From a virus: 64,000 nt of DNA. The stretch lies in the IMG/VR virus record IMGVR_UViG_3300045988_165705. One strand, given 5' to 3'. A program made the translations under genes and the position numbers. This document shows, one piece after another, positions 1 to 64,000 of this stretch. Below the pieces are notes generated by a model that worked only from the letters and a program-made list of their open reading frames with translations, did not search any database and was not told the DNA's origin. The first letter of the stretch is position 1. Every line of letters starts with the position of its first letter.

Positions 1-936
1 GGTGCTCCCATCTGACCAACGATAATCCGCAGTCGGAGTAAATGTGGCATTGTAATTACCAGCGTTCGTTCCTGATGTGGCGCCTCCGATGGTAGTCTTG
101 GTAGCACTGTAGTTGCTCCAAGTGGGAGACTGGCTGTTTCCGTTATAAGTCAGCGTGCCGCTTTGTGAAGGAACCGTAGCAATGGTAATACGATTCGCCT
201 TACCCGTGGTTCGCTGAGAGGTGGATGTGTTGATACCGCCGTCCGTAGTCTCGGGATAGAAACTGATGTAGTATGTCGTTCCGTTTGTCAACCCTGTAAT
301 GGACAAAGGCGTGGAAGCGTACTGGTTGCGGGTGGTGACCTTCAGTGTATATGCTGCGTCTTCATCATCCTTGCTCGTTGCATAACTGCCAGCCTTTACC
401 ACGATGGTAGTACTCGCCCAGGTAGCCAGTGTAACGCCATCGGATGTGATAGTTGCTGCGGGGTCAGTCCACTTAACGGTCATCTTCCCATTACCGGCCT
501 CTTGGGATGCTGTCATACCGGTTACATTCCAGCTTGAAATACCTGTGACTTGAACAGTGGGAGTTGCATTAAATACATTCTCTTCGCTGTCCGTGTAAGC
601 ACCGGCTGTAGTGTAGGGGAAAAACTTATAGTAATAGGTCACGCCGTTGGAAAGACCGCTGTCGCAAAAATACGAAGTCTTGTAGGCATCTCGTGTTTTG
701 CTGTCCAGCACGACCGTGCCGTCCCGGCGGCTCTTGGGGGCAGAGCCAGCCTTACGAACAAGCTGAGTGCCGCCCCATGCTGCAAGTGCAGCGCCTGACA
801 CCACAATGTCAGAGGGGTCAGTCCACTTTACATATGTCTTGCCGGAAGCAACAAGCACATTGATATCGGAAACTGCACCAAGCGTCAAGCCACCGCCGGA
901 GCCAGTTCCGCCCGGGAAGTTGGAAATAATAGGCAT
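1..936 (-). CDS. Tail-fibre/receptor-binding-like protein with FN3-like repeats (C-terminus lies beyond the window edge)
   Basis: ATG at 934-936 is preceded by AAAGGAGG on the minus strand. The frame stays open to position 1, so it is absent from the ORF track (no stop in the window). N-terminus is MPIISNFPGGTGSGGG. Two repeats carry KWTDP...TYY(Y/I)..F(F/Y)P, as in fibronectin-III-like modules. Confidence 0.6.
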   Translation of the reverse strand, partial: MPIISNFPGGTGSGGGLTLGAVSDINVLVASGKTYVKWTDPSDIVVSGAALAAWGGTQLVRKAGSAPKSRRDGTVVLDSKTRDAYKTSYFCDSGLSNGVTYYYKFFPYTTAGAYTDSEENVFNATPTVQVTGISSWNVTGMTASQEAGNGKMTVKWTDPAATITSDGVTLATWASTTIVVKAGSYATSKDDEDAAYTLKVTTRNQYASTPLSITGLTNGTTYYISFYPETTDGGINTSTSQRTTGKANRITIATVPSQSGTLTYNGNSQSPTWSNYSATKTTIGGATSGTNAGNYNATFTPTADYRWSDGST

Positions 937-951
937 ATAAATTGACCTCCT

Positions 952-1353
952 TTAGCCCAATAAGATAATGAGAACGGGAATATCACACGACGGCGTTTCC
1001 CCGTCAGAAGCAATCGTCAAAAAGCCGTCACCCTGGTTGCTGATATAAAGCCCAGCCGCACGGACGGTTTCAATCTGCAGCCCGGTAAGATTCTGCGCCG
1101 TACCGATTACGCCGTTTTGCTCGGGCGTCAATCCATCAATGGTAATGGTCTGGGTAGACACCGCACCATCCGTGTTCCACTGATTTGCAAGAAGCGTTGC
1201 CGTAATCGCACGGCTGAGAGCCGCCTTCTCGGCAAGGGCATTATCGATTTTTACCATGTTGGAATTATCGCTGCCATTCATCTTCTGCCGCCAGTCAAGG
1301 AAGCGGGTCGTACTGTCGTCTTCGAGATAGAGGTTATAGTTTGTTGTGTTCAT
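952..1353 (-). CDS. Small fibre-associated protein, tandem paralogue of 1369..1833
   Basis: ORF with a GGAGG RBS. The C-terminal half aligns with the next gene (EQNGVIG..Q..T, then CDIPV(L/T)(I/V)ILL(G/S) at the extreme C-terminus). Confidence 0.6.
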   Translation of the reverse strand: MNTTNYNLYLEDDSTTRFLDWRQKMNGSDNSNMVKIDNALAEKAALSRAITATLLANQWNTDGAVSTQTITIDGLTPEQNGVIGTAQNLTGLQIETVRAAGLYISNQGDGFLTIASDGETPSCDIPVLIILLG

Positions 1354-1368
1354 AAAAGCCTCCTCTCA

Positions 1369-1833
1369 TCAAGACAGCAGAATCACAGTAACGGGAATGT
1401 CACATTCTGGCACTGTTCCTTTTGCCGCAACCGTAATGGAGCCCGCGCTTTGCGCACAGACATACAGGCAGGCATCCGCAGCAGCGGTGAACTGCTCGTC
1501 AGTAATGCTCTGCGAAATACCAATCACACCATTCTGCTCTGTGCCAAGACCAGCAACGGCCAGTGTCTGCTGTTTGTTTGACCAATTGCTTGCTGTCAAT
1601 GTCGTATTGATAAATACGCTTGCGTCACACTTCCCTGCAAGCGCATTGTAGATGTCTTCATCATCAAACGGGAGTTGTGAGTAGGTCTTTGTCCCATCGC
1701 CAATCTTCCTGCGAACGCTACCGCTGGCCGTATCAACAATGATGATTTCCCCATCCAGAATGACAGGGTTGCTGTTCGTCCAGTTTGCGCTCGTATCTCG
1801 TTTGAGTCTGATTCGTGTGTTAAATTCAGCCAT
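1369..1833 (-). CDS. Tail-fibre-like protein with Mtd_N-type N-terminal motif
   Basis: N-terminus FNTRIRLKRDTSANWTNSNPVILDGEIIIV...KIGDGTKTYSQLPF matches the conserved N-terminal domain of phage fibre/tropism proteins. The C-terminus is paralogous to 952..1353. Confidence 0.65.
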   Translation of the reverse strand: MAEFNTRIRLKRDTSANWTNSNPVILDGEIIIVDTASGSVRRKIGDGTKTYSQLPFDDEDIYNALAGKCDASVFINTTLTASNWSNKQQTLAVAGLGTEQNGVIGISQSITDEQFTAAADACLYVCAQSAGSITVAAKGTVPECDIPVTVILLS

Positions 1834-1907
1834 ATAGGTAGCCTCCTTTTAAGCAAAATCCCCGCCGTGCATGACACACGACGGGGTTGCTCTTATTTTA
1901 TCGGGTC

Positions 1908-3374
1908 TCAGATGTTCAAAGTGGCGCTGCCGCAGTTGAAGATGATATAACCGGAGGCCTGCTTCAACTCGGTAATGTCATGCTCATGGTTGCCAGCGGC
2001 CTTGCTGTCCCAGTCAGAAACCTTTGCAGCAGTGATGCCATCGAGAACGGTTTTATTGGCGTGTTCGTGCTGCTTCTCAACAGCACCATCCCACGCATCG
2101 ACCTTCGCCTGAGAGATACCGTCGAGGATGGTCTTGTTGGAATGCTCATGCTGCTTCTCGACAGCGCCATCCCACTTGGCCTTGTCGCCGGTGGCAATCT
2201 TGTCCAGTTCGGTCTTATTCGTATGGGTGTGCGCCTTGCCAATGGCGGTCTGCACATCAGCGTGAAGCTGAGACAGAGTCACGGAGCCTTCTGTCAGAGT
2301 AGCGGTCACCTTATGGTCAGCGCTGACATCAATCACAATCTGGTCGCCCACTTTGGAACCAGAAGTGACATACTCAATCAGGCTGTCAACATTGATGTAG
2401 ATGTCATCCTCGGTCGCATTGGCAAGAACCAGATGCAGGTAGGTGCCAGCCTCGCCCCATGCGCCAGCCGCATCCTTGGTCTCCACAGTGCCGGACTTCA
2501 CGACCATATCCTTCGGAATGTCGATGTTTACATCCAGACTGGTTGCAGTCTGCTTGATGTTGTAACGCTTTGCGACGCCTTCGGGTGTGGAAGCAGTCAC
2601 AGTCACGGTGTAGTCGGTCTGCGCAGGAATAGCACCGACCTTCTCATCCACATAGCCCACAACGGTAGTGGCAGTCGCACCGGCGGGCAGAGAACCAACC
2701 AGTTCTTCCAGTGCATCCACATCTGCCTGAGCGTCCGTACCGGCCTTCTTGGCCGCAGCAATGGCATCGTCCTTACCGTCGGCATAGGTCTTGGCAGACT
2801 GCAGCGCCGTACTCGCCGTACCGGCAGCATCGAAAGCGCCCTCATCCTTATAAGCAGCGGTGCCCAGACCATGCACCTTCACATCGGCACCGTTGAACTT
2901 AACAGTACCGTTAGCGCCACCCTCAACCAGCGTGTAAACAGTCTCATCGGGGATGGTGATAGTGCTCGCCAGAGACCATGTAGCGCTGCCCTTTGCCTGA
3001 GAATACAGGTGGAATTTGCGGGCATTGTCCGCATCGACCTCCAGCTTGTACTGGGTGTCAGTGTCCTGAATCTCGCCGGAGATGTAGTCAGACAAGCCGG
3101 TAATCTCATTGGCGGAATAAGTCGGCTTATTCTCAGCCTTTGCCCAGTCGTACACATCGGCAGCCAGACCGGCGGCGAACTGCAGCTGGCTGAACTTAGA
3201 GGAACCGTCACCAGCCTTAAACAGGATGGCAGGCTCCTTTGCCACAGCGCCGGTAGCAGCAGGTACGACGACAACCGCAAGCTCACCTGCCAGCAACACA
3301 GGGTCTTTTTCGACCCAGTTGGCATAGGTATCATACTTCAGGGAAATACGAGTATTGAAAGTAGTTGTAGCCAT
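1908..3374 (-). CDS. Tail fibre protein
   Basis: Same N-terminal motif (FNTRISLKYDTYANW...LAGELAVV...KAGDGSSKFSQLQF). The C-terminus has three approximately 28-aa repeats (H.H.NK..LD.I....W). Start moved to the ATG at 3374, which has better spacing from the RBS than 3383. Confidence 0.7.
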   Translation of the reverse strand: MATTTFNTRISLKYDTYANWVEKDPVLLAGELAVVVVPAATGAVAKEPAILFKAGDGSSKFSQLQFAAGLAADVYDWAKAENKPTYSANEITGLSDYISGEIQDTDTQYKLEVDADNARKFHLYSQAKGSATWSLASTITIPDETVYTLVEGGANGTVKFNGADVKVHGLGTAAYKDEGAFDAAGTASTALQSAKTYADGKDDAIAAAKKAGTDAQADVDALEELVGSLPAGATATTVVGYVDEKVGAIPAQTDYTVTVTASTPEGVAKRYNIKQTATSLDVNIDIPKDMVVKSGTVETKDAAGAWGEAGTYLHLVLANATEDDIYINVDSLIEYVTSGSKVGDQIVIDVSADHKVTATLTEGSVTLSQLHADVQTAIGKAHTHTNKTELDKIATGDKAKWDGAVEKQHEHSNKTILDGISQAKVDAWDGAVEKQHEHANKTVLDGITAAKVSDWDSKAAGNHEHDITELKQASGYIIFNCGSATLNI

Positions 3375-3451
3375 ATATATCATTCACCCTTCTTTATTGT
3401 TTTAGAGATAGGGCGGGAGCGTATAACTCCCGCCCTTAACGATGTGCTTGA

Positions 3452-4747
3452 TTACACAGAAGCGTTGCCGCCGTCGAGAATCAGTGTATCGCCCTCGGAC
3501 TGCACCAGCTTACTCATGTTCAAGCTGTTGACCTCCATGCTGCCATCTTCCGCAACAGCGACCTTATTCTCCTCAGCGGAGCTGGTAACAACGCCTGCAG
3601 TCGCACCTGCGACCGGGATGTTGACAGCCTTTTCAGAAATGTCCAGAGCAGCACCGTTCAGCTTGACGATTTCAATCAGGTTCTGGTTTGCACCAGCCTC
3701 CACACCGTCGAGCTTGGCCTTCGCTTCATCGGTGAAGTCATTGGTGCTCAGCCCCTTGCCCTCGACCTTATCGACCTTGCCCGCCAGCGCATCCGGCAGA
3801 CCGGTGACCTTGCTCTGCGCAATGGCTTCGAGAGTAAGCTTGCCCTCCTGAGAAACGGCGAACTCGTCAGAAACACTCTTGACGAAATTCGCTTCTGCGT
3901 CATCAGGGAGAGCAACCAGCTTCTCTTTCAGCGCAGTCGTGAAGTCCTCAGTGGAAAGACCCTTGCTATCCACCTTGTCAACCTTGTTGGCAATGGCAGT
4001 GGCAATCGCCTCGTTCATCTGCTCGGTGGTGGAGTAGTCATCAAGATTGACGCTCACATCGTCCAGACGAACGACTTCATTTTCCACTTTGGCATAGATG
4101 TCATAGAAGCCGGTGTCAGCGTTCATCACAAGATAGAGAACATTATCCTGCGCTTCAGCCGCTGTGGGAACAGCACTGACTTTCTTGAAACTGGCGTGGC
4201 CGGTAGCGGCGATGGCCGTCTGGATTGCCTCTGCGATTGCGGTGGCGGTCATAGCGTCCGTGATGCCGTAACCTTCCAGCGTGGTGGCCTTGTCGGCCTT
4301 ACCGGTCTGAAGATTCTGAATGTCCTGCGTATGGCCTGCAACCGTGTCAGCCAACCCGGAAACGGTGCTGGTGTCAGGCGTGTACCATTCCAGCGCAGTG
4401 CCTGCCGCATTGATGCGGGGCTGCTGACCGGCTGTAGCAGAGTTGAAACCCTTCAGCGTGACCTTGCCATCAACAATTTCGATGGACTTGTCATCGCCCA
4501 GCACAACGGTACCGACAGCTTTCAGCGTCTTATCCGGTTGGATGATATACAGGTCTGCGGCGGAATCTGTCACAACGCAGACATTCTCACCATAAAAATA
4601 AACGCCGTCCGAACTGCCGACTTCAACAGCGGCAGCGGCGGCAGCCTGAGCAGCACTCAGGGTAGAGAAGTAATACCGTGCGTCCAGAGGGAACGCAGTC
4701 TGCGGATTAAATGAAACCGCAAAATTCAGTTTACCGAAATCAGCCAT
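3452..4747 (-). CDS. Tail fibre protein (KVDKV.GKGLST(N/E)DFT repeats)
   Basis: GGAGGTGA RBS. The repeated GLSTNDFT/GLSTEDFT motif is typical of phage fibre shafts. Ala/Thr-rich coiled segments. Confidence 0.7.
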   Translation of the reverse strand: MADFGKLNFAVSFNPQTAFPLDARYYFSTLSAAQAAAAAAVEVGSSDGVYFYGENVCVVTDSAADLYIIQPDKTLKAVGTVVLGDDKSIEIVDGKVTLKGFNSATAGQQPRINAAGTALEWYTPDTSTVSGLADTVAGHTQDIQNLQTGKADKATTLEGYGITDAMTATAIAEAIQTAIAATGHASFKKVSAVPTAAEAQDNVLYLVMNADTGFYDIYAKVENEVVRLDDVSVNLDDYSTTEQMNEAIATAIANKVDKVDSKGLSTEDFTTALKEKLVALPDDAEANFVKSVSDEFAVSQEGKLTLEAIAQSKVTGLPDALAGKVDKVEGKGLSTNDFTDEAKAKLDGVEAGANQNLIEIVKLNGAALDISEKAVNIPVAGATAGVVTSSAEENKVAVAEDGSMEVNSLNMSKLVQSEGDTLILDGGNASV

Positions 4748-4764
4748 TATGCGTCACCTCCATG

Positions 4765-5997
4765 TTAAATTGTGACCTTGTAGGTGTTGGCGGTATCATT
4801 GGCGTTTGCCATATCCATCACATACACCTTGTAGTCAATCGCCTGATAGCCATTCGCACCCTCGACAGAGACAACGCTCTTGGTGAAAGCGGTCTTGACT
4901 TCGGCATTCATGCCGTTCACATCCTGCACAGAGCTGACATCACGCAGCGTGGCGGGATAAGCAAACACAACGCGGATTGCACCGACAGGAATCGCAAGGT
5001 TGAAGCTGTTGCCAGCCGCCAGAGCCTTACCGCTCTTGCCGCTCAGACCACGAACCAGCGCGGAGTTCACCTCACCGTCCTTCGCCTCCAGCGTACCGTA
5101 GAAGCTATTGCGATAACCGGTGATTTTGCCCGTTGCCTTGCTCTTGTTACCGGCGGCAATCTTACCGGCTGCATACGCATTACCGAGGTTCGTCACAGGA
5201 ACAGCGCCCTCACCGTGAGTCGCCGTAGCGGTAATCGCATAGCTGGTAGCATCGCCAACCGTCAGCTCATCGAAGGAACCGGATGCAGTATCCTTGGTGG
5301 CAGTGCCATCCGTTACGCTCCATGCGGTAGCAGTGATGCCGGTCTCGGGGCCGTATGTATAGCTGCCTGCACTCAGAGAAGCGGTATATGCGGGAGTTAC
5401 TTTGGAACCGACCTCATACGCAGCAATCTGCTTGCAGGTAATCGTCACAGCAGGCTGGGTAGCGGTAGGGTTCTTTTCCTTCGCCAGAATAGAAGCCAGC
5501 ACATCCTTGACATTCTTACCGGAGGCGGCAATCGTACCAGAGCCGGAGCTGGGTACGGTCAGAACACCGATAGCTGCGGTGTAGGTCAGGTCGTCGGCGA
5601 AGTACACATTTTCTGCGCTATAGTTGCCGTCCATAGCAGCCCACACGCTGCCATCATAGACATAGGCAGTATAGGAATACTTACCACCGGCAATCAGTGC
5701 CTTGACGACAAAGATATCGTCCTTCTGCGCCTCGGCGCCAGCGGCTGTCAACACACGACTGATAACATCGGTATCACTCTCGCCGTCGCCCTTTACGCCC
5801 TCATAATGTGCGGCCTGTCCGCCGCTGATTTCCTTCAGATTCTCATAGCTGGTGACGCCGTCGCCAATCTTGAGCGTGCCCAGTTCCAGGTCGAAACAGG
5901 GCTCGCCTGCGGCAGGCACAACATCTTTGTTGGTCAGCCAATTCGCCGTGGTGTCACGCCGAACCTGAATCTTGGTCTTCATTGTTTTGTTAGGCAT
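4765..5997 (-). CDS. Tail fibre / receptor-binding-like protein
   Basis: N-terminus KIQVRRDTTANWLTNKDVVPAAGEPCFDLELGTLKIGDGVTSYENL (same Mtd_N-like motif). GGAGGA RBS. Confidence 0.65.
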   Translation of the reverse strand: MPNKTMKTKIQVRRDTTANWLTNKDVVPAAGEPCFDLELGTLKIGDGVTSYENLKEISGGQAAHYEGVKGDGESDTDVISRVLTAAGAEAQKDDIFVVKALIAGGKYSYTAYVYDGSVWAAMDGNYSAENVYFADDLTYTAAIGVLTVPSSGSGTIAASGKNVKDVLASILAKEKNPTATQPAVTITCKQIAAYEVGSKVTPAYTASLSAGSYTYGPETGITATAWSVTDGTATKDTASGSFDELTVGDATSYAITATATHGEGAVPVTNLGNAYAAGKIAAGNKSKATGKITGYRNSFYGTLEAKDGEVNSALVRGLSGKSGKALAAGNSFNLAIPVGAIRVVFAYPATLRDVSSVQDVNGMNAEVKTAFTKSVVSVEGANGYQAIDYKVYVMDMANANDTANTYKVTI

Positions 5998-6032
5998 AAC
6001 TATCCTCCTTCAAATTATTTTGCAGAATGGTC

Positions 6033-6395
6033 TTATTCAGTACCCTGTGCCGTTCCGCCGTCGATGATTTTGATTTCCTCAATGCTTCCGCTGTCGGAAT
6101 CCACAGGGGTCAAAGCGCCGTCGCTCGTAACGATATAGGGAACCCAGTCAGAGCCGTTATGCACAGAAATGATATGTCCCACGCAGTCGTAAGTCTTTAC
6201 CCATGCCTGCGCCTCGCTAATGGTCTCGAACTGTTTACGCTCTGAGATGCGTTTCATCTTTCCGGCAGCGTCATAGAAATACAGTTCAGATTCCTCTGCG
6301 TCATTTGTGATAATCAAACTATCCTTTGGTATCACACCCGCAGCAATCGCATCAGTAATCTTTGACCGCTTGCCGTATGCAACTCTCACACCCAT
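6033..6395 (-). CDS. Hypothetical virion-module protein
   Basis: ORF with GGAGGTGA RBS, tightly packed in the tail-fibre/baseplate block. Confidence 0.6.
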   Translation of the reverse strand: MGVRVAYGKRSKITDAIAAGVIPKDSLIITNDAEESELYFYDAAGKMKRISERKQFETISEAQAWVKTYDCVGHIISVHNGSDWVPYIVTSDGALTPVDSDSGSIEEIKIIDGGTAQGTE

Positions 6396-6411
6396 CTCAT
6401 CTCACCTCCCA

Positions 6412-7071
6412 TTAGCCAAAATAAATGACCGCATCTGCATCTGCCGACGGGTCGCTGTCTTCCTCTCCGAAATGAATTGTCTCATCATCATTGACCATCT
6501 CGCTCATATCGATGGGGTCGCCGACCGGCTTGCCGTTAGAAGACATCTGCAAGACCTTCTTTTCGGAATCGTAAACAAGGTTGTCGCCCTTTTTCTCCAT
6601 TTCCACACGGATGGTCTCCACGCCGCTTTCTGTCGTTTCCGTCTGTTTCTGCAAGGCGTAGATAGCAGAAAGCTGATGGTCGCAGATATAGTCGTCCATG
6701 TTTTTGGAATCTTCCACATACAGCAGGCATTCACCGCTCTTGGCAATTGTCGGGTTAGAAGGAGTTCCGGAAAAAATCTGCAGCCATGTGCATACCTCGC
6801 CCGGATACTTGCTCAATCGGCAGGACACAGGAAAGACATACTGGTAATAGGTTTCTTTGTACTTTTCCTCCGTTCGTTCCAACCGAACAATATCAGCCAC
6901 ACCGTCCGCACGAATGTAGCTCAAATACGGAGTGGCAGTCAGCATATCCACTTCACCAACCTGCAGTGGAATCAGATAGGTGATTTTCTGATTCAGATTG
7001 TCACCCCGGTAAATCGGCTCATTCACTGTCATAACGAGATTCATACTCTCGTCCAGTTTGATATAAATCAC
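6412..7071 (-). CDS. Hypothetical virion-module protein
   Basis: GTG start 8 nt after GGAGG. Acidic C-terminus. Packed in the structural operon. Confidence 0.55.
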   Translation of the reverse strand: MIYIKLDESMNLVMTVNEPIYRGDNLNQKITYLIPLQVGEVDMLTATPYLSYIRADGVADIVRLERTEEKYKETYYQYVFPVSCRLSKYPGEVCTWLQIFSGTPSNPTIAKSGECLLYVEDSKNMDDYICDHQLSAIYALQKQTETTESGVETIRVEMEKKGDNLVYDSEKKVLQMSSNGKPVGDPIDMSEMVNDDETIHFGEEDSDPSADADAVIYFG

Positions 7072-7088
7072 TCATATCACCTCCATTG

Positions 7089-8015
7089 CTATAGAATGAC
7101 AAAGTCAACTTCGTCCAGCGTCATGTCGTCATACTCTGAAAGCTCGTCTGCATCCATTTCGGCAAGCAACCTATGACGCTTCAAAATAGTGCTTGCATTC
7201 ACGGTAAGGTAAACCGTACTTCCTTCTGTGCCAACAAACTGCCTAATGGACTCTGTAACATCCGCCAGAATACGAAGGTTGTTTTCTGCGATTTCGTATT
7301 TCTGCATATGCTCACCGGACACTTTTGCACCAAAGGCCATACCGCCATACGCTCGGCCAAAGGAGAAGTGCAGCTCTGTACCAAGAACAAGGGCGGCGAT
7401 TTCCATGGCCGTACTGGCTGCGCTCGTTATACGGTAGCAAAGGTTTACCATTTTTGCTCCCAGTACCATCGGCGCATCCACCTTGAGGTAATCAACTGCC
7501 TGCGTTCCAGATACAGCCGCATCCAGTATGACACGGTCTCTTGGGGACATCAGTCCCCATTTCAAAGTGTCACGAACACCGCCGTCAAACGCAATGGTGG
7601 TCTGTCCATAGCCAAGAGACTTGGCAATATTCGCAAGAAGCGGAGCCGCATTCAAAACCATGCGGCTTTCCGCCTCTGCGAACATCGTTTCCAAAGCAGG
7701 AATATCTTCAACGGCCAGTTCCACAACACTGGATTCCGGGTTCATAGTGTAGAGCGTTTGAAACGCTGCGCTGGCATCGATTGTCGTGCCCCAGTTCAGT
7801 CTCTCATAGCAGGTCTTAATCATCTTGTCGATGTGTGAGACCAACTCAGAGCCAAGCTGCATTGCTACAAACTTTTGTAAGGTATAGCTTTCAAGGCAGC
7901 TTTCCAGAATAATACGGTTGGTAGCCGTGAGACCGTCACGATATGGAAGGGAGTAGACGATAAGGTCACATTCTGTGATGCGCCTTTTCAGATAAATATC
8001 AAACTCCTTTGCCAT
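7089..8015 (-). CDS. Hypothetical virion-module protein
   Basis: 308-aa ORF with an AAGGAG RBS. The opposite-strand ORFs here are compositional shadows. Confidence 0.6.
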   Translation of the reverse strand: MAKEFDIYLKRRITECDLIVYSLPYRDGLTATNRIILESCLESYTLQKFVAMQLGSELVSHIDKMIKTCYERLNWGTTIDASAAFQTLYTMNPESSVVELAVEDIPALETMFAEAESRMVLNAAPLLANIAKSLGYGQTTIAFDGGVRDTLKWGLMSPRDRVILDAAVSGTQAVDYLKVDAPMVLGAKMVNLCYRITSAASTAMEIAALVLGTELHFSFGRAYGGMAFGAKVSGEHMQKYEIAENNLRILADVTESIRQFVGTEGSTVYLTVNASTILKRHRLLAEMDADELSEYDDMTLDEVDFVIL

Positions 8016-8032
8016 ATTGCATCAGCTCCTTG

Positions 8033-8440
8033 TTACGCAGGATTCTGGGCAGACAGGCTCAAATATCCTTCCTTAATGGTCATGATAGTCGCTGCCTCAA
8101 CGCTTCTGGGCGTAGACAACACGCCGTACATCAGAAGGTTGCCGCTGCCGACAGTGTCGGAATCGTAGATTACGAAATGAGTAATAGTGCCCCAGCCTGC
8201 AGTACTCTCGTTGAAGTTGATTGCCTGCTTGTTGGTCACAACACCAGATGCAGGTTCGCTCAGAGTAGTCAGCTGCACTCTGGCATAACCGGCAGAGGTA
8301 GAAGGCTCATTCACATTTGTGCCGTTGACATTAGGCGCAGAAGTGCTCAGGCCAATGTAGTAGTTACCGGGAATCTCAGGGGTCGTTTTGGTTCCGAAAA
8401 GATTGCCCGCTGCCAGGTTTAAGAAGTAAGTTGTATTCAT
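8033..8440 (-). CDS. Hypothetical tail-associated protein
   Basis: AGGAGGA RBS. 135-aa beta-rich sequence in the baseplate/fibre block. Confidence 0.6.
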   Translation of the reverse strand: MNTTYFLNLAAGNLFGTKTTPEIPGNYYIGLSTSAPNVNGTNVNEPSTSAGYARVQLTTLSEPASGVVTNKQAINFNESTAGWGTITHFVIYDSDTVGSGNLLMYGVLSTPRSVEAATIMTIKEGYLSLSAQNPA

Positions 8441-8478
8441 AACTGGTTATCCTCCTGTTTTCTGATTAAGAACAAAGA

Positions 8479-8862
8479 TTATTTTCGTGCAAAGTCCTTG
8501 TTGATATTGTTATGAATGTAGATAACGCCCTGCTGGGGAATATCCACATTGTTGTCAATATCCTTAATCGTGATTTGGTACACAAACTTTCCAAACAAAT
8601 CAACGGTGTCATCCGGTTCAAGTGATACGAACAGGATATTGTAAAAGGTCTCCGCCTCGTCCATACGGACGGTCATAGTCTTTGAGACCACGGGCGCACC
8701 GTTCTTGTTCACAAAGTTGACAATAGAAAAGTTTGCCGTACAGCCCGTCAATCCAAACGGCTTCGGATTGGTCTTACCATAATACACATGAAACACCAAG
8801 TCCTCAGAAGAGCCGCCGACAAAGTCAAGCTCCGGCAAACTGTAAACATTGTTAATCATCAT
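8479..8862 (-). CDS. Hypothetical baseplate-region protein
   Basis: ORF whose start overlaps the stop of the upstream gene at 8862, suggesting translational coupling. Confidence 0.55.
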   Translation of the reverse strand: MMINNVYSLPELDFVGGSSEDLVFHVYYGKTNPKPFGLTGCTANFSIVNFVNKNGAPVVSKTMTVRMDEAETFYNILFVSLEPDDTVDLFGKFVYQITIKDIDNNVDIPQQGVIYIHNNINKDFARK

Positions 8863-9665
8863 TACCCTCCAATGTTCACAGGGAACTCACAAATGAATTT
8901 CACCTCGGCATTTCCGGTTATCTTCAACAGGTTATCGCCCTTGACGAGCCGCATGAACTTCATGTTGAAGTATGGATACAGGTTCAAATCCAAGCTGTTT
9001 GTGATGACCTGATTTTTGTTGTCTACATATATGGTCAAAGAGCGGCCTCCCGGCAGCCCTTTGAATTGAAATGTTCGGTTGTTGTCCGAGAGATTCTGGA
9101 TGGAGATGTTGTCTCCACCATACATGGTTATCTCCAGCTTCGGCCTATAGAAGCCGTTGTAGCTGCTCCGGTTAAACAGGCGAACCTGTGACTGACCGCT
9201 GACCGCATAGGTGTACTCGTCCGGTAGAGTATAGGCGAACGGAGAATCGCAGCTTACCTTGCATGAAAAAGCCCACGGCAAATCGCCGTAGGTTATCAGC
9301 TTCAGTTCTGAAATTGTACACTTATACCGAAACGGTTCCATATCATCCTGCACAATCACAAGCCATTTTCTTGTACTGTGCCCAGTGAGCCATGCGGCAA
9401 TCACCTCGACTTCAAACCTGTCCAGATTTGCGTTTGCATCAAGAGACTCCATGTTCGCCCCGAAAACCAGCGTATATTCCAACGACTGATTCTGCACTAA
9501 CCCATAGGTAAGCGCATCGTATCTTCCCGGAATCCTATCCTCAACGACTTCTCCGTTCTGGAAATTCACATCGTCCTGTCCGCTTGAACCGAAGTGGTAA
9601 ACCATGAGTCCGAACTCGGAGCAGGGAATATCATCAAAAATGAACTCGGTTCCCCAAAACGCCAT
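8862..9665 (-). CDS. Putative distal-tail/baseplate protein
   Basis: N-terminus MAFWGTEFIFDDIPCSEFGLMVYHF...IPGRYDA resembles phage tail family (Dit-like) N-termini. However, it is not directly downstream of the tape measure. Confidence 0.5.
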   Translation of the reverse strand: MAFWGTEFIFDDIPCSEFGLMVYHFGSSGQDDVNFQNGEVVEDRIPGRYDALTYGLVQNQSLEYTLVFGANMESLDANANLDRFEVEVIAAWLTGHSTRKWLVIVQDDMEPFRYKCTISELKLITYGDLPWAFSCKVSCDSPFAYTLPDEYTYAVSGQSQVRLFNRSSYNGFYRPKLEITMYGGDNISIQNLSDNNRTFQFKGLPGGRSLTIYVDNKNQVITNSLDLNLYPYFNMKFMRLVKGDNLLKITGNAEVKFICEFPVNIGG

Positions 9666-9682
9666 AGTCCACCTCCTTGCGA

Positions 9683-10048
9683 TTATGTAAAGTCAACAAA
9701 GCCCTCCAAATTGAAAATGTCCGCAGGCGAAAGCGTTTGCTCACCCAGGTCTTTTTCGTCCAGCTTAACAACCTCGATTGCAATGTCCACTTCCATATTG
9801 CACAGCTCATTCAGCTTTGCTTTGAATGCGGTGCAGTCGCTGGGAGTCAGGAATGTGATATTCCCGTCCTCCTTCAGCGTTCCGTGGAACTCGTCCAGAT
9901 ACTTGCGCTCCTCCGTGAGCGCAAACTGATAGGCACTGTCAGCTGCCTGAACCAGCTTATATACCGCATACGCCTTTTTAACAGGCAGCTTGAAGTTGTT
10001 CAGTTTCATCAGAGACTCATAGGCTCTGTTAATCTTTTCTTGAATCAT
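9683..10048 (-). CDS. Hypothetical protein
   Basis: Start moved to the internal ATG (MIQEKINRAY), which is preceded by AAAGGAAAAGAG. The longer track ORF would overlap the upstream gene. Confidence 0.5.
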   Translation of the reverse strand: MIQEKINRAYESLMKLNNFKLPVKKAYAVYKLVQAADSAYQFALTEERKYLDEFHGTLKEDGNITFLTPSDCTAFKAKLNELCNMEVDIAIEVVKLDEKDLGEQTLSPADIFNLEGFVDFT

Positions 10049-10079
10049 ACTCTTTTCCTTTCTTACACACTGAGACAAA

Positions 10080-10304
10080 TCAGCCAAGTTTGGCAAGATA
10101 TTCTTCAGCATCCTCAATATAAACGCCTTTTGCCAACCCCTGTTTAATGATGTCTCTGTCAGTACGGTCTAACTTTTGCTTCAATATGTCTGGCGTAAAA
10201 CAAGGCATACCCACCTCTCCGCCAGACTCGATATAACGCATATGGGAATCCCACAGTAGCTGTGTGCTACTGCGCACTTCCTTAATTAAATCGGCTGCTT
10301 TCAT
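10080..10304 (-). CDS. Hypothetical small protein
   Basis: Start moved to MKAADLIKEV, preceded by AAGGAGAG. This avoids overlap with the stop of the 1176-aa gene at 10316. Confidence 0.5.
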   Translation of the reverse strand: MKAADLIKEVRSSTQLLWDSHMRYIESGGEVGMPCFTPDILKQKLDRTDRDIIKQGLAKGVYIEDAEEYLAKLG

Positions 10305-10315
10305 AATCGCTCTCC

Positions 10316-13300
10316 TTAATTGTTTGAATATCCAACAACAATGCCTTTGACAACATACAATAACCACTGGTCAATCGTATTGTTCATGTACGGAATTGAG
10401 TCAGAGATACCAGTATATGTAGCCCAGCCTCGTGTGCGGCAATACCCATAAATGGACATATCTCTTACATAGCCCAATGACACTTGTCCGGAAGAATTGA
10501 CACTAAAACTCCCGATGCTGATGGAACATCCAGATAAGGCGCCGCCTCTGATTCTATTTGCGGAAAGCGTGCCCGTTGTAATCTTATCTGCAGACAGGTT
10601 CGGAATACGCACTGGGTCAAAAGTACCGGAAGTAATCTTGCTGCAATTAAGCTCCGGGATTCTCTGCGTGTTAAACTGACCAGAGGTAATTTGGCTCGCA
10701 GGCAGTCCCGATATTTGGCTTGCCGTCAGCTTGCCAACAGTAATGCTATCTGCCCGAAGGTTGGTAACAGTAACATTGGTACAATTCAGCGTGCCAGAAG
10801 TGATATTGCTTGCGCTCAGATTCGTCACCTTGATGACATTACCGTTGATAGTGCCCGATGTAATATTACTGGCGTTCAGATTCTTGATGGTCACATCGGT
10901 CGCATCAATCGTACCGCCGCTGATTCTATCGGCTGACATAGTGCCTGCCGTAATCTTGCTGGCATTGATACTGACAATATTTGCATTACTGACCTGCAGC
11001 GTTCCATTGGAGATTTCACAGCCTCCAATAATACCACTGGTTGCCTCAACCTTGCCAGAAATGCTTACATTGTTTGCAAGCAGGTAGCCGTTCTTATTGG
11101 CGCGGATATAGTTGCTTGCCGTTCCAAGAGAAATGCCGTCCGTTCCAATATAGATGCCGGAAGTGGTACTGGAGAACGAAGGCTTCCCGTTGTAAATTGC
11201 ATCGCTGATAATAGTCCAACCCTGTGACGGCTGGCCGATGTAGCCACTCAGCGCAGTGACTTCGCCACTAAAAGAACCGGCTGTAGCGTAGATGGTGCCT
11301 TTTAGTGTCAGGTTGCCGTTAGTATCCGCGTAGAAAAGCTTCTTATCGTCGTCTACGACACCCTTATTGTTGATAAGCGGATACTTACCAATCATCAGAC
11401 CATGCATCGGGTCTAAGAGAATATGCGAGTTGCTCTTCTCGTTGGTGATGCTGAAGTTGCTGTTGTGCAACACACACCCCTCGGCATCTACCTTAAACAC
11501 TGATACGCCGCCATCCTGCTTTGCGCTCTCGATAACAAGGTTGCTGCCAGCGAGCAAAGTACCAACAATATTGGGAGCAACGATGCCCCAGCAATCACCG
11601 AGGTTCTCATCGTAGAAGTTACCAATAGCCAGCTCTGCCGTTGACCAGTTGTTGCTGGTCATCAGAATGCTGTTGTTGTTCAGCCACACCTGCTTCGGTT
11701 CATACTCTGTATGAGCTTCGTCGCTCCACTTGCGCAGCCGAATGCCAGAATCGCCCCACGAGATAGCCTGCTCCTTAGAAGACATGATGGCATTCTTGGA
11801 CACATCCAGTGCCGTCTGCATAAAGTCTTTGACCTTTGTAGAGGCGCCGCTGTCCATAAACGCAGAGTAGTTGTACTTGTTCAGGTCTACACTCTTGCCC
11901 ATTGAGACGCTTTGCTCCAACAAATCAGCCAACAGGAAAGAACTATCACCAGAGGTGTAGGTGTCGCTAAACTCCAGCGTCAGGTCGTTAGGCGAATCAA
12001 AGCTTACTTTTACGCCCACGCAAATAGGTGCCAGCGTTTCATCCTCACTGATGCCGACATAGAGCTTTTCGCCGTGGCGCAGCTTATTCTTGAACTTCAC
12101 GAAATCGTCAAGGCACAAGAAGTTTGCGCTTGTCACGCCAAATGTGTAGGAGGGCTGCGATACCTTTGTTAGAATCTCGTTGCCGTATTCAAACAAGTCC
12201 CATGCGACAGCACGCTTCTCATACTCGCTGGTGTTCAGCGTGAAGTATAGATACCCTTCGCTGACCGTGATGTCCAGCTTCGTACCGACCAACAGGTCAG
12301 GGATTTCAGTGTCTGCCGCCATGTCATGTGCAACGGAAGACACTGTTCCCGTCAAAGAGATACACCCCTTTGGGAAAGACCGGTCGCCCGTTACTCCTGC
12401 ACCGAGGTATGCCGTCATCACAAAACTGTTGTTTGGCGCTTTTTCAAATGCCGCACTGATAACCTCTGCGTCAATAAAGTCGGCTTTGATTCTGCCGCCC
12501 TTGACATCATAGATTTCCTTATTGCGTGTATTGGTTACATAAGTAATGTTGGCGTTGCTAACACCAATCAACTTGTCGGCAATATGGTTGCCTGTGTCCT
12601 CGTCGGTATAGGAACCAGTTGTTTGTGCGACAAAGCTGCTCTCTGATACGGCATCATCCTTCAAGTATCGGTCAAGCTGCAAATACTCTTCCTGCGTGAA
12701 GTAGGATTTGAAATTGGCCGCTTTGTTTATCGTGACCAGTTCACTGTATATGGATGCGGCCTGCGCTTCGATGCTTTTGATTTCCTCGTTCTTGGCGTTA
12801 ATTTCAGCTTGCTTTGCGGCAATTCTGGTGTTTACATCATCCAATTTGCTTTGTGGAACAAGGTCGCGTGCAATACCCTGGATGATGATTGCCTGTTCAT
12901 TTTCCAAAATCGTCCGTTCGCTTTCCAACTCAACCAACGCCGTCTGTTCTGTGGTTTTACGCATAATTTGCAAAACATATTCCACAGACAGATTGTAGTA
13001 AGGGAGCTGATAGTTTGCGTAGCTTTCTTTCCACGCATAGTATTTATCAATCAATGCCTGATTAAAGTTGTCGGCATTCATGAAGTAATCCAGATTGATA
13101 ATTTGATTGGTTCCGCTGGGGTTCACATCACGAATGTTTACGCCGTCGGCACCGTTGACATCCAACCGGGTGACGATGCTCTCCGTATTCTCTTCGACCG
13201 TAATCTCTTTTGCAAGATTGGCGTTAGAGATGTAAATTGGATTGGTCGGAACCGCAGAAGAAGCATCCTTAACATTGATTCTGCGATGATAGGTATCAAA

Positions 13301-13846
13301 GTCAAAAATGCAGTTATATGAAGTCTGTATCGTACCCTTGATAAAGTTATAAAGGTTTTCGTCAGAAACTTCAAAGGTACGATATTTTCCAACAAGATTG
13401 TTGTCAATACTCCCGACACTCCACGATGGCATCAGCTCAAGGATAATACCGAGCAGAGTACTGTCCGGTGTAACAGGGTTCCAAAAATTATAGGTGGCGT
13501 TTGCCAGTGAAAGCTTTTTGAAAGTAAATTCGTACTCAAGGGAATACCCCTTGCACGCCTTTATCTTCTTCACGCCATCGCCGGTCTCTTTGGGATTCAC
13601 AAGGATAAACTGGCCGATATTCTGCAGTTCAACAATGCGCATACCAATGACCGCATCATAGTACGGGGTTGGTTCGCCATCCACCTGTGCCGGAAGATTA
13701 AACTCAATCACAGAGGCTTCATCATATTTAATATCAGCAGTGATATTCATGGCATAGCCCAGCACGCCAATCGGTACATCGGTCGTATTTTTAAGAATCA
13801 GCATTGGCGGTTCCCGCAGGTCTATCTTTGAGAAATCAACTACCAT
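10316..13846 (-). CDS. Tail-tip / minor structural protein (Tal-like) with C-terminal beta-helix-type repeats
   Basis: 1176 aa, immediately downstream of the tape measure. The N-terminus resembles the phage minor structural protein N-terminal region. The C-terminus has about 12 short repeats of the (N/S)ASxITSGT(I/L) type (about 10500-11000). Confidence 0.7.
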   Translation of the reverse strand: MVVDFSKIDLREPPMLILKNTTDVPIGVLGYAMNITADIKYDEASVIEFNLPAQVDGEPTPYYDAVIGMRIVELQNIGQFILVNPKETGDGVKKIKACKGYSLEYEFTFKKLSLANATYNFWNPVTPDSTLLGIILELMPSWSVGSIDNNLVGKYRTFEVSDENLYNFIKGTIQTSYNCIFDFDTYHRRINVKDASSAVPTNPIYISNANLAKEITVEENTESIVTRLDVNGADGVNIRDVNPSGTNQIINLDYFMNADNFNQALIDKYYAWKESYANYQLPYYNLSVEYVLQIMRKTTEQTALVELESERTILENEQAIIIQGIARDLVPQSKLDDVNTRIAAKQAEINAKNEEIKSIEAQAASIYSELVTINKAANFKSYFTQEEYLQLDRYLKDDAVSESSFVAQTTGSYTDEDTGNHIADKLIGVSNANITYVTNTRNKEIYDVKGGRIKADFIDAEVISAAFEKAPNNSFVMTAYLGAGVTGDRSFPKGCISLTGTVSSVAHDMAADTEIPDLLVGTKLDITVSEGYLYFTLNTSEYEKRAVAWDLFEYGNEILTKVSQPSYTFGVTSANFLCLDDFVKFKNKLRHGEKLYVGISEDETLAPICVGVKVSFDSPNDLTLEFSDTYTSGDSSFLLADLLEQSVSMGKSVDLNKYNYSAFMDSGASTKVKDFMQTALDVSKNAIMSSKEQAISWGDSGIRLRKWSDEAHTEYEPKQVWLNNNSILMTSNNWSTAELAIGNFYDENLGDCWGIVAPNIVGTLLAGSNLVIESAKQDGGVSVFKVDAEGCVLHNSNFSITNEKSNSHILLDPMHGLMIGKYPLINNKGVVDDDKKLFYADTNGNLTLKGTIYATAGSFSGEVTALSGYIGQPSQGWTIISDAIYNGKPSFSSTTSGIYIGTDGISLGTASNYIRANKNGYLLANNVSISGKVEATSGIIGGCEISNGTLQVSNANIVSINASKITAGTMSADRISGGTIDATDVTIKNLNASNITSGTINGNVIKVTNLSASNITSGTLNCTNVTVTNLRADSITVGKLTASQISGLPASQITSGQFNTQRIPELNCSKITSGTFDPVRIPNLSADKITTGTLSANRIRGGALSGCSISIGSFSVNSSGQVSLGYVRDMSIYGYCRTRGWATYTGISDSIPYMNNTIDQWLLYVVKGIVVGYSNN

Positions 13847-13874
13847 ACTTTGAGAAAACCTCCTTTCTGAAATA

Positions 13875-13902
13875 GGGGAGATACAGTTGCCCGTATCTCC
13901 CC
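13875..13902 (-). terminator. Hairpin between tape measure and tail-tip gene
   Basis: 10-bp stem GGGGAGATAC/GTATCTCCCC with an 8-nt loop in the 66-nt gap. On the minus strand it is followed by a U-containing tract (tatttcag). Confidence 0.4.
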
Positions 13903-13912
13903 GTTGGGTTAC

Positions 13913-16900
13913 TTATGGTTTCAGCCTTGAGCCTCGCGTACTGTTGATGCCGCGCCGCTCAAATGCGCTGTAAAGTTTGTCAATTGCCACATCGGCAATC
14001 CGTTCGCCATAGGCTTTTGCGTCCGTGTCGGCCATTTCACCACTATGGGTAATGTTGACCTCGAAGTGCGGTTCAAACACGAGACTCTGTGCGGCACTGC
14101 CGATAATGTCTTGCGTCAATCCACTCATGGTGTCTCTGATGCTTGATGACGGAGCCGAGATTGTCGGTAGCGTACCGATAACCACGCCAAGGCGCTTTGA
14201 CAGTTCCGCCTGGAAATCGATGATACGATACAGGCTCTTCTGCTTAGCATCATTCAGCACGACTTCGCCTTTTTGCAAAATAGCAAGAGCTTCATCCTTG
14301 CTGAGGTTTGCTTCATCAACAACGCCGCCATCATGGTATTTGGGGACATTGCTTACCACGGTGCCAACGCCGCTTACGCCGCTCACTGCATCGCTGTATT
14401 GTCTTACAGCTTCCGCAGCCCGTATCCATGCAGAAGAAATCTCCGCATCGATAGATGCGCCAACAGATACGCTCTGCCCAAGAAGTGTCTGGTAAAATGC
14501 CGTCCAGAGTTCTTCGGAAGAATTGACGGTACTTCTGAGCAGCTCTAATTCCGCCTCTTTATCAGACTCGTAGTCTTCGCCCATCTTGTCCAAGGCATTG
14601 GTCTGAGCCTCGACAGAGTGGTCTCTCTGTGTGTCTGCAAGGTCTTTCTGCTTTTCCTCCAGCTCCTGCATTAGCGTATTCCGCTCTGCCTGTGCGCTTC
14701 TGCTGTCATCCAGAGCAAGCTGGTCGATTCTGGCCTGCAGGTCTGCTATCTCTTTGACCTTGTCGGCAATATCAGCTTCATAGTCGAACTCGTCCTTAGC
14801 GGACTCAATCATCTCTTTTCTCAGGTCTATAATCTTTTGATAGGCATCTATCTGTTTCTTATAGACCTCCTCGATGTAGTCGATGATATTGTTCTTCGTC
14901 TCCTGAACCTGATAACCCAAATCCTCGATGGAGCCCGCAGCATCGATGTTGTCATCGTTGAGCTGTTCCGTCACATCTATCAGGTCTTCCGTTTCCTTAC
15001 GGAGGGCATTTGTCGCTTCCTGCAGCGTATCGTACTCTCCGGCAGACGATGCCGTAAGCTCATTCAGATGTTCAAGGTTCTTAATGTACAGCTCATTTGT
15101 TTCGCTGTTATACTCAACCTCAAACCCAAGCGCCCGAAGAGCACCGACATTGGATGCGATGGTGCTCTTTTTCAGCCCCATCAAATCTTTTTCGGCGGCC
15201 ATCTCTTCTTTATAGGCATCAATCAAATCGCTGGACAGCTTAATTTTCTCAGCCGGGTCTTCTGCATACTTCAGCTTTTTCGCCAGAGAGTTTGCCCGTT
15301 CCTGTGCGGCCTGTAGCCGCTTCTCAGCTTCGTAATAGGCATCGATGTCAGCGATATATTCTTCGACTGTTTTAATCTTGTCTTTGGTATCACTGTCACC
15401 ATCAGAGCTGCCTCCACTGCTGCTGTCGCTTCTGCTACCATAAGAACTACCAGCAGAACCATAAATACTCGTCAGGTCAAGCCCGCGCAACGCCTCAAGG
15501 TTTTTGTAGGCGTTGACCGTCCGCTGCTTGAAATCCTCCAATGCAGCAATACGCTGTGCAGACGCCTGCTCCTGCTTTGAAATCCAGTCGTCCAGTGTAT
15601 CTGTGCCGACATAGGTATTTGCACCGTCGAAAGTGACGGTGACATCTCCGGCATCAATCGAAGTGCCGCCTACCGCACCGGATACTGCTGACTGGAAATA
15701 GTGAGAGATGCCCTGCCAGTTACCAGTCGTAGCGTCCTTAACAGCCTGACTCAGTGCGCCCCAGACGCTGGAAGCAATATTGCGAATCTTGCTAAACAGG
15801 CTGGTACCGTAGTTGTTGGTCGCTTCAAGCGACTTGGAGAAGCCCTGCGTATGTGCGCTCTTAATGGTATTGGCATACGGTTCCCAGATGTTCTCCGTTG
15901 CCTGCTGGCCATATTCAACCTCTGCGCCCAACTTCTTGTTCAGTGCTTCTTCGTTTACGGTCAGTTCGCCATTCTTCTCGGCCACATAGTTTCTGCCCTG
16001 CAGGTCATTCAGCTCATTCATCTTTTGAAGGAGAGCTTCCTCCTGCTGAACCTGACCATTGACGCTCAGGTTCTTTATGTCGGCAATTATGTTAGCCTTT
16101 TCGGTTTCCAGAGCGAGCTGGTCATTGATGACCTGCTCGGTTGCTTTCAGCTCAGCAATCTTGGTATCCAGCTGCGCATCATACTCTGCCTCGTTCATCT
16201 CAAGAACGCTGTTCAGCAACTGTCTCTGACCATCGATAGACCCGTCAACAAACAGGTCTGCCTGCTCCAGAAGCTTGGGGTACTGCAAAGCAAGGTTGGC
16301 AAGCTGCTGCTTTGTCATGGCAGTACCGGAGTTCAGTCTGTCCATCGCAGAGATAATGCTGTCAAGGCCATCCTTCGCACTATCCAAACCAGATATCATG
16401 TCGGAGAAATCGAGGGTGTTCACCATATCGGCGTTGGCATATTTCAGCCATTCGATTTTCTCCTGCAATTCCTCGAAGGTCATGGAGCCTTCTTCGGAGA
16501 TAATGTTATAAGCGATTTCCAGCTCCTGTGCAGACATTTCGCCTAACAGCGCATCATACTTGCCGCCAACGCCGCCAATAGCTTCTTTGACAGCGGCAAG
16601 CTGCCGCTCGACGGTATCTGTTTCCAATGAGAGCTTGAGGTATTTGATGGTGTCATCATCAAACCCAGCTGCTTCAAGGTCGCTGATAATCGCATTGACA
16701 GTTTCCTGGAATTCATCGACATTGATGTCACCGGCATCGAACAGCCCCTTCAGGTCGAACAAACCGGACATTGCATTCTGTACTTCCGGTGTCAGCTTGT
16801 CGATGAAGTCGTTTATCTGAACCTTAATATCGGTAATAGCATCTTCATCGGGGACAATCTTTCCCCAGAAGTTTTTCTTTGTGACATCATCAACACCAAA

Positions 16901-19900
16901 GCGGTCGATGAAATTGGAAACAATATTTTGTGCCTCTGTGCTTAAATCGTCATAAGCGGCATTGTTCTGCGCAACAAGCTTCAGCTGGTCAGCAACATCC
17001 TGATTAGCCTTTTCAAGCCCATCTCGTGCTTCGCCATAACGAACGGCAGCGTTCTTTGTCTTTTCAACAGCAGCTTCAAAATCAGAGAGAGACTCGAAGC
17101 CCACTTCCGTATAGTCGATAGAGGCCGCAATCTTTCCGATATTGTGAGAGACCTGGTCTGCATAGTCATCCCAGAAATCACCCCACTGGTAATAGCCGTA
17201 CTCGTTTGTGTACTTCTCCAGCTCCTTGCCAATATCGGTTACGCCCAGAGCCTTCATAATCTGCTCAGACAAATACCGGCTCTTATTGTCTCCGGAGTTT
17301 CCAACGAACTCGGGCGTCACATCTCTGTCATTGACACGGAACATCCGCCACATATTGTTGGACAAATCCGTATCTGTGGTCAGAATGTCGCCGTTTTTCA
17401 GCTTGTCATAAGATGCTGCATACCCCTTGATAACCTCAGAAAGCTTTTCTGTGGTTGTCATCTGCCGGAGTTCGCTCTTATACTGCTGCTCCTGCAGTTC
17501 AATGGCACGCTCAATCAGTTCGTTCTTGTCCGCAAGATAACCATTTTCAATGCTATACCCCTCTGACAAAGCAGGAGAGATATCCACAATCGTCTGAACG
17601 ATTTGCTTGTATCGGTCATACTCATCGGCAGTCAACGAAATATTTTCGCCGTAACGGGAAACACCAACTGACAGTGTCTCAAACTCTTCCTTCAGCGACT
17701 GCAGTTTGTCGATGTTATCAGAGTTTGTCTGGCGGAACTCATTGAACGCATTGGTCAGTTCGTTCGCTTTTTCAATCGCTTCATCGCTGGCGTTAATCAG
17801 ATGTGTAATACCTGTGATGATTCCCTGAATCACCAATCCAATTCCCAACGAGATGAGCATATTGATGGCTGTGTTAAGCGCAGTGACGCCAATCGCCGCT
17901 GCTTTTGAACTTGCTCCAAACGCCTTCGTCTCCACACCAGCCTGTTTGCAGTATGCCTTGTAGCCAGACATGGAGGCTTTGCCGCCGTTCAGCGACTTCA
18001 GATACCCCGACAGAGCATCGTCAGTGCCATCAAGATTCTTGATAAACGCTTCTTGTACCTGTATGGAAGAACCCAAAGCCTTATTGTATTCGGCTATACT
18101 TTTAACGGAAGCAGTCCAGTCTGCAGCGCCGCCAGAAAGCCCCACCTTTCCATCGACAACATCAAAGATTCCAAGGTTCTTCCCTTTGGCACCGCTATAC
18201 GCAGTTACAGCTGCGGTGATTGTGGAAATCAAAGCAGGGAATGAGCCCAGCTTATCGATGATTGCGGTCAGCGTTTCAAGAATGGCTGTGCCGCCATCTA
18301 CAACGCCTTTAACAAGCCCGGAGCTTACAAAGGAGGCGGAGAGCTTTTCAAAGGCTGCCTGGAACTGAGCAATTTTGCCATTGATAGAGTCGAGATACTT
18401 CTCGTTTTCATTGAGGGCAGAACCGGCAGAGTCCACAGCTACTTTAAGAACAGCTTCTGCATCTGCGAAGTTGTTCAGCAGCGAAGCCACCACATTGCTG
18501 TTTCGCTTGCCGCCAATCATCTCCATGATGTTGGCTTTGGTAATATCAGTAAGGTCTCCCCAAACCTCGGAGAGTTCCTTCAAAATCTGATAGGTGCTTT
18601 TGAAAGTATCTTCATCCAGCTGGATATCGACTCGTCCGCTGGTCAGCGCAAGGATTTCTTTTCTCAGCTTGGAGACACTTTCCGCCATACCTTCTGTGCT
18701 TTCACCGGCTTCTTCCGCCTCAGTCTTTGCAGCACGAAGATACATGGAAACGGTCTTCATTGTTGTACCGACCTTTTCAGGGTCTTGCACAACATTGTTT
18801 GCCGCCGTTACAAGAGCAATACTCTCATCCAGACTGTTACCGGCAGCTGCAAGAGCAGAGGCAGAACGCACCAATGCGTCACCAACGCCCTTTGAGGAAA
18901 TAGCAAACCGGTTGCCAACCTCGTTGAATTTATCAACAATGGTCATCACATTGGCGGCTTCGATACCGAACGCTTTCATAGTGGAGATGACGCTTTCCGA
19001 TGCCTCGGAAATATCATTGATGCCATCGCCAACATTCTTGTAGACCAGCGCAGCATCTGCTAACTCTGCCGCTTCGCTAATGGAGTAGCCCAGTCTCGCA
19101 AAATCCGCTGTTGCTGTAATCGTATCGGTCAGCGTTGCGCCGAGACTCTTGGCACGCACAGCCGCCTCGTTGAAGAACTGAGCATAGGTCGCTCTGGTCT
19201 CATCGGTGACTTTCTTCAACTCGGTCATGGCCGCATCCAGCGCCCGTACATTGGTCACCATCTGCTTGAAGTTGTTGACCATGACCATCAGGCTTCTCGT
19301 CACCAGCATCCATCCGCCGAACTTCTTATAAGCGGATGAGATGATTCCGACGAGTGTATTGCCCTTCTTGCCGGACTCCGTAATAGAGGTATCCAGTGCG
19401 GCAAAGTCAGACAGCAGCTTTCGCAAGTCTGTCTTGCTCATGCTCGTCATACCATCGGCAGCATTCTTACTGTCGTTCCACACGCCAAGCAACTGCTCCC
19501 GCATTAGCGTGAGCTGTTCCAGCTCCGTGCCGTCAATGCGAGGATTCTTATCAATGTAAGTGCTAACTTTCTTATAGGCGCTGATGACCTCGTTAATGGT
19601 CGCCATCTTCTCTTTGTTGGCGGCCTCTGCACTCCTTGCCGCAGCAGCCTCTGCCGCCGCAGCTTCTTCCGCAGCCTGACGCTCGGCGTAAATCCGGTTG
19701 ATGTTCTCCAAGATGGCTGCGCCTTCTGCCTCCAGGCTCAGCCTGTACTCATCGCTTGTAGCCTCTTTAGAAGCACGAACCGTTTCTACGCTCATCGCCC
19801 ACAGGCGATACTGTTCCACCAACGATGCTACACGCTGGCTATCGCCCTCAGACACACCGCTGTCAACCAGACCGTTCAAACTTCTCTGTACAACAGTTTT

Positions 19901-20335
19901 CTGGTGTCCAAGCGCTTCCATCTGCACTTTGAACGCTGCAACCTTACGGGCGGCCTCGTCTGCTGCGTCGCCTGCGTCCTTCAGTTTTGACTTGACTTCG
20001 CCGATGTTTTCGGCGGTAAGGGTGACGCTTGTCCCCTTATCAAGGTTGATTGTGTTAATGACGGCGCTTAACTGTTTCCTGAAATCAGTAATGGCACCGG
20101 CACCGATTTTAATCTTCGACAAATTGACATAGAATTTGCCGCTGTTGCTAATGGCATCCAGTTCCTTACGCAGCTGCTCACCAAATGTTTTGGTGTCAAC
20201 TGTCACGGTAGCCTTGATGTTCTTCATGATTTCAGCAAGCTCTTTGCGAATCAGAGCTTCACTGTCACCGTCTGCACCACCGCGAGCCACGCCGATTAGT
20301 AACCGTACATCTGCATCCATTGCCATCGTCATCAC
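13913..20335 (-). CDS. Tail tape measure protein (2140 aa)
   Basis: Very long Ala/Glu/Lys-rich coiled-coil ORF. The core region FNEAAVRAKSLGATLTD...FARLGYSISEAAELADAALVYKNVGDG...KFNEVGNRFAISSKGVGDAL matches the TP901-family tape-measure core. Position is between the chaperone-like genes and the tail-tip gene. Confidence 0.9.
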   Translation of the reverse strand: MMTMAMDADVRLLIGVARGGADGDSEALIRKELAEIMKNIKATVTVDTKTFGEQLRKELDAISNSGKFYVNLSKIKIGAGAITDFRKQLSAVINTINLDKGTSVTLTAENIGEVKSKLKDAGDAADEAARKVAAFKVQMEALGHQKTVVQRSLNGLVDSGVSEGDSQRVASLVEQYRLWAMSVETVRASKEATSDEYRLSLEAEGAAILENINRIYAERQAAEEAAAAEAAAARSAEAANKEKMATINEVISAYKKVSTYIDKNPRIDGTELEQLTLMREQLLGVWNDSKNAADGMTSMSKTDLRKLLSDFAALDTSITESGKKGNTLVGIISSAYKKFGGWMLVTRSLMVMVNNFKQMVTNVRALDAAMTELKKVTDETRATYAQFFNEAAVRAKSLGATLTDTITATADFARLGYSISEAAELADAALVYKNVGDGINDISEASESVISTMKAFGIEAANVMTIVDKFNEVGNRFAISSKGVGDALVRSASALAAAGNSLDESIALVTAANNVVQDPEKVGTTMKTVSMYLRAAKTEAEEAGESTEGMAESVSKLRKEILALTSGRVDIQLDEDTFKSTYQILKELSEVWGDLTDITKANIMEMIGGKRNSNVVASLLNNFADAEAVLKVAVDSAGSALNENEKYLDSINGKIAQFQAAFEKLSASFVSSGLVKGVVDGGTAILETLTAIIDKLGSFPALISTITAAVTAYSGAKGKNLGIFDVVDGKVGLSGGAADWTASVKSIAEYNKALGSSIQVQEAFIKNLDGTDDALSGYLKSLNGGKASMSGYKAYCKQAGVETKAFGASSKAAAIGVTALNTAINMLISLGIGLVIQGIITGITHLINASDEAIEKANELTNAFNEFRQTNSDNIDKLQSLKEEFETLSVGVSRYGENISLTADEYDRYKQIVQTIVDISPALSEGYSIENGYLADKNELIERAIELQEQQYKSELRQMTTTEKLSEVIKGYAASYDKLKNGDILTTDTDLSNNMWRMFRVNDRDVTPEFVGNSGDNKSRYLSEQIMKALGVTDIGKELEKYTNEYGYYQWGDFWDDYADQVSHNIGKIAASIDYTEVGFESLSDFEAAVEKTKNAAVRYGEARDGLEKANQDVADQLKLVAQNNAAYDDLSTEAQNIVSNFIDRFGVDDVTKKNFWGKIVPDEDAITDIKVQINDFIDKLTPEVQNAMSGLFDLKGLFDAGDINVDEFQETVNAIISDLEAAGFDDDTIKYLKLSLETDTVERQLAAVKEAIGGVGGKYDALLGEMSAQELEIAYNIISEEGSMTFEELQEKIEWLKYANADMVNTLDFSDMISGLDSAKDGLDSIISAMDRLNSGTAMTKQQLANLALQYPKLLEQADLFVDGSIDGQRQLLNSVLEMNEAEYDAQLDTKIAELKATEQVINDQLALETEKANIIADIKNLSVNGQVQQEEALLQKMNELNDLQGRNYVAEKNGELTVNEEALNKKLGAEVEYGQQATENIWEPYANTIKSAHTQGFSKSLEATNNYGTSLFSKIRNIASSVWGALSQAVKDATTGNWQGISHYFQSAVSGAVGGTSIDAGDVTVTFDGANTYVGTDTLDDWISKQEQASAQRIAALEDFKQRTVNAYKNLEALRGLDLTSIYGSAGSSYGSRSDSSSGGSSDGDSDTKDKIKTVEEYIADIDAYYEAEKRLQAAQERANSLAKKLKYAEDPAEKIKLSSDLIDAYKEEMAAEKDLMGLKKSTIASNVGALRALGFEVEYNSETNELYIKNLEHLNELTASSAGEYDTLQEATNALRKETEDLIDVTEQLNDDNIDAAGSIEDLGYQVQETKNNIIDYIEEVYKKQIDAYQKIIDLRKEMIESAKDEFDYEADIADKVKEIADLQARIDQLALDDSRSAQAERNTLMQELEEKQKDLADTQRDHSVEAQTNALDKMGEDYESDKEAELELLRSTVNSSEELWTAFYQTLLGQSVSVGASIDAEISSAWIRAAEAVRQYSDAVSGVSGVGTVVSNVPKYHDGGVVDEANLSKDEALAILQKGEVVLNDAKQKSLYRIIDFQAELSKRLGVVIGTLPTISAPSSSIRDTMSGLTQDIIGSAAQSLVFEPHFEVNITHSGEMADTDAKAYGERIADVAIDKLYSAFERRGINSTRGSRLKP

Positions 20336-20383
20336 CGTCCTTTACGAAGAAAAGGCTTGGCACAAAGCCAAGCCTTTCATAAT

Positions 20384-20977
20384 TTATTGTTCATATATCT
20401 CTGCGGCAACCGCAGTTACATTGTAGTCGGAACCATAGTTCCCGTTAAAGTCACTGATTGCCTGCTGGATAAACTTCAGAGCCTCACGCTCTTTTTTGCT
20501 GCGCACCCATGCAAAGTCTTCATTATGCAGCGCACGACCAATAGCCTCTCCGGATGGCGAGTGACCATTCCACCAACCATATACATAGTTGGATGCGTGG
20601 TATCCGTTGTTAAACAAAGCCACAATGTTGTCGATTCCGCCATAACTCGTAGCATCGTTCTCAAGAGAATCACGATGCAGGTCGCCGCCAAAATATAACG
20701 GAACCTCAAAGCCGTCTCCAATACGAATGATGCTTCCGCTGTCCATCTCGTCAATGTGCTTCATCACAGATTCAGGCAGGTCATAGCTTTTAGCCGTCAT
20801 CTGAAGAACCTGTATGAACTTTGCGGCAGCTTCCCAGCCACGCTTTTCCGGAACGATAGAATCTCCGGCGGCAGTCTTTTCTACACCGTCTCTGGTGTAT
20901 TCCGCCATCTTCTCCTGCAAACGGGCTTGCCCCTGCGGAGACTTAATCCATGCATTCAGCTTGCTTGACAAGCTCAT
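20384..20977 (-). CDS. Hypothetical protein (tail-chaperone position)
   Basis: 197-aa ORF directly upstream of the tape measure. 4-nt ATGA overlap with the upstream gene. Confidence 0.55.
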   Translation of the reverse strand: MSLSSKLNAWIKSPQGQARLQEKMAEYTRDGVEKTAAGDSIVPEKRGWEAAAKFIQVLQMTAKSYDLPESVMKHIDEMDSGSIIRIGDGFEVPLYFGGDLHRDSLENDATSYGGIDNIVALFNNGYHASNYVYGWWNGHSPSGEAIGRALHNEDFAWVRSKKEREALKFIQQAISDFNGNYGSDYNVTAVAAEIYEQ

Positions 20978-21561
20978 TCCTTATAATCCTCTCTTTGTTC
21001 AAGAAAGGCCTGTACAAGCTTCTGCTCATCCACACCGCCCTTATCAATAGCGCCAATCAGCTTCGCAACATCGCTGCCGTTTACACCGGCGAACATCTCT
21101 GAAGTCTTTTTGGAAACATCCTCAAAGGACGCCGCAAGCTGCTGCATCTGCTTCTCAATCGCCATGATATTGGTGTTGCAGATGTAGTCGATTTTCTCAT
21201 CAATCGCCCGAAGGATTTCATCAAACTGAGCAGAACTGATATGCTGGCTCACCATCGCTACGGCATCCGTGTTGTAAATAAGCGAATATTGATGCTCCAG
21301 GTTTTCAGGGAGCGTGAAGTTTGCATATCGGGTCAAGAGGTTGCTTTTAATCAGCAGGTCTTTGACCTCCGGCATATATCCCTCGTCATGAAAACAACTG
21401 GACACAACATTGTCCACAAATGCCAGCATCTGTGCAATCGAAATCGTGTGCTTGATAACGACCTCGTTACCAAACCAGTGTTCTGTTGTATCGGGAACTG
21501 TCTGTTCCTTCAGTACTTTATCAAAAGATGCAATCGAAATCTTCTTCTCTTTATTAGCCAT
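20974..21561 (-). CDS. Putative tail assembly chaperone
   Basis: Start set at MANKEKK, preceded by AGGAGG. Acidic about 195-aa protein two genes upstream of the tape measure. The call is positional only. Confidence 0.5.
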   Translation of the reverse strand: MANKEKKISIASFDKVLKEQTVPDTTEHWFGNEVVIKHTISIAQMLAFVDNVVSSCFHDEGYMPEVKDLLIKSNLLTRYANFTLPENLEHQYSLIYNTDAVAMVSQHISSAQFDEILRAIDEKIDYICNTNIMAIEKQMQQLAASFEDVSKKTSEMFAGVNGSDVAKLIGAIDKGGVDEQKLVQAFLEQREDYKE

Positions 21562-22009
21562 TGTCAGTGTCCTCCTTTTTGTTCTTGCTGCGCTTTTGCT
21601 CCTTGCGCAAAGTCTGTACGGTTTCATAGTCCAGCCAGCCGCCCCATTTTTTCACATAGGTAATCCAACGGTAGCGCACATCAGGATATGTGTGCCAAAA
21701 CAGCTTCCGTTTGATTTTGGCAACACTGTCTGGACAGCCTTTGGTATCAATCACCTCTGTATGCCCGTCGGCATACTCTATGTAGAAATCTGCCACATAG
21801 GTAATTGGCAGCACCGTCTTTCCATCGTGTGTGAACTTTGGTTGCAGTTCATATTTTTTCTGTAGTTCAAATCGAACTACCTCGCCGCTTTCCACTCCGG
21901 GACAAAGCACATCACGAAAGTATTTCATCTCAAGCTGACTGTCGAACACAATTCCTGCGAATGTTCGTTTGTCCTTATCTTTGTCAACATTGAATTTTGT
22001 TCTCGCCAT
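21554..22009 (-). CDS. DUF1064-like (RecU/PD-(D/E)XK-type) nuclease
   Basis: FDSQLEMKYFRDVL...ELQPKF...ITYVADFYIEY.DG..EVIDTKG....AKIKRKLF is the DUF1064 pattern. Start set at MARTKFNV. Confidence 0.6.
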   Translation of the reverse strand: MARTKFNVDKDKDKRTFAGIVFDSQLEMKYFRDVLCPGVESGEVVRFELQKKYELQPKFTHDGKTVLPITYVADFYIEYADGHTEVIDTKGCPDSVAKIKRKLFWHTYPDVRYRWITYVKKWGGWLDYETVQTLRKEQKRSKNKKEDTDNG

Positions 22010-22060
22010 ATCTCTCCTAATAGAAAAAGGGAGGGCGGATTGCTCCACCCTCCCGGTTGC

Positions 22061-22327
22061 TTATTCCTCTTCCACAGGTTTCTCGCCGATAGGCTCAGCA
22101 TCAACGACCACCTGTTCAACGACAGGTTCTGCGCACTTCTTGCGCTTGGTCTTCTTCTGCGGATTAACAATCCCACGAGATTCGTTAATCTTTTGCAGAT
22201 AGATTGCACCGCACTCAGGCGAGCAAGCTACTTCCTGCCAGCGAAAGACACCTGCGGCTCGATTGGCACTACGGCAGGCTTCATATTCCTTACCGCACAC
22301 CCGGCATTTCTTGACCGCAGAAGCCAT
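22061..22327 (-). CDS. Small zinc-ribbon protein
   Basis: CRVCGKEYEAC...CSPECG cysteine pairs. Lys-rich then acidic tail. ATG at 22327 preferred over the TTG at 22339. Confidence 0.5.
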   Translation of the reverse strand: MASAVKKCRVCGKEYEACRSANRAAGVFRWQEVACSPECGAIYLQKINESRGIVNPQKKTKRKKCAEPVVEQVVVDAEPIGEKPVEEE

Positions 22328-22344
22328 CTGTGTCACCAACTTTC

Positions 22345-23139
22345 TTAGGCAACATCCTCAGCGTTCGCACCGAAGATGGTATAAGTCCACAGAGCACCGC
22401 TGGTGCCGCAGGCGCCGGACAGAGACTCTGCCTCAAACGCATGAACAGTCTGGTTATCGCCCATCTCGAAGCTGAACTCGCCGTTGAAGTCAGCCTTGGG
22501 GATATAAAACTGGATACGGAACACATTGGCACACTTATCCTCAGCGAAAGCGTCAATGTACAGAGCACACTTGCCAGAGTAGTGGTCGCTCAGGTTCTCC
22601 AGAACATCGGCCTGAATCTGACGCATATAGAACACGACAATTTCAGTGCCATCGGCAATCTCACCCTCGTTAAAGGCAAGCGCCTTGCTGGTAGGATTGT
22701 AAGTGAACACACCCTCAGCGACTTCGGTGCCCTGAGTCAGCGTCTTGCCAAGAGTGCCGTCAGCATTCTTAACATAAACAGACTCAATCTCGTTGCCGGT
22801 CGTACCAACAGCCTTGTACTGTGTGGCAGCTGCGTTGCTGGCGACAGTGAGATAATCCGTCCACTTCACAGTGGTCTTCTTATTTTCAAACTCGCTACCG
22901 ACCTGCAGCTCAAGCAGGCCACCGGACACAAGACCGTTGGTGCCGCTGACGGTAACAGCCTTGTTCTTTTTCAGAGAGTTCAACTTGCGCCCCTGCTTAC
23001 CGGTAATGTCGGTCTTCTCCTGAGTCTGTGCAATGGTCGCATTCTGCAGCTCATCCAGAGTGAACTTGTAGGCGCCTGTCACGATATCAAAAGCATTGAT
23101 GGTCTCAAGGCTGGTGATAGTGATATCATTGATATTCAT
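22345..23139 (-). CDS. Putative major tail (tube) protein
   Basis: 264-aa beta-rich protein with a strong AGGAGGA RBS. It lies between the head-tail connector genes and the chaperone/tape-measure genes. Confidence 0.55.
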   Translation of the reverse strand: MNINDITITSLETINAFDIVTGAYKFTLDELQNATIAQTQEKTDITGKQGRKLNSLKKNKAVTVSGTNGLVSGGLLELQVGSEFENKKTTVKWTDYLTVASNAAATQYKAVGTTGNEIESVYVKNADGTLGKTLTQGTEVAEGVFTYNPTSKALAFNEGEIADGTEIVVFYMRQIQADVLENLSDHYSGKCALYIDAFAEDKCANVFRIQFYIPKADFNGEFSFEMGDNQTVHAFEAESLSGACGTSGALWTYTIFGANAEDVA

Positions 23140-23152
23140 ATAGACATTCCTC

Positions 23153-23869
23153 CTATTTATGGGTTAGCCAATTCCAATCGTCTTGGCTTAGGTCTTTTGC
23201 GCTGACTGTGCCAGCATAGATGCCGTGCATCTTGTTGTCATAGTCGATTTTCTTGATAATCTGTCGCACGCTTTCATTGAACTGATAGATTGAGAGTTCT
23301 CGTGTCCCCTCAAATCCATAGTGATACTGTTCCGTATTGACGAGCGCAACAATCAGCTCTTCAAGTTGAGAAGCGTTTTCTCGGTTGCGCTGTCTGCGCA
23401 TTTTTTTGCGTGCGCGTTCAATCATGTATTCTTTGGCTTCACCGTTAGCTGGTTTACGATTGTCCTTCTCAAGATGGTGAATTTTCCTGAGCGCACCAGC
23501 AATCTGTGCGTGAATAGCCCGGTCGATAACTACCCCTGAGCCTTCATCGACCAACACAATGTTTCCGTTCTGCTCGTTTACGGCAGTCTGGAATCGCTTC
23601 AAATCAAGGTCTGCAAAAACAAGAGAGGTATCTTGTTCTTTCAGGGTGCCGACCAAAAGAAGGAAAAGGTCATATTCATCAATGGTGGTAAAGTCGATTC
23701 CGATATCATCAAGCTGAACCATCATATCAATCGGCATAGCCGTCAGCATCGCTACAATGCTGTAGTATCCGTCTTCACATTCCAGGATTTCTCCAACCGT
23801 TGGAATCTTGATGTGAATAGCATCATTGATGTCGTACTCACGCCGATAAAGCATATTTCTTGTACGCAT
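23153..23869 (-). CDS. Hypothetical morphogenesis-module protein
   Basis: 238-aa ORF packed between connector-sized genes and the tail tube gene. Confidence 0.55.
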   Translation of the reverse strand: MRTRNMLYRREYDINDAIHIKIPTVGEILECEDGYYSIVAMLTAMPIDMMVQLDDIGIDFTTIDEYDLFLLLVGTLKEQDTSLVFADLDLKRFQTAVNEQNGNIVLVDEGSGVVIDRAIHAQIAGALRKIHHLEKDNRKPANGEAKEYMIERARKKMRRQRNRENASQLEELIVALVNTEQYHYGFEGTRELSIYQFNESVRQIIKKIDYDNKMHGIYAGTVSAKDLSQDDWNWLTHK

Positions 23870-24379
23870 TTATCCGGTCTTCCTGTTGGATGGAACGGGC
23901 TTGCCTGTGGGCGATACCCGATTGAAATCCTTTGCCTGGAATGTCATAACCTTTCCCTGATAATCCGTCACCGGAGCGAACCTTTTTACTGCGTATAAAT
24001 CCATCTCGCCAAGCCCGTAGTATCTGCTTCCGTTTACCGCTTTGGCGATTTCAGAACACAGCCTGTCCACTCTGACGCCGCCCTTTGGCAGCTTCATCTT
24101 GCTTTTATGGGTAAAGACCCAAACATACAGGACAGGAATTAAAAAGGTTTTGTTCAGCGACTTTTGTACATCCACATCACAGCAGATAAAGGTCTGACCA
24201 TGCTCAATGGTGTCCGGTACATATTCAAAGGGGAATACCTGTGAACATACAAACCTCTCCGGTTGGTCGCTGTCTTTGTAGTTGTCGTCCAGAAGACGAA
24301 TGATTTCTGCGTTTGTCAGCAGGTCATCCATCAGCTGGTTCTTATAGTCGTAAAACTCTTCAAGTTGCATCAGAACCAC
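23870..24379 (-). CDS. Hypothetical head-tail joining region protein
   Basis: 169-aa ORF abutting its neighbours with no gap. Confidence 0.55.
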   Translation of the reverse strand: MVLMQLEEFYDYKNQLMDDLLTNAEIIRLLDDNYKDSDQPERFVCSQVFPFEYVPDTIEHGQTFICCDVDVQKSLNKTFLIPVLYVWVFTHKSKMKLPKGGVRVDRLCSEIAKAVNGSRYYGLGEMDLYAVKRFAPVTDYQGKVMTFQAKDFNRVSPTGKPVPSNRKTG

Positions 24380-25149
24380 ACCTTCTTTCCGCCGGTGGTG
24401 TCACCGCCCGGTGTTTCTCCGCCGTCTTTGCCGGGTTCATCAGGCGTACTGTCCTGCCCGTCTCTCGGGAAGTACTTGTAATAGTTGGCAATGTGCAGTT
24501 CAAAGTTATCGGTGTCCTCGGTATTGCATTCGGTCAGAACATAATTTAAGACACCGCTCCCATTGAAGCTCCCGCCGAGCTTAAACGGCTTTGTCAGACG
24601 ATAGGCAAGAATGTCATGAGTGTCGTAGTCATCAATCAAGAACCGACTTTCGCGGTTCAACTGAATGGAGTACTCATCCTTCGCAATCGTCAAGGATACT
24701 CTGGAATCACCGCGAACGACAATGTATTCGTTGTCTCCGTATTCACCGGTCAGATATTTTGTTCCATCGGTGATGATACACCATCGTTCAACAATCGTTC
24801 CATCCGCCGCTACCCAACGCAACAGATAATTGCACTGCTGCATAGTGCCTTTGGCGTACAGTCCGTTGTTAGCATCCTTTTCTGTGATAAGCCAATAGTT
24901 GTCCATCCAATGCACAAGGCCGCCGTGCGGCAAATCCTCTCCCGGCATTGTACACAGCGTTTTCATATTCAGATTGTCCGAATTGATAACTGCTAACTCT
25001 CGTGGCTGCCCATTGATAGTCAGCTTGTGGTAGGACAGACTCGAAGGAAGCTTTGCGTTCAAAAAGGCACACTCTCTACGCTTTACGGCATCCCTTTTGT
25101 TTGTGCCGTTCGCTGCCATTCTGGCCTGATAAGTACTCCAGGGATTCAT
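24370..25149 (-). CDS. Hypothetical head-tail joining region protein
   Basis: Start moved to MNPWSTYQ (AGGAGGTGTCGTA-ATG), which shares one base with the TAA stop of the upstream gene (TAATG). Confidence 0.55.
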   Translation of the reverse strand: MNPWSTYQARMAANGTNKRDAVKRRECAFLNAKLPSSLSYHKLTINGQPRELAVINSDNLNMKTLCTMPGEDLPHGGLVHWMDNYWLITEKDANNGLYAKGTMQQCNYLLRWVAADGTIVERWCIITDGTKYLTGEYGDNEYIVVRGDSRVSLTIAKDEYSIQLNRESRFLIDDYDTHDILAYRLTKPFKLGGSFNGSGVLNYVLTECNTEDTDNFELHIANYYKYFPRDGQDSTPDEPGKDGGETPGGDTTGGKKVWF

Positions 25150-25493
25150 TACGACACCTCCTGCTGTATGGCGTACCTCGCTTTCAGCTTGTTGCAAATC
25201 GAAATGGCGCGAAACACCTCTCGCTTTACAACGCTTACTTCGCATTCGGGCGTATCAATCAGGTATTGCAAAATTGCAATCAATGACAGAAGAAGCGGGT
25301 CGTCGTGAATTGCTTCGATAAGCTCCTTACACCCAAGCAGTTCCGCCTGGAGACTTCTCATATAAACTTCCAATGAACTTTCTCCGCTTTCCTTAATAGG
25401 AAGAATCTTAAAGAAAAGATTTACGAGGGTGCGGAAATAGTTGTTCAGCATCGTGGCGTCCATCGGCACGCCTACCGTGGTCTGAATCATCAT
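25149..25493 (-). CDS. Hypothetical connector-sized protein
   Basis: 114-aa ORF, overlap-coupled on both sides. Confidence 0.55.
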   Translation of the reverse strand: MMIQTTVGVPMDATMLNNYFRTLVNLFFKILPIKESGESSLEVYMRSLQAELLGCKELIEAIHDDPLLLSLIAILQYLIDTPECEVSVVKREVFRAISICNKLKARYAIQQEVS

Positions 25494-25939
25494 ATATGCA
25501 AGTCCGTCAAATCCCCGTGGTTGTACGAATACTCCCTCATCATATTCGTAAAATCCTTTTGAGCTGCTTTGTATGCGTTTCCAATCCGCATCAGCAGTTC
25601 GGCGGGGGAATAGGTGGTAAAGTCTCTTGTGTTCAAAACGCTTTCAAGACTTTCCTGCCTGTATGTAAAAGGTTTCATCCACTGTACCAGCATACCTTCG
25701 GAAATAATATCCGCCAGCTCATCCAAATCCCCATCGGCAATGTCGATATCAAACTCACGGATGACATCATCGCCGGTAGTCGAAAGGTCGTACTTGCAGA
25801 TTTTTCTGAAAGCTGCGATGGCTCGCTTCATGTAACCGTCAATCAATGAGTTGCGCTCAAATACACGCATATTGACGAAATCGAATTCTGATACTTTAGA
25901 GAGGAACGCACCCGTGAACACATCATAAGAAACACTCAT
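25490..25939 (-). CDS. Hypothetical connector-sized protein
   Basis: 149-aa ORF downstream of the capsid block. The size and position are those of a head-tail adaptor. Confidence 0.55.
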   Translation of the reverse strand: MSVSYDVFTGAFLSKVSEFDFVNMRVFERNSLIDGYMKRAIAAFRKICKYDLSTTGDDVIREFDIDIADGDLDELADIISEGMLVQWMKPFTYRQESLESVLNTRDFTTYSPAELLMRIGNAYKAAQKDFTNMMREYSYNHGDLTDLHI

Positions 25940-25955
25940 CCGCCGTCACGCTCCT

Positions 25956-26519
25956 TTATCGTTCCACCAGCTCAACACCAAGACATTTCTCCAATGTGTT
26001 AATCACCCGGTTTGAATCGATTTCCTCCTCTGCGATAAGCTGCTTGGCACGATACGCCACAGACTTCCGCTGCCCCTCCGAGAGCTTGGAAATAATATCC
26101 TCAATCTCGCCAACGGGCTTCTTGAACAACTGGTCGAAATCCTGAATGTTCAAGGAGTTTTTGTAATACTGTCTCATGCCGAGATAGTCGATAACCCAGT
26201 CTTCATCAAACATGAACCAGTTGTTGATGAAATATTTCTTGTTGGAGTTCCTTGCGTTTTTCAGTTCGCTCAACTCCATATCCTGCTCTGCTCCAAAAGA
26301 CTCCCAGCTCCAGCGCTCGCCGGTGCGCTTGCTCTTATAGACAAGTCGCCCCTGGAAGCCATTGCGAACAGTGATAATCTGATTGGGGTCAATCTCCTTC
26401 GGCACCACAGGCTTTTTTGTGGTTTCAGAGACTTCCGCAGCAGGCCGCTCTGCGGCGGTGCTTGTGCCCTCTGCCGGACTGCGGCGTGTTCTGGGCTTGC
26501 TTACTGTTTCGTTAGACAT
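25956..26519 (-). CDS. Hypothetical protein with basic disordered N-terminus
   Basis: 187-aa ORF. The first about 45 aa are rich in Pro/Ala/Thr/Arg. Confidence 0.55.
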   Translation of the reverse strand: MSNETVSKPRTRRSPAEGTSTAAERPAAEVSETTKKPVVPKEIDPNQIITVRNGFQGRLVYKSKRTGERWSWESFGAEQDMELSELKNARNSNKKYFINNWFMFDEDWVIDYLGMRQYYKNSLNIQDFDQLFKKPVGEIEDIISKLSEGQRKSVAYRAKQLIAEEEIDSNRVINTLEKCLGVELVER

Positions 26520-26542
26520 AATATCTCCCTTTCATACATAAT

Positions 26543-26565
26543 GCGGGGCTCACAAGGAGCCCCGC
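26543..26565 (-). terminator. Hairpin downstream of the major capsid gene
   Basis: Stem GCGGGGCTC/GAGCCCCGC with a 5-nt loop in the 66-nt gap after the capsid stop. This is a typical partial terminator after a highly expressed capsid gene. Confidence 0.45.
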
Positions 26566-26585
26566 TTTTGTCTGCTGTTTGTCCG

Positions 26586-27599
26586 TTAGGCGATTTCGTA
26601 ACGACCAATACCGGCGTTGCCGCCAGCAAGGACGATACCCATGCCGTACTTCTCGCCATACAGGTACTCCTGAGTCAGGTCACCGTTGGCGGTAGGCTCA
26701 CCCATGATAACAATGGGGTCGCCTTCGTACACGCACTTGATGGGCTTGTCGTCACCGGCGATAATGGTCAGCATATCGTCTGCCAGCACGAAGTCGGTAG
26801 AGCCGACCTTATGACGCTGGGGTGCCACCACGACAGGAGTGCCGTAGAACTTACCGGCATAGCCCATGTTGTACAGGTCTTCCTTAGCCTTGTCACCCAT
26901 AGGAGTGACATCCAGGTTGCGGATGGCCTTCTTGGTGCCGATAATGGTAGCAGCCTTGCCGCCGGCAGCAGCCTCGACATGAGCAATCAGGTCGAGCAGC
27001 TCGTCCTCATCGTAAGCACCGGCAGCGGGGAAATAGGTCACGCCGCCAAAGTCCTGCGCAGATGCATTGCTCCACAGAGCATACACATCGTTGAGCAGCT
27101 TCTGACGGAAGGACTCAGCCACCTTGTTGATAAAGTGGTTAAAGTCAACACGACCGGAAAGCACACGGTTGAGTTCTTCGTAAATCTTCACAACCTTCAG
27201 TGAAGTGGGAATAGACACTTCGCTGAAGCCGCCAAGACGCTGACGACGGATGCCCTGAGTGCCGTCCGCTGCCTCGGATACGATGAACAGGGTGCTGTCC
27301 TCCACCTCAAAGAGGTTCTTATCGCCCTCGGCAACATTGCGGAAGTCAACCAGTGCGTTAAAATACTCATCGCCCTGCAGACCTTCCACGACGGTGCGAC
27401 TGAGGACTTCCTCAATCAGGGTGAACAGACCGCTGCACTTGCCGTCACGGATGTTCTTGTAATTCAAAGTTGTGCTGCCGCCATTGGCCTCAATCAGAGC
27501 CTTCTGCAAAAGCTCCATAGACTGACCAACGGAATACTGCTCAACATTGCCGTGATAAGCATCGACGGCAATCTTGATGATATCTTTCATTTCAGCCAT
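26586..27599 (-). CDS. Major capsid protein
   Basis: 337 aa with a very strong RBS (GGGAGGAG). It lies downstream of the portal-protease/scaffold block and is followed by a hairpin. Composition and length are typical of a major head protein. Confidence 0.75.
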   Translation of the reverse strand: MAEMKDIIKIAVDAYHGNVEQYSVGQSMELLQKALIEANGGSTTLNYKNIRDGKCSGLFTLIEEVLSRTVVEGLQGDEYFNALVDFRNVAEGDKNLFEVEDSTLFIVSEAADGTQGIRRQRLGGFSEVSIPTSLKVVKIYEELNRVLSGRVDFNHFINKVAESFRQKLLNDVYALWSNASAQDFGGVTYFPAAGAYDEDELLDLIAHVEAAAGGKAATIIGTKKAIRNLDVTPMGDKAKEDLYNMGYAGKFYGTPVVVAPQRHKVGSTDFVLADDMLTIIAGDDKPIKCVYEGDPIVIMGEPTANGDLTQEYLYGEKYGMGIVLAGGNAGIGRYEIA

Positions 27600-27620
27600 A
27601 GTTATTCTCCTCCCTTCAAA

Positions 27621-28127
27621 TTAACCACCAACGGTCTCGGTCTTACCAAGCTTGATGACATAGTAGGTGTAACGACCGGCGACCTCGATATCTGCGCAGA
27701 CACCAAGCCCGGTAGCAGCAGCATCAATCTTGCCACCAGTACCAATGCCGACCTTGGCGCCCTTGGTGGGAACAGTACCGCCCACAAAACCCTCTTTGGT
27801 CACGGAGAAAATGTTGCGGCTGCGGGGGATATAACCACGCACTGCTTTACCGGCCTCGTTGATATACTCATCGAGGTTCTTCTTGCGCTCATCGTACATA
27901 ACCTCAACGCCAGCAACGATAGCGCACTCATTCAGGTCATCGCTTGCGGTAGCAGCGATAGCCTTCATCACCTCGCGCTCACCGTCTTCATAGCCCCGAA
28001 GCTTGACGATGACGCCGTTTTCAACCTCGGCGGGCTGACCGTCCGCACCATAAAAGCGCAGAGAAACAAGGTCAGCAGGCTGTTTGGTACCGCTCATCAA
28101 ATCGGTACGGATAACTGTATAAGCCAT
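27621..28127 (-). CDS. Hypothetical head protein (decoration/scaffold position)
   Basis: 168-aa ORF between the protease/scaffold gene and the capsid gene. Confidence 0.55.
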   Translation of the reverse strand: MAYTVIRTDLMSGTKQPADLVSLRFYGADGQPAEVENGVIVKLRGYEDGEREVMKAIAATASDDLNECAIVAGVEVMYDERKKNLDEYINEAGKAVRGYIPRSRNIFSVTKEGFVGGTVPTKGAKVGIGTGGKIDAAATGLGVCADIEVAGRYTYYVIKLGKTETVGG

Positions 28128-28151
28128 AATCGACTCCTCCTTGTTATTTAT

Positions 28152-29678
28152 TTAATTGTGCTGATTGGGCTTGGAAAAGCCATACTCAGCAAACGCACCG
28201 CCATAAGGCTCCTGCGTCGGTTCTGTTCGCTGGATGGGCAGTTTGGGGGCTTTGGGTTCATAAGAGAACTTTGCGGTCACGCCGCTTCTGCCACGGATTG
28301 CGTAGCATTTTTCCTCCAAAACATCTGCCGTGTAGTCCATGCAGTGCTCACGCAGATTTTCAAATGCCTCGACGCCGACCAAGTCTTCAAACTGAGCGAA
28401 GACTTCATCCCGCTCGCCCTTGGCAATGGCGTTCTCGGTGTCTGTCTTAAACTGGCGCAAAGTGCCAAGCTCGTTCTCCATAGACGAAATCGTGTCGGAG
28501 GCGGTCTGGTACTTCTCCGCCCACTGAGCATCATTTGCGGTGTACTTCTCAGTAACCTTTGCAAACATACCGCTGATGGGGTCAGCCTGCCCGCCCTCGT
28601 CAAACGGGACAAGTGCAAGCTTCATGCGTTTCTTACCGGCAAAATCAATGACCACATGGTCGCCATCCATTGAGTAAGGAAAACCGTAAAGATTCCAGTC
28701 CGTGACATCGGTTGCGTACACTTCAGACGCATCCCGGTCATAGTCCCAGAACCAATAATGAGAATCCATGCCCCAGCAGGTCTCAACCTTTTCTGCCTCC
28801 AGAGCGCCAAACAGCTCCTGACGGAACTGGCTCTCCAGGGCGAAGTTTTCAGCACCTTTCTCGGGTTCTGCTGCGGGAGCAGCGGTGGCGGGTTTCAACT
28901 CTTCAAACTTAGCCCGAAGCTCTTCCACAGAAAACTCCTCAATGTTGAAGTCAAGCATATCGGCAGTCAGGCCGAATTCTGCCATCAGTGCAACTTTCTG
29001 TTCCAATACCTCTTCTCCTCCTTCCGAATAATTTTGTGGGTGTATGCCAACCTCTTGCGAGGGTTGTGCTGTAGTAAACGAATCCTTGAATTCTCGCATC
29101 ATCATTGCAAGCTGCTGTTTGAAATCATCACATGAGAACATCTCCAGCGATGCTGATTCATAGCACGGCTTTGCCGTACCCAAGAGGCAGAAGGCAGTAA
29201 ACTCAAATCGGTCGATAACATATACGCCATCGACCATTCCGCCCTCTTTCACGGTAATCTCCATGGACTCATCCGTGATGCCGTCGTCTTTGATTTTGCG
29301 GTATGCTTCCTGCCGTTTCCAGATAAGCGCATCCACGCAGAGGTATTCGTGCAGGCCGGAGTCATCTTCAATTTCCTCCCACCAATACTTTGCGCTTTCA
29401 GGAATCACACCTACCGGCTGCGTGATATTCACAATCCGCATTCCATTATCGTCAGAGACAAGCTCCATATCATGTGACCCGATGGTATCTGATTCCCTGT
29501 CGTAGTTGCACACAATAGGACAGTTATAGATACTCGGCATACATCGTTCAAAGGTTTCCTTGCTGATGAAGCTGTTATTGCGGTTTTTCCCGGTGTACGC
29601 TACACGGAGAACGCCGCTGTCAAAAGACGAATTGCGTTCAACAAGATTGCGTATCCCGGAAGAGAACACGATACTCAT
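28152..29678 (-). CDS. Putative prohead protease / scaffold fusion
   Basis: The N-terminal about 190 aa (FETFERCMPSIYNCPIVCNYD...TIGSHD) resemble prohead protease domains. The C-terminal half is an acidic coiled region like a scaffold. It sits between portal and capsid genes. Start is uncertain (29678 or 29708). Confidence 0.5.
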   Translation of the reverse strand: MSIVFSSGIRNLVERNSSFDSGVLRVAYTGKNRNNSFISKETFERCMPSIYNCPIVCNYDRESDTIGSHDMELVSDDNGMRIVNITQPVGVIPESAKYWWEEIEDDSGLHEYLCVDALIWKRQEAYRKIKDDGITDESMEITVKEGGMVDGVYVIDRFEFTAFCLLGTAKPCYESASLEMFSCDDFKQQLAMMMREFKDSFTTAQPSQEVGIHPQNYSEGGEEVLEQKVALMAEFGLTADMLDFNIEEFSVEELRAKFEELKPATAAPAAEPEKGAENFALESQFRQELFGALEAEKVETCWGMDSHYWFWDYDRDASEVYATDVTDWNLYGFPYSMDGDHVVIDFAGKKRMKLALVPFDEGGQADPISGMFAKVTEKYTANDAQWAEKYQTASDTISSMENELGTLRQFKTDTENAIAKGERDEVFAQFEDLVGVEAFENLREHCMDYTADVLEEKCYAIRGRSGVTAKFSYEPKAPKLPIQRTEPTQEPYGGAFAEYGFSKPNQHN

Positions 29679-29747
29679 GTTTCTCTCGCCCATATCACAG
29701 TTCACCACCTTTGGCTAAAATAAATCCACGCTTTATGCAAGCGTGGG

Positions 29748-29930
29748 TCAGAATGTCAGTGTGTCTGACAGTACATATCGAATATCCTCGTCTTCAAAAT
29801 TCAGATTGCCTGTATTCAAAAACACAAAGATATGTTTCTCGTTATTTTGCCCCATCATTTCACATCCTCTGGACAGCAACTGGTCACGAGTTTTTTCGTC
29901 AAACACATAAATGAAATTCTCCATATACAT
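29748..29930 (-). CDS. Hypothetical small protein
   Basis: 60-aa ORF filling the portal-protease gap. Confidence 0.4.
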   Translation of the reverse strand: MYMENFIYVFDEKTRDQLLSRGCEMMGQNNEKHIFVFLNTGNLNFEDEDIRYVLSDTLTF

Positions 29931-29938
29931 ACCTCCGA

Positions 29939-31426
29939 TTATCCCCAGTCGTCAGAGTCTTCTCTGGACTGTTCCCCGGAGTCGGTCAGGCCTCCTGCAT
30001 CCTTCTGCGGAGCGCCTCCCTCATCGGTTGCCGCAGTGCTTGCAGAAGAACTCTGCGTAGAAGAACTCTGCAGCGGCTTAAACCGTTCGGCAAGACCGAG
30101 CACATCATTTTCAAGAAAACTCATGCAATCAACTTCGCTCTGAGACAACCCCTGCGATGCTGCATACATAGAAATAAAGGGAAGTCCATACTGGCACGCT
30201 TTGAGATACATATCTCCCAGTTCTTTCCTGTTAAAAGGACTGCAATCAAGGAATGTGATTTTGAAATTCTTTCCGTACCCCTGATACTGAATGAAGCGGT
30301 TGACCATATCCTCAATGCTTTTTACAATGCCAAAGGTAACCGCTTGGTCTGCCTTGATAGAAAGCAGCAACGCATTTGCGGATGCTTTATCATTGTTGAA
30401 CAGGAGCGAAGATACACCCGCCGCTGTAAAGAGATTCTGTTCAGCGTCAGAGATGGTATTCGTGTCACCGGTATTGGACTTCTCAAAGCTTATCTTGTTG
30501 ATAGGCATAGGGGAGAGAACACTGCCGATTTCCTCCGGCAGTACGGAATCCAGATTGCGCCAAAACTCTTTGGCCTTGTCCAAATCCATCTGCCATTCGC
30601 CATCCTCGTTGATACCAAGTGTCATAACAAGCATTGCATAGTTCTCAAGAGTAGTCTTGGTGAGCTTTAGCTGCTTATAATCTTCGAGGTCGTACACCTC
30701 CCGCAGAATGCCTGCGAACGGAGGAATAGCGTAGTCCAGAATATCATTGTTGCACTTGATAGCGAATGAGGTCGGGGAGTCCAGCTCCTGCCACTTCCGC
30801 TGTCTGTTCTTCTGATAGACCTTGTACTTGGTCTGGAACTCTGTCGGATAAAACTCCAGATACTGCGAGTGACCATCAAAATAGGAAAAATCGAATGTCA
30901 CATTCAGTACATTCCCCTCAATAGTCGAGATGGCGCAGTAATCAGCCGGAAGCTGCTGGATGGTAATGCTGTCGCTTGTGACCCACAGCGTTCCGTAGAA
31001 AGTGTCCTCGCGCAGACACACCGTCAATATCTTAGGAAACTGTGACCGCACATTCATTGCAGACATGGTATTCAAAACCTTTCTGTAGTTGCGGTTGACT
31101 GATTTCATATTGACGGTCTTAGGGTCAATGTGGTAAGGAGAGACAACATATGCAAAGTCGGAAAGGCCAGTGAAATACTGGATGAGCCTGCGGAAATGGG
31201 AACTCGCCCCATAGATATAAGTAACTGCCTTGCGAAGCTGCTTCTCATACCGGTACGGGTCGGTCAGATATGTAGAAATGTCGTCTTTCTTATATAGAGA
31301 AAATGTAGGCGCATTGGTATTATTGTTCAAATCCCTTGTAATCAGATGATTAAGCAGGGCGAACTTTCTGGAGATACCAATCATGCCCTCCATATTGGTA
31401 GACTTGCCGTTTTCAGAATTGCTCAC
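29939..31426 (-). CDS. Portal protein
   Basis: 495 aa, immediately downstream of the large terminase. Acidic Ser-rich C-terminal tail. The call rests on position and size. Confidence 0.65.
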   Translation of the reverse strand: MSNSENGKSTNMEGMIGISRKFALLNHLITRDLNNNTNAPTFSLYKKDDISTYLTDPYRYEKQLRKAVTYIYGASSHFRRLIQYFTGLSDFAYVVSPYHIDPKTVNMKSVNRNYRKVLNTMSAMNVRSQFPKILTVCLREDTFYGTLWVTSDSITIQQLPADYCAISTIEGNVLNVTFDFSYFDGHSQYLEFYPTEFQTKYKVYQKNRQRKWQELDSPTSFAIKCNNDILDYAIPPFAGILREVYDLEDYKQLKLTKTTLENYAMLVMTLGINEDGEWQMDLDKAKEFWRNLDSVLPEEIGSVLSPMPINKISFEKSNTGDTNTISDAEQNLFTAAGVSSLLFNNDKASANALLLSIKADQAVTFGIVKSIEDMVNRFIQYQGYGKNFKITFLDCSPFNRKELGDMYLKACQYGLPFISMYAASQGLSQSEVDCMSFLENDVLGLAERFKPLQSSSTQSSSASTAATDEGGAPQKDAGGLTDSGEQSREDSDDWG

Positions 31427-31444
31427 TCAGGTATCACCACCTTT

Positions 31445-33166
31445 CTATTTTATTTTTGGCGGCTTAAACATGAAGAAATCACTGGAGTTAAATTCTGCCG
31501 CCTTTGTGCGGATAAGCTTACTCTCAAGCTGTGCCGCCACATAGTAGTTATAGCTAAGGCTGGAATAGCGGTCTTTCCGCATACCTGCCCGTTCAAAAAT
31601 CTTTACCCGTCCACCGGACTCGTCATGCTGTAGTTTGACCAGTTCGTCAACCAACAAGGTCGTGTGGATATACGGCATCTGCAGCCTGACCTTTTCAGCG
31701 GGTGAAAGGCTGGCGTATCCTCTGATTTCAGACAGGATGTTTTCCGCCTCATACTCCGTAACGAGAAGGCGTATCTTGCCGCTTCGGAAACCCTCACGCA
31801 GCAGGACGGCACATTCGGAGTTCAGCGCAGGATTGCCCTTGATTGCCCAGATGACTTTATCTGCGCCCTTTACCGTGCATCTGTCTGCCATCTCCTGATT
31901 GTTACAACAGGACAGAGCAGGATAGATTTCACCGCTTTCCGGGTCAACCATATCTCGAACCAAAGCATCATACACGCCGAGTCCAAGCCCGGTGCAGTCC
32001 AGCACGATATAGTCACAATCGAACTCGTCGTAAAGCTTGCGGATAACCAACGCCTGGTCTTCTGTATGAAGCCCCTCTGAGGAGTCACCATAAATGATGT
32101 TGCTTGTGTATCTCCCTGATTTGGTCGGAAGCATCTGGTTGATGAACACAGCCGTTGCGTCGTTGTTATGCTTCTTGCTGGACATCAACGCAATATCAGC
32201 AGACAAGATTCGTTTTTCACCAAGTTGCTTTGGCTGGATTTTGATTTTGTTGTTGCCAAGGAGGACAGAAATGCGCTCCGGCAGCATGGGATATTTAATG
32301 CGCCTGTTCTTCGAGATGGAGTTGAACTCAAAGAACGAACCGTCCGTATCGCCAAACCAAAGGGCGTCCATTTCCATACTCCATTTCACTTCACTGAAGT
32401 CAGACTCTGACATCTGGTCTGCCACATCCTCTTTGAACAGAAGACCCTCTTGAATTGCCAGTTGATACGGGAATCCACACACGAAGTCTTTCCGCTTATC
32501 GTCCAGCATGAACCGGCAGTTGTCCTCAGCTTTGGTATAAGACCAATGGTCTTTGAAGTAGGCAGATGAAAGATACAGCGTCTTGTTGCGCTCCGCCAAG
32601 TGCTTATAGGCTGGATTGTTCAGATATCCGGGAAGTCTCGGGTTCGTCAGGAACTTACGGAGAATCGTGTCGATAATATCCTTGGATACCATGCGATACT
32701 CATCAATCAGCAGAATGTTGGCACGATTGCCTCGTGCATTATCACTGGCGGTAACGACCTTAATAAATGAACCGTTCTTAAATACAATCTGCGCATTGGT
32801 CGCATTTATCTTGGTCTGCTTATCGTCAATCTCATTACACAGCTCCGGCGAGCATGGCCGCAATTCTGTTTGTATCTTTTCAAGCACATTGATACTCTGA
32901 CCCCGTGTGCCGGAGGCGATGCATATCTTTGTACCGGGGTACAAGATACAACGGATACAGCAGAAGATTGCCGATAAGAATGTTTTACCCAGACCTCGAC
33001 TTGCAATAAAAACAAATGTCGTGGAGACATTCATCATCACCAGCAATATCTTCTGAAAAAGATGCAAGTCCAGATGCAGGTAGTCCTTTGCAAACCGATG
33101 GGGGTTCGCTCGATAATAGGCGCACCATACGGCGGCGCCGCTCATAATGCGCTCTTGTCGTGTCAC
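31445..33166 (-). CDS. terL: Terminase large subunit
   Basis: Walker A-like ASRGLGKT, Walker B-like ANILLIDEY, and a C-terminal nuclease-sized domain. 573 aa. The portal gene follows. Confidence 0.85.
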   Translation of the reverse strand: MTRQERIMSGAAVWCAYYRANPHRFAKDYLHLDLHLFQKILLVMMNVSTTFVFIASRGLGKTFLSAIFCCIRCILYPGTKICIASGTRGQSINVLEKIQTELRPCSPELCNEIDDKQTKINATNAQIVFKNGSFIKVVTASDNARGNRANILLIDEYRMVSKDIIDTILRKFLTNPRLPGYLNNPAYKHLAERNKTLYLSSAYFKDHWSYTKAEDNCRFMLDDKRKDFVCGFPYQLAIQEGLLFKEDVADQMSESDFSEVKWSMEMDALWFGDTDGSFFEFNSISKNRRIKYPMLPERISVLLGNNKIKIQPKQLGEKRILSADIALMSSKKHNNDATAVFINQMLPTKSGRYTSNIIYGDSSEGLHTEDQALVIRKLYDEFDCDYIVLDCTGLGLGVYDALVRDMVDPESGEIYPALSCCNNQEMADRCTVKGADKVIWAIKGNPALNSECAVLLREGFRSGKIRLLVTEYEAENILSEIRGYASLSPAEKVRLQMPYIHTTLLVDELVKLQHDESGGRVKIFERAGMRKDRYSSLSYNYYVAAQLESKLIRTKAAEFNSSDFFMFKPPKIK

Positions 33167-34203
33167 TCAGCGATACTCGCTTTGTCCGAGCTGAAGATGT
33201 CGTTGAACATTGCCTCATCATCTTCATCCTCGTATTCAGGGCGTTCAATACGCATCTTGGCAATTTCATCTTCGTACAACTTGCAGTATGTATTCTTAAT
33301 GCCAAGCATTTTGCAAAGATGTCCCAGGAACCAAATCGTGATGTAGCGAACGATTCCGTCCACATCCTTCAGCTCCGGGTCTGGTTCGGGAATAGGCTTC
33401 GTGTTTTCCCACTTCCGAATCCACACACCGAACGGCGTCCCATCGACCGCCGCATCTGCGCCCTCTTTTTTCTGCGCAGGTTTCAAGTTCATACTGCCAA
33501 GCAGCGTATTGAGAGCGTTGACATTCTTATCAATCGCCTTTCCCTGCGCACTATCACGACTGATTGTCGCTTCCAAAATACAAATCTGTTTATACAGAGA
33601 CCGTTCACTCGGTTCCACAACAGGAACGCCGTTTGTCCAGTCCTGATAGCGTCGCTCAAGCTCTACATAAAAATCGGATGTAAAGCCCGCCCCCCAGAAG
33701 TCAACAAGCCTCTGCTCAACCGGTGTTTCTTCGATTTCATCCGAAGTCTGCAAATGTTCAAGACAGACGCTATTATCCGGCTGCTGACAGTTCATCGCAG
33801 TACCCTCTGCGATAGTGTCGTCAAAGGTCTTGTCAATATATCGAATCAGGTTGGTCTTTCCGATATAATTGCGAATACGGGAATTGACGCCTGCGGTGCG
33901 CTCCACCATGTTATAGATATCTTCATTCCAATACAGGTCAAGCTTCATACACATCCGACGCATGGCCTCTTTGTCATCGCCGAGAGATGCTCTGTACTGT
34001 TCATACATATCCTCTACACAGTCGTTGCAGATAGGGAGATAGCCGGAACCGCGGTACATCAGACTGTGGCTGACAGGGAAATAACCCTTTTTGCGGCTAT
34101 ACGATGTGCCGCATCTGCAGCAGTAAAACTTCTGAGAGGTTTGGAGAGTCATTGAGTCATCTGTGGTCTTTTCAAGTTTTCTGCGTCTCGGGGTGTCTGC
34201 CAT
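33163..34203 (-). CDS. Putative small terminase / packaging accessory protein
   Basis: 4-nt overlap with terL. N-terminal Cys pairs (CCRCG...CNDC). The call is positional only, and 346 aa is long for a TerS. Confidence 0.35.
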   Translation of the reverse strand: MADTPRRRKLEKTTDDSMTLQTSQKFYCCRCGTSYSRKKGYFPVSHSLMYRGSGYLPICNDCVEDMYEQYRASLGDDKEAMRRMCMKLDLYWNEDIYNMVERTAGVNSRIRNYIGKTNLIRYIDKTFDDTIAEGTAMNCQQPDNSVCLEHLQTSDEIEETPVEQRLVDFWGAGFTSDFYVELERRYQDWTNGVPVVEPSERSLYKQICILEATISRDSAQGKAIDKNVNALNTLLGSMNLKPAQKKEGADAAVDGTPFGVWIRKWENTKPIPEPDPELKDVDGIVRYITIWFLGHLCKMLGIKNTYCKLYEDEIAKMRIERPEYEDEDDEAMFNDIFSSDKASIAE

Positions 34204-34515
34204 TTACATCCGCCCCCTTTTATGATTTCCCTCCCACAGCTTAACGGCCATACGCATTTTGTTGCCAGGGTAAAAGCGGGGAATCCAGTGCGCAGGGACA
34301 TCGACCTTCTCCCCGGTCTGTGGGTTCGGACAGCTTCGCGCCTTGCGTTCCAAAATATCGAAACAACCGAAGTTGTGAATTGAAATTGTATTGCCCTCTT
34401 CGAGATTTTCCAAAATAAGATTGGTAAAATCATCAACAATGCTTGTGGCGGCCTTCTTCGTGTAGCCATGCCTGTCCACAAGCTGCTGGATTAAATCGAC
34501 CCTTTTAATATCCAT
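34204..34515 (-). CDS. HU/IHF-family DNA-binding protein
   Basis: GYTKKAATSIVDDF...FG.F...ERKAR..PNPQTGEKV.VPA...P.F.PG matches the HU/IHF fold signature. Confidence 0.8.
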   Translation of the reverse strand: MDIKRVDLIQQLVDRHGYTKKAATSIVDDFTNLILENLEEGNTISIHNFGCFDILERKARSCPNPQTGEKVDVPAHWIPRFYPGNKMRMAVKLWEGNHKRGRM

Positions 34516-34532
34516 CCTTGCCTTCCTTTCCG

Positions 34533-35564
34533 TTACAGGTCTGACAGTGACTTCTGTGCGTCAGACCGAATATCACCATTCTCGTCAAAGTACTGCGAAA
34601 TCTGTTCCTCTGCGCTCAGGTCTTTATAAACGCGAACCATGTCAGCAGATTCCCACCCGATGATGTCTTGAATGATATTGTCTGGCAAACCGAGCTTGGA
34701 AAGGTGCGTTGTAAAGTAATGCCGCAGACTGTGCCAGTAAAAATCTTCACCTGTCATCCTGCTAAAGGTGTTCGCCCAGCTGTTGAGCGTTGTCTCACTC
34801 ATTTGTTCACTTGTCGTTCCAGCAGGAAACAGCCACTCACTTTCAATACCAAGTTCCGTCCGTTCACGCATCCATGCATCAAAATATGGTTTGAACTTTT
34901 TTGCCAGCGTGTAGCAGTAAATGTATTTGCCCAGGCCGAACCCTTTTGTCTGAATCGGTTCACTGGTCTTGTACAACGCCCCGCCGCATACAAGGTTGTC
35001 ATTTTTGAAATCGTCAACCCGGAATCGGCAAAGCTCTGCCTTGCGTCGCCCACTGCACATAGCGAGAGCCACGGCACAGGCCTTTTTGTTTTGCCCGGAA
35101 GCAAGCAGGTCATCAAGCAGCTTGTCCAGCGCTTCGTCGCTCCACACCGTTTTCTTTCGCACCTGCTGCATAGCTGGGTTCTCTATCTTCCTTACGGTAG
35201 AACGGAACCCCTTAAACTCGTCTTCATCATCCAAGATGTTCTCCACATAGTTGGAGAGCGAAGAAATTGCAGACTTCAAACGCCGCACACGAGCGGGAGA
35301 ATTACCGTTCTCATTGATGAGCCAATGCTGATATGCGGCATAGTCGCGCTTGGAGATTTTCGGGAAAAACTTGTTCCCGTTGTTCTGCAAGTTCCAAACC
35401 CAGAAAATATCAAGGTCATTTGCGTAGCCCGCAATCGTCTTCGGACTGCGCTGCACAGACTGCAGATAAGCAATAAAATCCTGCTTTAGCCGGATGTTTT
35501 CCGGGTTGACCTGACTTAAAAGCTCAGGGCTTGTGATTTCGTTTTGCTTTGTTTTTCGGGGCAT
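34533..35564 (-). CDS. Tyrosine recombinase / phage integrase
   Basis: SAM-like N-terminal domain (TIAGYANDLDIFWVW). Catalytic-domain motifs AMCSGRRKAE, WHSLRHYFTT and WESADMVRVY. Start set at MPRKTKQ. Confidence 0.85.
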   Translation of the reverse strand: MPRKTKQNEITSPELLSQVNPENIRLKQDFIAYLQSVQRSPKTIAGYANDLDIFWVWNLQNNGNKFFPKISKRDYAAYQHWLINENGNSPARVRRLKSAISSLSNYVENILDDEDEFKGFRSTVRKIENPAMQQVRKKTVWSDEALDKLLDDLLASGQNKKACAVALAMCSGRRKAELCRFRVDDFKNDNLVCGGALYKTSEPIQTKGFGLGKYIYCYTLAKKFKPYFDAWMRERTELGIESEWLFPAGTTSEQMSETTLNSWANTFSRMTGEDFYWHSLRHYFTTHLSKLGLPDNIIQDIIGWESADMVRVYKDLSAEEQISQYFDENGDIRSDAQKSLSDL

Positions 35565-35596
35565 ACAAGCCACCTCGCTTTCTGTAGAATTAAAAC

Positions 35597-35672
35597 TGGT
35601 TGCGGGCACCGGAGTTGAACCGATTCCTCAAGGTTTATGAGACCTGCGACTTAACCGCTTGTCCTGCCCGCA
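35597..35672 (-). tRNA. tRNA-Met: tRNA-Met/Ile2 (anticodon CAT)
   Basis: Hand-folded cloverleaf: 7-bp acceptor stem, T-arm ATCGG/TTCAACT/CCGGT, anticodon loop CTCATAA, CCA encoded. The D-stem has only 3 bp and there is one C-T mismatch in the anticodon stem. Confidence 0.75.
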
Positions 35673-35675
35673 ATA

Positions 35676-35761
35676 TGGTGGGAGAGGTTGGATTTGAACC
35701 AACGCAGCCCGAAGGCGGCAGATTTACAGTCTGCTGTAATTGACCGCTCTACCACTCTCCC
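35676..35761 (-). tRNA. tRNA-Tyr: tRNA-Tyr (GTA), class II
   Basis: Acceptor GGGAGAG/CTCTCCC. Anticodon arm GCAGA-CTGTAAA-TCTGC. Long variable arm. T-arm GTTGG-TTCAAAT-CCAAC. CCA encoded. Confidence 0.9.
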
Positions 35762-35767
35762 AAAGTA

Positions 35768-35843
35768 TGGTGAGGTCGGAGGGAATCGAACCCATCGTTA
35801 CCGCCGTGAAAGGGCGGTGTCTTAGCCGCTTGACCACGACCCC
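35768..35843 (-). tRNA. tRNA-Glu: tRNA-Glu (TTC)
   Basis: Acceptor GGGGTCG/CGACCTC. Anticodon arm CCGCC-CTTTCAC-GGCGG. CCA encoded. The T-stem has an internal mismatch. Confidence 0.75.
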
Positions 35844-35894
35844 GTGTAAAAAACTTATATTCTGCGTCAAAGCGAATGCGGCGGGGTGGAGGGG

Positions 35895-36009
35895 TTAGAC
35901 GCAGAAGCCGAAAGCGACGCCACAACTGAAGCTGGCGAAGCAACGGCTGGCGGAGCCGGAGCTGTAGACACAACAGAAAAAACCGCTGTCGCCAGAATAA
36001 GGAGAACGC
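35895..36009 (-). repeat. Variable-repeat-like segment, copy 2 (partner 55125..55239)
   Basis: 115 nt, about 89 percent identical to 55125-55239 in reverse complement. All 13 differences fall in 8 codons, and almost all are at first or second codon positions. Confidence 0.8.
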
Positions 36010-36212
36010 TCCCACCAGTCGTTAGCGGAGCCACCTTTGTTCTTTACCTTCGAGTTGCCCGCCTTGTAATAGGCGTACTGCGTTCCTTCGCCGGAGACGG
36101 AGTAGGTGTGCCGAAGCCCAACAAAATCAGAAGAGGGCTGCCCATCACGGACAGCCCTCGCGGGTTGTTTATTGAAGAGGAACGCTGTAAGAGCAACGGA
36201 CTCCATCTGCAT
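35895..36212 (-). CDS. Small lectin-like (WW.RSP...GV.FGFC) protein carrying a DGR-type variable C-terminus
   Basis: The C-terminus WWERSPYSGDSGFFCCVYSSGSASRCFASFSCGVAFGFCV is paralogous to the end of 54580..55239. Start is uncertain (ATG at 36212, 36206 or 36245, none with an RBS). It overlaps the 3' end of the 36169..37335 gene and could be a truncated copy. Confidence 0.5.
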   Translation of the reverse strand: MQMESVALTAFLFNKQPARAVRDGQPSSDFVGLRHTYSVSGEGTQYAYYKAGNSKVKNKGGSANDWWERSPYSGDSGFFCCVYSSGSASRCFASFSCGVAFGFCV

Positions 36213-37335
36213 CGCAGACGCATACCATCTGTTCCGCTTTCCCATAGATTCGCTTCTGCACGCAGTAGTCGTCCATACCGAGAAAGCTTCCTGCCATAAT
36301 GGTTTTAACGCCCTGCACTTCATCCATTTTGTTATGATGCAAGTGCCCGGACAACACAGCGTACAGCGGGGTTCTTGCCATTGTCTGCAATGCCTGCACT
36401 TTGCTGGCGGAACCATCAAAATCTCCGTGGACGCCACAGTATGTCTTGCCACGGATATTGATAAGATACATGGTGCTGTCGATTTTGACGGAGCTTCCTT
36501 CCGCTGCACCGATAGTTACATTCTCAAAGTTTTGTAATCGTGCGCCGAGATACCACTCGACCAAGTCATCTAAACGCTCGCTGAGCAAAGCGTCATCCTT
36601 GTTTGGCGTAATGCGGCTGTGATTACCCGCCACACTAACAAACACCACAGACTTGAAATGCTTGCTCAGTTCGGCAATAAACTCTGCAATCAATTCTGAA
36701 ACGCCCTTGATTTGCTCAATCACATTTTCTTTGTTGGTGATGGCAATAGACTGATGAATGTTCCCGCTGATAGCGTCGCCATTTGACCAGACGATACAGT
36801 TCTCACTGCCATGAGTCTCACCAATAGCGATGACCTTATCCAGATACCGGCACATCATCTCTCGGCACACATTTGAGTTGTATGTATTCCAATGGTTGTC
36901 CACATCCGCGCCATAGTGAATATCATTGAGGCTGACCAACAGGTCGTTGTCAGACGGCTCGATGTGGCACGGCTCATAGGCAAGGCGAGGTAAATTTCCG
37001 TTCCTGACTGCCTCCACAAGAATCTCGTTAAGTTCCTCCTGTCGGGAACGCTCACGAATCAGTTTGTTGAATGCATTTCTCTGGTCAAAGAACTTCTGCC
37101 GCTCCTTAAGCAGTTCAATGCGTCTGGCCTCCAATGCAGATAACTGCTCTTCGTCGCATACGGCAGCCTCGCCATCACGCTCGATAGCTTCGATGATAGT
37201 ACGCATCCCGTACATCCGCTTCCGGACTTCACTGGAGTTGAAGCAGTTGCCCTCACCAAACAGACGCTCACTCAAGTCCTCGTACTCATCGTCTATGGTG
37301 TGGTCAACCAACTTTCCCATAACGATGTCGCGCAT
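36169..37335 (-). CDS. Metallophosphoesterase (calcineurin-like) with coiled N-terminal region
   Basis: Motifs NDIHYG, NGDAISG, AGNHS, GHLHH and VHGDFDG fit the MPP metal-binding pattern. Confidence 0.7.
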   Translation of the reverse strand: MRDIVMGKLVDHTIDDEYEDLSERLFGEGNCFNSSEVRKRMYGMRTIIEAIERDGEAAVCDEEQLSALEARRIELLKERQKFFDQRNAFNKLIRERSRQEELNEILVEAVRNGNLPRLAYEPCHIEPSDNDLLVSLNDIHYGADVDNHWNTYNSNVCREMMCRYLDKVIAIGETHGSENCIVWSNGDAISGNIHQSIAITNKENVIEQIKGVSELIAEFIAELSKHFKSVVFVSVAGNHSRITPNKDDALLSERLDDLVEWYLGARLQNFENVTIGAAEGSSVKIDSTMYLINIRGKTYCGVHGDFDGSASKVQALQTMARTPLYAVLSGHLHHNKMDEVQGVKTIMAGSFLGMDDYCVQKRIYGKAEQMVCVCDADGVRCSYSVPLQ

Positions 37336-37368
37336 TTCTTTATAGCTTGCTGTATTGGTGCCTATGGC

Positions 37369-37557
37369 TTACACTCCCTTTCGCTTGTCACGAGGACGCT
37401 CCTGCCCGCGCAGACTGCGCAGCAGCCGCATGGGTGCGCCTTCTTCGACCATATAATAATGATGCCGTTTCGAGTCGCTCTTCATCGTGCGCACAATGTG
37501 AACACGGGGGAACTTCTCACAAATGGCCTCTTTTTCAGATAAAGTAATTGCAATCAC
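37369..37557 (-). CDS. Hypothetical small basic protein
   Basis: 62-aa ORF in the same operon direction. Arg/Lys-rich C-terminus. Confidence 0.4.
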   Translation of the reverse strand: MIAITLSEKEAICEKFPRVHIVRTMKSDSKRHHYYMVEEGAPMRLLRSLRGQERPRDKRKGV

Positions 37558-37688
37558 TGAACTATCATCCTTTGCTTCAAATTTCTATTTTATAGGTTTG
37601 CTATTATCATTCATTACTACACCCCATCAAACACGCCCTTTTGCCTTGTGGCACAACGGTTTGACGGGGGTACTTTTTGTAAACAGAT

Positions 37689-38456
37689 TCAGTTTTTCAA
37701 AGCCTGTCTTCGGCGCATTACTGAATTAACAATCTGCCTTGTGTGCAGCTCTACGGCACAGTTGGGGCAATACTTCTGCGGGCGGCCTTTAGCGGGTTCC
37801 TGCATCTTCACAGTCAGGCCGCAGTTCTCGCACTCAAAGTACTGCCCGCCATAATGCTTCATGTACTGAAAGCCGAGATTGCGAAAGTCCTGAATATGTA
37901 TCGCTGTCTTACCGTTTTCCATAAAACATACCTGTACATTTAGGTTGTCAATCTTTTTGGAAAACCGAATAAAGCCAGCACTGCGCAGCTCTGCGAACAT
38001 CAAACTCTGCCGCTTGATAGAGGTATTGATATTCGCCATCTGCATAACCTCCTTGTCAGAACTGTTGACCCAATGGTTATTCTTGTCGGATGCAGCATCC
38101 CAGTACTTTGCAACGCACAACAGAGTAAACGCCAATCGCCGGAGCTGCTTACCCTCAAGCGTCTCAATCTTTCGCAGCTCGTTCTCAGTGATGTCAACTC
38201 CGTCCAGCCGAATCAATGGAAACTTGGCCGCATTCTTTGTCAGCTTGTCCAGAATGTCCGACCACTGGACAAGTGAGACGGACGGGTCGCACTGCAGCAT
38301 AAAGGAGTCGAGCAACCGTCGAATCTCCTTTTTGCTGTACTGGTTCTCATAGTAATATCTCGAAATGCGGCTAAGGGTCTCCACGGGCTTTGGGCCGAGG
38401 TCATGGTTGTTCAGCATTCTCTCCGCCCAGTCATATTCGTTAAGAACAATGCTCAT
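37689..38456 (-). CDS. Hypothetical protein with C-terminal zinc ribbon
   Basis: 255 aa with CENCG...CPNCA near the C-terminus. Its start overlaps the end of the RNA polymerase-like gene. Confidence 0.6.
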   Translation of the reverse strand: MSIVLNEYDWAERMLNNHDLGPKPVETLSRISRYYYENQYSKKEIRRLLDSFMLQCDPSVSLVQWSDILDKLTKNAAKFPLIRLDGVDITENELRKIETLEGKQLRRLAFTLLCVAKYWDAASDKNNHWVNSSDKEVMQMANINTSIKRQSLMFAELRSAGFIRFSKKIDNLNVQVCFMENGKTAIHIQDFRNLGFQYMKHYGGQYFECENCGLTVKMQEPAKGRPQKYCPNCAVELHTRQIVNSVMRRRQALKN

Positions 38457-40980
38457 TGAATTCCTCCAGTCTCTTTTGTTTCAGGGTAAAGCGGTTCCCG
38501 CAAAACACGATTTCTCCGGCGGGGTCAATGGTCGGATAGGAAATCAATCCGTCATGTTTGTTCAGCAGATTGCGGATGATTTCATTTCCGCACATCTCCC
38601 ATGCAAACCGCTTGGTCGAGCTCTTCCGGTAGCAAATGTCCAATACGATGTCGCACAAGGCGAACCGATTGGAGCATACCTTGCTGCACTCCTGCTCGAA
38701 CTCCGTGCGCATCTCCATCATTTTGGAGAAGGTGTCGTACTCGTCTACTCGTTCGTAGTTCGCAAACACAGCATAGCTGCGCAGCCGGTGGTTATAATTC
38801 TCATACAGCTTCAGAATTGCGTTATACTGTGAGCGGGTATAAGCGGCGCCACTTTTCATGACGGTGTAGTCAAACTCTGTCTCTGCACTGTGCCGTCCGA
38901 GATACCCGTCAAACTCCTGCTCAAAACGACGGCATATTCTGTTCATCACGCAATTGTGATTGCCAACCGGCATCCGGGACTCGTAATAGCGGAGGAAATC
39001 CTTCTGCCGGTCACTCAGTTCCGCAGGCGGCAGCTCCAGCAATTCGTCCACCGTCATTTGGAATTCCCGCATGGCGGTCTTGTTGGTGTTCTTTATGTAT
39101 GTATTGTACTGCTTCATCAGTGTAGGGTAGATAATGCGCATGAAGTACGGCTTCTTGTCTGCTACGATTTTCTGATAAAAGCGTCGCTTGGCTGGGTCTT
39201 CAATGGTGTTGACGCTGTGGCGGTCATGCCACTCTCTCGGCATGGGCTTGGCAATAATTCCTTTGGCCTTGTCAATGGCGTTCTGCTGGAATAGCTGTCC
39301 GCACTTGATGCGATAATCAAGCGCCTCGTATTCCTTGCTGCCCTTTTTGAACTGCGCCCGCACATCAAACATGGAGGTAATCCAGTTCGTTGTCTTCCCG
39401 ATATCGTCACCAAAGCTGTCGATGTTCGCCTGAATGAAGTCCGCTTCGGTGACGATTTTCTTTTTGGCATTACGCTGCACGCACATCAGCGCAGGAAGTT
39501 CCTTCAGGTTGCGGACGAGAACATCGTTGTCGGTCAACATCACAAGGTCGCCATCTTTATCCATACCATTCAGAGCATGGGCAGCAGTATCCCACGAATT
39601 GAAGATAGTGCAGGTCGTCATATACTGATACCAGTAGGCTGCCGCTTCGCTATGATTCGGATATACCAGCCGAATGTTATTGTGGCAGGTCATTGGTGCT
39701 CGATAGCAAGCCAACTTCTGTGTGCCCTGTCGGCACCAGTGCTGGTTATAGATTTCACCGGCTTTCAGCAGCCCCGTCACCGGCATGGCAAAAATGTGCT
39801 GGCAGAGAGAATAGGGGTCGCCGGACACAATGGAATAATTCCCGTGTACCTTCAACACGCCAACCTTAGCCTCGTTGATGCGGTTCTTTATCATCTGGTA
39901 GACGCTGCTCTGCACATAGGGGTCGTTGAGAATATGGGGCTCAATCATCAGCGCCTTTATGAAGTCGTTTTCCATGCAGCCGACATTCTCTTCGTTCAGT
40001 CCCGCACCTTTGAGAAACAGAACAGTCTTTACCCAATCGGCGTACAGCACATCCTTTATCTCATCCATTGTCGGCTTGATAAGCTGCTCCATATCTGCGT
40101 CATCCAACTCATAGCTCTGAATGAATTGGTAATTCAGAGTTCTTTCACTTTCCAGTTCTCTTGGGCAGGTCTTTGCAACGCCGAAGGTATAGCCGTTCCT
40201 GAGACAGTTCTGCACATAGTCATCGCAGCTATCATAGGCATCCCACAGCTTCAACATGGATGTTGTCAGTATCAGTTCCACATTCCGCACATCCACATCG
40301 TTACCCCATGCGTCTTTGACAATGTAAGTTCCGGCGACATTCTTGGCAAAGTCCAAAAAGTCAAAGGTGAATACCATGCCCTTCTCCCATGAGAATCTGG
40401 TGTTCACTCCGCTGACAAGATAGTCAAGCTCAAGCTCCTCTGACCACCGCCTTGCCAAAGACGGCAGCATCAAACCGTACCCGTCCGACTCTTTAAGTTG
40501 TACGGTCGCTTGCTTACGCTCCTCCATCACAGGTTCTCCGTCGCCCTCATCGTTCAGGTAAATGATATCGGATAGGAACTCCGTCTCACAGTCGCTCACT
40601 ACCAGAATGCCGTGCGGCATGGACACCGGGATAGATGCGCTACAGGTCAATGCGTTGTAGGCTTCCAACTTGGCGGGAACCATCGCCTTTTCCATATTGC
40701 GGCCATTGTTGATGCGCCTGCGGATTTCATCTGCGTGCCGTTCGCTGACAAAGACAATCGTCTCATTCTTGACGCCGCCGTTTGTCCCCAAGAGCCGTTG
40801 ATACTTGATGCCGTTAATGCTGAAACCACGGCAGGCACGGTGATAGTCTTTCTCTTTGTCGATGATAACGCACAGATAATCCGGCTTGAATTGGATGGTG
40901 TCCAGTTGTGCATAAAGCTGCTTGATACGGCGGCGGTTCTGCACGCTGTTCTGCTCTTTGCGTAGCCGTCGAATCTCCAT
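38440..40980 (-). CDS. YonO/RdRP-like single-subunit (double-psi beta-barrel) RNA polymerase
   Basis: 846 aa. YRAPMTCHNNIRLV followed by LNGMDKDGDLVMLTDND reproduces the R.P..H..(D/N)(I/V)R and D.DGD catalytic signature of cellular RdRPs and of SPbeta YonO (about 840 aa). The frame stays open about 190 nt upstream of the first ATG without a canonical start. Confidence 0.7.
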   Translation of the reverse strand: MEIRRLRKEQNSVQNRRRIKQLYAQLDTIQFKPDYLCVIIDKEKDYHRACRGFSINGIKYQRLLGTNGGVKNETIVFVSERHADEIRRRINNGRNMEKAMVPAKLEAYNALTCSASIPVSMPHGILVVSDCETEFLSDIIYLNDEGDGEPVMEERKQATVQLKESDGYGLMLPSLARRWSEELELDYLVSGVNTRFSWEKGMVFTFDFLDFAKNVAGTYIVKDAWGNDVDVRNVELILTTSMLKLWDAYDSCDDYVQNCLRNGYTFGVAKTCPRELESERTLNYQFIQSYELDDADMEQLIKPTMDEIKDVLYADWVKTVLFLKGAGLNEENVGCMENDFIKALMIEPHILNDPYVQSSVYQMIKNRINEAKVGVLKVHGNYSIVSGDPYSLCQHIFAMPVTGLLKAGEIYNQHWCRQGTQKLACYRAPMTCHNNIRLVYPNHSEAAAYWYQYMTTCTIFNSWDTAAHALNGMDKDGDLVMLTDNDVLVRNLKELPALMCVQRNAKKKIVTEADFIQANIDSFGDDIGKTTNWITSMFDVRAQFKKGSKEYEALDYRIKCGQLFQQNAIDKAKGIIAKPMPREWHDRHSVNTIEDPAKRRFYQKIVADKKPYFMRIIYPTLMKQYNTYIKNTNKTAMREFQMTVDELLELPPAELSDRQKDFLRYYESRMPVGNHNCVMNRICRRFEQEFDGYLGRHSAETEFDYTVMKSGAAYTRSQYNAILKLYENYNHRLRSYAVFANYERVDEYDTFSKMMEMRTEFEQECSKVCSNRFALCDIVLDICYRKSSTKRFAWEMCGNEIIRNLLNKHDGLISYPTIDPAGEIVFCGNRFTLKQKRLEEFNEHCS

Positions 40981-41246
40981 CTTGATTTCCTTTGCTCTGG
41001 CCTCGGCATCGGTAATCCCGTTCAGCTCATCCAGCCAGCGCAGTACCTGGCTGTCTGCAAGCGAAATAACCTCATCGTTCCGCCTCGCTTCCGCTATGGG
41101 CAGCGTTAGCTTCCACTTGGCCTTTCGCAGTCTGCTGCTATGCAGTTTGAAGATATACTTCTGACATACTAACTGTTTTGCCAGACTCGCTCACCTCACA
41201 GTTGTATTTTATTTAATTGCTATGATATAAGAAAAATAATACAGCC

Positions 41247-41420
41247 TTACTCATAATCTTCGGCTGTGTATTGGAACCACTCTCGGTAAAAGCGCATCCT
41301 CTCACGCTCTATGTGTCGTTCCAGTTCCGCATCGTTTTCAAGCGGATTTTCAAAAATCTCCTCACACTTGAGCCGCAGCTCATCGGAGTCTTCATATGTA
41401 TAGGGGTAATTATTCTGCAA
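41247..41420 (-). CDS. Possible small acidic protein (57 aa, below the ORF-track cutoff)
   Basis: TTG start 8 nt after GGAGGA, overlapping the stop of the NTPase gene. Translation ...YEDSDELRLKCEEIFENPLENDAELERHIERERMRFYREWFQYTAEDYE looks protein-like. Confidence 0.3.
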   Translation of the reverse strand: MQNNYPYTYEDSDELRLKCEEIFENPLENDAELERHIERERMRFYREWFQYTAEDYE

Positions 41421-42627
41421 TCGTCTTTCCTCCGTTCGTCGTGTCTATCCAATTCATGAGCAGCTCTCTCATGCGCTTGCTCGGTATGTATAGGTTGATA
41501 GGGCGGTCATCACGAATGGCACTTCTCCATATCCACTGCAACATCTCGGATAGTGCGAATTCATCCGCATCGATAGTGATGTTCTGGGCATGGAAGAACT
41601 TCATGATGTTGGGGTCGGCAAACCGATTGACCATGTAGGCCACATCAGTGCGGTCTTTATACTCGTTGGTTGCTCTGGCGCTGGTCTGCAGAAAGTTCTT
41701 ACGGAACCTTCCGGTCTTGCTGTCTACCAGCTTGTTCACATCGCTCTTGTAGCAAGTCCATAGCCGGGTCTCCTGCCCTCCGCCCGGAATGCTTTGAAAG
41801 AACTTCTTCATGCCGTTTCGCAGCGTGCGAATCTCAGCGTTGTTATACCCCCGTTTGTCGTACCATGACTTGGACAGGGTATAAGTCTTGTCCCCAACAG
41901 CATTGAGTTTCGGGCTGTCCACAATATGTATCAGGTCGTGGTAATCCAGGGGCGGCGGTTCATCCGGCCTGTCAGAGAATCGATAGCCATTGGCGTCGCT
42001 CTCCACACCAACTACTCTGTAGTCAAACCCGAAATAATCCAGATAGGCTTTCTGGTACTGCCCATTGAAAAGGTAGGTCAGCATGAATACCTCGTCAAAT
42101 GAGCGAAGTAGTTCTGGGTTGAGAATGTTCAGCAGCGCATTGTCCAGCCGGAATAGTGAGCGGGTGTTTGCCATCTCCTTGTAATCGCTGAACCGCCCGG
42201 TGTACTCCTCATCTTTCCACTGGATGCATCCGTCTTCTAAAACTTCAGCGAGTTGGGTTACAATCAGGTCGAAGTCCTTATCGGTGATGTTCAGCCTCTC
42301 TATTACCTGAATGCTTTCATCTACGATAAGAGAATAGTGCTTCTCTCGAATTAGCTTCAGCGCCTCGTCATCCATCAGATAAAACAGTGAATGCGTTGCG
42401 GAGACATTGTGCCCAAGACGAAGGTGGAGCTTCAACTCAGATGACTTGCTCATGTGGTCACTGTCCGGCTGGTCAAAGTCGCAGCGTTCGCAGATACGCC
42501 CGACCTCGTCCAGATATGGGGTGATGTACAAAAACCGCTTGTTGTCCTTGTGCCGGTTCATGTAACGAATAGCTGCCGACGATTTACCTCTGCCCATACG
42601 GGCGTCAACAATAGTTATCTGGTTCAT
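41410..42627 (-). CDS. P-loop NTPase
   Basis: Walker A DARMGRGKSS at the N-terminus and Walker B SLIVDES. 405 aa. First gene of the minus-strand early-type operon. Confidence 0.7.
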   Translation of the reverse strand: MNQITIVDARMGRGKSSAAIRYMNRHKDNKRFLYITPYLDEVGRICERCDFDQPDSDHMSKSSELKLHLRLGHNVSATHSLFYLMDDEALKLIREKHYSLIVDESIQVIERLNITDKDFDLIVTQLAEVLEDGCIQWKDEEYTGRFSDYKEMANTRSLFRLDNALLNILNPELLRSFDEVFMLTYLFNGQYQKAYLDYFGFDYRVVGVESDANGYRFSDRPDEPPPLDYHDLIHIVDSPKLNAVGDKTYTLSKSWYDKRGYNNAEIRTLRNGMKKFFQSIPGGGQETRLWTCYKSDVNKLVDSKTGRFRKNFLQTSARATNEYKDRTDVAYMVNRFADPNIMKFFHAQNITIDADEFALSEMLQWIWRSAIRDDRPINLYIPSKRMRELLMNWIDTTNGGKTIAE

Positions 42628-42914
42628 TTGGTGGTGTCATCACATCCTTTCTGCGTATTTTTGATTAACCAAACCATCCAAAAAATTTTAGGACACAAAA
42701 AAGCCGCTCGACTGGTTATACTGTCGCTATCAACGCAGCTCCTGTAACCTGCTTTGAGTAGCTTTTTTTATGCTCTTTTTTCAAACTCCTCCTTCTTTAT
42801 AACCTTTGAATCGAAAAGCCCTGTGTCACAAGGACTTTCCAAAACGGCCAGGACACTCGGTGTGTCCTAACTTGTTTATCCGATATGCGATTATCAAGGT
42901 GCAGCAGATGGTCA

Positions 42915-43742
42915 TCAGGCCATCAAAATCTCAGTCTCTCCAATGTCACTATCGACCAGATAGTTGTGATTGACGCTGCCGAGGTTGAGGTTCCGATAGG
43001 CTTCATCAATCTCTTCGCTGGTGATGCCGATGTAGTCCAGAGTCTGAGCAGCGGTGGAGTGACCAAATATCTTCTGGAGAAGCAGCAGCTTGCGGGGGTC
43101 GTTGCCGCTCATCACCATCTGATGATAGGCGAAGGTTTTACGCAGTGTATGGGTCGCCATACGATTACCAAGGCCAAGGTCTTTAGCGATACCCTTAAGC
43201 ATAAGGTCAACGGCCTGCTTGCTGATAGGCTTGTTTTCGTTCACTCCATTATTGGACTGGCTGCGGAACATATAGTCGCTGAGGTGAACGCCGGGCGTGT
43301 TCTCAAGGTACAGGGTCACAGCTTCTACAACTGCTGTATTGATGGTGATATAGCGGTTGCGCTGACGCTTGCGAGTGTTTCGTGTCTTCTTCTCCAGAAC
43401 CGGAAAGCGGTCACGGAAGGTGCAATCGTCATTGATAATGTGGGTGAAGCGCAGAGAGCGAAGGTCACTGATACGAAGTCCAAAGTTGATACCAACAATG
43501 AACAGCATATTATCTCTGAATCGCTTCTGTCCAATCAGGAACTGAGAGATGCGGATGATGTCGTCCATGCTCTTGATTGGCTCGGCGGAGTGCTCGACAG
43601 CAAGGTCGGTATGTACCTCTTCAGCAGCGGGGGCGATGAGGCCAGCCTTGAGCTTACGGCAGCTCTGCTGGACGGTGGCAATGTCGATGACGGTTGAGGG
43701 CTTGGCCTCCTGTGTGAAGTCGATGTGGATTATCTTAGCCAT
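42915..43742 (-). CDS. Tyrosine recombinase (second integrase-family gene)
   Basis: GLRISDL, HTLRKTFAY and GHSTAAQTLDYI supply the R..HxxR..H/Y catalytic residues. 275 aa with no long N-terminal arm-binding domain. Confidence 0.8.
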   Translation of the reverse strand: MAKIIHIDFTQEAKPSTVIDIATVQQSCRKLKAGLIAPAAEEVHTDLAVEHSAEPIKSMDDIIRISQFLIGQKRFRDNMLFIVGINFGLRISDLRSLRFTHIINDDCTFRDRFPVLEKKTRNTRKRQRNRYITINTAVVEAVTLYLENTPGVHLSDYMFRSQSNNGVNENKPISKQAVDLMLKGIAKDLGLGNRMATHTLRKTFAYHQMVMSGNDPRKLLLLQKIFGHSTAAQTLDYIGITSEEIDEAYRNLNLGSVNHNYLVDSDIGETEILMA

Positions 43743-44197
43743 CGTAGCTCTCCTTTCTCAATCAAAATGTAGTCTATTTAATTATCTTGATTATACCGAT
43801 ATTATACCACATTTCTTTATGGAATGTAAGTATAATTAGTAGACAACATAGGGAAAACAGTGAAAAACAAAAGCATAAATAACAGGCGGCGTAGTTAAGC
43901 CCTTTTCTCTTTTGGACAAGTTGAATCCTCCTCACAAGCATCCACGCAAAGGGCTTAACCAACAATGTTCCTCTGGACATTCTTTGCCGAGAAAGCAAGT
44001 AAAATCAAGGCGTGTGGGGATTGCAGTAAAAAGTGATGGTTTGGGTCAGATGAACCGACTACATCTGTTTGCGCTGTCGGCGGGGGCTGAAAAGACCATA
44101 ACCACCCCCCTACTTGCCATAGCACCGAAAAGGCAAGTAGACACCACGGCGGCAACGGCGGCACGACAGGCGGCAGGCAGGGCGGGGACGGTTGCGG

Positions 44198-44225
44198 CAG
44201 GGTACACCCCTTGCGGCTATGGGTG
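44198..44225 (+). repeat. Solitary copy of the hairpin motif found in the 58-bp tandem repeats
   Basis: CAGGGTACACCCCTTGCGGCTATGGGTG versus CAGGGTACACCCCTTGCGGTTAAGGGTG at 45446, 45504 and 45562. It lies 18 nt upstream of the -35 box. Confidence 0.7.
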
Positions 44226-44242
44226 TATGTCAAAAAATTGTG

Positions 44243-44271
44243 TTGACATTGTATGCAAGTGGTGCTATACT
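44243..44271 (+). promoter_or_regulatory. Sigma70/SigA-type promoter
   Basis: TTGACA (44243-44248), 17-nt spacer, TATACT (44266-44271). It is about 80 nt upstream of the ATG at 44352 and marks the start of the plus-strand arm. Confidence 0.7.
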
Positions 44272-44351
44272 TGTTCATGCCGAACAAGGCAAGCGGGACA
44301 CCACAACACCACCGCAAGCCAAAAACACCAACGGCAGAAAGGAAACACAAG

Positions 44352-45341
44352 ATGAACACGAACACGAAAGCAACCGCACAGGCGAAAGCCAACACCACCA
44401 CCGCAAGCGCATTTGAAACCGTCAAACGCAACTATGAAACCGCCCTTGCACAAGGCAAGGACACCGCACAGGAATTGACCGCCCTTGCAACCGCCGTTGC
44501 ATACTCTGTCATCAATAAGTGCATTGACCCACGGCGCAAGACCGCCGCACAGCGGGACACCGCAAGCAACACCGGATTTAATCCCGCTATGGTAACACTG
44601 AAAAGAGGGATTGCCGCTGACCTTGCCACGCTGGACAACACCCGCCGCAACGCCAACGCCGCAACCGCCACAACCTACAACGCCGACGGCGATTTAGTGA
44701 CCGTCACGGCGGACAAGGACGCCGCCGCCGCCCTTGTTGACCTTATGGCAACCACCCTTTCGGACGGAATAGACCTTGTTCAAACCGCCGCCCTTGCCAT
44801 TTTGGAACAAGCCGCCGAACACGCCAACGGCGAAAGTTGGCTTGACAGCAAGTACACCGTTCGCCGCCTGTCCCGCCGTGTCTATATCCGTTCGGATGAA
44901 AGTGCCGCATATAGGGACGATGAAACAACCCCCATTCAAGAGGTTTATAGAGCCGTTCGGCAAGCCGTCCAAAATTCCCGCGCCGTCCAGACTGACCCCC
45001 GCAACGGGTACAGCTACATAGAGGACATGACAGCGGACGGACTGGACACTATCTATTATCGCATGGGCAAGTACACCGATTTAGGCGGGTACGATTGCAA
45101 CGGCAACTATACCACCGACAGACAAGCCGCCGCCGACTATGAAACGCTTGTTGCAAGTCTGAACTTGACCGACAGACAAGCGCAGATACTCCGCTTGCGT
45201 ATGCAAGGCAAGGGGTACAAGGCAATAGCAACCTATTTAGGCGTAACGCAAAGGGCGATTGCAAAGACCGTGGGACAGATACAGACGAAAGCCACGGCGG
45301 CGGGACTGACCCCGCACGGACTGACCACCGCACAGGACTAA
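44352..45341 (+). CDS. Sigma-70-family-like transcription factor (region 4 HTH)
   Basis: C-terminus LTDRQAQILRLRMQGKGYKAIATYLGVTQRAIAKTVGQI is a region-4/LuxR-type HTH. An upstream region-2-like helix is present (IDLVQTAALAILEQ). Start set at the ATG downstream of the promoter. Confidence 0.6.
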   Translation: MNTNTKATAQAKANTTTASAFETVKRNYETALAQGKDTAQELTALATAVAYSVINKCIDPRRKTAAQRDTASNTGFNPAMVTLKRGIAADLATLDNTRRNANAATATTYNADGDLVTVTADKDAAAALVDLMATTLSDGIDLVQTAALAILEQAAEHANGESWLDSKYTVRRLSRRVYIRSDESAAYRDDETTPIQEVYRAVRQAVQNSRAVQTDPRNGYSYIEDMTADGLDTIYYRMGKYTDLGGYDCNGNYTTDRQAAADYETLVASLNLTDRQAQILRLRMQGKGYKAIATYLGVTQRAIAKTVGQIQTKATAAGLTPHGLTTAQD

Positions 45342-45364
45342 ACCGAACACTACACCGCACGCAA

Positions 45365-45397
45365 GGCGGGGGCACAACGCCCCCGCCCTTTTCTTTT
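45365..45397 (+). terminator. Rho-independent terminator
   Basis: GGCGGGGG-cacaacg-CCCCCGCC followed by CTTTTCTTTT, 24 nt after the stop codon. Confidence 0.8.
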
Positions 45398-45426
45398 GGA
45401 CAGACCACCCGCAACCGCAAGGAACA

Positions 45427-45600
45427 CCCGCCGCCCCGCCGCACACAGGGTACACCCCTTGCGGTTAAGGGTGCAGGGCAAGACCCCGCCGCCCCGCCGC
45501 ACACAGGGTACACCCCTTGCGGTTAAGGGTGCAGGGCAAGACCCCGCCGCCCCGCCGCACACAGGGTACACCCCTTGCGGTTAAGGGTGCAGGGCAAGAC
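45427..45600 (+). repeat. Three perfect 58-bp direct tandem repeats
   Basis: The CAGGGT landmarks at 45446, 45504 and 45562 give a 58-nt period. Each unit contains the imperfect hairpin CACCCCTT-GCGGTT-AAGGGTG. The units abut with no spacers. Confidence 0.9.
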
Positions 45601-45610
45601 CCCGCCGCCG

Positions 45611-46420
45611 AAAGGCGGTCACGCTAAGACAGCCCTATGGCTAATCCTGAGTATTCAGGCAACCTTGCCACTGTCCGAGTGGGTGGAAACCCACTAAAAC
45701 CTCTAATCGGTTTAGCACCGGTTTTGAGGGGAACACCGGTGCAATCTGAGTTTGAGGCGGATTGCGATATTGATTATACAAGTTCCCCTGCCTAATGCAG
45801 CCTTTGGCGGTCACAAGCCCGCATGAGAAATGCAGAGTGGGTATTGTCAGAGGAATATAAGCGGAGATGTCCGCCACTTCCATGACAGGCAATACAAGTT
45901 GCGGTACTGTTCCCAGACAACTATAAAAATCAGGGCACTTGTAATCCGCAAGGATAAATAATGGATGGTAGTCCGACTGAGGGACTATAAAGCGCAGTTT
46001 ACCCGATAAATTCGGGCGTCGCCGGTGCATGAGAGTTAGGCTCATGGTACGAGATAGTGAAAATCCCCGGAGGTTTGCGCCTATGAACCTAAGTGCGGCT
46101 TGCATAACTGATGGCTATACAAGAACGACTTTTGAAAGTAAGTAGTATCGTCCGAGTTTTCTACCCAAGGGTATTGTGCTCCGAGGAGCCGAAAGCAAGG
46201 GCATATAGATATGAAAGCCGAATTTGGTCAAGTATTGCGAATTGAACAGAACAGTCCCCGATAGAAATGAGTATCGGAAATGGTGCGTGTTCCGTTCGAT
46301 ACTGCAACGGCTGTGGGGCAAAATATACCCCATGCGCCGAAATGCAGAGCCGGAACCATTTCAAATATCGGGTTTATCATTGATAGAGCCGCCGAGGGTT
46401 TTTCTTCGGCGGTTTCATTG
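45611..46420 (+). ncRNA. Candidate long structured ncRNA (ORF-free, hairpin-dense)
   Basis: No ORF of 60 aa or more with an RBS on the plus strand. More than 10 local hairpins, for example GTGGGT-GGAA-ACCCAC, CACCGGT...ACCGGTG, GCGGA-GATG-TCCGC, CATGAG...CTCATG, CCGATA...TATCGG and GTGATAA...TTATCAC. It ends in a terminator-like hairpin at 46388-46419 followed by TTTCATT. The family was not recognised. Confidence 0.35.
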
Positions 46421-46471
46421 AGTGATAAGCCTGTTATCACCCAAGAAAAACTGTGAAAGGGGCATTTCAAA

Positions 46472-47221
46472 ATGACCAGAGAAGAAAACATCGCCAAATT
46501 GGCACAGTTGCGCTCTGACGCCGAAGCCCTTGTCAAGGATTACAATGATGCAATCCAGAACGGCAAGTATGAGGACGCAACCAAAGCGGAAAAGGCTATG
46601 ACCGAAAAGGTCAATGAGTACACCGCTACTGTCCGGGATATGTGCTTTGAGGACTGCAAAAACACTGATAATCCCATGCTCACCGCAGTCACGACCTTGT
46701 CCTATGTTACCATCGGGGTCAAGGACGAGCAGAAGGGCGATGACAAGGTTCCTGTCCGCACTATCGTGGATAAAGAGCGTCAGATTGACCTGCTCAAGCT
46801 CCACAAGTATTGCGGCAAAATCGGTGCCAACGAGAATTGGGCGCATATCGCCCAGAAGATGAACTTTCTGCTGACCGCACAGAAAGCCGTGGATTTGGGT
46901 ATCGACCCCAAAGCGGTCAACGACAGTTACGCTATGAGCGAGATTGCCCGCGAGTTTGACATGGGCAAGAACCCCGTGAGCAAGACCAATCTGCTCAAGA
47001 CTTTGCAGACGGTTATCACCGCCATGCTGGGCGAACAGTATAAGGCGACATCTCACGATGTCAACTTCCTTATGTCCGTGTATTCCAAGAAGAACCGCAA
47101 GGCTCTGACCGTCACCTGTTCCAATCACCGGTATTTCCGCAATTATCTGGCTGAGGTTTGCCATCGCATCGTCACCGGCAAGTCCTACGAGTTGGACTAT
47201 CGTACCAAGAAAGACAACTAA
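46472..47221 (+). CDS. Hypothetical protein
   Basis: 249 aa with natural Lys/Glu/Asp-rich composition and a GAAAGGGG RBS. The overlapping minus-strand 279-aa ORF has Leu/Gly/Val-rich shadow composition. Confidence 0.7.
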   Translation: MTREENIAKLAQLRSDAEALVKDYNDAIQNGKYEDATKAEKAMTEKVNEYTATVRDMCFEDCKNTDNPMLTAVTTLSYVTIGVKDEQKGDDKVPVRTIVDKERQIDLLKLHKYCGKIGANENWAHIAQKMNFLLTAQKAVDLGIDPKAVNDSYAMSEIAREFDMGKNPVSKTNLLKTLQTVITAMLGEQYKATSHDVNFLMSVYSKKNRKALTVTCSNHRYFRNYLAEVCHRIVTGKSYELDYRTKKDN

Positions 47222-47341
47222 CTGCGGGTTTTGAAGAACCGCCGCCGAACCCATGCCAATGCTGGCAGTTTTGTAGAATGGGTAATCGTCCGGCGGTTTT
47301 TCTTATGCCTAAAGCCGCCAATCCACAAAAGGAGTTTTCAT

Positions 47342-47533
47342 ATGTCCTATGATGTTTTCAAAGAACGGGTAAAAGGGCTTGTGAACCGTTCCGGTTCTGC
47401 GGTGAGGTTTTCTCACGAGGATGGGCGGCATATCGCCCGCTGTTCCGATGGCGTGACCATCATCGGAAATGTAGCTTGCCCGCGAGTTTTGGTCAAATGG
47501 GGAAGCGGTCATTCCGCTTACGCTGATATATAA
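47342..47533 (+). CDS. Hypothetical small protein
   Basis: AAAGGAG RBS 7 nt before the ATG at 47342. 63 aa. Confidence 0.55.
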   Translation: MSYDVFKERVKGLVNRSGSAVRFSHEDGRHIARCSDGVTIIGNVACPRVLVKWGSGHSAYADI

Positions 47534-47697
47534 GTTTTTTCGCATTGGTACGCCGTAGGCAAAAGGGAAATTGGCGGCGTTAAATGAGGTGGGGAGCCAG
47601 TGCGGTTGCCGTAATGCGGCTTATCGAGTTTTCGATAAACGGTCACAAGCCCGTGTAAACGCAGAGTGTGGTAATTACATAGTGGGAGGGTTCCGAT

Positions 47698-47916
47698 ATG
47701 GCAGGTTATGCAAGAAAATCGCTCACAAGAAACCAACGCCGCCGGAAAGTCGTCGAGCAGAAGCTGATGGGTATTGCACTCATCGCAATTTGCGCCCTGA
47801 TGTTCTGGCTTGCGTCCACCGGAGTTACACCGGAGGAAAAAGACTGCACGGCGGTTCTTCTCATCGCCCCTATCGGGTTCTATATGCTTTTCTCAAAGCA
47901 AATTGTAATCCTCTGA
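47698..47916 (+). CDS. Small membrane protein (two predicted TM helices)
   Basis: GGGAGGG RBS. Basic N-terminus followed by hydrophobic stretches GIALIAICALMFWL and AVLLIAPIGFYMLF. Confidence 0.6.
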   Translation: MAGYARKSLTRNQRRRKVVEQKLMGIALIAICALMFWLASTGVTPEEKDCTAVLLIAPIGFYMLFSKQIVIL

Positions 47917-48422
47917 TTTCCCAGTTTGCTGCCTTTCACCGTAACACCGTCGAACTCAGCGCAATAATTGCAGGGTTTCCAAATTGAAAACGACAGGGGT
48001 TTCAGAACGGTAATGGTGAAAGGTTTGCAGGCGCATAGGAGGCGACATGGTCTGGCGATTCGGCATTCCCGGAGTCTTTGAAATCCGCCGGTATGGCTTT
48101 GGCGGAATGTATCTGATTATCTGGGAAACATGGTTCACCTTAAAGCGAGGTTCGATGCCGTAAGGCTGGCACGGTACGATTCCGTGGAGTGGTTTCCCAC
48201 TTAACGCTTAGTCCTTGTATTAGTGAAGGTAAGTGAGGGGGCACCCAAAATTCTGAAAGCTTTACAAGGCGTTGGGGACTACGAAAGTGTCCAAGTGTTA
48301 TGGAAATGCTGCCATGACCACGGGATATGATTAAGAAAGTGCATCCTTGGAAGTTGGAGTATTACGGCTATAGCCGTCGGGTGAAACTTCCTCCCGTTAT
48401 CAACAATGGAAGGGAGCTTATC

Positions 48423-49028
48423 ATGAAAAAGTTCTTGTCTTTCCTTTTGATTTTGCTCATGGTTTCCTGCTGTGGTTGCTCCGAATCTCCGCAAACACTG
48501 ACGGTAAGCGTCTACGGCGGCGAAACGGAAATCAACCATTACGAGGAAATCGAGAAGGGTTTTCTGTCTGCGCTGGAAGCAAATGGTCTGCGCGACTATC
48601 AGCTTGTCGATTCCTCTGAGTTGACCACAGAATTGCTGGAAAACCGCGAGGGTATCACAATCATTGAACGCTGCATCGGTATGGCAATAAACGCCGAAAC
48701 TGGTGATGGTGTGATTTTGAACTCCTCGGCAAATAGCGGATGGTATATTGCCTGCCCGACAGATGGCTGCTATATCCCGTACAAGATTGGGGATTACCAG
48801 ATGCGGGATGGAACAGTTTTTCTGTCCTATATGGTATATAACCCTGACAACAATTACATAGACGACATTATGGAACGATATGATTTCATTCTTGATAGAG
48901 GATTGGAGGTCGGCGGTATGTATGAGTTCCGTCATATCAATGGGCATATCGAGGTTTTTCTCGATGGCGAGTTTCAGTTTTCTGCCGATACCATGCAGGA
49001 AGCATATAGCGAACTGAAAGCGGGTTGA
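48423..49028 (+). CDS. Secreted protein / putative lipoprotein
   Basis: GGAAGGGAG RBS. Signal peptide MKKFLSFLLILLMVSCCGC with Cys residues at the predicted cleavage region. Confidence 0.6.
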   Translation: MKKFLSFLLILLMVSCCGCSESPQTLTVSVYGGETEINHYEEIEKGFLSALEANGLRDYQLVDSSELTTELLENREGITIIERCIGMAINAETGDGVILNSSANSGWYIACPTDGCYIPYKIGDYQMRDGTVFLSYMVYNPDNNYIDDIMERYDFILDRGLEVGGMYEFRHINGHIEVFLDGEFQFSADTMQEAYSELKAG

Positions 49029-49069
49029 CTGGCTTACGGTTCATCCAATAAAGGAAAGGGGCTGATTTA

Positions 49070-49351
49070 TTGAACAAGGAAGAGATGATTTCTGCTCTCG
49101 CACAGCGCACAGGGATGACAAAGGTAAACGCCCGTGTCGCTTTGGATGCTGTTTTTCAAATCATCACAGATACTTTGTCTGCCGGTGAGAAAATCAAGCT
49201 GACGGAGCTGGGCGTTTTTGAGGCAAGAGAACGAGCGCCGAGGGTCGGAAGAAATCCCAAAGCCAATGTGCCTGTCCCGATTCCTGCCAAACGGGTTCCA
49301 TTCTTCAAACCCAGTGAGGGTTTGAAAGTAGCCGTTGAACGCGGCAAGTAA
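49070..49351 (+). CDS. HU-family DNA-binding protein
   Basis: TTG start. MNKEEMISALAQRTGMTKVNARVALDAVF...GEKIKLTELGVFEARERAPRVGRNPKANVPVPIPAKRVPFFKPSEGLK aligns along the full length to bacterial HU. Confidence 0.85.
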   Translation: MNKEEMISALAQRTGMTKVNARVALDAVFQIITDTLSAGEKIKLTELGVFEARERAPRVGRNPKANVPVPIPAKRVPFFKPSEGLKVAVERGK

Positions 49352-49385
49352 TTCATCAAAAATCAAAGATTAGGAGAACAAGTTT

Positions 49386-50027
49386 ATGACTACTGAAAAG
49401 ATGACTGTCCATAAGGCGCTGTGTGAACTCAAGACGCTGGATTCCCGTATCCAGAAGTGTATGCAGCAGAACCCCTTTGTTTTCGCCAACAAGCACGCCA
49501 ACAGCAAGGTTGCCGGTGTGAGTGTCGGCGATTACTGCAAGGAGATTCAGGCCGCTTACCAGTCCGCAAACGACCTCATCGCCCGCCGTGATGCTATCAA
49601 GCGTGCGGTCACACTGTCCAACGCCATTGTCAAGGTGACTATCGGCGGCAAAGAGTACACGGTTGCTGAGGCAATCGAACTGAAGAACCACGGCGTTCCT
49701 CTGAAGCAGATGCTGCTCAAGAAGCTGGATAACGACAATCGCCGCGCCCGCATGGAGGCTGACAAGAACAACGGCGATGTTCTGGAGCTGCGTGCCGATG
49801 AGTATGTCAAGTCCCTTTATGGCAATGTCGATATGAAGGGCGCCAGTGACGAAATCAAGAAAGTCCGTGCCGACTTCATCGCCGCACAGACGATGGAAAT
49901 CGTTGACCCCATTCACATCGCCGATGAGATGGGTCGTCTGGAGAAAGAAATCAACGACTTCATGGTCGAGATTGACTCCGCCCTGTCGGTTTCCAATGCG
50001 CTGACCGAGCTGGAAATCTCCTACTGA
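49386..50027 (+). CDS. Hypothetical protein, possibly DIP1984/septicolysin-like
   Basis: 213-aa helical protein. N-terminus KALCELKTLDSRIQ and C-terminus ...IDSALSVSNALTELEI resemble that family from memory only. Confidence 0.4.
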   Translation: MTTEKMTVHKALCELKTLDSRIQKCMQQNPFVFANKHANSKVAGVSVGDYCKEIQAAYQSANDLIARRDAIKRAVTLSNAIVKVTIGGKEYTVAEAIELKNHGVPLKQMLLKKLDNDNRRARMEADKNNGDVLELRADEYVKSLYGNVDMKGASDEIKKVRADFIAAQTMEIVDPIHIADEMGRLEKEINDFMVEIDSALSVSNALTELEISY

Positions 50028-50028
50028 T

Positions 50029-50301
50029 ATGAGTGAGGAGCACAAGCCGCAAAGCGGCACTATCTACACCCGTGATGAAGCGATGCTCATTGTCGAGCTG
50101 TTTGAGGATGTTCTTGATACCTACAACATCAAGGTTCCCTCTCCCGAAGACGATGAACGGGAGCCGGATAATGAAGCAAAGCTTTACGGAAGCGTCTACT
50201 CCGATTTGCTGGATGATGTCGAGGCATCTCTCATTGCGCTACTCGATAGGCATAAGAAACACACGGCAATCGTGACAGACGAGTTTTCCGGAACCGTTTA
50301 A
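50029..50301 (+). CDS. Hypothetical acidic protein
   Basis: 90-aa ORF starting 1 nt after the upstream stop. Confidence 0.55.
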   Translation: MSEEHKPQSGTIYTRDEAMLIVELFEDVLDTYNIKVPSPEDDEREPDNEAKLYGSVYSDLLDDVEASLIALLDRHKKHTAIVTDEFSGTV

Positions 50302-50772
50302 GCAATCAACTTCGTTGCCGTCCGAAAACCCCGAATCATATGCCTTCTCTGTTTTGCCAAGTACAGATAAGTAAAGTGAAAAAGAATTGGCTCCAGCCTG
50401 CTAAGCTGATATTTAATTTTGTTAAAAGAGGTTCTAACAAAATCAAATCTATTTTTGAAGAGCATAGCCGCCGTGCTTTTGACTGGTTAGACATAGAGAG
50501 CTAACCGGGAGCGACGGCATTTGAACTGTAAAGTTCAAAGCTCAAAATTAAATATTCAATGCTCAACCCTTAAAGCTTTTTATTGAAGAAAGCTCAAACA
50601 CCAAAGCATAAACACCAACTTTTTGCAAAATCCAAGAGCAATGGTTTGTCGGGTGTATATGTGACCGTGGGGAGTACCACTTGGCTGGGCGGTAACGAGT
50701 TGTTTAATATATATGACCTCCGAGTATGACAAAGCGGAAAGACGCTTGACGGTTCGGACAGACGAGCAATCC

Positions 50773-50862
50773 GGGAAAGTGGCGAAACGGTTAGACGCGG
50801 GGCGAGTAGAGCCCTGGGAGGTTGCGCACCCCTTGTTGGTTCAAATCCAACCTTTCCCACCA
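50773..50862 (+). tRNA. Class II tRNA-like gene, paralogue of tRNA-Tyr with a non-canonical anticodon loop (GAGTAGA)
   Basis: Perfect 7-bp acceptor GGGAAAG/CTTTCCC. The T-arm and 3' end are identical to the tRNA-Tyr at 35676-35761. Long variable arm, CCA encoded. However, there is no nucleotide 26 and position 33 is A rather than U. Confidence 0.55.
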
Positions 50863-50989
50863 ATAGGGAACGATGTTCGTGCTTTGTTTCTGGAGCAAAG
50901 AATGTCCTGTATTTCCAGAATGCAGGAAGCAGCAAAGTGGGGAACATCATGCGGCTGAGTAGCAAGGGGTTCTAAGCCGCTTCTGAGAT

Positions 50990-51065
50990 GGGGATATAGC
51001 TCAGTTGGGAGAGCATCTGCTTTGCACGAAGAGGGTCGCCGGTTCAAGTCCGACTATCTCCACCA
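50990..51065 (+). tRNA. tRNA-Ala: tRNA-Ala (TGC)
   Basis: GGGGATATAGCTCAGTTGGGAGAGC 5' half, G3:U70 pair, anticodon loop TTTGCAC, CCA encoded. One mismatch each in the anticodon stem and the T-stem. Confidence 0.85.
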
Positions 51066-51490
51066 AAAGCCCACTTGAAATGATATATAGTGGCTGGGTC
51101 AGCGACTACGCTGGGCGGAAGATAACGGGATATGAGCGCTGGATGCTCTGGCACCGCCTTAACAAAAGCAAATCAAGCCGGTGAGAGATAGTTAATCGCC
51201 TAAAAGCTCAAGGGCATGAGCACCAAACCATGTCGTAAACCAGAACCGGCGGGACTAAGCAGGGGTTTGGGTGGTATGTGCCTACCACGCTCCATCTGTA
51301 GCTTGCCTTTTATATCGCAAGTGAGGTGTAGCTAAGACTGGTAATAAGAAATGTCGGCACATCGTCTTTGCCAGAGGCGAGGATGACATACACACAGAGC
51401 ATGGGTGAGGTTCCGGCAAACTTAGGTTTAGGCCGGAGTGTATGGCAAGGGCGAGGACACCAAACATGACTTTGGTAAGGAGGCAAAAGC

Positions 51491-51691
51491 GTGGAGCGTA
51501 ATGATTTTATATCTGGTGATGCGTACTACCGATACAAATTTGAGCGTGAAAGCAAGAACGAAGAAATCCAGCGCCTCCGTACAAAGATGGAGCGAATGAG
51601 AACCGACAACTATGTTCGAGTAGCTTATGACAGCGTCGTAATAACGGTTCTTGTCGCATTTATAGCCTTTCTCTTGGTGGGTAGAGGCTAA
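51491..51691 (+). CDS. Small membrane-anchored protein
   Basis: GTG start 7 nt after AAGGAGG. C-terminal hydrophobic helix VVITVLVAFIAFLLV. Confidence 0.5.
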   Translation: MERNDFISGDAYYRYKFERESKNEEIQRLRTKMERMRTDNYVRVAYDSVVITVLVAFIAFLLVGRG

Positions 51692-51716
51692 GAACAATTC
51701 ATGAGGAGGGACGCCG

Positions 51717-52529
51717 ATGAGCAGCAAGATGAACTACATACCATACATATCTTCCTACGAGGATATTCGAGCCGAAATGAGCAACGACTTGCAGTATAGG
51801 CTGGCGAACAGGACTGTCAGAACTTCTCTCGGACGCCCTCTCTATTATCGCATCAATGTCCAGATGATTACGACACAGGAGTGTCCGTTCCACTGCCCCT
51901 TCTGCTTGGAACGACAGAATCCCATGTCGGGAGACAATGATTTTGATGCACAAATCGAGGCGTTGAGGCGGGTTTTGCTGGAGCATCCCAACGCACGGTT
52001 GTCTATCACGGGCGGCGAACCCGGCCTTTATCCCAAGCACATCGCCAATATCGTTGAGACTTATCGTAAGAACGGTAATGGTGTGTTTTGTTCCATCAAC
52101 ACTACGGGATTCAGCACGGAACTGAATGGGCTGGCGCACATCAACCTTTCCCGCAACGACTATGTCTGGACAGACCCGGCTGGTTTTCCGGGGTGTACTG
52201 TCCAAACGATAGTTGAGAATCCTACGCTTACTTTTATCAAGGACTACATGAAGATGGATGCCAGCAGCTTTTCTTTTCGGTTCCTGAGCGGCCTTGAAAA
52301 GAAAGATTACCCTGTAGATATTTGGAATGATTTGCAGCAGGACGCAGATGTCGATGTGCATACATTCAGAATCGGCGATTTCTTTGTGTATGCAACCTTT
52401 GACTATGCAGGAAAACACGCTCGTGTAACACTCGGTGATATGTGGCAGCAGCGTCACAATGATTACGGTGACGGCTATTCCAATATCATCATCCATCCGG
52501 ATGGCCGTGTGTCCACCAACTGGAGATAA
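51717..52529 (+). CDS. Radical SAM enzyme (function unknown)
   Basis: CPFHCPFC (CxxxCxxC cluster motif) and SITGGEPGL (SAM-binding GGE motif). GAGGAGGG RBS. 270 aa with no SPASM-type extra Cys clusters. Confidence 0.8.
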   Translation: MSSKMNYIPYISSYEDIRAEMSNDLQYRLANRTVRTSLGRPLYYRINVQMITTQECPFHCPFCLERQNPMSGDNDFDAQIEALRRVLLEHPNARLSITGGEPGLYPKHIANIVETYRKNGNGVFCSINTTGFSTELNGLAHINLSRNDYVWTDPAGFPGCTVQTIVENPTLTFIKDYMKMDASSFSFRFLSGLEKKDYPVDIWNDLQQDADVDVHTFRIGDFFVYATFDYAGKHARVTLGDMWQQRHNDYGDGYSNIIIHPDGRVSTNWR

Positions 52530-52542
52530 ATGGAGGGTTAAA

Positions 52543-52704
52543 ATGCGTCGGATAAGAGTACATATCGACATTCCCAACAAGACAGTTGTCGTTAAACGGG
52601 GTTTCTTCGGTTCTGCCGTCCAGTATTCTGGTGGATGGTGGGATGATTACTCCATTGCCGAAATCATCAAGCATTTTGAGGAGGAAGAAGATGGACGAAG
52701 ATAA
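52543..52704 (+). CDS. Hypothetical small protein
   Basis: GGAGGG RBS. 53 aa. It overlaps the next gene's start by 14 nt. Confidence 0.45.
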   Translation: MRRIRVHIDIPNKTVVVKRGFFGSAVQYSGGWWDDYSIAEIIKHFEEEEDGRR

Positions 52705-53014
52705 GATTGCTGATACCCTCAATGTCGGCGATAAGGTCGAATGCGTTCGGGACTCGCCGGACAATAATGATAGCATCGCTATTGGAATGCAGGGAGTTAT
52801 CTGTGTTATCGTTGAGTCCTCCCCGCACATCGGAGTCAGATGGAACGAAGAGGTTGTTGGAGGCCATGACTGTCAAGGGGCGTGCTCTCGTGGATACGGG
52901 TGGTTCGTTACGGCAAGCGATATTAAGCGTATTGACGACAATGACGAGTTTGAAGTTGATGCAACAGAACTGGACAAGCTCTTTGAAACTTTCACAAAGG
53001 AGGCCATCTCATGA
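52691..53014 (+). CDS. Hypothetical protein (SH3-like beta-rich domain)
   Basis: GAGGAGGAAG RBS. 107 aa with VGDKVECV...GMQGVICVI...IGVRWNEEV.GGHDCQG.C..GYGWFV. Confidence 0.55.
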   Translation: MDEDKIADTLNVGDKVECVRDSPDNNDSIAIGMQGVICVIVESSPHIGVRWNEEVVGGHDCQGACSRGYGWFVTASDIKRIDDNDEFEVDATELDKLFETFTKEAIS

Positions 53015-53223
53015 CGGTTTTGGATTTTATAAGAGCGCACTTTTCGCTGGACTCTCAGGTCGATAACCTGCTGGTTCGGCGCAACACAGACGGTTTCTGC
53101 GAGACGCTTTATAGCGGTGCTATCGATGACGAGCGTTACATGAAGCCCGAAGTAAAGTGTGCCACAATCAGAAAGTGGTGCCTTCCTCGGCGTGGGAGTT
53201 CCGTTATCCTTATTGTCGAGTAA
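53011..53223 (+). CDS. Hypothetical small protein
   Basis: ATGA overlap coupling with the upstream gene. 70 aa. Confidence 0.45.
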   Translation: MTVLDFIRAHFSLDSQVDNLLVRRNTDGFCETLYSGAIDDERYMKPEVKCATIRKWCLPRRGSSVILIVE

Positions 53224-53238
53224 AGGTTCTGGCCTTAT

Positions 53239-53325
53239 GCGGGTATGCTGGAATCGGCAGACAGGCAAGCTTGAGGTGCTTGTGCCCATCAGGGCGTGTG
53301 AGTTCAAATCTCACTACCCGCACCA
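53239..53325 (+). tRNA. tRNA-Leu: tRNA-Leu (GAG)
   Basis: Acceptor GCGGGTA/TACCCGC. Anticodon arm CAAGC-TTGAGGT-GCTTG. Long variable arm. T-arm GTGAG-TTCAAAT-CTCAC. CCA encoded. Confidence 0.9.
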
Positions 53326-53453
53326 CGGAGCCCTTCTAACAAATATGACTGGGGCAAGATTACCGGCTAACGGCTTTCCAATAGAGAGTACGCCTGTAAT
53401 GACAAAATAGTTAGTCAGATGGTGGTTGGCTGACCTAAAGGCCACTTTCAGAC

Positions 53454-53537
53454 GCAGGATTGGTGGAATTGGCAGACACGGCGGATTCAAGTCCCGCTGC
53501 CTTCGGCGTAAGAGTTCAAGTCTCTTATCCTGCACCA
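53454..53537 (+). tRNA. tRNA-Leu: tRNA-Leu (CAA)
   Basis: Acceptor GCAGGAT/ATCCTGC. Anticodon arm GCGGA-TTCAAGT-CCCGC. Variable arm with a TTCG loop. T-arm AAGAG-TTCAAGT-CTCTT. CCA encoded. Confidence 0.9.
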
Positions 53538-53687
53538 TTAGCTTTGCCACGGTGTTGTGTCCTTTCAGTAGCTCCCTCCTTTTCGTCCGTCGTTCATCGT
53601 TTTCCTTTCAAACGGCAAAGCTGCTGTGGAATCCAAGCGTGTCCACCATTCAGGGCGCACCGTAACAGCCGGTTTATGCTTCCGTAG

Positions 53688-53763
53688 CTCAGTTGGTAGA
53701 GCACCGCCCTTTTAAGGCGGGTGTCATGGGTTCAAGCCCCATCGGGGGCACCAATTCTATTTC
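53688..53763 (+). tRNA. tRNA-Lys: tRNA-Lys (TTT)
   Basis: Canonical D-arm TAGCTCAGTTGGTAGAGC. Anticodon arm CCGCC-CTTTTAA-GGCGG. T-arm ATGGG-TTCAAGC-CCCAT. CCA encoded. Two G-U pairs in the acceptor stem. Confidence 0.9.
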
Positions 53764-53781
53764 GTGAGGAGGTCATCTATC

Positions 53782-54447
53782 ATGGGGGTTCATATTTATG
53801 TGGCCGCAAATACAGTGTGGGCTTTTTTTCAAAGCCATAAAGACCGCCTGTCAAAGGAGATGGTCGTCATTGCAGAGAACAAGGACACAGAGTATGCGGT
53901 ATATCTTACCGAGGATAATGCGCTTCCTTTGTTTTCCGTGTGTAAGGGCGATGCAAAACCGGAGTATGAGGAGTGTGTTCTGACCGAGACAGGTTGTAAT
54001 GAAGCGGCGAAACGCCTGTATGCACAATATCTTTTCCCTGTCATGGTTGTTGATGGGAAGAAATGCCCGCCGGAATTGCCGGAGGAAGAACCAGAAGATT
54101 TGACTCGGCAGGATATGGAGGATGCTCAGTATGAGCGCGAGGACGAGCTTTCTCTCGCTCTGTGTGATTTCCTGTCCGTTGTCTTGCAGGAGTCGATAGA
54201 CAACAGTCCTGAAATCATGGATACATACGGAGAAATGTTTGTAAACGAGGTCTTAGACCACTTCTTGGAGTACCTCGCTCAGGAGCAGTGCCTGCCAATT
54301 TACCGCCCCATGATTATCACGGATGAAGAAACTGGCTGCGAGGTCTATACGGAGTTTCCGTATGAGGATGATGCTGGTTATCCAGTGGATGATGAAGAGT
54401 TTAGTGGAGGCTTTTGGGATGATATTAAGGGCGGCGGTCTGAGATGA
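53782..54447 (+). CDS. Hypothetical highly acidic protein
   Basis: Start moved to the ATG after GAGGAGG, because the track start at 53764 abuts the tRNA-Lys. 221 aa, very Glu/Asp-rich in the C-terminal two thirds. Confidence 0.6.
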   Translation: MGVHIYVAANTVWAFFQSHKDRLSKEMVVIAENKDTEYAVYLTEDNALPLFSVCKGDAKPEYEECVLTETGCNEAAKRLYAQYLFPVMVVDGKKCPPELPEEEPEDLTRQDMEDAQYEREDELSLALCDFLSVVLQESIDNSPEIMDTYGEMFVNEVLDHFLEYLAQEQCLPIYRPMIITDEETGCEVYTEFPYEDDAGYPVDDEEFSGGFWDDIKGGGLR

Positions 54448-54463
54448 CCCGCCCTTCTTTTAT

Positions 54464-54554
54464 GGGGAGTTGGCCGAGTGGCTTATGGCGGCGGTCTTGA
54501 AAACCGTTGACGGTGATGAGCCGTCCGTGGGTTCAAATCCTACACTCCCCGCCA
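54464..54554 (+). tRNA. tRNA-Ser: tRNA-Ser (TGA)
   Basis: GGGGAGTTGGCCGAGTGG 5' end. Anticodon arm GCGGT-CTTGAAA-ACCGT. Long variable arm. T-arm GTGGG-TTCAAAT-CCTAC. CCA encoded. Confidence 0.9.
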
Positions 54555-54579
54555 CATTTTTTGATTGGAGGTCTGTGAA

Positions 54580-55239
54580 ATGCCAAACTGTTTGGATAGT
54601 ATGCCATGGCGTTCCTTAAAGGGGCTTGGAAAATATGCGGCTGATTTCTTGCAGCTCGGAGATTACCGCAATGTTGTGCTGAAGAACGGTGCGCAGGTTC
54701 AGTTTCGCATCATCGGCTTCAATCACGACAAGACGAGCGACGGTTCTTTGGCTCCTATCTCTTGGGAGATGGTGGATTGTCTGCCTAACACTTACCCCTG
54801 GAACAGGCGCGACACCAATGAAGGGTCGTGGGAAGCAACGCAGATTCGCCATCGGCTCAACGATGCGGATGGCGACATTCATCGTCTGATTCCCGACGAG
54901 ATTTTGGATGTTGTCACACCAGTCATTAAGCAGACAGCTGATGTGTACACTGGCGAGAATCGTATTATCGAGACGCTGGACTCTTTCTGGATAAAGTCTG
55001 AGAAGGAATTGTATGGACGCAATATTTACTCCGCTCCCGGTGAGGGACATTGGTACGAGTGGTATCGTCAGGAAGATGTCGCATGGTTTAAGCTCCGCAA
55101 CGGCAATCCTGAGTACACCATGTTGCGTTCTCCTATTTCTGGCGACAGCCGTTTTTTCTGTTGTGTCTACGGCTCCGGCGGCGCCAGCCGTTACTACGCC
55201 AGCTACAGTTGTGGCGTCGCTTTCGGCTTCTGCACTTAA
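54580..55239 (+). CDS. DUF6273-like lectin-fold protein carrying a DGR-type variable C-terminus
   Basis: GGAGG RBS. N-terminal half (LGDYRNVVL...FRIIGFNHD...ISWEMVD...W..T.IR..LN) and C-terminal LRSPISGDSRFFCCVYGSGGASRYYASYSCGVAFGFCT fit the ...WLRSP...GV.P.F.. domain type. The last 115 nt repeat at 35895-36009. Confidence 0.75.
   Translation: MPNCLDSMPWRSLKGLGKYAADFLQLGDYRNVVLKNGAQVQFRIIGFNHDKTSDGSLAPISWEMVDCLPNTYPWNRRDTNEGSWEATQIRHRLNDADGDIHRLIPDEILDVVTPVIKQTADVYTGENRIIETLDSFWIKSEKELYGRNIYSAPGEGHWYEWYRQEDVAWFKLRNGNPEYTMLRSPISGDSRFFCCVYGSGGASRYYASYSCGVAFGFCT
55125..55239 (+). repeat. Variable-repeat-like segment, copy 1 (partner 35895..36009)
   Basis: See the partner entry. The invariant stretches GTTTTTTCTGTTGTGTCT and GTTGTGGCGTCGCTTTCGGCTTCTGC contain no adenine at all. 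Confidence 0.8.
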
Positions 55240-55240
55240 A

Positions 55241-55268
55241 GCTGCATGGCGTAGCCATCAGCTTTTGC
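55241..55268 (+). terminator. Hairpin plus T-tract immediately after the variable repeat
   Basis: GCTG(C)ATGGC-gta-GCCATCAGC followed by TTTTGCC, starting 2 nt after the stop codon. Confidence 0.55.
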
Positions 55269-55431
55269 CCGAACCAGCAAAATCAAATGGCTTTTTACAA
55301 GCGCCCGGCGCTCCGCAAAGGAGACCGGGCGCGTTTCATACCCACAACGGCTCCAACCTCCTCGTGGTGTGGGCGGATAACCGAAAGGCGAACAAATAGG
55401 AGTACATCAGTATTGAAGGAGTACATACATC

Positions 55432-55830
55432 ATGGCAAAAATCACTATCGCAGGCGACGCAGCTGTCGTAACTTCCGCAATGAAGCTGGAGGACATCAAG
55501 ACCATTGAGAAGTATCGTCCCAAGGAGCTGGTTCTCAAGGGTGGCGAGGACGGCAAGGAGCCTATCTTCGCTGTGGGTACCACCAATGGTGCCGGTAACA
55601 TCAACGCTTTCGGTGCTTCTTTCGGCGCTGAGACCCGCGACGATGAGAAGCTGGCGTGCATCACCCTGTTCCTCGACGGCGTGACCGGCGATGTTAAGGA
55701 CTGGGTCGCTGACCGTCTGGGCGCCGCCATCATCAGCCTCAACAAGCTTGAGGAGAAGCTGCCTGCCGTCCTCGATGAGATTGCGGCTGAGAAGGCAAAT
55801 GTGCTGAGCAACATCACGGTCGCTCAGTAA
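55432..55830 (+). CDS. Hypothetical protein
   Basis: GAAGGAG RBS. 132 aa. Followed by hairpin GGGGCGGC-tcat-GCCGCCCC (55845-55864). Confidence 0.65.
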   Translation: MAKITIAGDAAVVTSAMKLEDIKTIEKYRPKELVLKGGEDGKEPIFAVGTTNGAGNINAFGASFGAETRDDEKLACITLFLDGVTGDVKDWVADRLGAAIISLNKLEEKLPAVLDEIAAEKANVLSNITVAQ

Positions 55831-55910
55831 TCACTGGTCGCAAAGGGGCGGCTCATGCCGCCCCCCTTCCGTTCACAACAAAACAAATTTTGAATTAAAG
55901 GAGAAACATT

Positions 55911-56138
55911 ATGATTAAGGTTACTGTTGGCAACAATGTCAAGCGCGAGTCCGTTATCATCGACGAGTCCACCACCCTGCGTGCCTGTCTGGAGGCGAAC
56001 GGTGTTGACTATACCCGTGGCGTCATGCACCTCGACGGGTCTTCCCTGAACCCCGGCGACCTCGACAAGACCTTCGCTCAGTTCGGTATCACCGAGAAGT
56101 GCTTCCTGCTGAATGTGGTCAAGGCCGATAACGCCTGA
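55911..56138 (+). CDS. Small ThiS/MoaD/ubiquitin-like (beta-grasp) candidate
   Basis: 75 aa. MIKVTVGNN..ESVIIDESTTLRACLEANGVD......LDGSSL.PGDLDKTF.....EKCFLLNVVK follows the strand-helix-strand pattern and the L.(D/P)GD motif of ThiS-like proteins. The C-terminus is ...KADNA, with no GG. Confidence 0.45.
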   Translation: MIKVTVGNNVKRESVIIDESTTLRACLEANGVDYTRGVMHLDGSSLNPGDLDKTFAQFGITEKCFLLNVVKADNA

Positions 56139-56160
56139 TTCACAAGCAATAGACCAATTG

Positions 56161-56186
56161 AGCCGCCCATTCGGGCGGCTCTTTCT
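56161..56186 (+). terminator. Rho-independent terminator
   Basis: AGCCGCCC-attc-GGGCGGCT followed by CTTTCT. Confidence 0.7.
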
Positions 56187-56188
56187 AT

Positions 56189-56273
56189 GGGGAATTGGCG
56201 GAACAGGCAGACGCTGCGGACTTAAAATCCGCTGGTGCATACCATATCGGTTCGACTCCGATATTCCCCACCA
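56189..56273 (+). tRNA. tRNA-Leu: tRNA-Leu (TAA)
   Basis: Acceptor GGGGAAT/ATTCCCC. Anticodon arm GCGGA-CTTAAAA-TCCGC. Long variable arm. T-arm ATCGG-TTCGACT-CCGAT. CCA encoded. Confidence 0.9.
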
Positions 56274-56301
56274 TATAACAAAATGAATAGAGGTGTTCCT
56301 A

Positions 56302-57761
56302 TGTTCAAAACAAGCATTTCGTCAACGCCGTTTACCACGGAAGCTGCCAATAGCTACTTTACCAACATCACCGGCGGTGCTTTCGGCAACGACTGCTCTT
56401 TCCTTGCGACGCTTCGTGCCTTAGTTGCACCTCGAATCAAAGAGGGAGAGTCCGTCAATCTGCTGTTCGGCTCTTCTGATTATACGGCAGACACGATTCG
56501 TAGTGTTCCGGCGGACAGAGCCGTTTCGGCTATCTGCAACAACTATGATATGAGCGCAACCGGTCAGGTTATTATTCATAGTTTGCGGGCAGACTCGGAC
56601 AGCAATCTTGCCAACATGAAAATCATCGCCGACAAGTTTGCCTCTGTGTATGCGGGGTATCATCGCCTCGAAAAGTTCGCAGAGTTCTACCGCAAGTCTT
56701 TTGCTGTGGATTGCTACATCAACCCTGAGCTTAAGAGCGTTATTATCTTTGCGGACAATCTCGACATCCGTAAAATGCATTACTTGCAGGTTTCCATCCT
56801 TGCATTCCTGCCGTGGTATCTGAACCAGCAGGAGGGCATCACCGAGGATGAGCTTGCGTTGGTCAAGTCCCTTCGTGAAAAGAACTCGGAAGAGTATGAA
56901 CACTGTCTTGCCAAGCTTGCGGAACGGTATGATTTCCGAACTGCAAGAATCCGTCAATTGCTGAAGGGGTTTGAGACCCGCTACGAGCAGATTGAGTGTG
57001 ACCGGGTCAGACAGATGATTCAGAACATCGACCGAGAAATTACCCGTCTGAATGACAACATCGGTGAGCAGTTCACAAAGCGTAACGAACAGTGCATTCG
57101 CTTGCTGGGTCTTGAGCAGAAAGTTGCCGATGGCGGTGAGGACTCCGAAATCATGGAGTACTTCCTGTGCAATACCAAGCTGGTTCTGGAGCGAGTGACC
57201 AACACCGATATGTATTTCACAGTCAAGGATTGCCTGGAGTATTTCGACCGGGATATGGCGGAGCAAATCATCAATCGTGCTACCAGTTTTGTGTACCGTC
57301 CTGATGGTGGTTCCGGCCACACAGGCGCAGCCGCTGAAAAGATGAAGAAGCTGATGACCGAAATCTTTGTCAGCGAGGAGCCGCGTCTGAAAATCCGTGT
57401 CTGTGCATCGTATCGCTTTGACCTCAATGGTAGTGTTTCTCCGCAGGGACATCGAAGCTTTGGCGCGGAGTACGCTGATTACCTTCCCAATCCCCATATC
57501 AACGACTACAACTGCATGGGCAACTATACCACCACTATCAACAGGCTCCTCAAAAATCACGATTACATCGGTGCTTTGGAGCAGTGTATTGCTTCTTGTA
57601 AGAGCCTTAACTGGGGCGACTCTGCGGTCATGACTTCGTTTATGCGGTCTATGTGGGGCAACGGCAGCAACAATCGCTGCATTGAACTGCCTGATGGTCG
57701 TGTTGTAAAACCCAACGAAGCCATCACTTGGTTGGAGCAGCAAGCACAGACAAATGAGTAA
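56302..57761 (+). CDS. Hypothetical 486-aa protein (possible E2-like C-terminal region)
   Basis: Start moved past the tRNA to the ATG after AGAGGTG. The only functional hint is LPNPHINDYNCMGNY, which loosely recalls the E2 HPN...C active-site pattern. It sits between the Ubl candidate and the JAB gene. Confidence 0.65.
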
Positions 57762-57777
57762 GCGGAGGAGGCGCAAA

Positions 57778-58737
57778 ATGAGTAAACCCATTAAGATGAC
57801 CGAGCAATACATGGCTGAGTGCCGTGCAGATTTTGAAAAGGCTTTGCAGCTCACAAAGCTGGCAGATGGGAAACTGTCTTTCACAAAGGTGTTCACCTGT
57901 GGTGACAGAAAAGCAACCGTTTTCTTCACCGCTGGGGCATGGGCAAAGATGGCGCTCCTTATCAAGGAATTCGATAAGGAGGTCGCTTGGCATGGTGTTG
58001 CGCATCGTGCAGCCGACGAAGCCGTAGATGAGTACATCATCGAAGACATCGTGGTTTATCCGCAGGAGGTCTCCGGAACCACGGTTGAGATGGACACTGA
58101 GAAGTACGCTGAGTGGTTGATGCAGAACGCAGACGATGAGCGCTTCAACAACATTCATATGCAGGGACATTCCCATGTCAATATGCCGACCAGCCCGTCC
58201 TCTGTAGACCTTAATCATCAGGAGGAAATCCTCAATATGCTGGGGGACGATGATTTCTACATCTTCATGATTTGGAACAAGTCGTTTGTCAGTACAAATA
58301 AAATCTATGACCTCAAGAAGAATGTCCTGTTTGAAGATAAGGACATCACCGTCAAGCTTGAGGGTGAACATGAGGGGCTGGCTGAGTTCCTCAAGACCGC
58401 CAAAGATATGGTCAAGCAGAAAAGCTATACCTATGGGAGCTATGGCGGATATAGCGGGTACAGTGGCAACCGCCCACCTTATTCTGTCACCCCCTATAAT
58501 CCTCTTCCGGACAGCAAAAAGGATGAGAAAGAAGATAAGGGCGACAAGAAGTCCGATAAGAAGTCTGACGACAAGAAATCGGACAAGAAGTCCGAAAAGG
58601 CCGAGAAGCCGCGCACAAGAATCGGCGCAGGCTGGCAGGGAAAGAATGCCTGTCAGCAGTCCATGTGGGACGAAGATGACGATGATTCTGTGTACCCCTA
58701 CGGCGGCTACAGCGACCAGTATCTTGGAGGTGAATGA
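57778..58737 (+). CDS. JAB/MPN (JAMM) metalloprotease with low-complexity C-terminal tail
   Basis: YPQEVSG (Glu) followed by GHSHVNMPTSPSSVD, which is H-x-H-x7-S-x2-D. GGAGGAGG RBS before the ATG at 57778. The C-terminal about 100 aa are Gly/Tyr/Ser-rich and then Lys/Asp/Ser-rich, ending in YLGGE. Confidence 0.8.
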   Translation: MSKPIKMTEQYMAECRADFEKALQLTKLADGKLSFTKVFTCGDRKATVFFTAGAWAKMALLIKEFDKEVAWHGVAHRAADEAVDEYIIEDIVVYPQEVSGTTVEMDTEKYAEWLMQNADDERFNNIHMQGHSHVNMPTSPSSVDLNHQEEILNMLGDDDFYIFMIWNKSFVSTNKIYDLKKNVLFEDKDITVKLEGEHEGLAEFLKTAKDMVKQKSYTYGSYGGYSGYSGNRPPYSVTPYNPLPDSKKDEKEDKGDKKSDKKSDDKKSDKKSEKAEKPRTRIGAGWQGKNACQQSMWDEDDDDSVYPYGGYSDQYLGGE

Positions 58738-58739
58738 TA

Positions 58740-59417
58740 ATGGCAATGGATTTGTCCAAAAGCTACGAGTATTTCCAGCCTGAAAAGGTAGAGGCTCGCA
58801 TCAATATCGTCGGATGCGGTTCTGTCGGCGCAACGCTGGCAGAGAACCTTGTCCGTCTTGGCATTACCAATCTCGCTCTGTGGGATATGGATGTCGTGAA
58901 TCCGCATAATCTGGCAAATCAGATTTTCCGTCAGCAGGATATTGGCCGCCCCAAGGTGGAAGCATTGGCAGATATCCTGTTTGAAATCAATCCTGAAATC
59001 AAGGATGACCTCAAGCTTTATGCCAAGGGGTGGAGCGGGCAGCAGCTCTCCGGATATGTCTTCCTTTGCGTAGACAATATCGAACTGCGCCGCCAGATTG
59101 TTGAAAAGCACTTCGACAATCCCTATGTCAAAGCGATGCTGGATTTCCGCACTCTGCTGGAATCTGCGCAGCATTATGCTGCTGACTGGTCTGACTACAA
59201 GATGAAGAAAGACCTGCTGAACTCCATGAGCTTCAGTCATGAAGAAGCAGCCGAGGAAACGCCAGTCTCCGCTTGCGGCATTACGCTGGGTGTCGCCCCC
59301 ACCGTCAGAGCTATCTGCGCACTTGGCGTTGCCAACTTTGTCAACTTCATTCGTGGAAAAGGATTGAAAAAGCTTATCATTCTGGATGCGTTCAACTTTA
59401 TGTTGGACGCTTTTTAA
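58740..59417 (+). CDS. ThiF/MoeB/E1-like adenylyltransferase
   Basis: Rossmann motif INIVGCGSVGA, LWDMDVVNPHNLANQ and DIGRPKVEAL match the E1-like nucleotide-binding core. 225 aa, a short E1 like those on mobile elements. Its start overlaps the end of the JAB gene. Confidence 0.8.
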   Translation: MAMDLSKSYEYFQPEKVEARINIVGCGSVGATLAENLVRLGITNLALWDMDVVNPHNLANQIFRQQDIGRPKVEALADILFEINPEIKDDLKLYAKGWSGQQLSGYVFLCVDNIELRRQIVEKHFDNPYVKAMLDFRTLLESAQHYAADWSDYKMKKDLLNSMSFSHEEAAEETPVSACGITLGVAPTVRAICALGVANFVNFIRGKGLKKLIILDAFNFMLDAF

Positions 59418-59451
59418 TCAGCAATGAAAAACGAAAGGAGGGCGGTGCATT

Positions 59452-60261
59452 ATGGATACTACCGTCGAACGCCTTAAGGTCGGGACACCGGTCATCATTG
59501 GTTCTTACGGTGTCAACAACGATGAGCCGCACCCTGTTGTTTGGCTGAAAGGTAGTCCAAACTGCGATTTTATCACCGAGTGCGCCGTGGATTATCTTTG
59601 CTTTGATGCACCGGAAAGAACTGGAGACGGCAGGTGCAATCTTGGCAATCCCGACTATCGTCTGTCCAATATTCATACATACCTAAACAGCGACAGAGAC
59701 GATTGGTTTCGCAAAACTCATGAAGCAGATGCCCCTCCGAATAATGTTTTCAGCAACCGAGCACAAAGCTATCGCAACCATTATGGGTTTCTATATTTCT
59801 TTGAAGATTATGAACTCGATAGCTTGCAGATGCAGCAGTATGTGGTTGATGGTGAGACGCTCAGTTCCATCATTCGACTTCCTACTATCACCGATATCCT
59901 TGATGACCAGTTGAAGCTGAAGCTGTTTTCCAAGAAGGGTATTCGTCCCAAAGCAACAGAAGACTGTGCTGATAAAAAAGGCCGGTTTGGTAATTTCAGT
60001 TGGGAGTCTTACATGAACTTCTGGTTGGCAGGCAAGCAGGATGAATTCAGAGGCTATGCTTTGACTCTTAGTAGGTCTGGGTATTGTGAGAGGAAATATC
60101 CCCGTGACTGTGCGGGGCTTAGGCCGATGTGCCGGTTGAAACCGGAAACAGTGGTAGAGGTTGATGAAAACGGCGTAGCCCACATCAAACCATACGCATT
60201 GAAAAACGAAACCTGCACAGATGCAGAACTGTTCGAGCTATTAGGTGTGGCGCAGCCTTAA
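59452..60261 (+). CDS. DUF6273-like lectin-fold protein (third paralogue, no shared variable repeat)
   Basis: LKVGTPVIIGSYGVNNDEPHPVVWLKG...L.....IHTYLNSD and C-terminal FWLAG......GYALTLSRSGY.......CAGLRPMCRL fit the same domain type as 54580..55239. There is no nucleotide identity to the 115-nt repeat. Confidence 0.7.
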   Translation: MDTTVERLKVGTPVIIGSYGVNNDEPHPVVWLKGSPNCDFITECAVDYLCFDAPERTGDGRCNLGNPDYRLSNIHTYLNSDRDDWFRKTHEADAPPNNVFSNRAQSYRNHYGFLYFFEDYELDSLQMQQYVVDGETLSSIIRLPTITDILDDQLKLKLFSKKGIRPKATEDCADKKGRFGNFSWESYMNFWLAGKQDEFRGYALTLSRSGYCERKYPRDCAGLRPMCRLKPETVVEVDENGVAHIKPYALKNETCTDAELFELLGVAQP

Positions 60262-60273
60262 AATGCGCCATTG

Positions 60274-60597
60274 AACTGTAACGAATTACCCTTTTCGGGG
60301 GCTTCACGCCAAAGGCTGAAGTAACAAATTGTCGGGGAGGAAAACACCGCCTGCCCAGAAGGGTAACCAGCGACTCCTCCGGAGTCATCAGGTGCTTTGG
60401 ACATCCACCAGGAAACCAACAGCCGGAATAGCACAGCAGACCTGGCTTGTCAAGTCCTATCCTTCACAAAACCCACCCAAATCACGACAATTATCCTCAA
60501 CTCAACTAAAAAGATACAGGCAAATGCAGCTCACTCAGCTCGCTGCAGATGAGCTTCTTTTGATTCAAACGCAGCAACACTCATGTAGGTTACAGTT
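60274..60597 (+). ncRNA. Retron msr/msd-like ncRNA module 1
   Basis: Terminal inverted repeat AACTGTAAC (60274-60282) / GTTACAGTT (60589-60597), with G at 60283. Hairpin CTTCA-CGCCAAAGGC-TGAAG (60302-60321), then GTAACAA. TGTAGGTT lies before the 3' repeat. The module ends 7-28 nt before the RT start. Confidence 0.6.
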
Positions 60598-60624
60598 ACG
60601 ACTATGAAAAGGAGGCATAGGGCG

Positions 60625-61761
60625 ATGGTATATATCACGGTCATGCAATCCCCGATTTATCACCAAATGACACTGGAAGAGTTCCTCTTTCAAAACTTCC
60701 AAGCGCCAACCATATTAAACACAAATGTTTCTAATACACGAACCTATGCATATGAAACGGTAAGTGAGCATTTCACAAGCCGCATTGATACGAACGCTCT
60801 TATCTGCAAACTGGTGCGCTTTAATGAGCAAACGGAGGCGCTTCGCGCACAGGAACGCAGTACTTTGTATGAAACATTCCACATCCCCAAAAAGTCTGGT
60901 GGTTTGCGTCGTATTGATGCTCCTAAACCGGAGCTGATGAACGCATTGCGGAATCTCAAGACTATTTTTGAAGAAGATTTCCATGCATTGTATCACACTT
61001 CTGCATTCGCCTATGTAAAAAACAGATGTACGGTTGATGCGGTCAAGCGCCATCAGAAAAACAACAGCAAATGGTTCGGCAAGCTGGATTTGCACGATTT
61101 CTTTGGTAGCACCACGCTGGATTATGTTATCAAAATGTTTTCTATGGTGTTCCCATTCAGCGAAATCGTAAAGTTTCCCAACGGCGAGGCAGAGTTGCGG
61201 AAGGCCTTGGATTTGGCTTTTCTCAATGGAGGTCTGCCGCAGGGAACTCCACTTTCTCCGCTGATTACCAATGTGATGATGATTCCTGTTGACTATAAGC
61301 TTGCCAATGCATTCCGTGATTTTGACAAGCAGCGGTTCATTTACACCAGATATGCCGATGACTTCATCATTTCGTCTAAGGTTGATTTCGATGTGCATCG
61401 TGTAGAAAAACTCGTGGTGGATACGCTGCATGAATTTGGAGCGCCGTTCACCATCAACGAAAGCAAAACGAGATACGGCTCTTCCGCAGGTCGTAACTGG
61501 AATCTTGGTGTTATGCTCAACAAGGACAATGAAATTACTGTCGGCCATAAGAAGAAGCGCCAGTTCCAGTCCATGCTTTACAACTACATTACCGATAAAC
61601 GCAAGGGCATCTCGTGGCCGAGAGAAGATGTGCAAACTATGCAGGGCTTACATAGCTACTATCGCATGGTAGAGCCGGAGACTATCGATGCCATCGTGAA
61701 GCACACCAACGAAAAAATGGAGACAGATGTCCTGCGGCTTATCAAAGACGATTTAAGATAA
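60625..61761 (+). CDS. Retron-type reverse transcriptase
   Basis: Motifs IPKKSGGLRRIDAP, AFAYVKNRCTVDAVKRH (NAxxH-like), KLDLHDFFGST, GLPQGTPLSPLITN, YTRYADDFIISS, INESKTRY and LGVMLNKDNEITVGHKKKRQ (region-Y-like). It has QG..SP, not the DGR (I/L)G...SQ motif. Start placed at the ATG 9 nt after AAGGAGG; the ATG at 60604 is also possible. Confidence 0.85.
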   Translation: MVYITVMQSPIYHQMTLEEFLFQNFQAPTILNTNVSNTRTYAYETVSEHFTSRIDTNALICKLVRFNEQTEALRAQERSTLYETFHIPKKSGGLRRIDAPKPELMNALRNLKTIFEEDFHALYHTSAFAYVKNRCTVDAVKRHQKNNSKWFGKLDLHDFFGSTTLDYVIKMFSMVFPFSEIVKFPNGEAELRKALDLAFLNGGLPQGTPLSPLITNVMMIPVDYKLANAFRDFDKQRFIYTRYADDFIISSKVDFDVHRVEKLVVDTLHEFGAPFTINESKTRYGSSAGRNWNLGVMLNKDNEITVGHKKKRQFQSMLYNYITDKRKGISWPREDVQTMQGLHSYYRMVEPETIDAIVKHTNEKMETDVLRLIKDDLR

Positions 61762-61792
61762 TCCCTTTGGCGGTTTGGGGTTAAACCGCCAT

Positions 61793-62066
61793 TTCCTGTA
61801 ATGGATAATTGCGAAAGCAATGCTTATCGCCAAAGGCATAAGTAACAACTTGCTGGGAAGGAACACCCCGCCTCTTCCTGAAGACCGGCTGCCGACGCGG
61901 CTGCGACCCAATCGGGCTCGGCATCAAGCATGGAAAATAGAGTCAACGGTCATTGCGGCACAATGAATCCCACACCAGCAGAGAATTAAAATAGGAACTA
62001 ACCGCACCTGCAATGCGCTCCAGGCGCCTCGCATCCGGCACGCTTATCCTATGTAGATTACAGGAA
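61793..62066 (+). ncRNA. Retron msr/msd-like ncRNA module 2
   Basis: TTCCTGTAAT (61793-61802) / ATTACAGGAA (62057-62066), with G at 61803. GNRA hairpin ATTGC-GAAA-GCAAT. Hairpin CTTAT-CGCCAAAGGC-ATAAG (61823-61842), then GTAACAA. TGTAGATT lies before the 3' repeat. Confidence 0.6.
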
Positions 62067-62075
62067 CACCAAAAT

Positions 62076-62378
62076 CATTTGCAATGAATAACATCCCGAA
62101 AGGAATGTGCTTTGCGCCAAAGGCCAAAGTAACAATTTGTTGGGAAAGCAAAGGCCGCCCGCCACGAAGGCGGAACGAAGGTTCAGGACTCATCGCCGAA
62201 GAGATACACCTCGGTAGAAACCGAGCAGCAAAAGCACGAGATATAGCAAGGTCGATAAACCACTGAGCCACAGGCGCTTCCCCACATTACCAAATTCCCG
62301 TGGAAACCACCGACCCGAGCAGCCGGGCCGTCGTCCGGTACCGGTCTCCAGGTACACGCTCCGTGTAGATTGCAAATG
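62076..62378 (+). ncRNA. Retron msr/msd-like ncRNA module 3
   Basis: CATTTGCAAT (62076-62085) / ATTGCAAATG (62369-62378), with G at 62086. Hairpin ACATCC-CGAAA-GGAATGT. Hairpin CTTTG-CGCCAAAGGC-CAAAG (62110-62129), then GTAACAA. TGTAGATT lies before the 3' repeat, which ends 19 nt before the next gene's start codon (RBS GAAAGGAA lies between). Confidence 0.6.
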
Positions 62379-62397
62379 AAGAAAGGAATCAGATTCC

Positions 62398-63099
62398 ATG
62401 ATATATGTAACAGGCGATACTCACGCCAATATCGACATTGAAAAGCTCAATACAACAAAGTTCCCGCAGCAGAAAAACCTGACAAAGGATGACTACCTGA
62501 TAATATGTGGTGACTTTGGATTGTGCTGGGACGGCTCACGCAGAGAAATGTGGTGGCAGGACTGGCTCGCAGCCAAAAATTTCACCACCCTTTGGATTGA
62601 TGGAAACCACGAAAACTTTGATATGCTCTACGAGTTCCCGTTAGAGGATAAGTTCGGTGGCAAAGTCAGGCAAATTGCACCTGACATTTATCATCTGGAT
62701 AGAGGTCAGGTTCTTGCCATCAATGGTAAGAAAATCTTCTGTATGGGCGGCGCCCGCTCGGTGGACAAAGCGTATCGCACGGAGCATATTTCATGGTGGC
62801 AGCAGGAGATGCCGTCAAATGAGGAGATGGAGCGTGCAGTTTGTGCTCTGGAGCAGAACAACTGGACAGTTGATTATGTTGTAACGCACTGCGCTCCCCG
62901 CAGCATCCAGACAATGCTGGCAAGTTGGTATGAAAACGACCCGATGGTCAGTTTTTTGGAACGCATTCGTCAAGACCTTCGTTTCAAGCGGTGGTATTTC
63001 GGCCACTACCATGTGGACAAACAACTCAATGACCAGTTTGTTGCCCTGTACAATCGGGTAATCCCGATTTCAGATATGCAGATGTGGCGGAATAGGTAG
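62398..63099 (+). CDS. Metallophosphoesterase (calcineurin-like phosphatase family)
   Basis: MIYVTGDTHAN, ICGDFG, DGNHENF, GGARS and FGHYH are the ordered MPP metal-ligand motifs. 233 aa. Confidence 0.8.
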   Translation: MIYVTGDTHANIDIEKLNTTKFPQQKNLTKDDYLIICGDFGLCWDGSRREMWWQDWLAAKNFTTLWIDGNHENFDMLYEFPLEDKFGGKVRQIAPDIYHLDRGQVLAINGKKIFCMGGARSVDKAYRTEHISWWQQEMPSNEEMERAVCALEQNNWTVDYVVTHCAPRSIQTMLASWYENDPMVSFLERIRQDLRFKRWYFGHYHVDKQLNDQFVALYNRVIPISDMQMWRNR

Positions 63100-63748
63100 A
63101 CGCTACAAATTACAGACAGGATGCCGACCTCTCAAATGGCGGAGACCGATGCGCTGTAAGGTCATGCGGGGTGCAAATCCCCGCCATCTGCGCTACCGGC
63201 ATGGCATTGCCGTGGGAAGGACATAATGTTTCTCCAGAATTATGCCGGTGTGCCGACACATAGAAAGCGGCTGGGCAATGCGGAGCCTGTAGAGACAAAA
63301 TCCGTAGAATATTGAAGCGGCAGGCGTTCCGTCATGCGTTTACCGTGGAGTTCCAAAGGGTTGTGCGTATTCCTCAAGGCGGATAGGTGAGAGCCAAAAG
63401 AAAACGCACTGCAGATACAGACCTGCGTTACCAAAGGTGTCGCGCTGGCAGACCGCAAGTTCGCAATAGTCTGCCACTTATACGGGCGAATGTTCCAAGG
63501 CTGGCGAGGCGGTCTCCAAAACCGCTTGTGGTGGGTTCGATTCCCAACCGTCCATGCCAGAGGCTGGGTAGCGCCCAGATGATGTGAGAGATTATCGGCT
63601 TACCTCACAGAGAATGACAATGCCCGCTGAAAACTGCGCGAGGAGATGCGTCTCCCTTGTGATTTAGCCCAAGAGTGGCCGGTTGGTATGCTTGCGGGGC
63701 GCCAGCTGCACATGAGCGTGTGACAATCTAAGCGGGAAGCCGACCAAT

Positions 63749-63824
63749 GCTGGAATAGCTCAATTGGTAGAGCAACGCTCTCGTACAGCGTAGGTTCTCG
63801 GTTCGACTCCGAGTTCCAGCTCCA
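63749..63824 (+). tRNA. tRNA-Thr: tRNA-Thr (CGT)
   Basis: Acceptor GCTGGAA/TTCCAGC. Anticodon arm ACGCT-CTCGTAC-AGCGT. T-arm CTCGG-TTCGACT-CCGAG. CCA encoded. Confidence 0.9.
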
Positions 63825-63827
63825 TTT

Positions 63828-63903
63828 GCTGGTGTAGCTCAGTTGGTAGAGCATCGGTTTTGTACTCCGAGGGTCGCGGGTTCGAGCCCTGTCACCAGCT
63901 CCA
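63828..63903 (+). tRNA. tRNA-Thr: tRNA-Thr (TGT)
   Basis: Acceptor GCTGGTG/CACCAGC. Canonical D-arm. Anticodon loop TTTGTAC. T-arm GCGGG-TTCGAGC-CCTGT. CCA encoded. Confidence 0.85.
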
Positions 63904-63926
63904 CAAAACATATGGGAGGATTGGTA

Positions 63927-64000
63927 ATGTATCTGTATCATGGCACCCCAGTTTCATTTACTGCACCGTCCTTATCTTTTTGCAAGCCGTACCGTGATTT
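63927..64000 (+). CDS. Hypothetical protein, N-terminal fragment (possibly DUF3990-like)
   Basis: GGGAGGA RBS 6 nt before the ATG. MYLYHGTPVSFTAPSLSFCKPYRD resembles the M.LYHG...F..P...K...DF start of DUF3990 proteins. Truncated by the window edge. Confidence 0.35.
   Translation, partial: MYLYHGTPVSFTAPSLSFCKPYRD

Follow-up and report, generated by a model that had tools for sequence, protein, structure and literature searches.

Two distant variable repeats in a human-gut phage are very probably targets of one canonical DGR cut off by the edge of the analysed window

Background

The DGR of Bordetella phage BPP-1 has the order mtd-avd-TR-brt, that is, target gene, small accessory ORF, template repeat (TR) and reverse transcriptase (RT), and it has one variable repeat (VR) locus. 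The multi-target DGRs of Treponema denticola and Legionella are chromosomal; their targets lie up to >100 kb off and encode surface lipoproteins. Multi-target phage DGRs are already documented as well. In phage-associated DGRs, targets away from the cassette but inside the same prophage are frequent, mostly less than ~50 kb off, and the 5' limit of mutagenesis differs from target to target with the extent of homology (Wu et al. 2018, NAR, PMC5758913). A hairpin/cruciform located 4-34 bp downstream of the VR, with a GC-rich stem of 7-10 bp and a GRNA loop, has also been described (Guo et al. 2011).

The DNA considered here, called the window, is a stretch of 64,000 nucleotides from the IMG/VR virus record IMGVR_UViG_3300045988_165705. 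A sequence-only reading of the window had noticed that two distant coding regions end in nearly the same sequence, and had proposed adenine-specific mutagenic retrohoming from one DGR onto two targets. The analysis indicates, with a probability of about 0.93, that both repeats are variable regions of one canonical DGR in a large (~108-131 kb) SPbeta-like gut phage or prophage. The window edge truncates the cassette, which is why the TR and the DGR-type RT are missing from the window.

The phage genome, ~108-131 kb in length, has been assembled many times from human-gut metagenomes, as found by exact-protein look-ups. It looks SPbeta-like: it encodes a YonO-type RdRP (PF05183), YonG, a serine recombinase, at least 12 tRNAs, and RAGATH and drum RNAs. 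The element is very common across metagenomes of the human gut: ~4,000 collection blocks index one of the genes next to it. No match to positions 54400-56400 was found by megablast against annotated phage records, and an exact 26-mer of the VR core had none in IMG/VR, though related phages are present there. Among GTDB representative genomes, a 20-nt pattern of the VR/TR 3' end (19 specified bases) gave 17 matches, all of them due to chance (35-50/78 on the template scan).

The repeat pair and the VR1 gene

Positions 55125-55233 of the plus strand align with positions 36009-35901 of the minus strand without a gap over 109 nt (91.7% identity, E=2.6e-37), and these are the only two copies in the window. 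The near-identity of the two ends is therefore borne out, as is the strong divergence of the coding sequence upstream of the repeat between the 54580..55239 gene and the minus-strand copy. A blastn-short search with word size 7 found no third copy in the window, and in an ungapped scan of the window on the 78 invariant positions the best score outside the VRs was 39-40/78, which is noise. The word-size-7 search and the template scan also agree with the earlier statement that the window holds neither a TR nor a DGR-type RT.

Over 115 nt, 13 differences between the copies had been claimed; a recount gives 12. Nine of these fall inside the block that is homologous to the TR (55135, 55136, 55150, 55171, 55180, 55181, 55193, 55196 and 55205), and all nine occupy codon position 1 or 2. 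The other three make up the final codon, ACT/GTC at 55234-55236, which lies outside the TR homology; this change is ordinary divergence. The idea that one window copy serves as the TR of the other was rejected, since the mismatches are not one-sided at adenines.

The plus-strand repeat, VR1, comprises 108 TR-homologous nucleotides (55126..55233), within which the mutagenised sites span 55135-55211. It forms the 3' end of a gene for a DUF6273-like protein of 219 residues (54580..55239, plus strand), the remote target of the DGR as judged from its ORF and translation, Pfam and PHROG. The protein has a weak Pfam DUF6273 match over residues 70-213 and belongs to PHROG 37900, a family that also contains the primary target described below. 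The gene is called in all related contigs.

Variation in this gene is concentrated in the repeat. Across the VR1 gene and the flank downstream of it, three strains are 99-100% identical outside one substitution-dense block of 77 nt. Together with the minus-strand copy in the window, their alleles make four, which vary at 30 sites distributed over codon positions 1, 2 and 3 as 16/14/0. Another 13 VR1 alleles, taken from 13 assemblies, are all distinct (13/13) and carry 12-27 adenine-site changes each, while the remaining 672 nt of the same assemblies (the rest of the gene and 120 nt of downstream flank) differ at only 2-24 positions. Relative to the canonical TR, VR1 is substituted at adenines only, except for a fixed boundary base and rare exceptions.

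The cassette beyond window position 1

DNA beyond the 5' end of the window was fetched from related contigs, and a predicted template was built by setting the variable sites to A. With every variable site set in this way, the prediction is a run of AAC/AAT codons. Scans for it were negative in the window and in ~9 kb beyond its 3' end. The cassette was read from contigs that are identical or nearly identical to the window where they overlap it; the window's own cassette would lie past its edge. Wherever the overlap was compared (312 codons of the primary target; the VR1 gene product), it is exact.

Window positions 1..936, on the minus strand, encode the first 312 codons of the primary target, a protein of 669 residues that is 312/312 identical over this part to the gene at 12448-14457 of contig L008. 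Since these are residues 1-312 at 100% identity, the window edge cuts the primary target. Its N-terminal part has two repeats that look FN3-like by eye, and DUF6273 lies in its C-terminal part with a Pfam score of 54.6 bits, compared with 26.7 bits for the VR2 fragment and a weak score for the VR1 protein.

The cassette lies at the end of the tail module, where neighbouring tail proteins carry an Mtd_N domain. Its order is the 669-residue primary target with a third repeat, VR0, at its 3' end; an ORF of 155 residues; a gap of ~440 nt that holds the TR; and an RT of 394 residues. By coordinate mapping, VR0 falls at extrapolated window positions -960 to -1067, the adenine-rich TR of 135 nt at -1779 to -1913, and the RT at -2162 to -3346. 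The RT is downstream of the TR, with a spacer of 248 nt between them. The template of AAT, AAC and AGC codons that had been predicted from the window alone thus exists, ~1.8-1.9 kb beyond window position 1, and the suggested search for a TR elsewhere in the genome succeeded in related contigs. VR2 is ~38 kb from the TR, and VR1 is ~57 kb from it on the opposite strand. VR0, VR1 and VR2 each end 6 nt before a stop codon.

The TR in contigs L009-L011 matches 75-78/78 of the invariant positions and has A at 29-30/30 of the variable sites. In 31/32 assemblies it reads ...AAT TCT GGC AAC AGC AAT AAT TTC TGT AAT GTC AAC AGC AAC GGC AAC GCC AAC AAT AAC AAC GCC A(A/G)C AAC AGT AAT..., and its translation is RSPNSGNSNNFCNVNSNGNANNNNANNSNGVAFGFC.

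The cassette RT contains the motifs LGSQVSQ and YMDD. Its best PDB match is 8ub7_A (a chain of 328 residues, E=6e-19), which we take to be the bRT of Bordetella phage BPP-1; in the alignment LGSQVSQ corresponds to IGSLTSQ, and both proteins have YMDD. The RT also falls in PHROG 1423 (273 bits). Its tblastn matches, none above 49% identity, include RTs of Roseburia, Faecalibacterium and Bordetella phages, the 49% being that to an unannotated phage fragment from human faeces. Judged by its motifs and matches, this is a DGR-clade RT.

The 155-residue ORF is conserved and basic, has the size of an Avd and holds the position of Avd, between target and TR. It has no match in Pfam, NCBIfam or PDB, and in PHROG it falls only in family 30516, whose function is unannotated. 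A segment beginning FPKRY presumably resembles the four-helix-bundle motif of Avd and 23S-IVS proteins. The ORF may be the Avd of this cassette.

Adenine specificity of the variation

Variation was scored between assemblies throughout. Loci recognised in the JGI collection by their VR 3' end, together with those fetched before, made up a census of ~86 loci and 73 distinct VR alleles: 30 distinct alleles at 32 VR1 loci, 33 at 37 VR0 loci, and 10 at 17 VR2 loci. Complete contigs have exactly three VR loci each. The substitutions number 1,322 on the 34 adenines of the TR and 32 on its 74 other bases, and the rate at single adenines ranges from 6 to 86%. Position-3 columns make up 2-11 of the 34-47 varying columns per locus in the full census; the rest, outlier alleles aside, are at positions 1 and 2.

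Comparisons within assemblies give the same picture. Across 14 assemblies the TR is nearly invariant, and VR0 has 13 distinct alleles. When each TR is aligned with the VR0 of its own assembly, there are 12-25 mismatches in 13 of the 14 and 36 in L067. All of these mismatches are at A, with the exception of 108T>C, a single further non-A change in each of L009/L010, L063 and L064, and the outlier L067. Among the TRs, 31/32 are canonical or only 1-2 positions off the canonical sequence.

These results support adenine-specific mutagenic retrohoming from one DGR, with 1,322 versus 32 substitutions and a template beside a DGR-type RT. Of the checks that had been proposed, variation at the named codons proved strong between assemblies, and substitutions in related phages proved to be confined to template adenines in the same ratio. 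Retrohoming may still be active. The further proposal, that one DGR serves two distant targets, stands as to the shared DGR. It needs correction in other respects: there are three VR loci, and the copy at 35.9 kb is a gene fragment that may not be diversified independently.

VR 3' ends, hairpins and a proposed mechanism

All VRs share an invariant, adenine-free 3' end of 21 nt, GGCGTCGCTTTCGGCTTCTGC, located in VR1 at 55213..55233 (plus strand). The corresponding end of the TR is GGCGTCGCTTTCGGATTCTGT, and two fixed positions distinguish the VR 3' end from it. Position 102 is A in 31/32 TRs and C in 100% of VR alleles; position 108 is T in all TRs and C in every VR allele compared. By sequence, these would be fixed TR/VR differences of the IMH*/IMH type, and the VR end is accordingly described as IMH-like. 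A (GC)14 tract of the BPP-1 style is absent from the VR 3' end.

Beginning 7 nt past the TR homology, VR1 is followed by an inverted repeat, AGCTGCATGGC-GTA-GCCATCAGCT, and then by TTTT (55240..55263, plus strand). It can form a hairpin of 10 bp with a bulge and a 3-nt loop (DNA fold -16.2 kcal/mol, z=-2.7). VR0 and VR2 are followed by an inverted repeat of 9 bp with a loop of ~30 nt, and no hairpin follows the TR (fold z=+1.6). The position of the VR1 hairpin is within the 4-34 bp range of Guo et al. (2011). None of the inverted repeats after the VRs is the canonical hairpin that joins a GC-rich stem to a GRNA loop; their loops are not GRNA tetraloops. The element at 55240..55263 is a candidate target-recognition hairpin and/or terminator.

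Under the established DGR model, RNA of the TR would be reverse-transcribed with random misincorporation opposite adenines. The cDNA would then replace DNA that has upstream homology and ends in the cognate 3' element, here GGCGTCGCTTTCGGCTTCTGC together with the downstream inverted repeat, and the hairpins would serve target recognition. Three segments would qualify: the adjacent VR0; VR1, ~57 kb away on the opposite strand; and VR2, ~38 kb away in a duplicated fragment.

VR2 in a duplicated gene fragment

The minus-strand copy had been described as a gene with a C-terminus of its own. Rather than a complete paralogue, it is an exact copy, 250 nt in length, of the 669-residue gene's 3' end (35859..36108, minus strand; 100% identical to L008 14244-14493), which spans from inside the DUF6273 domain to 36 nt beyond the stop codon. 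In many independent assemblies the duplicate is found between a metallophosphoesterase gene (36169-37335) and a tRNA cluster, and many contigs break at it. Within it, VR2 aligns with the TR over 135 nt (35901..36035, minus strand), composed of the 108-nt block and a 27-nt 5' extension that is common to VR0 and VR2 and missing from VR1.

An ORF of 105 residues that contains VR2 can be called (35895..36212, minus strand; gene call in L012/L013/L049). Its only reading starts from an ATG at 36212, shares 44 nt with the end of the upstream gene, and runs through a terminator-like hairpin. After the stop of the metallophosphoesterase gene, there is no in-frame start for the fragment, which the terminator-like hairpin precedes. 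The fragment covers only positions 93-164 of the 172 in the DUF6273 profile. The ORF is thus probably not a functional protein, and VR2 is probably a pseudo-target.

Its alleles may have arisen in three ways: VR2 may be hit directly, it may be converted from VR0, or it may be mis-threaded by assemblers. The first of these would be expected under the rules of Guo et al. (2011), since VR2 keeps the TR homology, the IMH-like end and the downstream inverted repeat that should make it a competent recipient. The strongest rival, which we place not far short of an even chance, holds that VR2 is a dead 3' fragment that is untargeted, its variety arising by homologous recombination or gene conversion between it and VR0 via the 250-nt repeat, or by assemblers that thread VR0 reads across that repeat. 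Such a fragment would fit the missing independent start codon, the hairpin in front of it and the partial DUF6273. It would also fit the low diversity at the locus (10 alleles in 17 loci), where one allele recurs in 6 loci whose VR0 differs, and the sharing of 4 alleles with VR0 and none with VR1. VR0 equals VR2 in 2/7 contigs, and the window's VR2 allele sits at VR0 of contig k119_72646; that contig differs from the window at VR2, its own VR2 fitting the canonical TR and not the TR of the same contig. Contig L050 joins the left flank of the 669-residue gene to the right flank of VR2, and scaffold_104 begins and ends inside the repeat. Given the L050 join across the 250-nt repeat, some placements of VR0 and VR2 alleles may be assembly artefacts. 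Finally, 9-12 non-adenine changes occur in some copies of VR2, which is the state to be expected of a fossil that is not refreshed.

Other observations are difficult to reconcile with a dead fragment. All known cis needs are kept (full TR homology, the IMH-like end and the downstream inverted repeat), most VR2 alleles are altered relative to the TR only at its adenines, and in 4/7 contigs in which both loci were clearly typed, or 5/7 if the length-shifted VR0 of VOFG01003920 is counted, VR2 and VR0 are not the same allele. On the main reading, VR2 would be a direct target and not a copy of VR0.

A lineage-specific template

The contig nearest to the window, L008, carries an unusual template. 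Compared with the canonical TR, this one (TR_L008) is changed at 12 sites, all of them adenines and including 102A>C, so that it keeps 22/34 canonical adenines; it is the sole TR among 32 with multiple changes. The repeats in the window follow it closely. Relative to TR_L008, 12/13 differences in the window's VR1 and 15/16 in its VR2 are at A, the exception in each case being the fixed boundary base. Both repeats match TR_L008 at every non-A position of the homologous block, and the VRs of other strains mismatch it at 8-11. The way in which the VRs track this TR at its non-A positions is direct evidence that information passes from the TR to all the VRs at non-adenine sites. It also explains why VR1 and VR2 differ so little from each other: the lineage TR, with 22 adenines, has fewer mutable sites. 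That several adenines are unchanged in both copies, a point that had been raised against a simple DGR, is explained by incomplete mutagenesis at each site (6-86%).

An assembly chimera was considered as the source of TR_L008 and rejected. Positions of the VR type and of the TR type are intermixed in it from one codon to the next, unlike a chimera from a k=119 graph, and both VR0 and VR1 of the lineage follow it.

Tentatively, and at clearly less than even odds, the TR of this lineage was overwritten by an adenine-mutagenised copy that then propagated to the VRs, the 250-nt decoy perhaps still being rewritten. This suggestion is drawn from the 12 changes that set this TR apart from that of the 31 other assemblies, every one at an adenine and 102A>C among them. 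The route would be either self-homing after weakening of IMH* or VR-to-TR conversion.

A less generous view of the same template is that the DGR of the window lineage is a fossil, its TR eroded by the loss of 12/34 adenines, its diversification stopped and the VR1/VR2 differences historical. We consider this unlikely. It draws on the singularity of TR_L008, alone of 32 TRs in having multiple changes, all at adenines, and on the recurrence of the VR1 allele and of the 'X' allele, each in more than one assembly of the lineage. Against this, the repeats of the lineage depart from TR_L008 at 12 adenines in VR1 and 15 in VR0, and at no other base of the block; adenine-only differences from the altered template imply that retrohoming postdates the TR change. 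In addition, the RT ORF of the cassette is intact with its catalytic motifs, and the TR still holds 22 adenines.

Explanations without this DGR

Ordinary divergence of two DUF6273 paralogues combined with gene conversion between them, without any retroelement, would yield two paralogous C-termini that share a sharply bounded identical block, and this much resembles what is seen in the window. It would not place 1,322/1,354 substitutions on 34 template adenines, nor confine the varying columns to codon positions 1 and 2, a few outlier alleles aside (0/30 of the first sites are at position 3). Nor would it account for a non-coding, adenine-rich template that adjoins a DGR-type RT, or for a TR that is invariant when the VRs differ in nearly every sample. 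The VR1 alleles, the comparison of each TR with its own VR0 and the census together refute a reading by gene conversion alone, which retains a negligible probability.

The sole RT inside the window (60604-61761) is equally improbable as the driver of the variation, its one recommendation being its location: its motif QGTPLSP is of the retron/group-II kind and its best match is a retron RT, no TR-like sequence is nearby, and the actual TR has a DGR-type RT as its immediate neighbour. This protein, which has YADD as its second motif, had been recognised as retron-like and not DGR-like. That assignment agrees with its best NCBIfam match, retron_St85_RT, at 177.8 bits, which is below the 235-bit cutoff. 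A repeat search of 59.4-62.4 kb found no VR-like or TR-like sequence near it; the one repeat there was an unrelated unit in three copies. The retron-like RT belongs to another element and is unrelated to the VRs. Three copies of an unclassified structured RNA-like unit, which has no Rfam match, flank it.

Implications

VR-like repeats found without a template or a DGR RT thus very probably represent a textbook DGR cut at the window edge, so that no new or retron-driven mechanism of diversification is needed. The DGR would diversify a tail-module protein and, 57 kb off, a small stand-alone DUF6273 protein. The lineage TR offers a clean natural illustration of TR-to-VR flow at non-adenine positions, and the locus as a whole illustrates how short VR-bearing repeats break or scramble metagenome assemblies. 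If the template of this lineage was indeed overwritten, TR_L008 would exemplify natural drift of a DGR template. The 250-nt decoy, which is probably non-functional, would, if it is still rewritten, mark the minimal cis requirements for retrohoming in nature.

Comparison with known systems

The cassette shares much with BPP-1: the order of target, small accessory ORF, TR and RT; a VR at the extreme 3' end of a tail-module gene of receptor-binding type; an AAC/AAT-rich template with adenine-only changes at codon positions 1 and 2; and an RT with [I/L]GxxxSQ and YMDD. The Mtd_N domains in the tail proteins beside the present cassette are a further likeness. Unlike BPP-1, with its one VR, the present phage has three VR loci, and its target domain is DUF6273, which by sequence is not of the Mtd C-type-lectin family. 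It also lacks the (GC)14 element, its downstream hairpins are not GRNA tetraloops, its accessory ORF has no detectable similarity to Avd, and the phage is SPbeta-like and 108-131 kb in length.

As in the phage DGRs surveyed by Wu et al. (2018, PMC5758913), one target is adjacent and further ones are elsewhere in the same prophage, and the 5' boundary is set by TR homology (108 nt in VR1, 135 nt in VR0 and VR2). Here, however, VR1 is ~57 kb from the TR, slightly past the ~50 kb of nearly all phage cases, and one extra VR locus is a truncated gene fragment. The use of one TR/RT to serve several VRs in trans and at a distance is shared with the DGRs of Treponema denticola and Legionella; unlike their chromosomal targets, those described here are all within one phage genome. 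The closest annotated relatives of the RT are in the DGRs of Roseburia phage Shimadzu and Faecalibacterium phages, at 37-43% identity, and a gut prophage setting is common to them. They differ in that RT identity to the gut Firmicutes phage DGRs is below 50% and that their genomes, at 45-54 kb, are much smaller.

Together, these comparisons indicate that the DGR fits a known type. To that type it adds modest extras: an opposite-strand target 57 kb away in a small stand-alone DUF6273 protein, a truncated pseudo-target, and an eroded lineage TR.

The template repeat and the variable regions

In L008, the contig closest to the window, the adenine-rich template repeat (TR) of the diversity-generating retroelement (DGR) lies at 15190-15297, which extrapolates to about -1806 to -1913 in window coordinates. 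When this source-lineage TR is compared with the TR of 31 other assemblies, 12 positions differ, and all 12 are adenines. The changes include 102A>C, at one of the two positions that distinguish the 3' end of the TR from the variable regions (VRs), and the VRs of the L008 lineage follow the altered TR. The L008 TR looks as if it has itself been mutagenised at adenines or converted from a VR.

One divergent family of VR alleles, represented by the primary-target variable region (VR0) of contig L067 (7314-7421) and by VR2-type loci of contigs L152 and L124, carries 9 to 13 changes at non-adenine positions, including third codon positions. One contig has it at VR2 and another has it at VR0, which points either to decay of a copy that has ceased to be refreshed or to a further exchange between these two loci.

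Long direct repeats

Two 250-nt direct repeats, one at 35859-36108 (minus strand) of the window and the other at 14244-14493 of L008, where it forms the 3' end of the primary target, lie about 37 kb apart with the whole structural gene module between them. Contig ends frequently fall inside these repeats; a 118,462-bp scaffold has repeat sequence at both its start and its end, and in contig L050 the flanks of the two copies are joined. The pair is an assembly hazard and possibly also a substrate for recombination.

The retron-like reverse transcriptase and its neighbors

The reverse transcriptase (RT) encoded within the window (60604-61761, plus strand) is a retron-type protein of 385 residues with QGTPLSP and YADD motifs. 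It scores 177.8 bits against the NCBIfam model retron_St85_RT, which is below the family cutoff, and also matches PHROG 2825. It is a phage-encoded enzyme with no relation to the DGR; no msr/msd was identified for it. Directly upstream, a gene at 59452-60261 (plus strand) encodes a 269-aa protein ending in ...CAGLRPMCRLKPE, a C-terminus that by eye looks DUF6273-like. This protein has no Pfam match and no homology to the TR, and its PHROGs match, to Hoc-like head-decoration proteins, is weak.

Three paralogous copies of a non-coding unit (60262-60603, 61790-62075, and 62076-62397) lie on both sides of this RT, ahead of a metallophosphoesterase gene. All share a core of about 80 nt, with its motif at 60307, 61828, and 62115, respectively, which comprises yUGUAAyGnAU, a hairpin, and then GCUUnnCGCCAAAGGCnnAAGUAACAAnUUGnnGGG... 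Two hairpins covary between the copies; in one example, the pairings CUUCA/UGAAG, CUUAU/AUAAG, and CUUUG/CAAAG enclose the invariant loop CGCCAAAGGC. A search of Rfam with the unit gave no match. In IMG/VR, the exact core occurs at 42 loci on about 30 related phage contigs, often as copies about 1,520 nt apart with an RT-sized gene between them and a further tandem copy about 287 nt on. The unit appears to be a structured RNA of an undescribed type and may be associated with the retron-like RT.

Structured RNAs from Rfam and tRNAs

Four Rfam families score above their gathering thresholds on the plus strand: RAGATH-16 (46002-46072), RAGATH-4 (46249-46383), RAGATH-36 (48167-48295), and drum (63307-63412). 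All are orphan structured RNAs. ARAGORN finds 12 tRNA genes in the window and Rfam adds another at 35600-35672. The tRNA genes form three clusters, at 35600-35843 (minus strand), 50773-56273 (plus strand), and 63482-63903 (plus strand); one lies directly downstream of VR2 and another directly upstream of the VR1 gene.

Relationship to known phages

An 846-aa protein (38440-40980, minus strand) contains the eukaryotic-type RdRP domain PF05183 and corresponds to a YonO-like single-subunit RNA polymerase. Together with a YonG-like protein (33163-34203, minus strand) and a serine recombinase encoded past the window edge, it suggests an SPbeta-like phage. Two minus-strand genes located shortly upstream of the primary target of the DGR encode tail-module proteins of 410 aa (4765-5997) and 154 aa (1369-1833). 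Neither contains a VR; both carry Mtd_N, the N-terminal domain of the major tropism determinant of BPP-1, the Bordetella phage with the model DGR.

Follow-up and report, generated by a model that had tools for sequence, protein, structure and literature searches.

A ubiquitin-like protein, a ThiF-type E1 and a JAMM protease encoded in fixed gene order by two clades of large gut Clostridia phages

Introduction

CysO/MoeZ/Mec+ and QbsE/QbsC/QbsD are the classical triads of a ubiquitin-like protein (Ubl), a short single-domain E1 and a JAB protease. The sulfur carriers ThiS, MoaD, CysO, QbsE, TtuB and Urm1 end in Gly-Gly. In the Bil system the E1, BilD, has an IAD, a CYS domain and a Zn site, and pre-processing of the Ubl by the JAB protease BilC has been documented (PMC10557695). 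Use of a C-terminal Ala by an E1 is also documented, since the substrates of Cap2 end in Gly or Ala (PMC10097602). Here we describe a phage locus that has the same Ubl, short E1 and JAB triad as the CysO and Qbs systems, but whose Ubl ends in Asn-Ala. A first-pass annotation of this DNA had likened its gene order to that of Bil. We found nothing beyond gene order to sustain that kinship, as the phage E1 is short and lacks all three of the BilD features, and the C-terminus of the Ubl is not Gly. The locus may encode a virus-borne protein-tagging system whose build appears to differ from that of the bacterial systems known so far.

Gene order and distribution of the module

The window that we analyzed is the 64,000-nucleotide stretch of the IMG/VR record IMGVR_UViG_3300045988_165705, and the terminase, portal and tail genes found within it agree with the phage setting assigned at first pass. 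The four plus-strand genes with a tRNA between them that had been reported are all present. They code for the Ubl (55911-56138), a protein of 486 aa that we call p486, the JAB/JAMM metalloprotease (57778-58737) and the E1. The 486-aa frame is real, but the start given for it (56302) was out of frame by one base and the gene runs from 56301 to 57761. The earlier reading had also omitted a further gene, p132, a terminator after the Ubl gene and a co-conserved retron downstream.

The cassette is shared by related phages. About 130 independent metagenomic loci keep the order p132-Ubl-p486-JAB-E1-RT; they belong to two phage clades, one of about 115-125 kb and one of 140-150 kb, with Oscillospiraceae-type hosts. 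The order was identical in the 44 complete loci of the 140-150 kb clade (44/44), and essentially all loci of the window clade had the same order, down to p486 identities of 27-38%. Among near-complete genomes chosen by their portal gene, 7 of the 8 informative ones carried the module, which thus behaves as a core gene set and not as a sporadic moron. The Pfam ThiF match, the Ubl fold and the synteny in about 130 loci make the cassette real, beyond chance. Every locus, however, comes from one broad phage lineage with a common accessory arm, so that synteny is not independent evidence of functional coupling. The p486, JAB and E1 genes are tightly packed or overlapping, and comparison of the loci showed that other, unrelated genes are freely inserted between module genes.

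The Ubl, the E1 and the JAMM protease

The 75-aa protein had been proposed as a beta-grasp candidate, and the AF2 model (pLDDT 89.9) bears this out, its topology being beta-beta-alpha-beta-(helix)-beta and its last five residues flexible. Its best Foldseek matches in the PDB were Ubl domains, SUMO2, ubiquitin and NEDD8 (TM 0.6-0.72), and the bacterial Ubl 8tyx was also among the matches. We retrieved 1512 homologues. Within the module the Ubl gene is conserved best, with 75-100% identity in most window-clade loci compared to 38-70% for p486, as would be expected of a modifier with many partners; a few divergent window-clade copies drop to about 36-60%.

The KADNA ending, noticed at first pass in place of Gly-Gly, is real and conserved. 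The C-terminus follows the pattern K-x-[DVE]-N-A, then 0-3 or more variable residues, and x-Asn-Ala is invariant, with the most divergent Ubls no exception (KAVNA in L061 and KMDNA in clade 2, the 140-150 kb clade). Of 120 window-clade Ubls, 92 end at Asn-Ala, for which trimming would be unnecessary, and the others add A, AA, HQ or ANS. Those of the 140-150 kb clade are always extended, by R (n=41), LAA (n=3) or VVM (n=1). Judging by sequence, a Ubl with residues past Asn-Ala looks like a precursor. The Ala is invariant and the variable residues start only after it, which suggests that the mature protein ends with this Ala.

The adenylyltransferase assignment also stood. The E1 frame opens at 58734, but the homologues begin at MDLSK, which places the gene at 58746-59417 on the plus strand. 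It is a single Rossmann adenylation domain of 223-227 aa that matches Pfam ThiF over residues 20-209 (E=6.3e-24). The quoted motifs are invariant (GCGSVG, within the general GxGxxG, D51, D53, N59 and Q63), as are K9, K74, D114 and R119, while 46 of 47 sequences keep C181. In the SNLxRQ motif the Arg, a conserved residue that contacts ATP, is replaced here by an invariant Asn (N62). We looked for a Zn site and a CYS domain in this protein and both were absent. Its best PDB matches were the active adenylation domains of UBA7 and UBA1, MoeB and Cap2, and Cap2-type models scored it about as well as ThiF models did.

The JAMM motif E68, H131-S-H133-x7-S141-x2-D144 is intact, as had been noted, and invariant in 45 homologues, which begin at MSKPIKM. 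The catalytic domain (about 200 aa) is followed by a C-terminal tail of low complexity in which the motifs PYNP and EKPRTRIGAGW are conserved. HMM support for the JAB assignment is weak on its own (PADLOC JAB, E=4.7e-4; Pfam Prok-JAB, only E=0.094), and the family profile matched RPN11 over the active site with E=0.066. A further resemblance is to gp77 of crAss001, whose motif is HSHNNMATFFSGTD.

p486 and p132, the lineage-specific proteins

The first-pass annotation had seen in the C-terminal part of p486 a loose echo of an E2 active site. The quoted LPNPHINDYNCMGNY is there, and the motif P396-x2-H399-x5-C405 is invariant across both clades together with D31, R39, N437 and D440, C405 being the only invariant Cys. 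An E2 could not be recognised by any profile or structure search: p486 had no match in Pfam (also as split domains), PADLOC, NCBIfam or PDB profiles, none to canonical E2s by hhalign and none for its model in the PDB by Foldseek. The E2 assignment is therefore not supported. The AF2 model (pLDDT 89.7, pTM 0.52) shows two alpha/beta domains, one N-terminal and one C-terminal, and between them a long helix (224-277); its sole structural relative was an uncharacterised phage protein (A0A8S5PR93). The family is large: we counted 961 close homologues, and clustering at 50% identity gave 2177 clusters, with lengths of about 480-500 aa throughout. From the conserved residues we consider p486 probably a new thiol carrier or ligase, although its role could instead be an unrelated one as substrate, structural protein or another enzyme.

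The other lineage-specific protein of the module is p132 (55432-55830, plus strand, 132 aa). Wherever the flank is long enough, in either clade, its gene directly precedes that of the Ubl, and the two are duplicated together in three loci (L001-L003). S15, K27, L33, G61, F64, A75, G97 and E107 are invariant in p132, and the alignment holds no invariant Cys. Searches of Pfam, PHROG, NCBIfam and PDB gave no match, and comparison with E2s revealed no similarity. We regard p132 as a candidate partner, adaptor or substrate of the Ubl.

Directly 3' of the Ubl gene, on the plus strand, lies a hairpin resembling an intrinsic terminator (56160-56191), with a 9-bp stem containing 8 G-C pairs and then a T-rich tail. 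Of 79 distinct loci, 37 have a comparable hairpin after the Ubl stop codon, with stem sequences that differ. Through this hairpin, p132 and the Ubl probably share a transcript of their own that is more abundant. The tRNA-Leu(UAA) that comes next (56189-56273, plus strand; ARAGORN and Rfam) is a passenger of the tRNA-rich arm and not a conserved part of the module: in MT835544 it is located elsewhere, and the Ubl-p486 gap of other loci holds different inserts, e.g. an RNase H gene in L043.

A candidate pathway of Ubl conjugation

In both clades of these large phages of gut Clostridia, the genes for a ubiquitin-fold protein, a ThiF-type E1, an intact JAMM protease, p132 and p486 stand in one fixed order. 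On balance we lean, moderately, towards a phage-core pathway of Ubl activation, conjugation and deconjugation that is not a member of the Bil, CBASS or sulfur-carrier systems; beyond the fold and motif assignments, its steps are what we infer. The Ubl would be produced in excess from its own terminated transcript with p132. The JAB protease would trim the residues past Asn-Ala where these are encoded, as with Ubl precursors elsewhere, and would also reverse the conjugates. The E1, as a homodimer of the MoeB/ThiF kind, would adenylate the carboxylate of the C-terminal Ala, and its Cys181 probably forms a thioester with the Ubl. The Ubl would then be handed to Cys405 of p486, with His399 nearby, p486 acting as a non-canonical carrier or ligase; alternatively, it might be transferred directly from the E1, as in the E2-free archaeal SAMPylation. 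Finally it would be attached to target proteins at their amine groups. As substrate or adaptor the nearest candidate is p132 with its invariant Lys27, and virion, host or rival-phage proteins are conceivable targets. The Cap2 and BilC precedents speak for this pathway; the Asn in place of the ATP-contacting Arg, the missing Zn site and CYS domain of the E1, the non-Gly end of the Ubl and the failure to find a UBC-fold E2 speak against it.

The adjoining retron

Downstream of the E1, a retron-type ncRNA (msr-msd; 60274-60597, plus strand) precedes a retron-type reverse transcriptase (RT; 60604-61761, plus strand), and a terminator-like hairpin (61768-61791) follows. In the ncRNA, the a1 arm (AACTGTAAC) is followed by a G that is conserved, by two hairpins with covariation and by roughly 200 nt of variable sequence; then comes the a2 arm (GTTACAGTT), which stops 7 nt before the RT start codon. 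Other loci have the same arrangement with covarying arms (TGTAAC, TGTAAT, CGTGAT and others). An inverted repeat of at least 8 nt was found in 98 of 117 loci, compared to 77 of 585 shuffles; a1/a2 pairing scored 8.5/9 within a locus versus 6.4/9 for cross-pairing between loci, and 11 of 13 hairpin pairs showed compensatory changes. No Rfam family matched the ncRNA. The RT matched Pfam RVT_1 (E=4e-19), the NCBIfam retron St85 RT (E=2.7e-52; 177.8 bits, with the cut-off at 235) and PADLOC RT_II-A (E=1.4e-47). To the extent that sequence can tell, this is a genuine retron.

In both clades almost every locus has the RT next to the module, and this raises the alternative that the whole block, from p132 through the Ubl, p486, JAB and E1 genes to the ncRNA and RT, is one retron-coupled system. 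Here the RT-msDNA would sense, gate or be the target of the Ubl machinery, as with gated bacterial retron effectors, the Ubl pathway would be the effector arm, and the role would be one of conflict, either counter-defence or, for a temperate phage, the exclusion of superinfecting phages. It is in keeping with this that in L088 the ncRNA and RT lie between JAB and E1, and that a strong terminator is absent between E1 and RT and one is present after the RT. Lysogeny is hinted at by tyrosine recombinases in the window and in MT835544 and by some contigs longer than a phage genome, and the known bacterial Ubl systems (Bil, type II CBASS and Bub) are all conflict systems. Still, we hold this alternative to be unlikely, if worth keeping in mind. 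The adjacency is confined to a single lineage in which the whole arm is syntenic, unrelated genes insert freely among those of the module, and in L081 the 6 kb or so that follow the E1 contain no RT. The core-like fixation is unlike the patchy spread of defence morons, and the retron census describes no type with ThiF, JAB or Ubl partners (PMC7736814). The adjoining retron may be regulatory or simply linked.

Sulfur carriers and other C-terminal chemistry

The triad itself suggests a second alternative, as it reproduces the classical CysO/MoeZ/Mec+ and QbsE/QbsC/QbsD architecture (for the framework, PMC1779556). In a sulfur-carrier or small-molecule pathway of the ThiS/MoaD/CysO/QbsE type, the E1 would adenylate the Ubl and host sulfur donors would convert it to a thiocarboxylate. 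The synthase would be p486, perhaps with p132, in parallel to MoaD-MoaE or ThiS-ThiG, JAB would trim the tail or free the adduct as Mec+ and QbsD do, and the pathway would yield a metabolite, tRNA or DNA base that carries a thio modification. The small gene next to the Ubl gene recalls moaD-moaE, and the arm is tRNA-rich with a radical-SAM gene. ThiF models also gave the best NCBIfam E-values for the E1, but every match was far below the ThiF/MoeB equivalog cut-offs, so that the E1 is not an equivalog of these cofactor enzymes, and it has no rhodanese domain. The Asn-Ala end differs from the Gly-Gly of the characterised carriers, and neither ThiS nor MoaD was among the top 50 Foldseek hits of the Ubl model, which matches ubiquitin, SUMO and NEDD8. 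Neither ThiG, ThiH, MoaE, CysM nor a PP-loop partner was detected, and p132 and p486 had no such matches. We therefore judge this pathway improbable, more so than coupling to the retron.

Least credible is a non-conjugating chemistry of the MccB/PaaA kind, in which JAB would remove the terminal Ala to expose Asn and the E1 would nucleotidylate or cyclise it (to an N-P linked nucleotide or a succinimide), yielding a modified protein toxin or signal and not a protein tag: the invariant penultimate Asn is striking, ThiF-like enzymes act so on C-terminal Asn (there is a review, PMC12596934), MccB and PaaA are among the PDB matches of the E1 and its phosphate-binding motif is atypical (Arg to Asn), but Ala itself is invariant with the variable residues after it, the MccB match is much weaker than those to Uba, MoeB and ThiF, the E1 (about 223 aa) lacks the N-terminal peptide-clamp domain of MccB, and the substrate is, by its AF2 model, a folded ubiquitin-like domain and not a short peptide.

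Flanking genes

The cassette had been described as bracketed by two lectin-like genes of the DUF6273 type, and these are not parts of the module, as both are missing from many related loci and are dispensable. The downstream one, p269 (59452-60261, plus strand), is missing from many window-clade loci and has no homologue between E1 and RT in MT835544 (L068); it is a variable passenger outside the conserved unit. The DUF6273 label held, weakly, for the upstream gene (54565-55239; E=0.009) and not for p269, which had no match in Pfam and a weak one to a Hoc-like PHROG (E=3e-10).

Gene content and organization of the module

Genes recognized by PHROGs for the terminase large subunit (31445-33166), the portal (29939-31426) and tail proteins (10316-13846), all on the minus strand, identify the window as a phage. 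A plus-strand arm rich in tRNA genes begins near 50.7 kb, and the ORFs of the module sit in this arm. The first-pass annotation had described there an operon for a ubiquitin-like protein (Ubl), a possibly E2-like protein, a JAB protease and an E1, interrupted by a tRNA. We have recovered all of these ORFs and the tRNA, on the plus strand: the 75-aa Ubl (55911-56138), a tRNA-Leu(UAA) detected by the tRNA finder and by Rfam (56189-56273), a protein of 486 aa that we call p486 (56301-57761), the JAB protein (57778-58737) and the E1, whose ORF opens at 58734 and whose homologues begin at MDLSK, that is, at 58746 (58746-59417). The start of p486 had been placed at 56302, out of frame by one base; the true start is 56301. 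Gaps of 16 nt and 8 nt separate p486 from JAB and JAB from E1, respectively. The unit is larger than first reported, because a 132-aa protein gene upstream of the Ubl (p132, 55432-55830, plus strand) belongs to it, and probably also a retron downstream of E1. The lectin-like genes described as bracketing the cassette, one DUF6273-like and one coding for a 269-aa protein (p269, 59452-60261), were considered as part of it; they are missing from many related loci, and were ruled out as dispensable.

A strong terminator-like hairpin (56160-56181) lies directly 3' of the Ubl gene, and hairpins of differing stem sequence follow this gene in 37 of 79 distinct related loci. Between very close relatives the stem of this hairpin is kept and the loop inverted, both when the window (56160-56181) is compared with the related locus L007 (7859-7880) and when the related loci L001 and L002 are compared with each other (ATTC vs GAAT; CCAGACGG vs CCGTCTGG). 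It looks as if the palindrome centre of the terminator flips.

The ubiquitin-like protein and its partner

The 75-aa protein had no match in any HMM library (Pfam, NCBIfam, PHROGs, PADLOC). Its AlphaFold2 model, built from 38 homologues, has a pLDDT of 89.9 and the order beta-beta-alpha-beta-(helix)-beta, with the last five residues floppy. Foldseek against the PDB returned Ubl domains, SUMO2, ubiquitin and NEDD8 (TM 0.6-0.72, probability 1.00), and also a bacterial Ubl from a Ubl-DUB complex. The model thus bears out the ThiS/ubiquitin-like beta-grasp fold proposed for this protein, which is predicted to be a ubiquitin-fold protein with a flexible C-terminal tail.

The C-terminus reads K-x-[D/V/E]-N-A in every version of the protein, including the most divergent ones (KAVNA in locus L061, KLDNA, KMDNA). 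The end other than Gly-Gly seen in the window (KADNA) is real and conserved, x-Asn-Ala being invariant across homologues. What follows the Ala varies. In the clade of the window (phages of ~115-125 kb) 92 of 120 homologues stop at Asn-Ala and the rest add A, AA, HQ, ANS or longer tails; in the second clade (140-150 kb) every copy is extended after Asn-Ala, by R (n=41), LAA (n=3) or VVM (n=1). A fixed end with variable residues behind it is the mark of Ubl precursors, in which trimming uncovers the reactive residue; BilC acts in this way on BilA (PMC10557695). In type II CBASS the substrates of Cap2 end in Gly or Ala, so a C-terminal Ala is accepted by an E1 (PMC10097602). In one related locus (L079, 3649-4194) a protein of 181 aa has an unassigned N-terminal domain fused to a diverged Ubl domain, which makes up its C-terminal half and lacks the Asn-Ala end.

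Wherever a locus has enough flanking sequence, the gene of p132 directly precedes that of the Ubl. Profile searches with p132 detected no relatives and no similarity to E2s; Lys27 is invariant and there is no invariant Cys. Without such a Cys and without profile similarity, p132 was ruled out as the missing E2. In one lineage the p132-Ubl pair is duplicated (L001, 9120-9831 and 17269-17980; also L002 and L003). Both copies are equally close to the window proteins (63% for p132, 83% for the Ubl), and they lie on either side of p486-JAB-E1-RT-Metallophos, forming a direct repeat of 8 kb that three independent assemblies show.

The E1-like protein and the JAMM protease

The identification of the last gene of the cassette as an E1-like adenylyltransferase was upheld by a match to Pfam ThiF (PF00899, E=6.3e-24, residues 20-209; 84.9 bits against a gathering threshold of 28.1) and by invariant nucleotide-binding residues. 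Among solved structures, it is closest to the UBA7 and UBA1 active adenylation domains, followed by MoeB, UBA5, Cap2, TcdA, ThiF and MccB. A grouping with the MoeB/ThiF cofactor enzymes, which would have spoken against a conjugation cassette, was not seen. The protein scores far below all the NCBIfam equivalog cut-offs (ThiF, MoeB, UbaA, TcdA, PRTRC ThiF), for example 77.8 bits vs 159 for PRK08644, 65 vs 152 for thiF_fam2 and 52 vs 377 for MoeB. Besides, the score with the Cap2-type NCBIfam model is close to those with the ThiF models, and these two observations argue for an orphan E1 lineage rather than a cofactor-pathway enzyme. The PADLOC models of Cap2 (E1-E2) match only the Rossmann core (4e-17). 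In 47 distinct sequences we found K9, G27xGxxG32, D51, D53, N59, Q63, K74, D114 and R119 to be invariant, and C181, in a short crossover region, is kept in 46 of them. The protein is 223-227 aa long and consists of a single ThiF domain, without insertion and without CxxC pairs. In the SNLxRQ motif, the Arg conserved in E1, MoeB and ThiF enzymes, a phosphate-contacting position in published E1/MoeB structures, is replaced by an invariant Asn (residues 59-63, NLANQ; window 58917-58925), a change specific to this family.

The JAMM motif reported as intact in the JAB protein (E...HxHx7Sx2D) proved invariant in 45 homologues (E68 and H131-S-H133-x7-S141-x2-D144) and aligns with the active site of RPN11 when the family profile is compared with the PDB (E=0.066). 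Profile scores are weak (PADLOC JAB E=4.7e-4; Pfam E=0.094, 13 bits vs a threshold of 25), and the assignment as a putative JAB protease leans mainly on the motif. The C-terminal third is of low complexity, with conserved PYNP and EKPRTRIGAGW motifs. A C-terminal "LGGE" was considered as a hidden Ubl-like end and ruled out, as it is not conserved among homologues.

The p486 family

The first-pass annotation had likened a C-terminal motif of p486 (PNPH..C) to the HPN..C site of E2 enzymes. The motif is real and conserved. The only residues of p486 invariant across both clades are D31, R39, P396, H399, C405, N437 and D440, and, because P396, H399 and C405 are among these few, the motif is the most conserved feature of the protein, holding its only invariant Cys. 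However, the UBC fold of an E2 was not supported. The full-length protein had no match in Pfam, NCBIfam, PHROG or PADLOC, and the separated N- and C-terminal domains, using four or three divergent members, found nothing in Pfam, neither UQ_con nor Prok-E2, at E up to 10. There was no match in the PDB either, by phmmer or by family profile. Alignment by hhalign with UBE2D2, UBE2N, UBE2I and UBE2L3, a weak test, gave a probability of 0.1%. The AlphaFold2 model is confident (pLDDT 89.7), with a long helix that connects two alpha/beta domains. When the full-length model was compared with the PDB by Foldseek, the best match had E=0.32 and the top 50 included no E2, and the only viral neighbour in BFVD was an uncharacterized phage protein. 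With all of these searches negative, p486 was ruled out as an E2 on the available evidence. In residues 283-486 the model runs alpha, beta-beta, two helices, beta-beta, the PNPH..C loop and further helices, an order that can be read as UBC-like with an insertion and that we do not count as evidence. The family is large and uniform in length, with 961 close homologues and 2177 clusters at 50% identity.

Conservation of the module in two phage clades

The genes of the cassette are conserved together in related phages, in both clades and in the same order. In the clade of the window we compared 62 IMG/VR loci with a p486 relative, mostly on contigs of 60-130 kb, and 20 further loci from GTDB genomes, all on MAG contigs, with bins mostly of Oscillospiraceae, Acutalibacteraceae, Ruminococcus or other Clostridia. 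All the loci with enough flank show p132-Ubl-p486-JAB-E1 in this order, down to p486 identities of 35-38%, and a reverse transcriptase (RT) gene usually follows E1. In the second clade, on contigs of 140-150 kb, none of the 44 complete loci departs from the six-gene order, with identities to the window of 56% for the Ubl, 56% for E1, 41% for RT, 38% for JAB, 30% for p132 and 27% for p486. MT835544, from human faeces, is the only relative of this clade deposited in GenBank, and the only GenBank phage found by tblastn with the Ubl and p486. By tblastx it has in common with the window only the genes of the module and one other gene. MT835544 was considered as an independent lineage; this was ruled out, since the NAD-salvage and RNA-repair genes of its arm are of the same kind as those on contigs of the window clade, and it counts here as a distant relative. 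This makes the two clades distant cousins, whose synteny is not an independent proof that the genes are coupled.

In some genomes unrelated genes are inserted between those of the module (RNase H, very acidic proteins, a Bro-N-like gene, an endonuclease), and in one locus (L088) the retron lies between JAB and E1. Contigs were also picked by their portal gene instead of by p486, 12 of them being in the p486 list as well. The module was present in 7 of the 8 portal-picked contigs of at least 95 kb in which its expected position lies inside the contig. Thus, the module behaves as a core gene set.

A predicted phage retron downstream of E1

The plus-strand region 60274-61791 has the components of a retron: a non-coding RNA, an RT (60604-61761) and a terminator-like hairpin. 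Upstream of the RT there is a 306-nt stretch bounded by AACTGTAAC (60274-60282) and GTTACAGTT (60589-60597). Related loci have the same arrangement with co-varying arms (TGTAAC, TGTAAT, CGTGAT, CTGATAC and others). An inverted repeat of at least 8 nt was found at that position in 98 of 117 distinct loci, compared with 77 of 585 shuffles, and the a1 and a2 arms paired at 8.5 of 9 positions with their own partner vs 6.4 of 9 with the partners of other loci. A conserved G, the putative priming G (60283 in the window), follows a1 and then come two hairpins, in which 11 of 13 pairs show compensatory changes. All the features of a retron ncRNA are thus found, namely the position directly upstream of RT, the a1/a2 inverted repeats, the G after a1 and the msr hairpins. 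At ~270-350 nt this RNA is long, and it matched no Rfam family.

The best families for the RT were retron RTs (NCBIfam St85, 2.7e-52; PADLOC type II-A, 1.4e-47). The covarying repeats, the conserved G, the msr hairpins and the ncRNA directly upstream of RT are shared with known retrons, the RT being closest to the St85/type II-A family. However, this retron is phage-borne, its RT stays below the St85 cut-off (177.8 bits vs 235), the NAXXH and VTG motifs appear altered by eye (DAVKRH, ITVG), the ncRNA is long and no known retron effector accompanies it. Neighbours of the Ubl, E1 and JAB kind are not listed for any retron type in the census (PMC7736814).

Comparison with known systems

The claim that the cassette resembles the Bil antiphage systems stood in part. 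The order Ubl, large protein, JAB and E1 parallels the Ubl-E2-DUB-E1 order of BilABCD types I and II (PMC10557695), the equivalence of the second protein being positional only. In both, a JAB would plausibly pre-process a Ubl with a C-terminal extension, and the second protein has a Cys with a conserved His nearby (Cys138/His151 in BilB; PMC10557695). What did not stand is the E2, and with it the membership in Bil. Three of four features that define Bil are lacking: a UBC E2, a multi-domain E1 and a Gly terminus. The second protein of the module has 486 aa and no detectable UBC fold. Its E1 is a 223-aa single adenylation domain, whereas the Bil E1 combines an inactive (IAD) with an active adenylation domain and has a Zn site and an inserted CYS domain. 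Asn-Ala, and not a Gly exposed by a DUB, forms the end of the Ubl, with a variable extension that parallels precursor processing. Besides, the module is phage-encoded and core to the phage, and has an obligatory 132-aa partner in addition. General Pfam, NCBIfam, PHROG and PADLOC searches recognized no regulators of the CapH/CapP type beside it.

SAMPylation and the TtuB systems are reversible protein conjugation systems that work without any E2 or E3. The SAMP/UbaA/HvJAMM1 and Thermus TtuB/TtuC sets have, like the module, a minimal Ubl, an E1 of MoeB/ThiF size and a JAMM protease, and they are the nearest architectural analogue for the three recognizable genes. Their Ubls carry a Gly-Gly terminus and serve also as sulfur carriers, and the genes, which are cellular, usually lie scattered; no equivalents of p486 and p132 and no retron are known for them. 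By these likenesses the module would work most like Bil or SAMPylation, yet it is a member of neither.

Type II CBASS also applies E1 chemistry to a C-terminus that may be Ala, with a JAB (Cap3) reversing the conjugation; the module is not of this type, because Pfam and PADLOC found no CD-NTase and no E1-E2 fusion in it, and its substrate is a true beta-grasp Ubl. Bub is a diverged pathway which shows that Ubl systems of bacteria may leave the canonical chemistry, with oxyester intermediates, a peptidase-E1 fusion and the use of Ser and a Ser-His protease. The module is not Bub, because its E1 and p486 retain invariant Cys residues and its protease is a JAMM. In CysO/MoeZ/Mec+ and QbsE/QbsC/QbsD, the Ubl, E1 and JAMM genes share one locus and the JAMM trims past the reactive C-terminus; their Gly-Gly end, rhodanese-fused E1 and recognizable biosynthetic partners have no counterparts here. 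No neighbour of ThiG or MoaE type was found beside the module, which is not a ThiS/MoaD system.

Among cultured phages, crAss001, a crAss-like gut phage of Bacteroides, has a similar arrangement (77484-86041). The order of gp78 (444 aa), gp77 (JAB with an intact JAMM motif, HSHNNMATFFSGTD) and gp76 (ThiF) mirrors p486-JAB-E1. These genes lie in the replication module, and the annotation of the last two does not go beyond "metalloprotease" and "thiamine biosynthesis protein". However, gp78 has no detectable similarity to p486, the ThiF protein is 383 aa long with an N-terminal extension, and we found no homologue of the Ubl, p132 or the retron in this genome. The case of crAss001 shows that JAB-E1 pairs are more widespread in phages. 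Further cultured phages with a short ThiF gene are Xanthomonas and Erwinia jumbo phages and phages of Flavobacterium and Acinetobacter.

Possible function of the module

Taking as observed the folds and motifs assigned, the conserved genes with their fixed order and the Ubl terminus that resembles a precursor, we lean slightly towards the module being a pathway of Ubl activation and conjugation in general. In such a pathway JAB would mature the Ubl where needed and would also reverse conjugates. A dimer of the E1 would adenylate the Ubl at Ala75, with the thioester formed on Cys181. Cys405 and His399 of p486 might then take the Ubl from E1 and hand it on; given conjugation, the chances that p486 is such a carrier or ligase seem to us about evenly balanced, and as an alternative to this step E1 could conjugate directly, as in the E2-free SAMPylation. 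The p132 protein would be a stoichiometric partner or a substrate, expressed together with the Ubl from a transcript with its own terminator.

A second explanation, compatible with conjugation chemistry, is that the genes and the retron are a single retron-coupled unit. The RT position after E1 speaks for it, and the common descent of the two clades reduces the weight of their synteny as proof of coupling; we consider it rather unlikely. A sulfur-carrier or biosynthetic pathway would also use a Ubl and a small E1 of this kind, but the Ubl does not end in Gly-Gly, there is no synthase or rhodanese signature and the ThiF/MoeB scores are sub-threshold, so it must be judged improbable. MccB-like chemistry on the Asn of the Ubl, MccB being one of the solved relatives of E1, is very improbable.

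The most far-reaching interpretation joins the conjugation pathway with the retron, and as a whole it has a low probability. The module would be a complete ubiquitin-like conjugation pathway of new architecture, core in large gut phages and coupled to a retron. It would have a ubiquitin-fold modifier with an Asn-Ala reactive end, a minimal E1 of MoeB size, a JAMM that is both maturase and deconjugase, the Cys/His enzyme family of p486 (>2000 clusters at 50% identity) in the place of E2/E3, and a 132-aa partner of the Ubl, and the phage RT-msDNA would gate the pathway or be modified by it. If all of this is true, it would be the first Ubl conjugation system of a virus of bacteria and a new type of retron. 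To our knowledge, the Ubl conjugation systems described in prokaryotes up to now are either cellular (SAMPs, TtuB) or part of the defence of the host against phages (type II CBASS, Bil, Bub). Full-text literature searches returned neither a phage-encoded Ubl-E1-JAB pathway nor a retron with neighbours of this kind. What is new here is a Ubl toolkit fixed in abundant gut phages, with a non-Gly end and no recognizable E2, together with two very large uncharacterized protein families, p486 and p132. If the module conjugates, it would provide a tractable system in which a virus tags proteins of the virion, the host or rivals in bacteria, suggest a new family of thiol-transfer enzymes and give a possible function to the crAss-like JAB-ThiF pairs now annotated as "thiamine biosynthesis". 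The phage retron beside it is of interest for retron biology and retron tools.

Other features of the accessory arm

Across the accessory arm there are 12-13 tRNA genes (35600-35843, 50773-51065, 53239-54554, 56189-56273 and 63482-63903), 12 of them found by ARAGORN and one more, at 35600-35672, by Rfam. RAGATH and drum RNAs are structured RNAs without assigned function, here phage-borne; in the plus-strand arm Rfam gave matches above the gathering score to RAGATH-16 (46002-46072), RAGATH-4 (46249-46383), RAGATH-36 (48167-48295) and drum (63307-63412). A tyrosine recombinase/integrase on the minus strand (34533-35609) adjoins the tRNA cluster, integrase-family genes are likewise present in MT835544, and some related contigs are 223-359 kb long; the integrase genes and these long contigs are a hint that the phages may be temperate.

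The arm of the window also contains a radical-SAM/Fer4_12 protein (51717-52529) and a calcineurin-like phosphoesterase (62398-63099). In relatives (locus L004, 15844-21473) it carries the NAD-salvage and RNA-repair genes NAMPT, PRPP-synthetase-like, NAD synthase, RtcB and RlaP. This gene content suggests that the arm is enriched in host-conflict functions. Very acidic (Asp/Glu-rich) proteins of ~160-230 aa were found as well, one of them upstream of the module (53764-54447), and similar-looking ones are inserted between JAB and E1 in four related loci (L043, 10565-11053; L051, 10451-10963; L084, 8029-8625; L050, 10489-10980). These proteins may be DNA-mimic-like.
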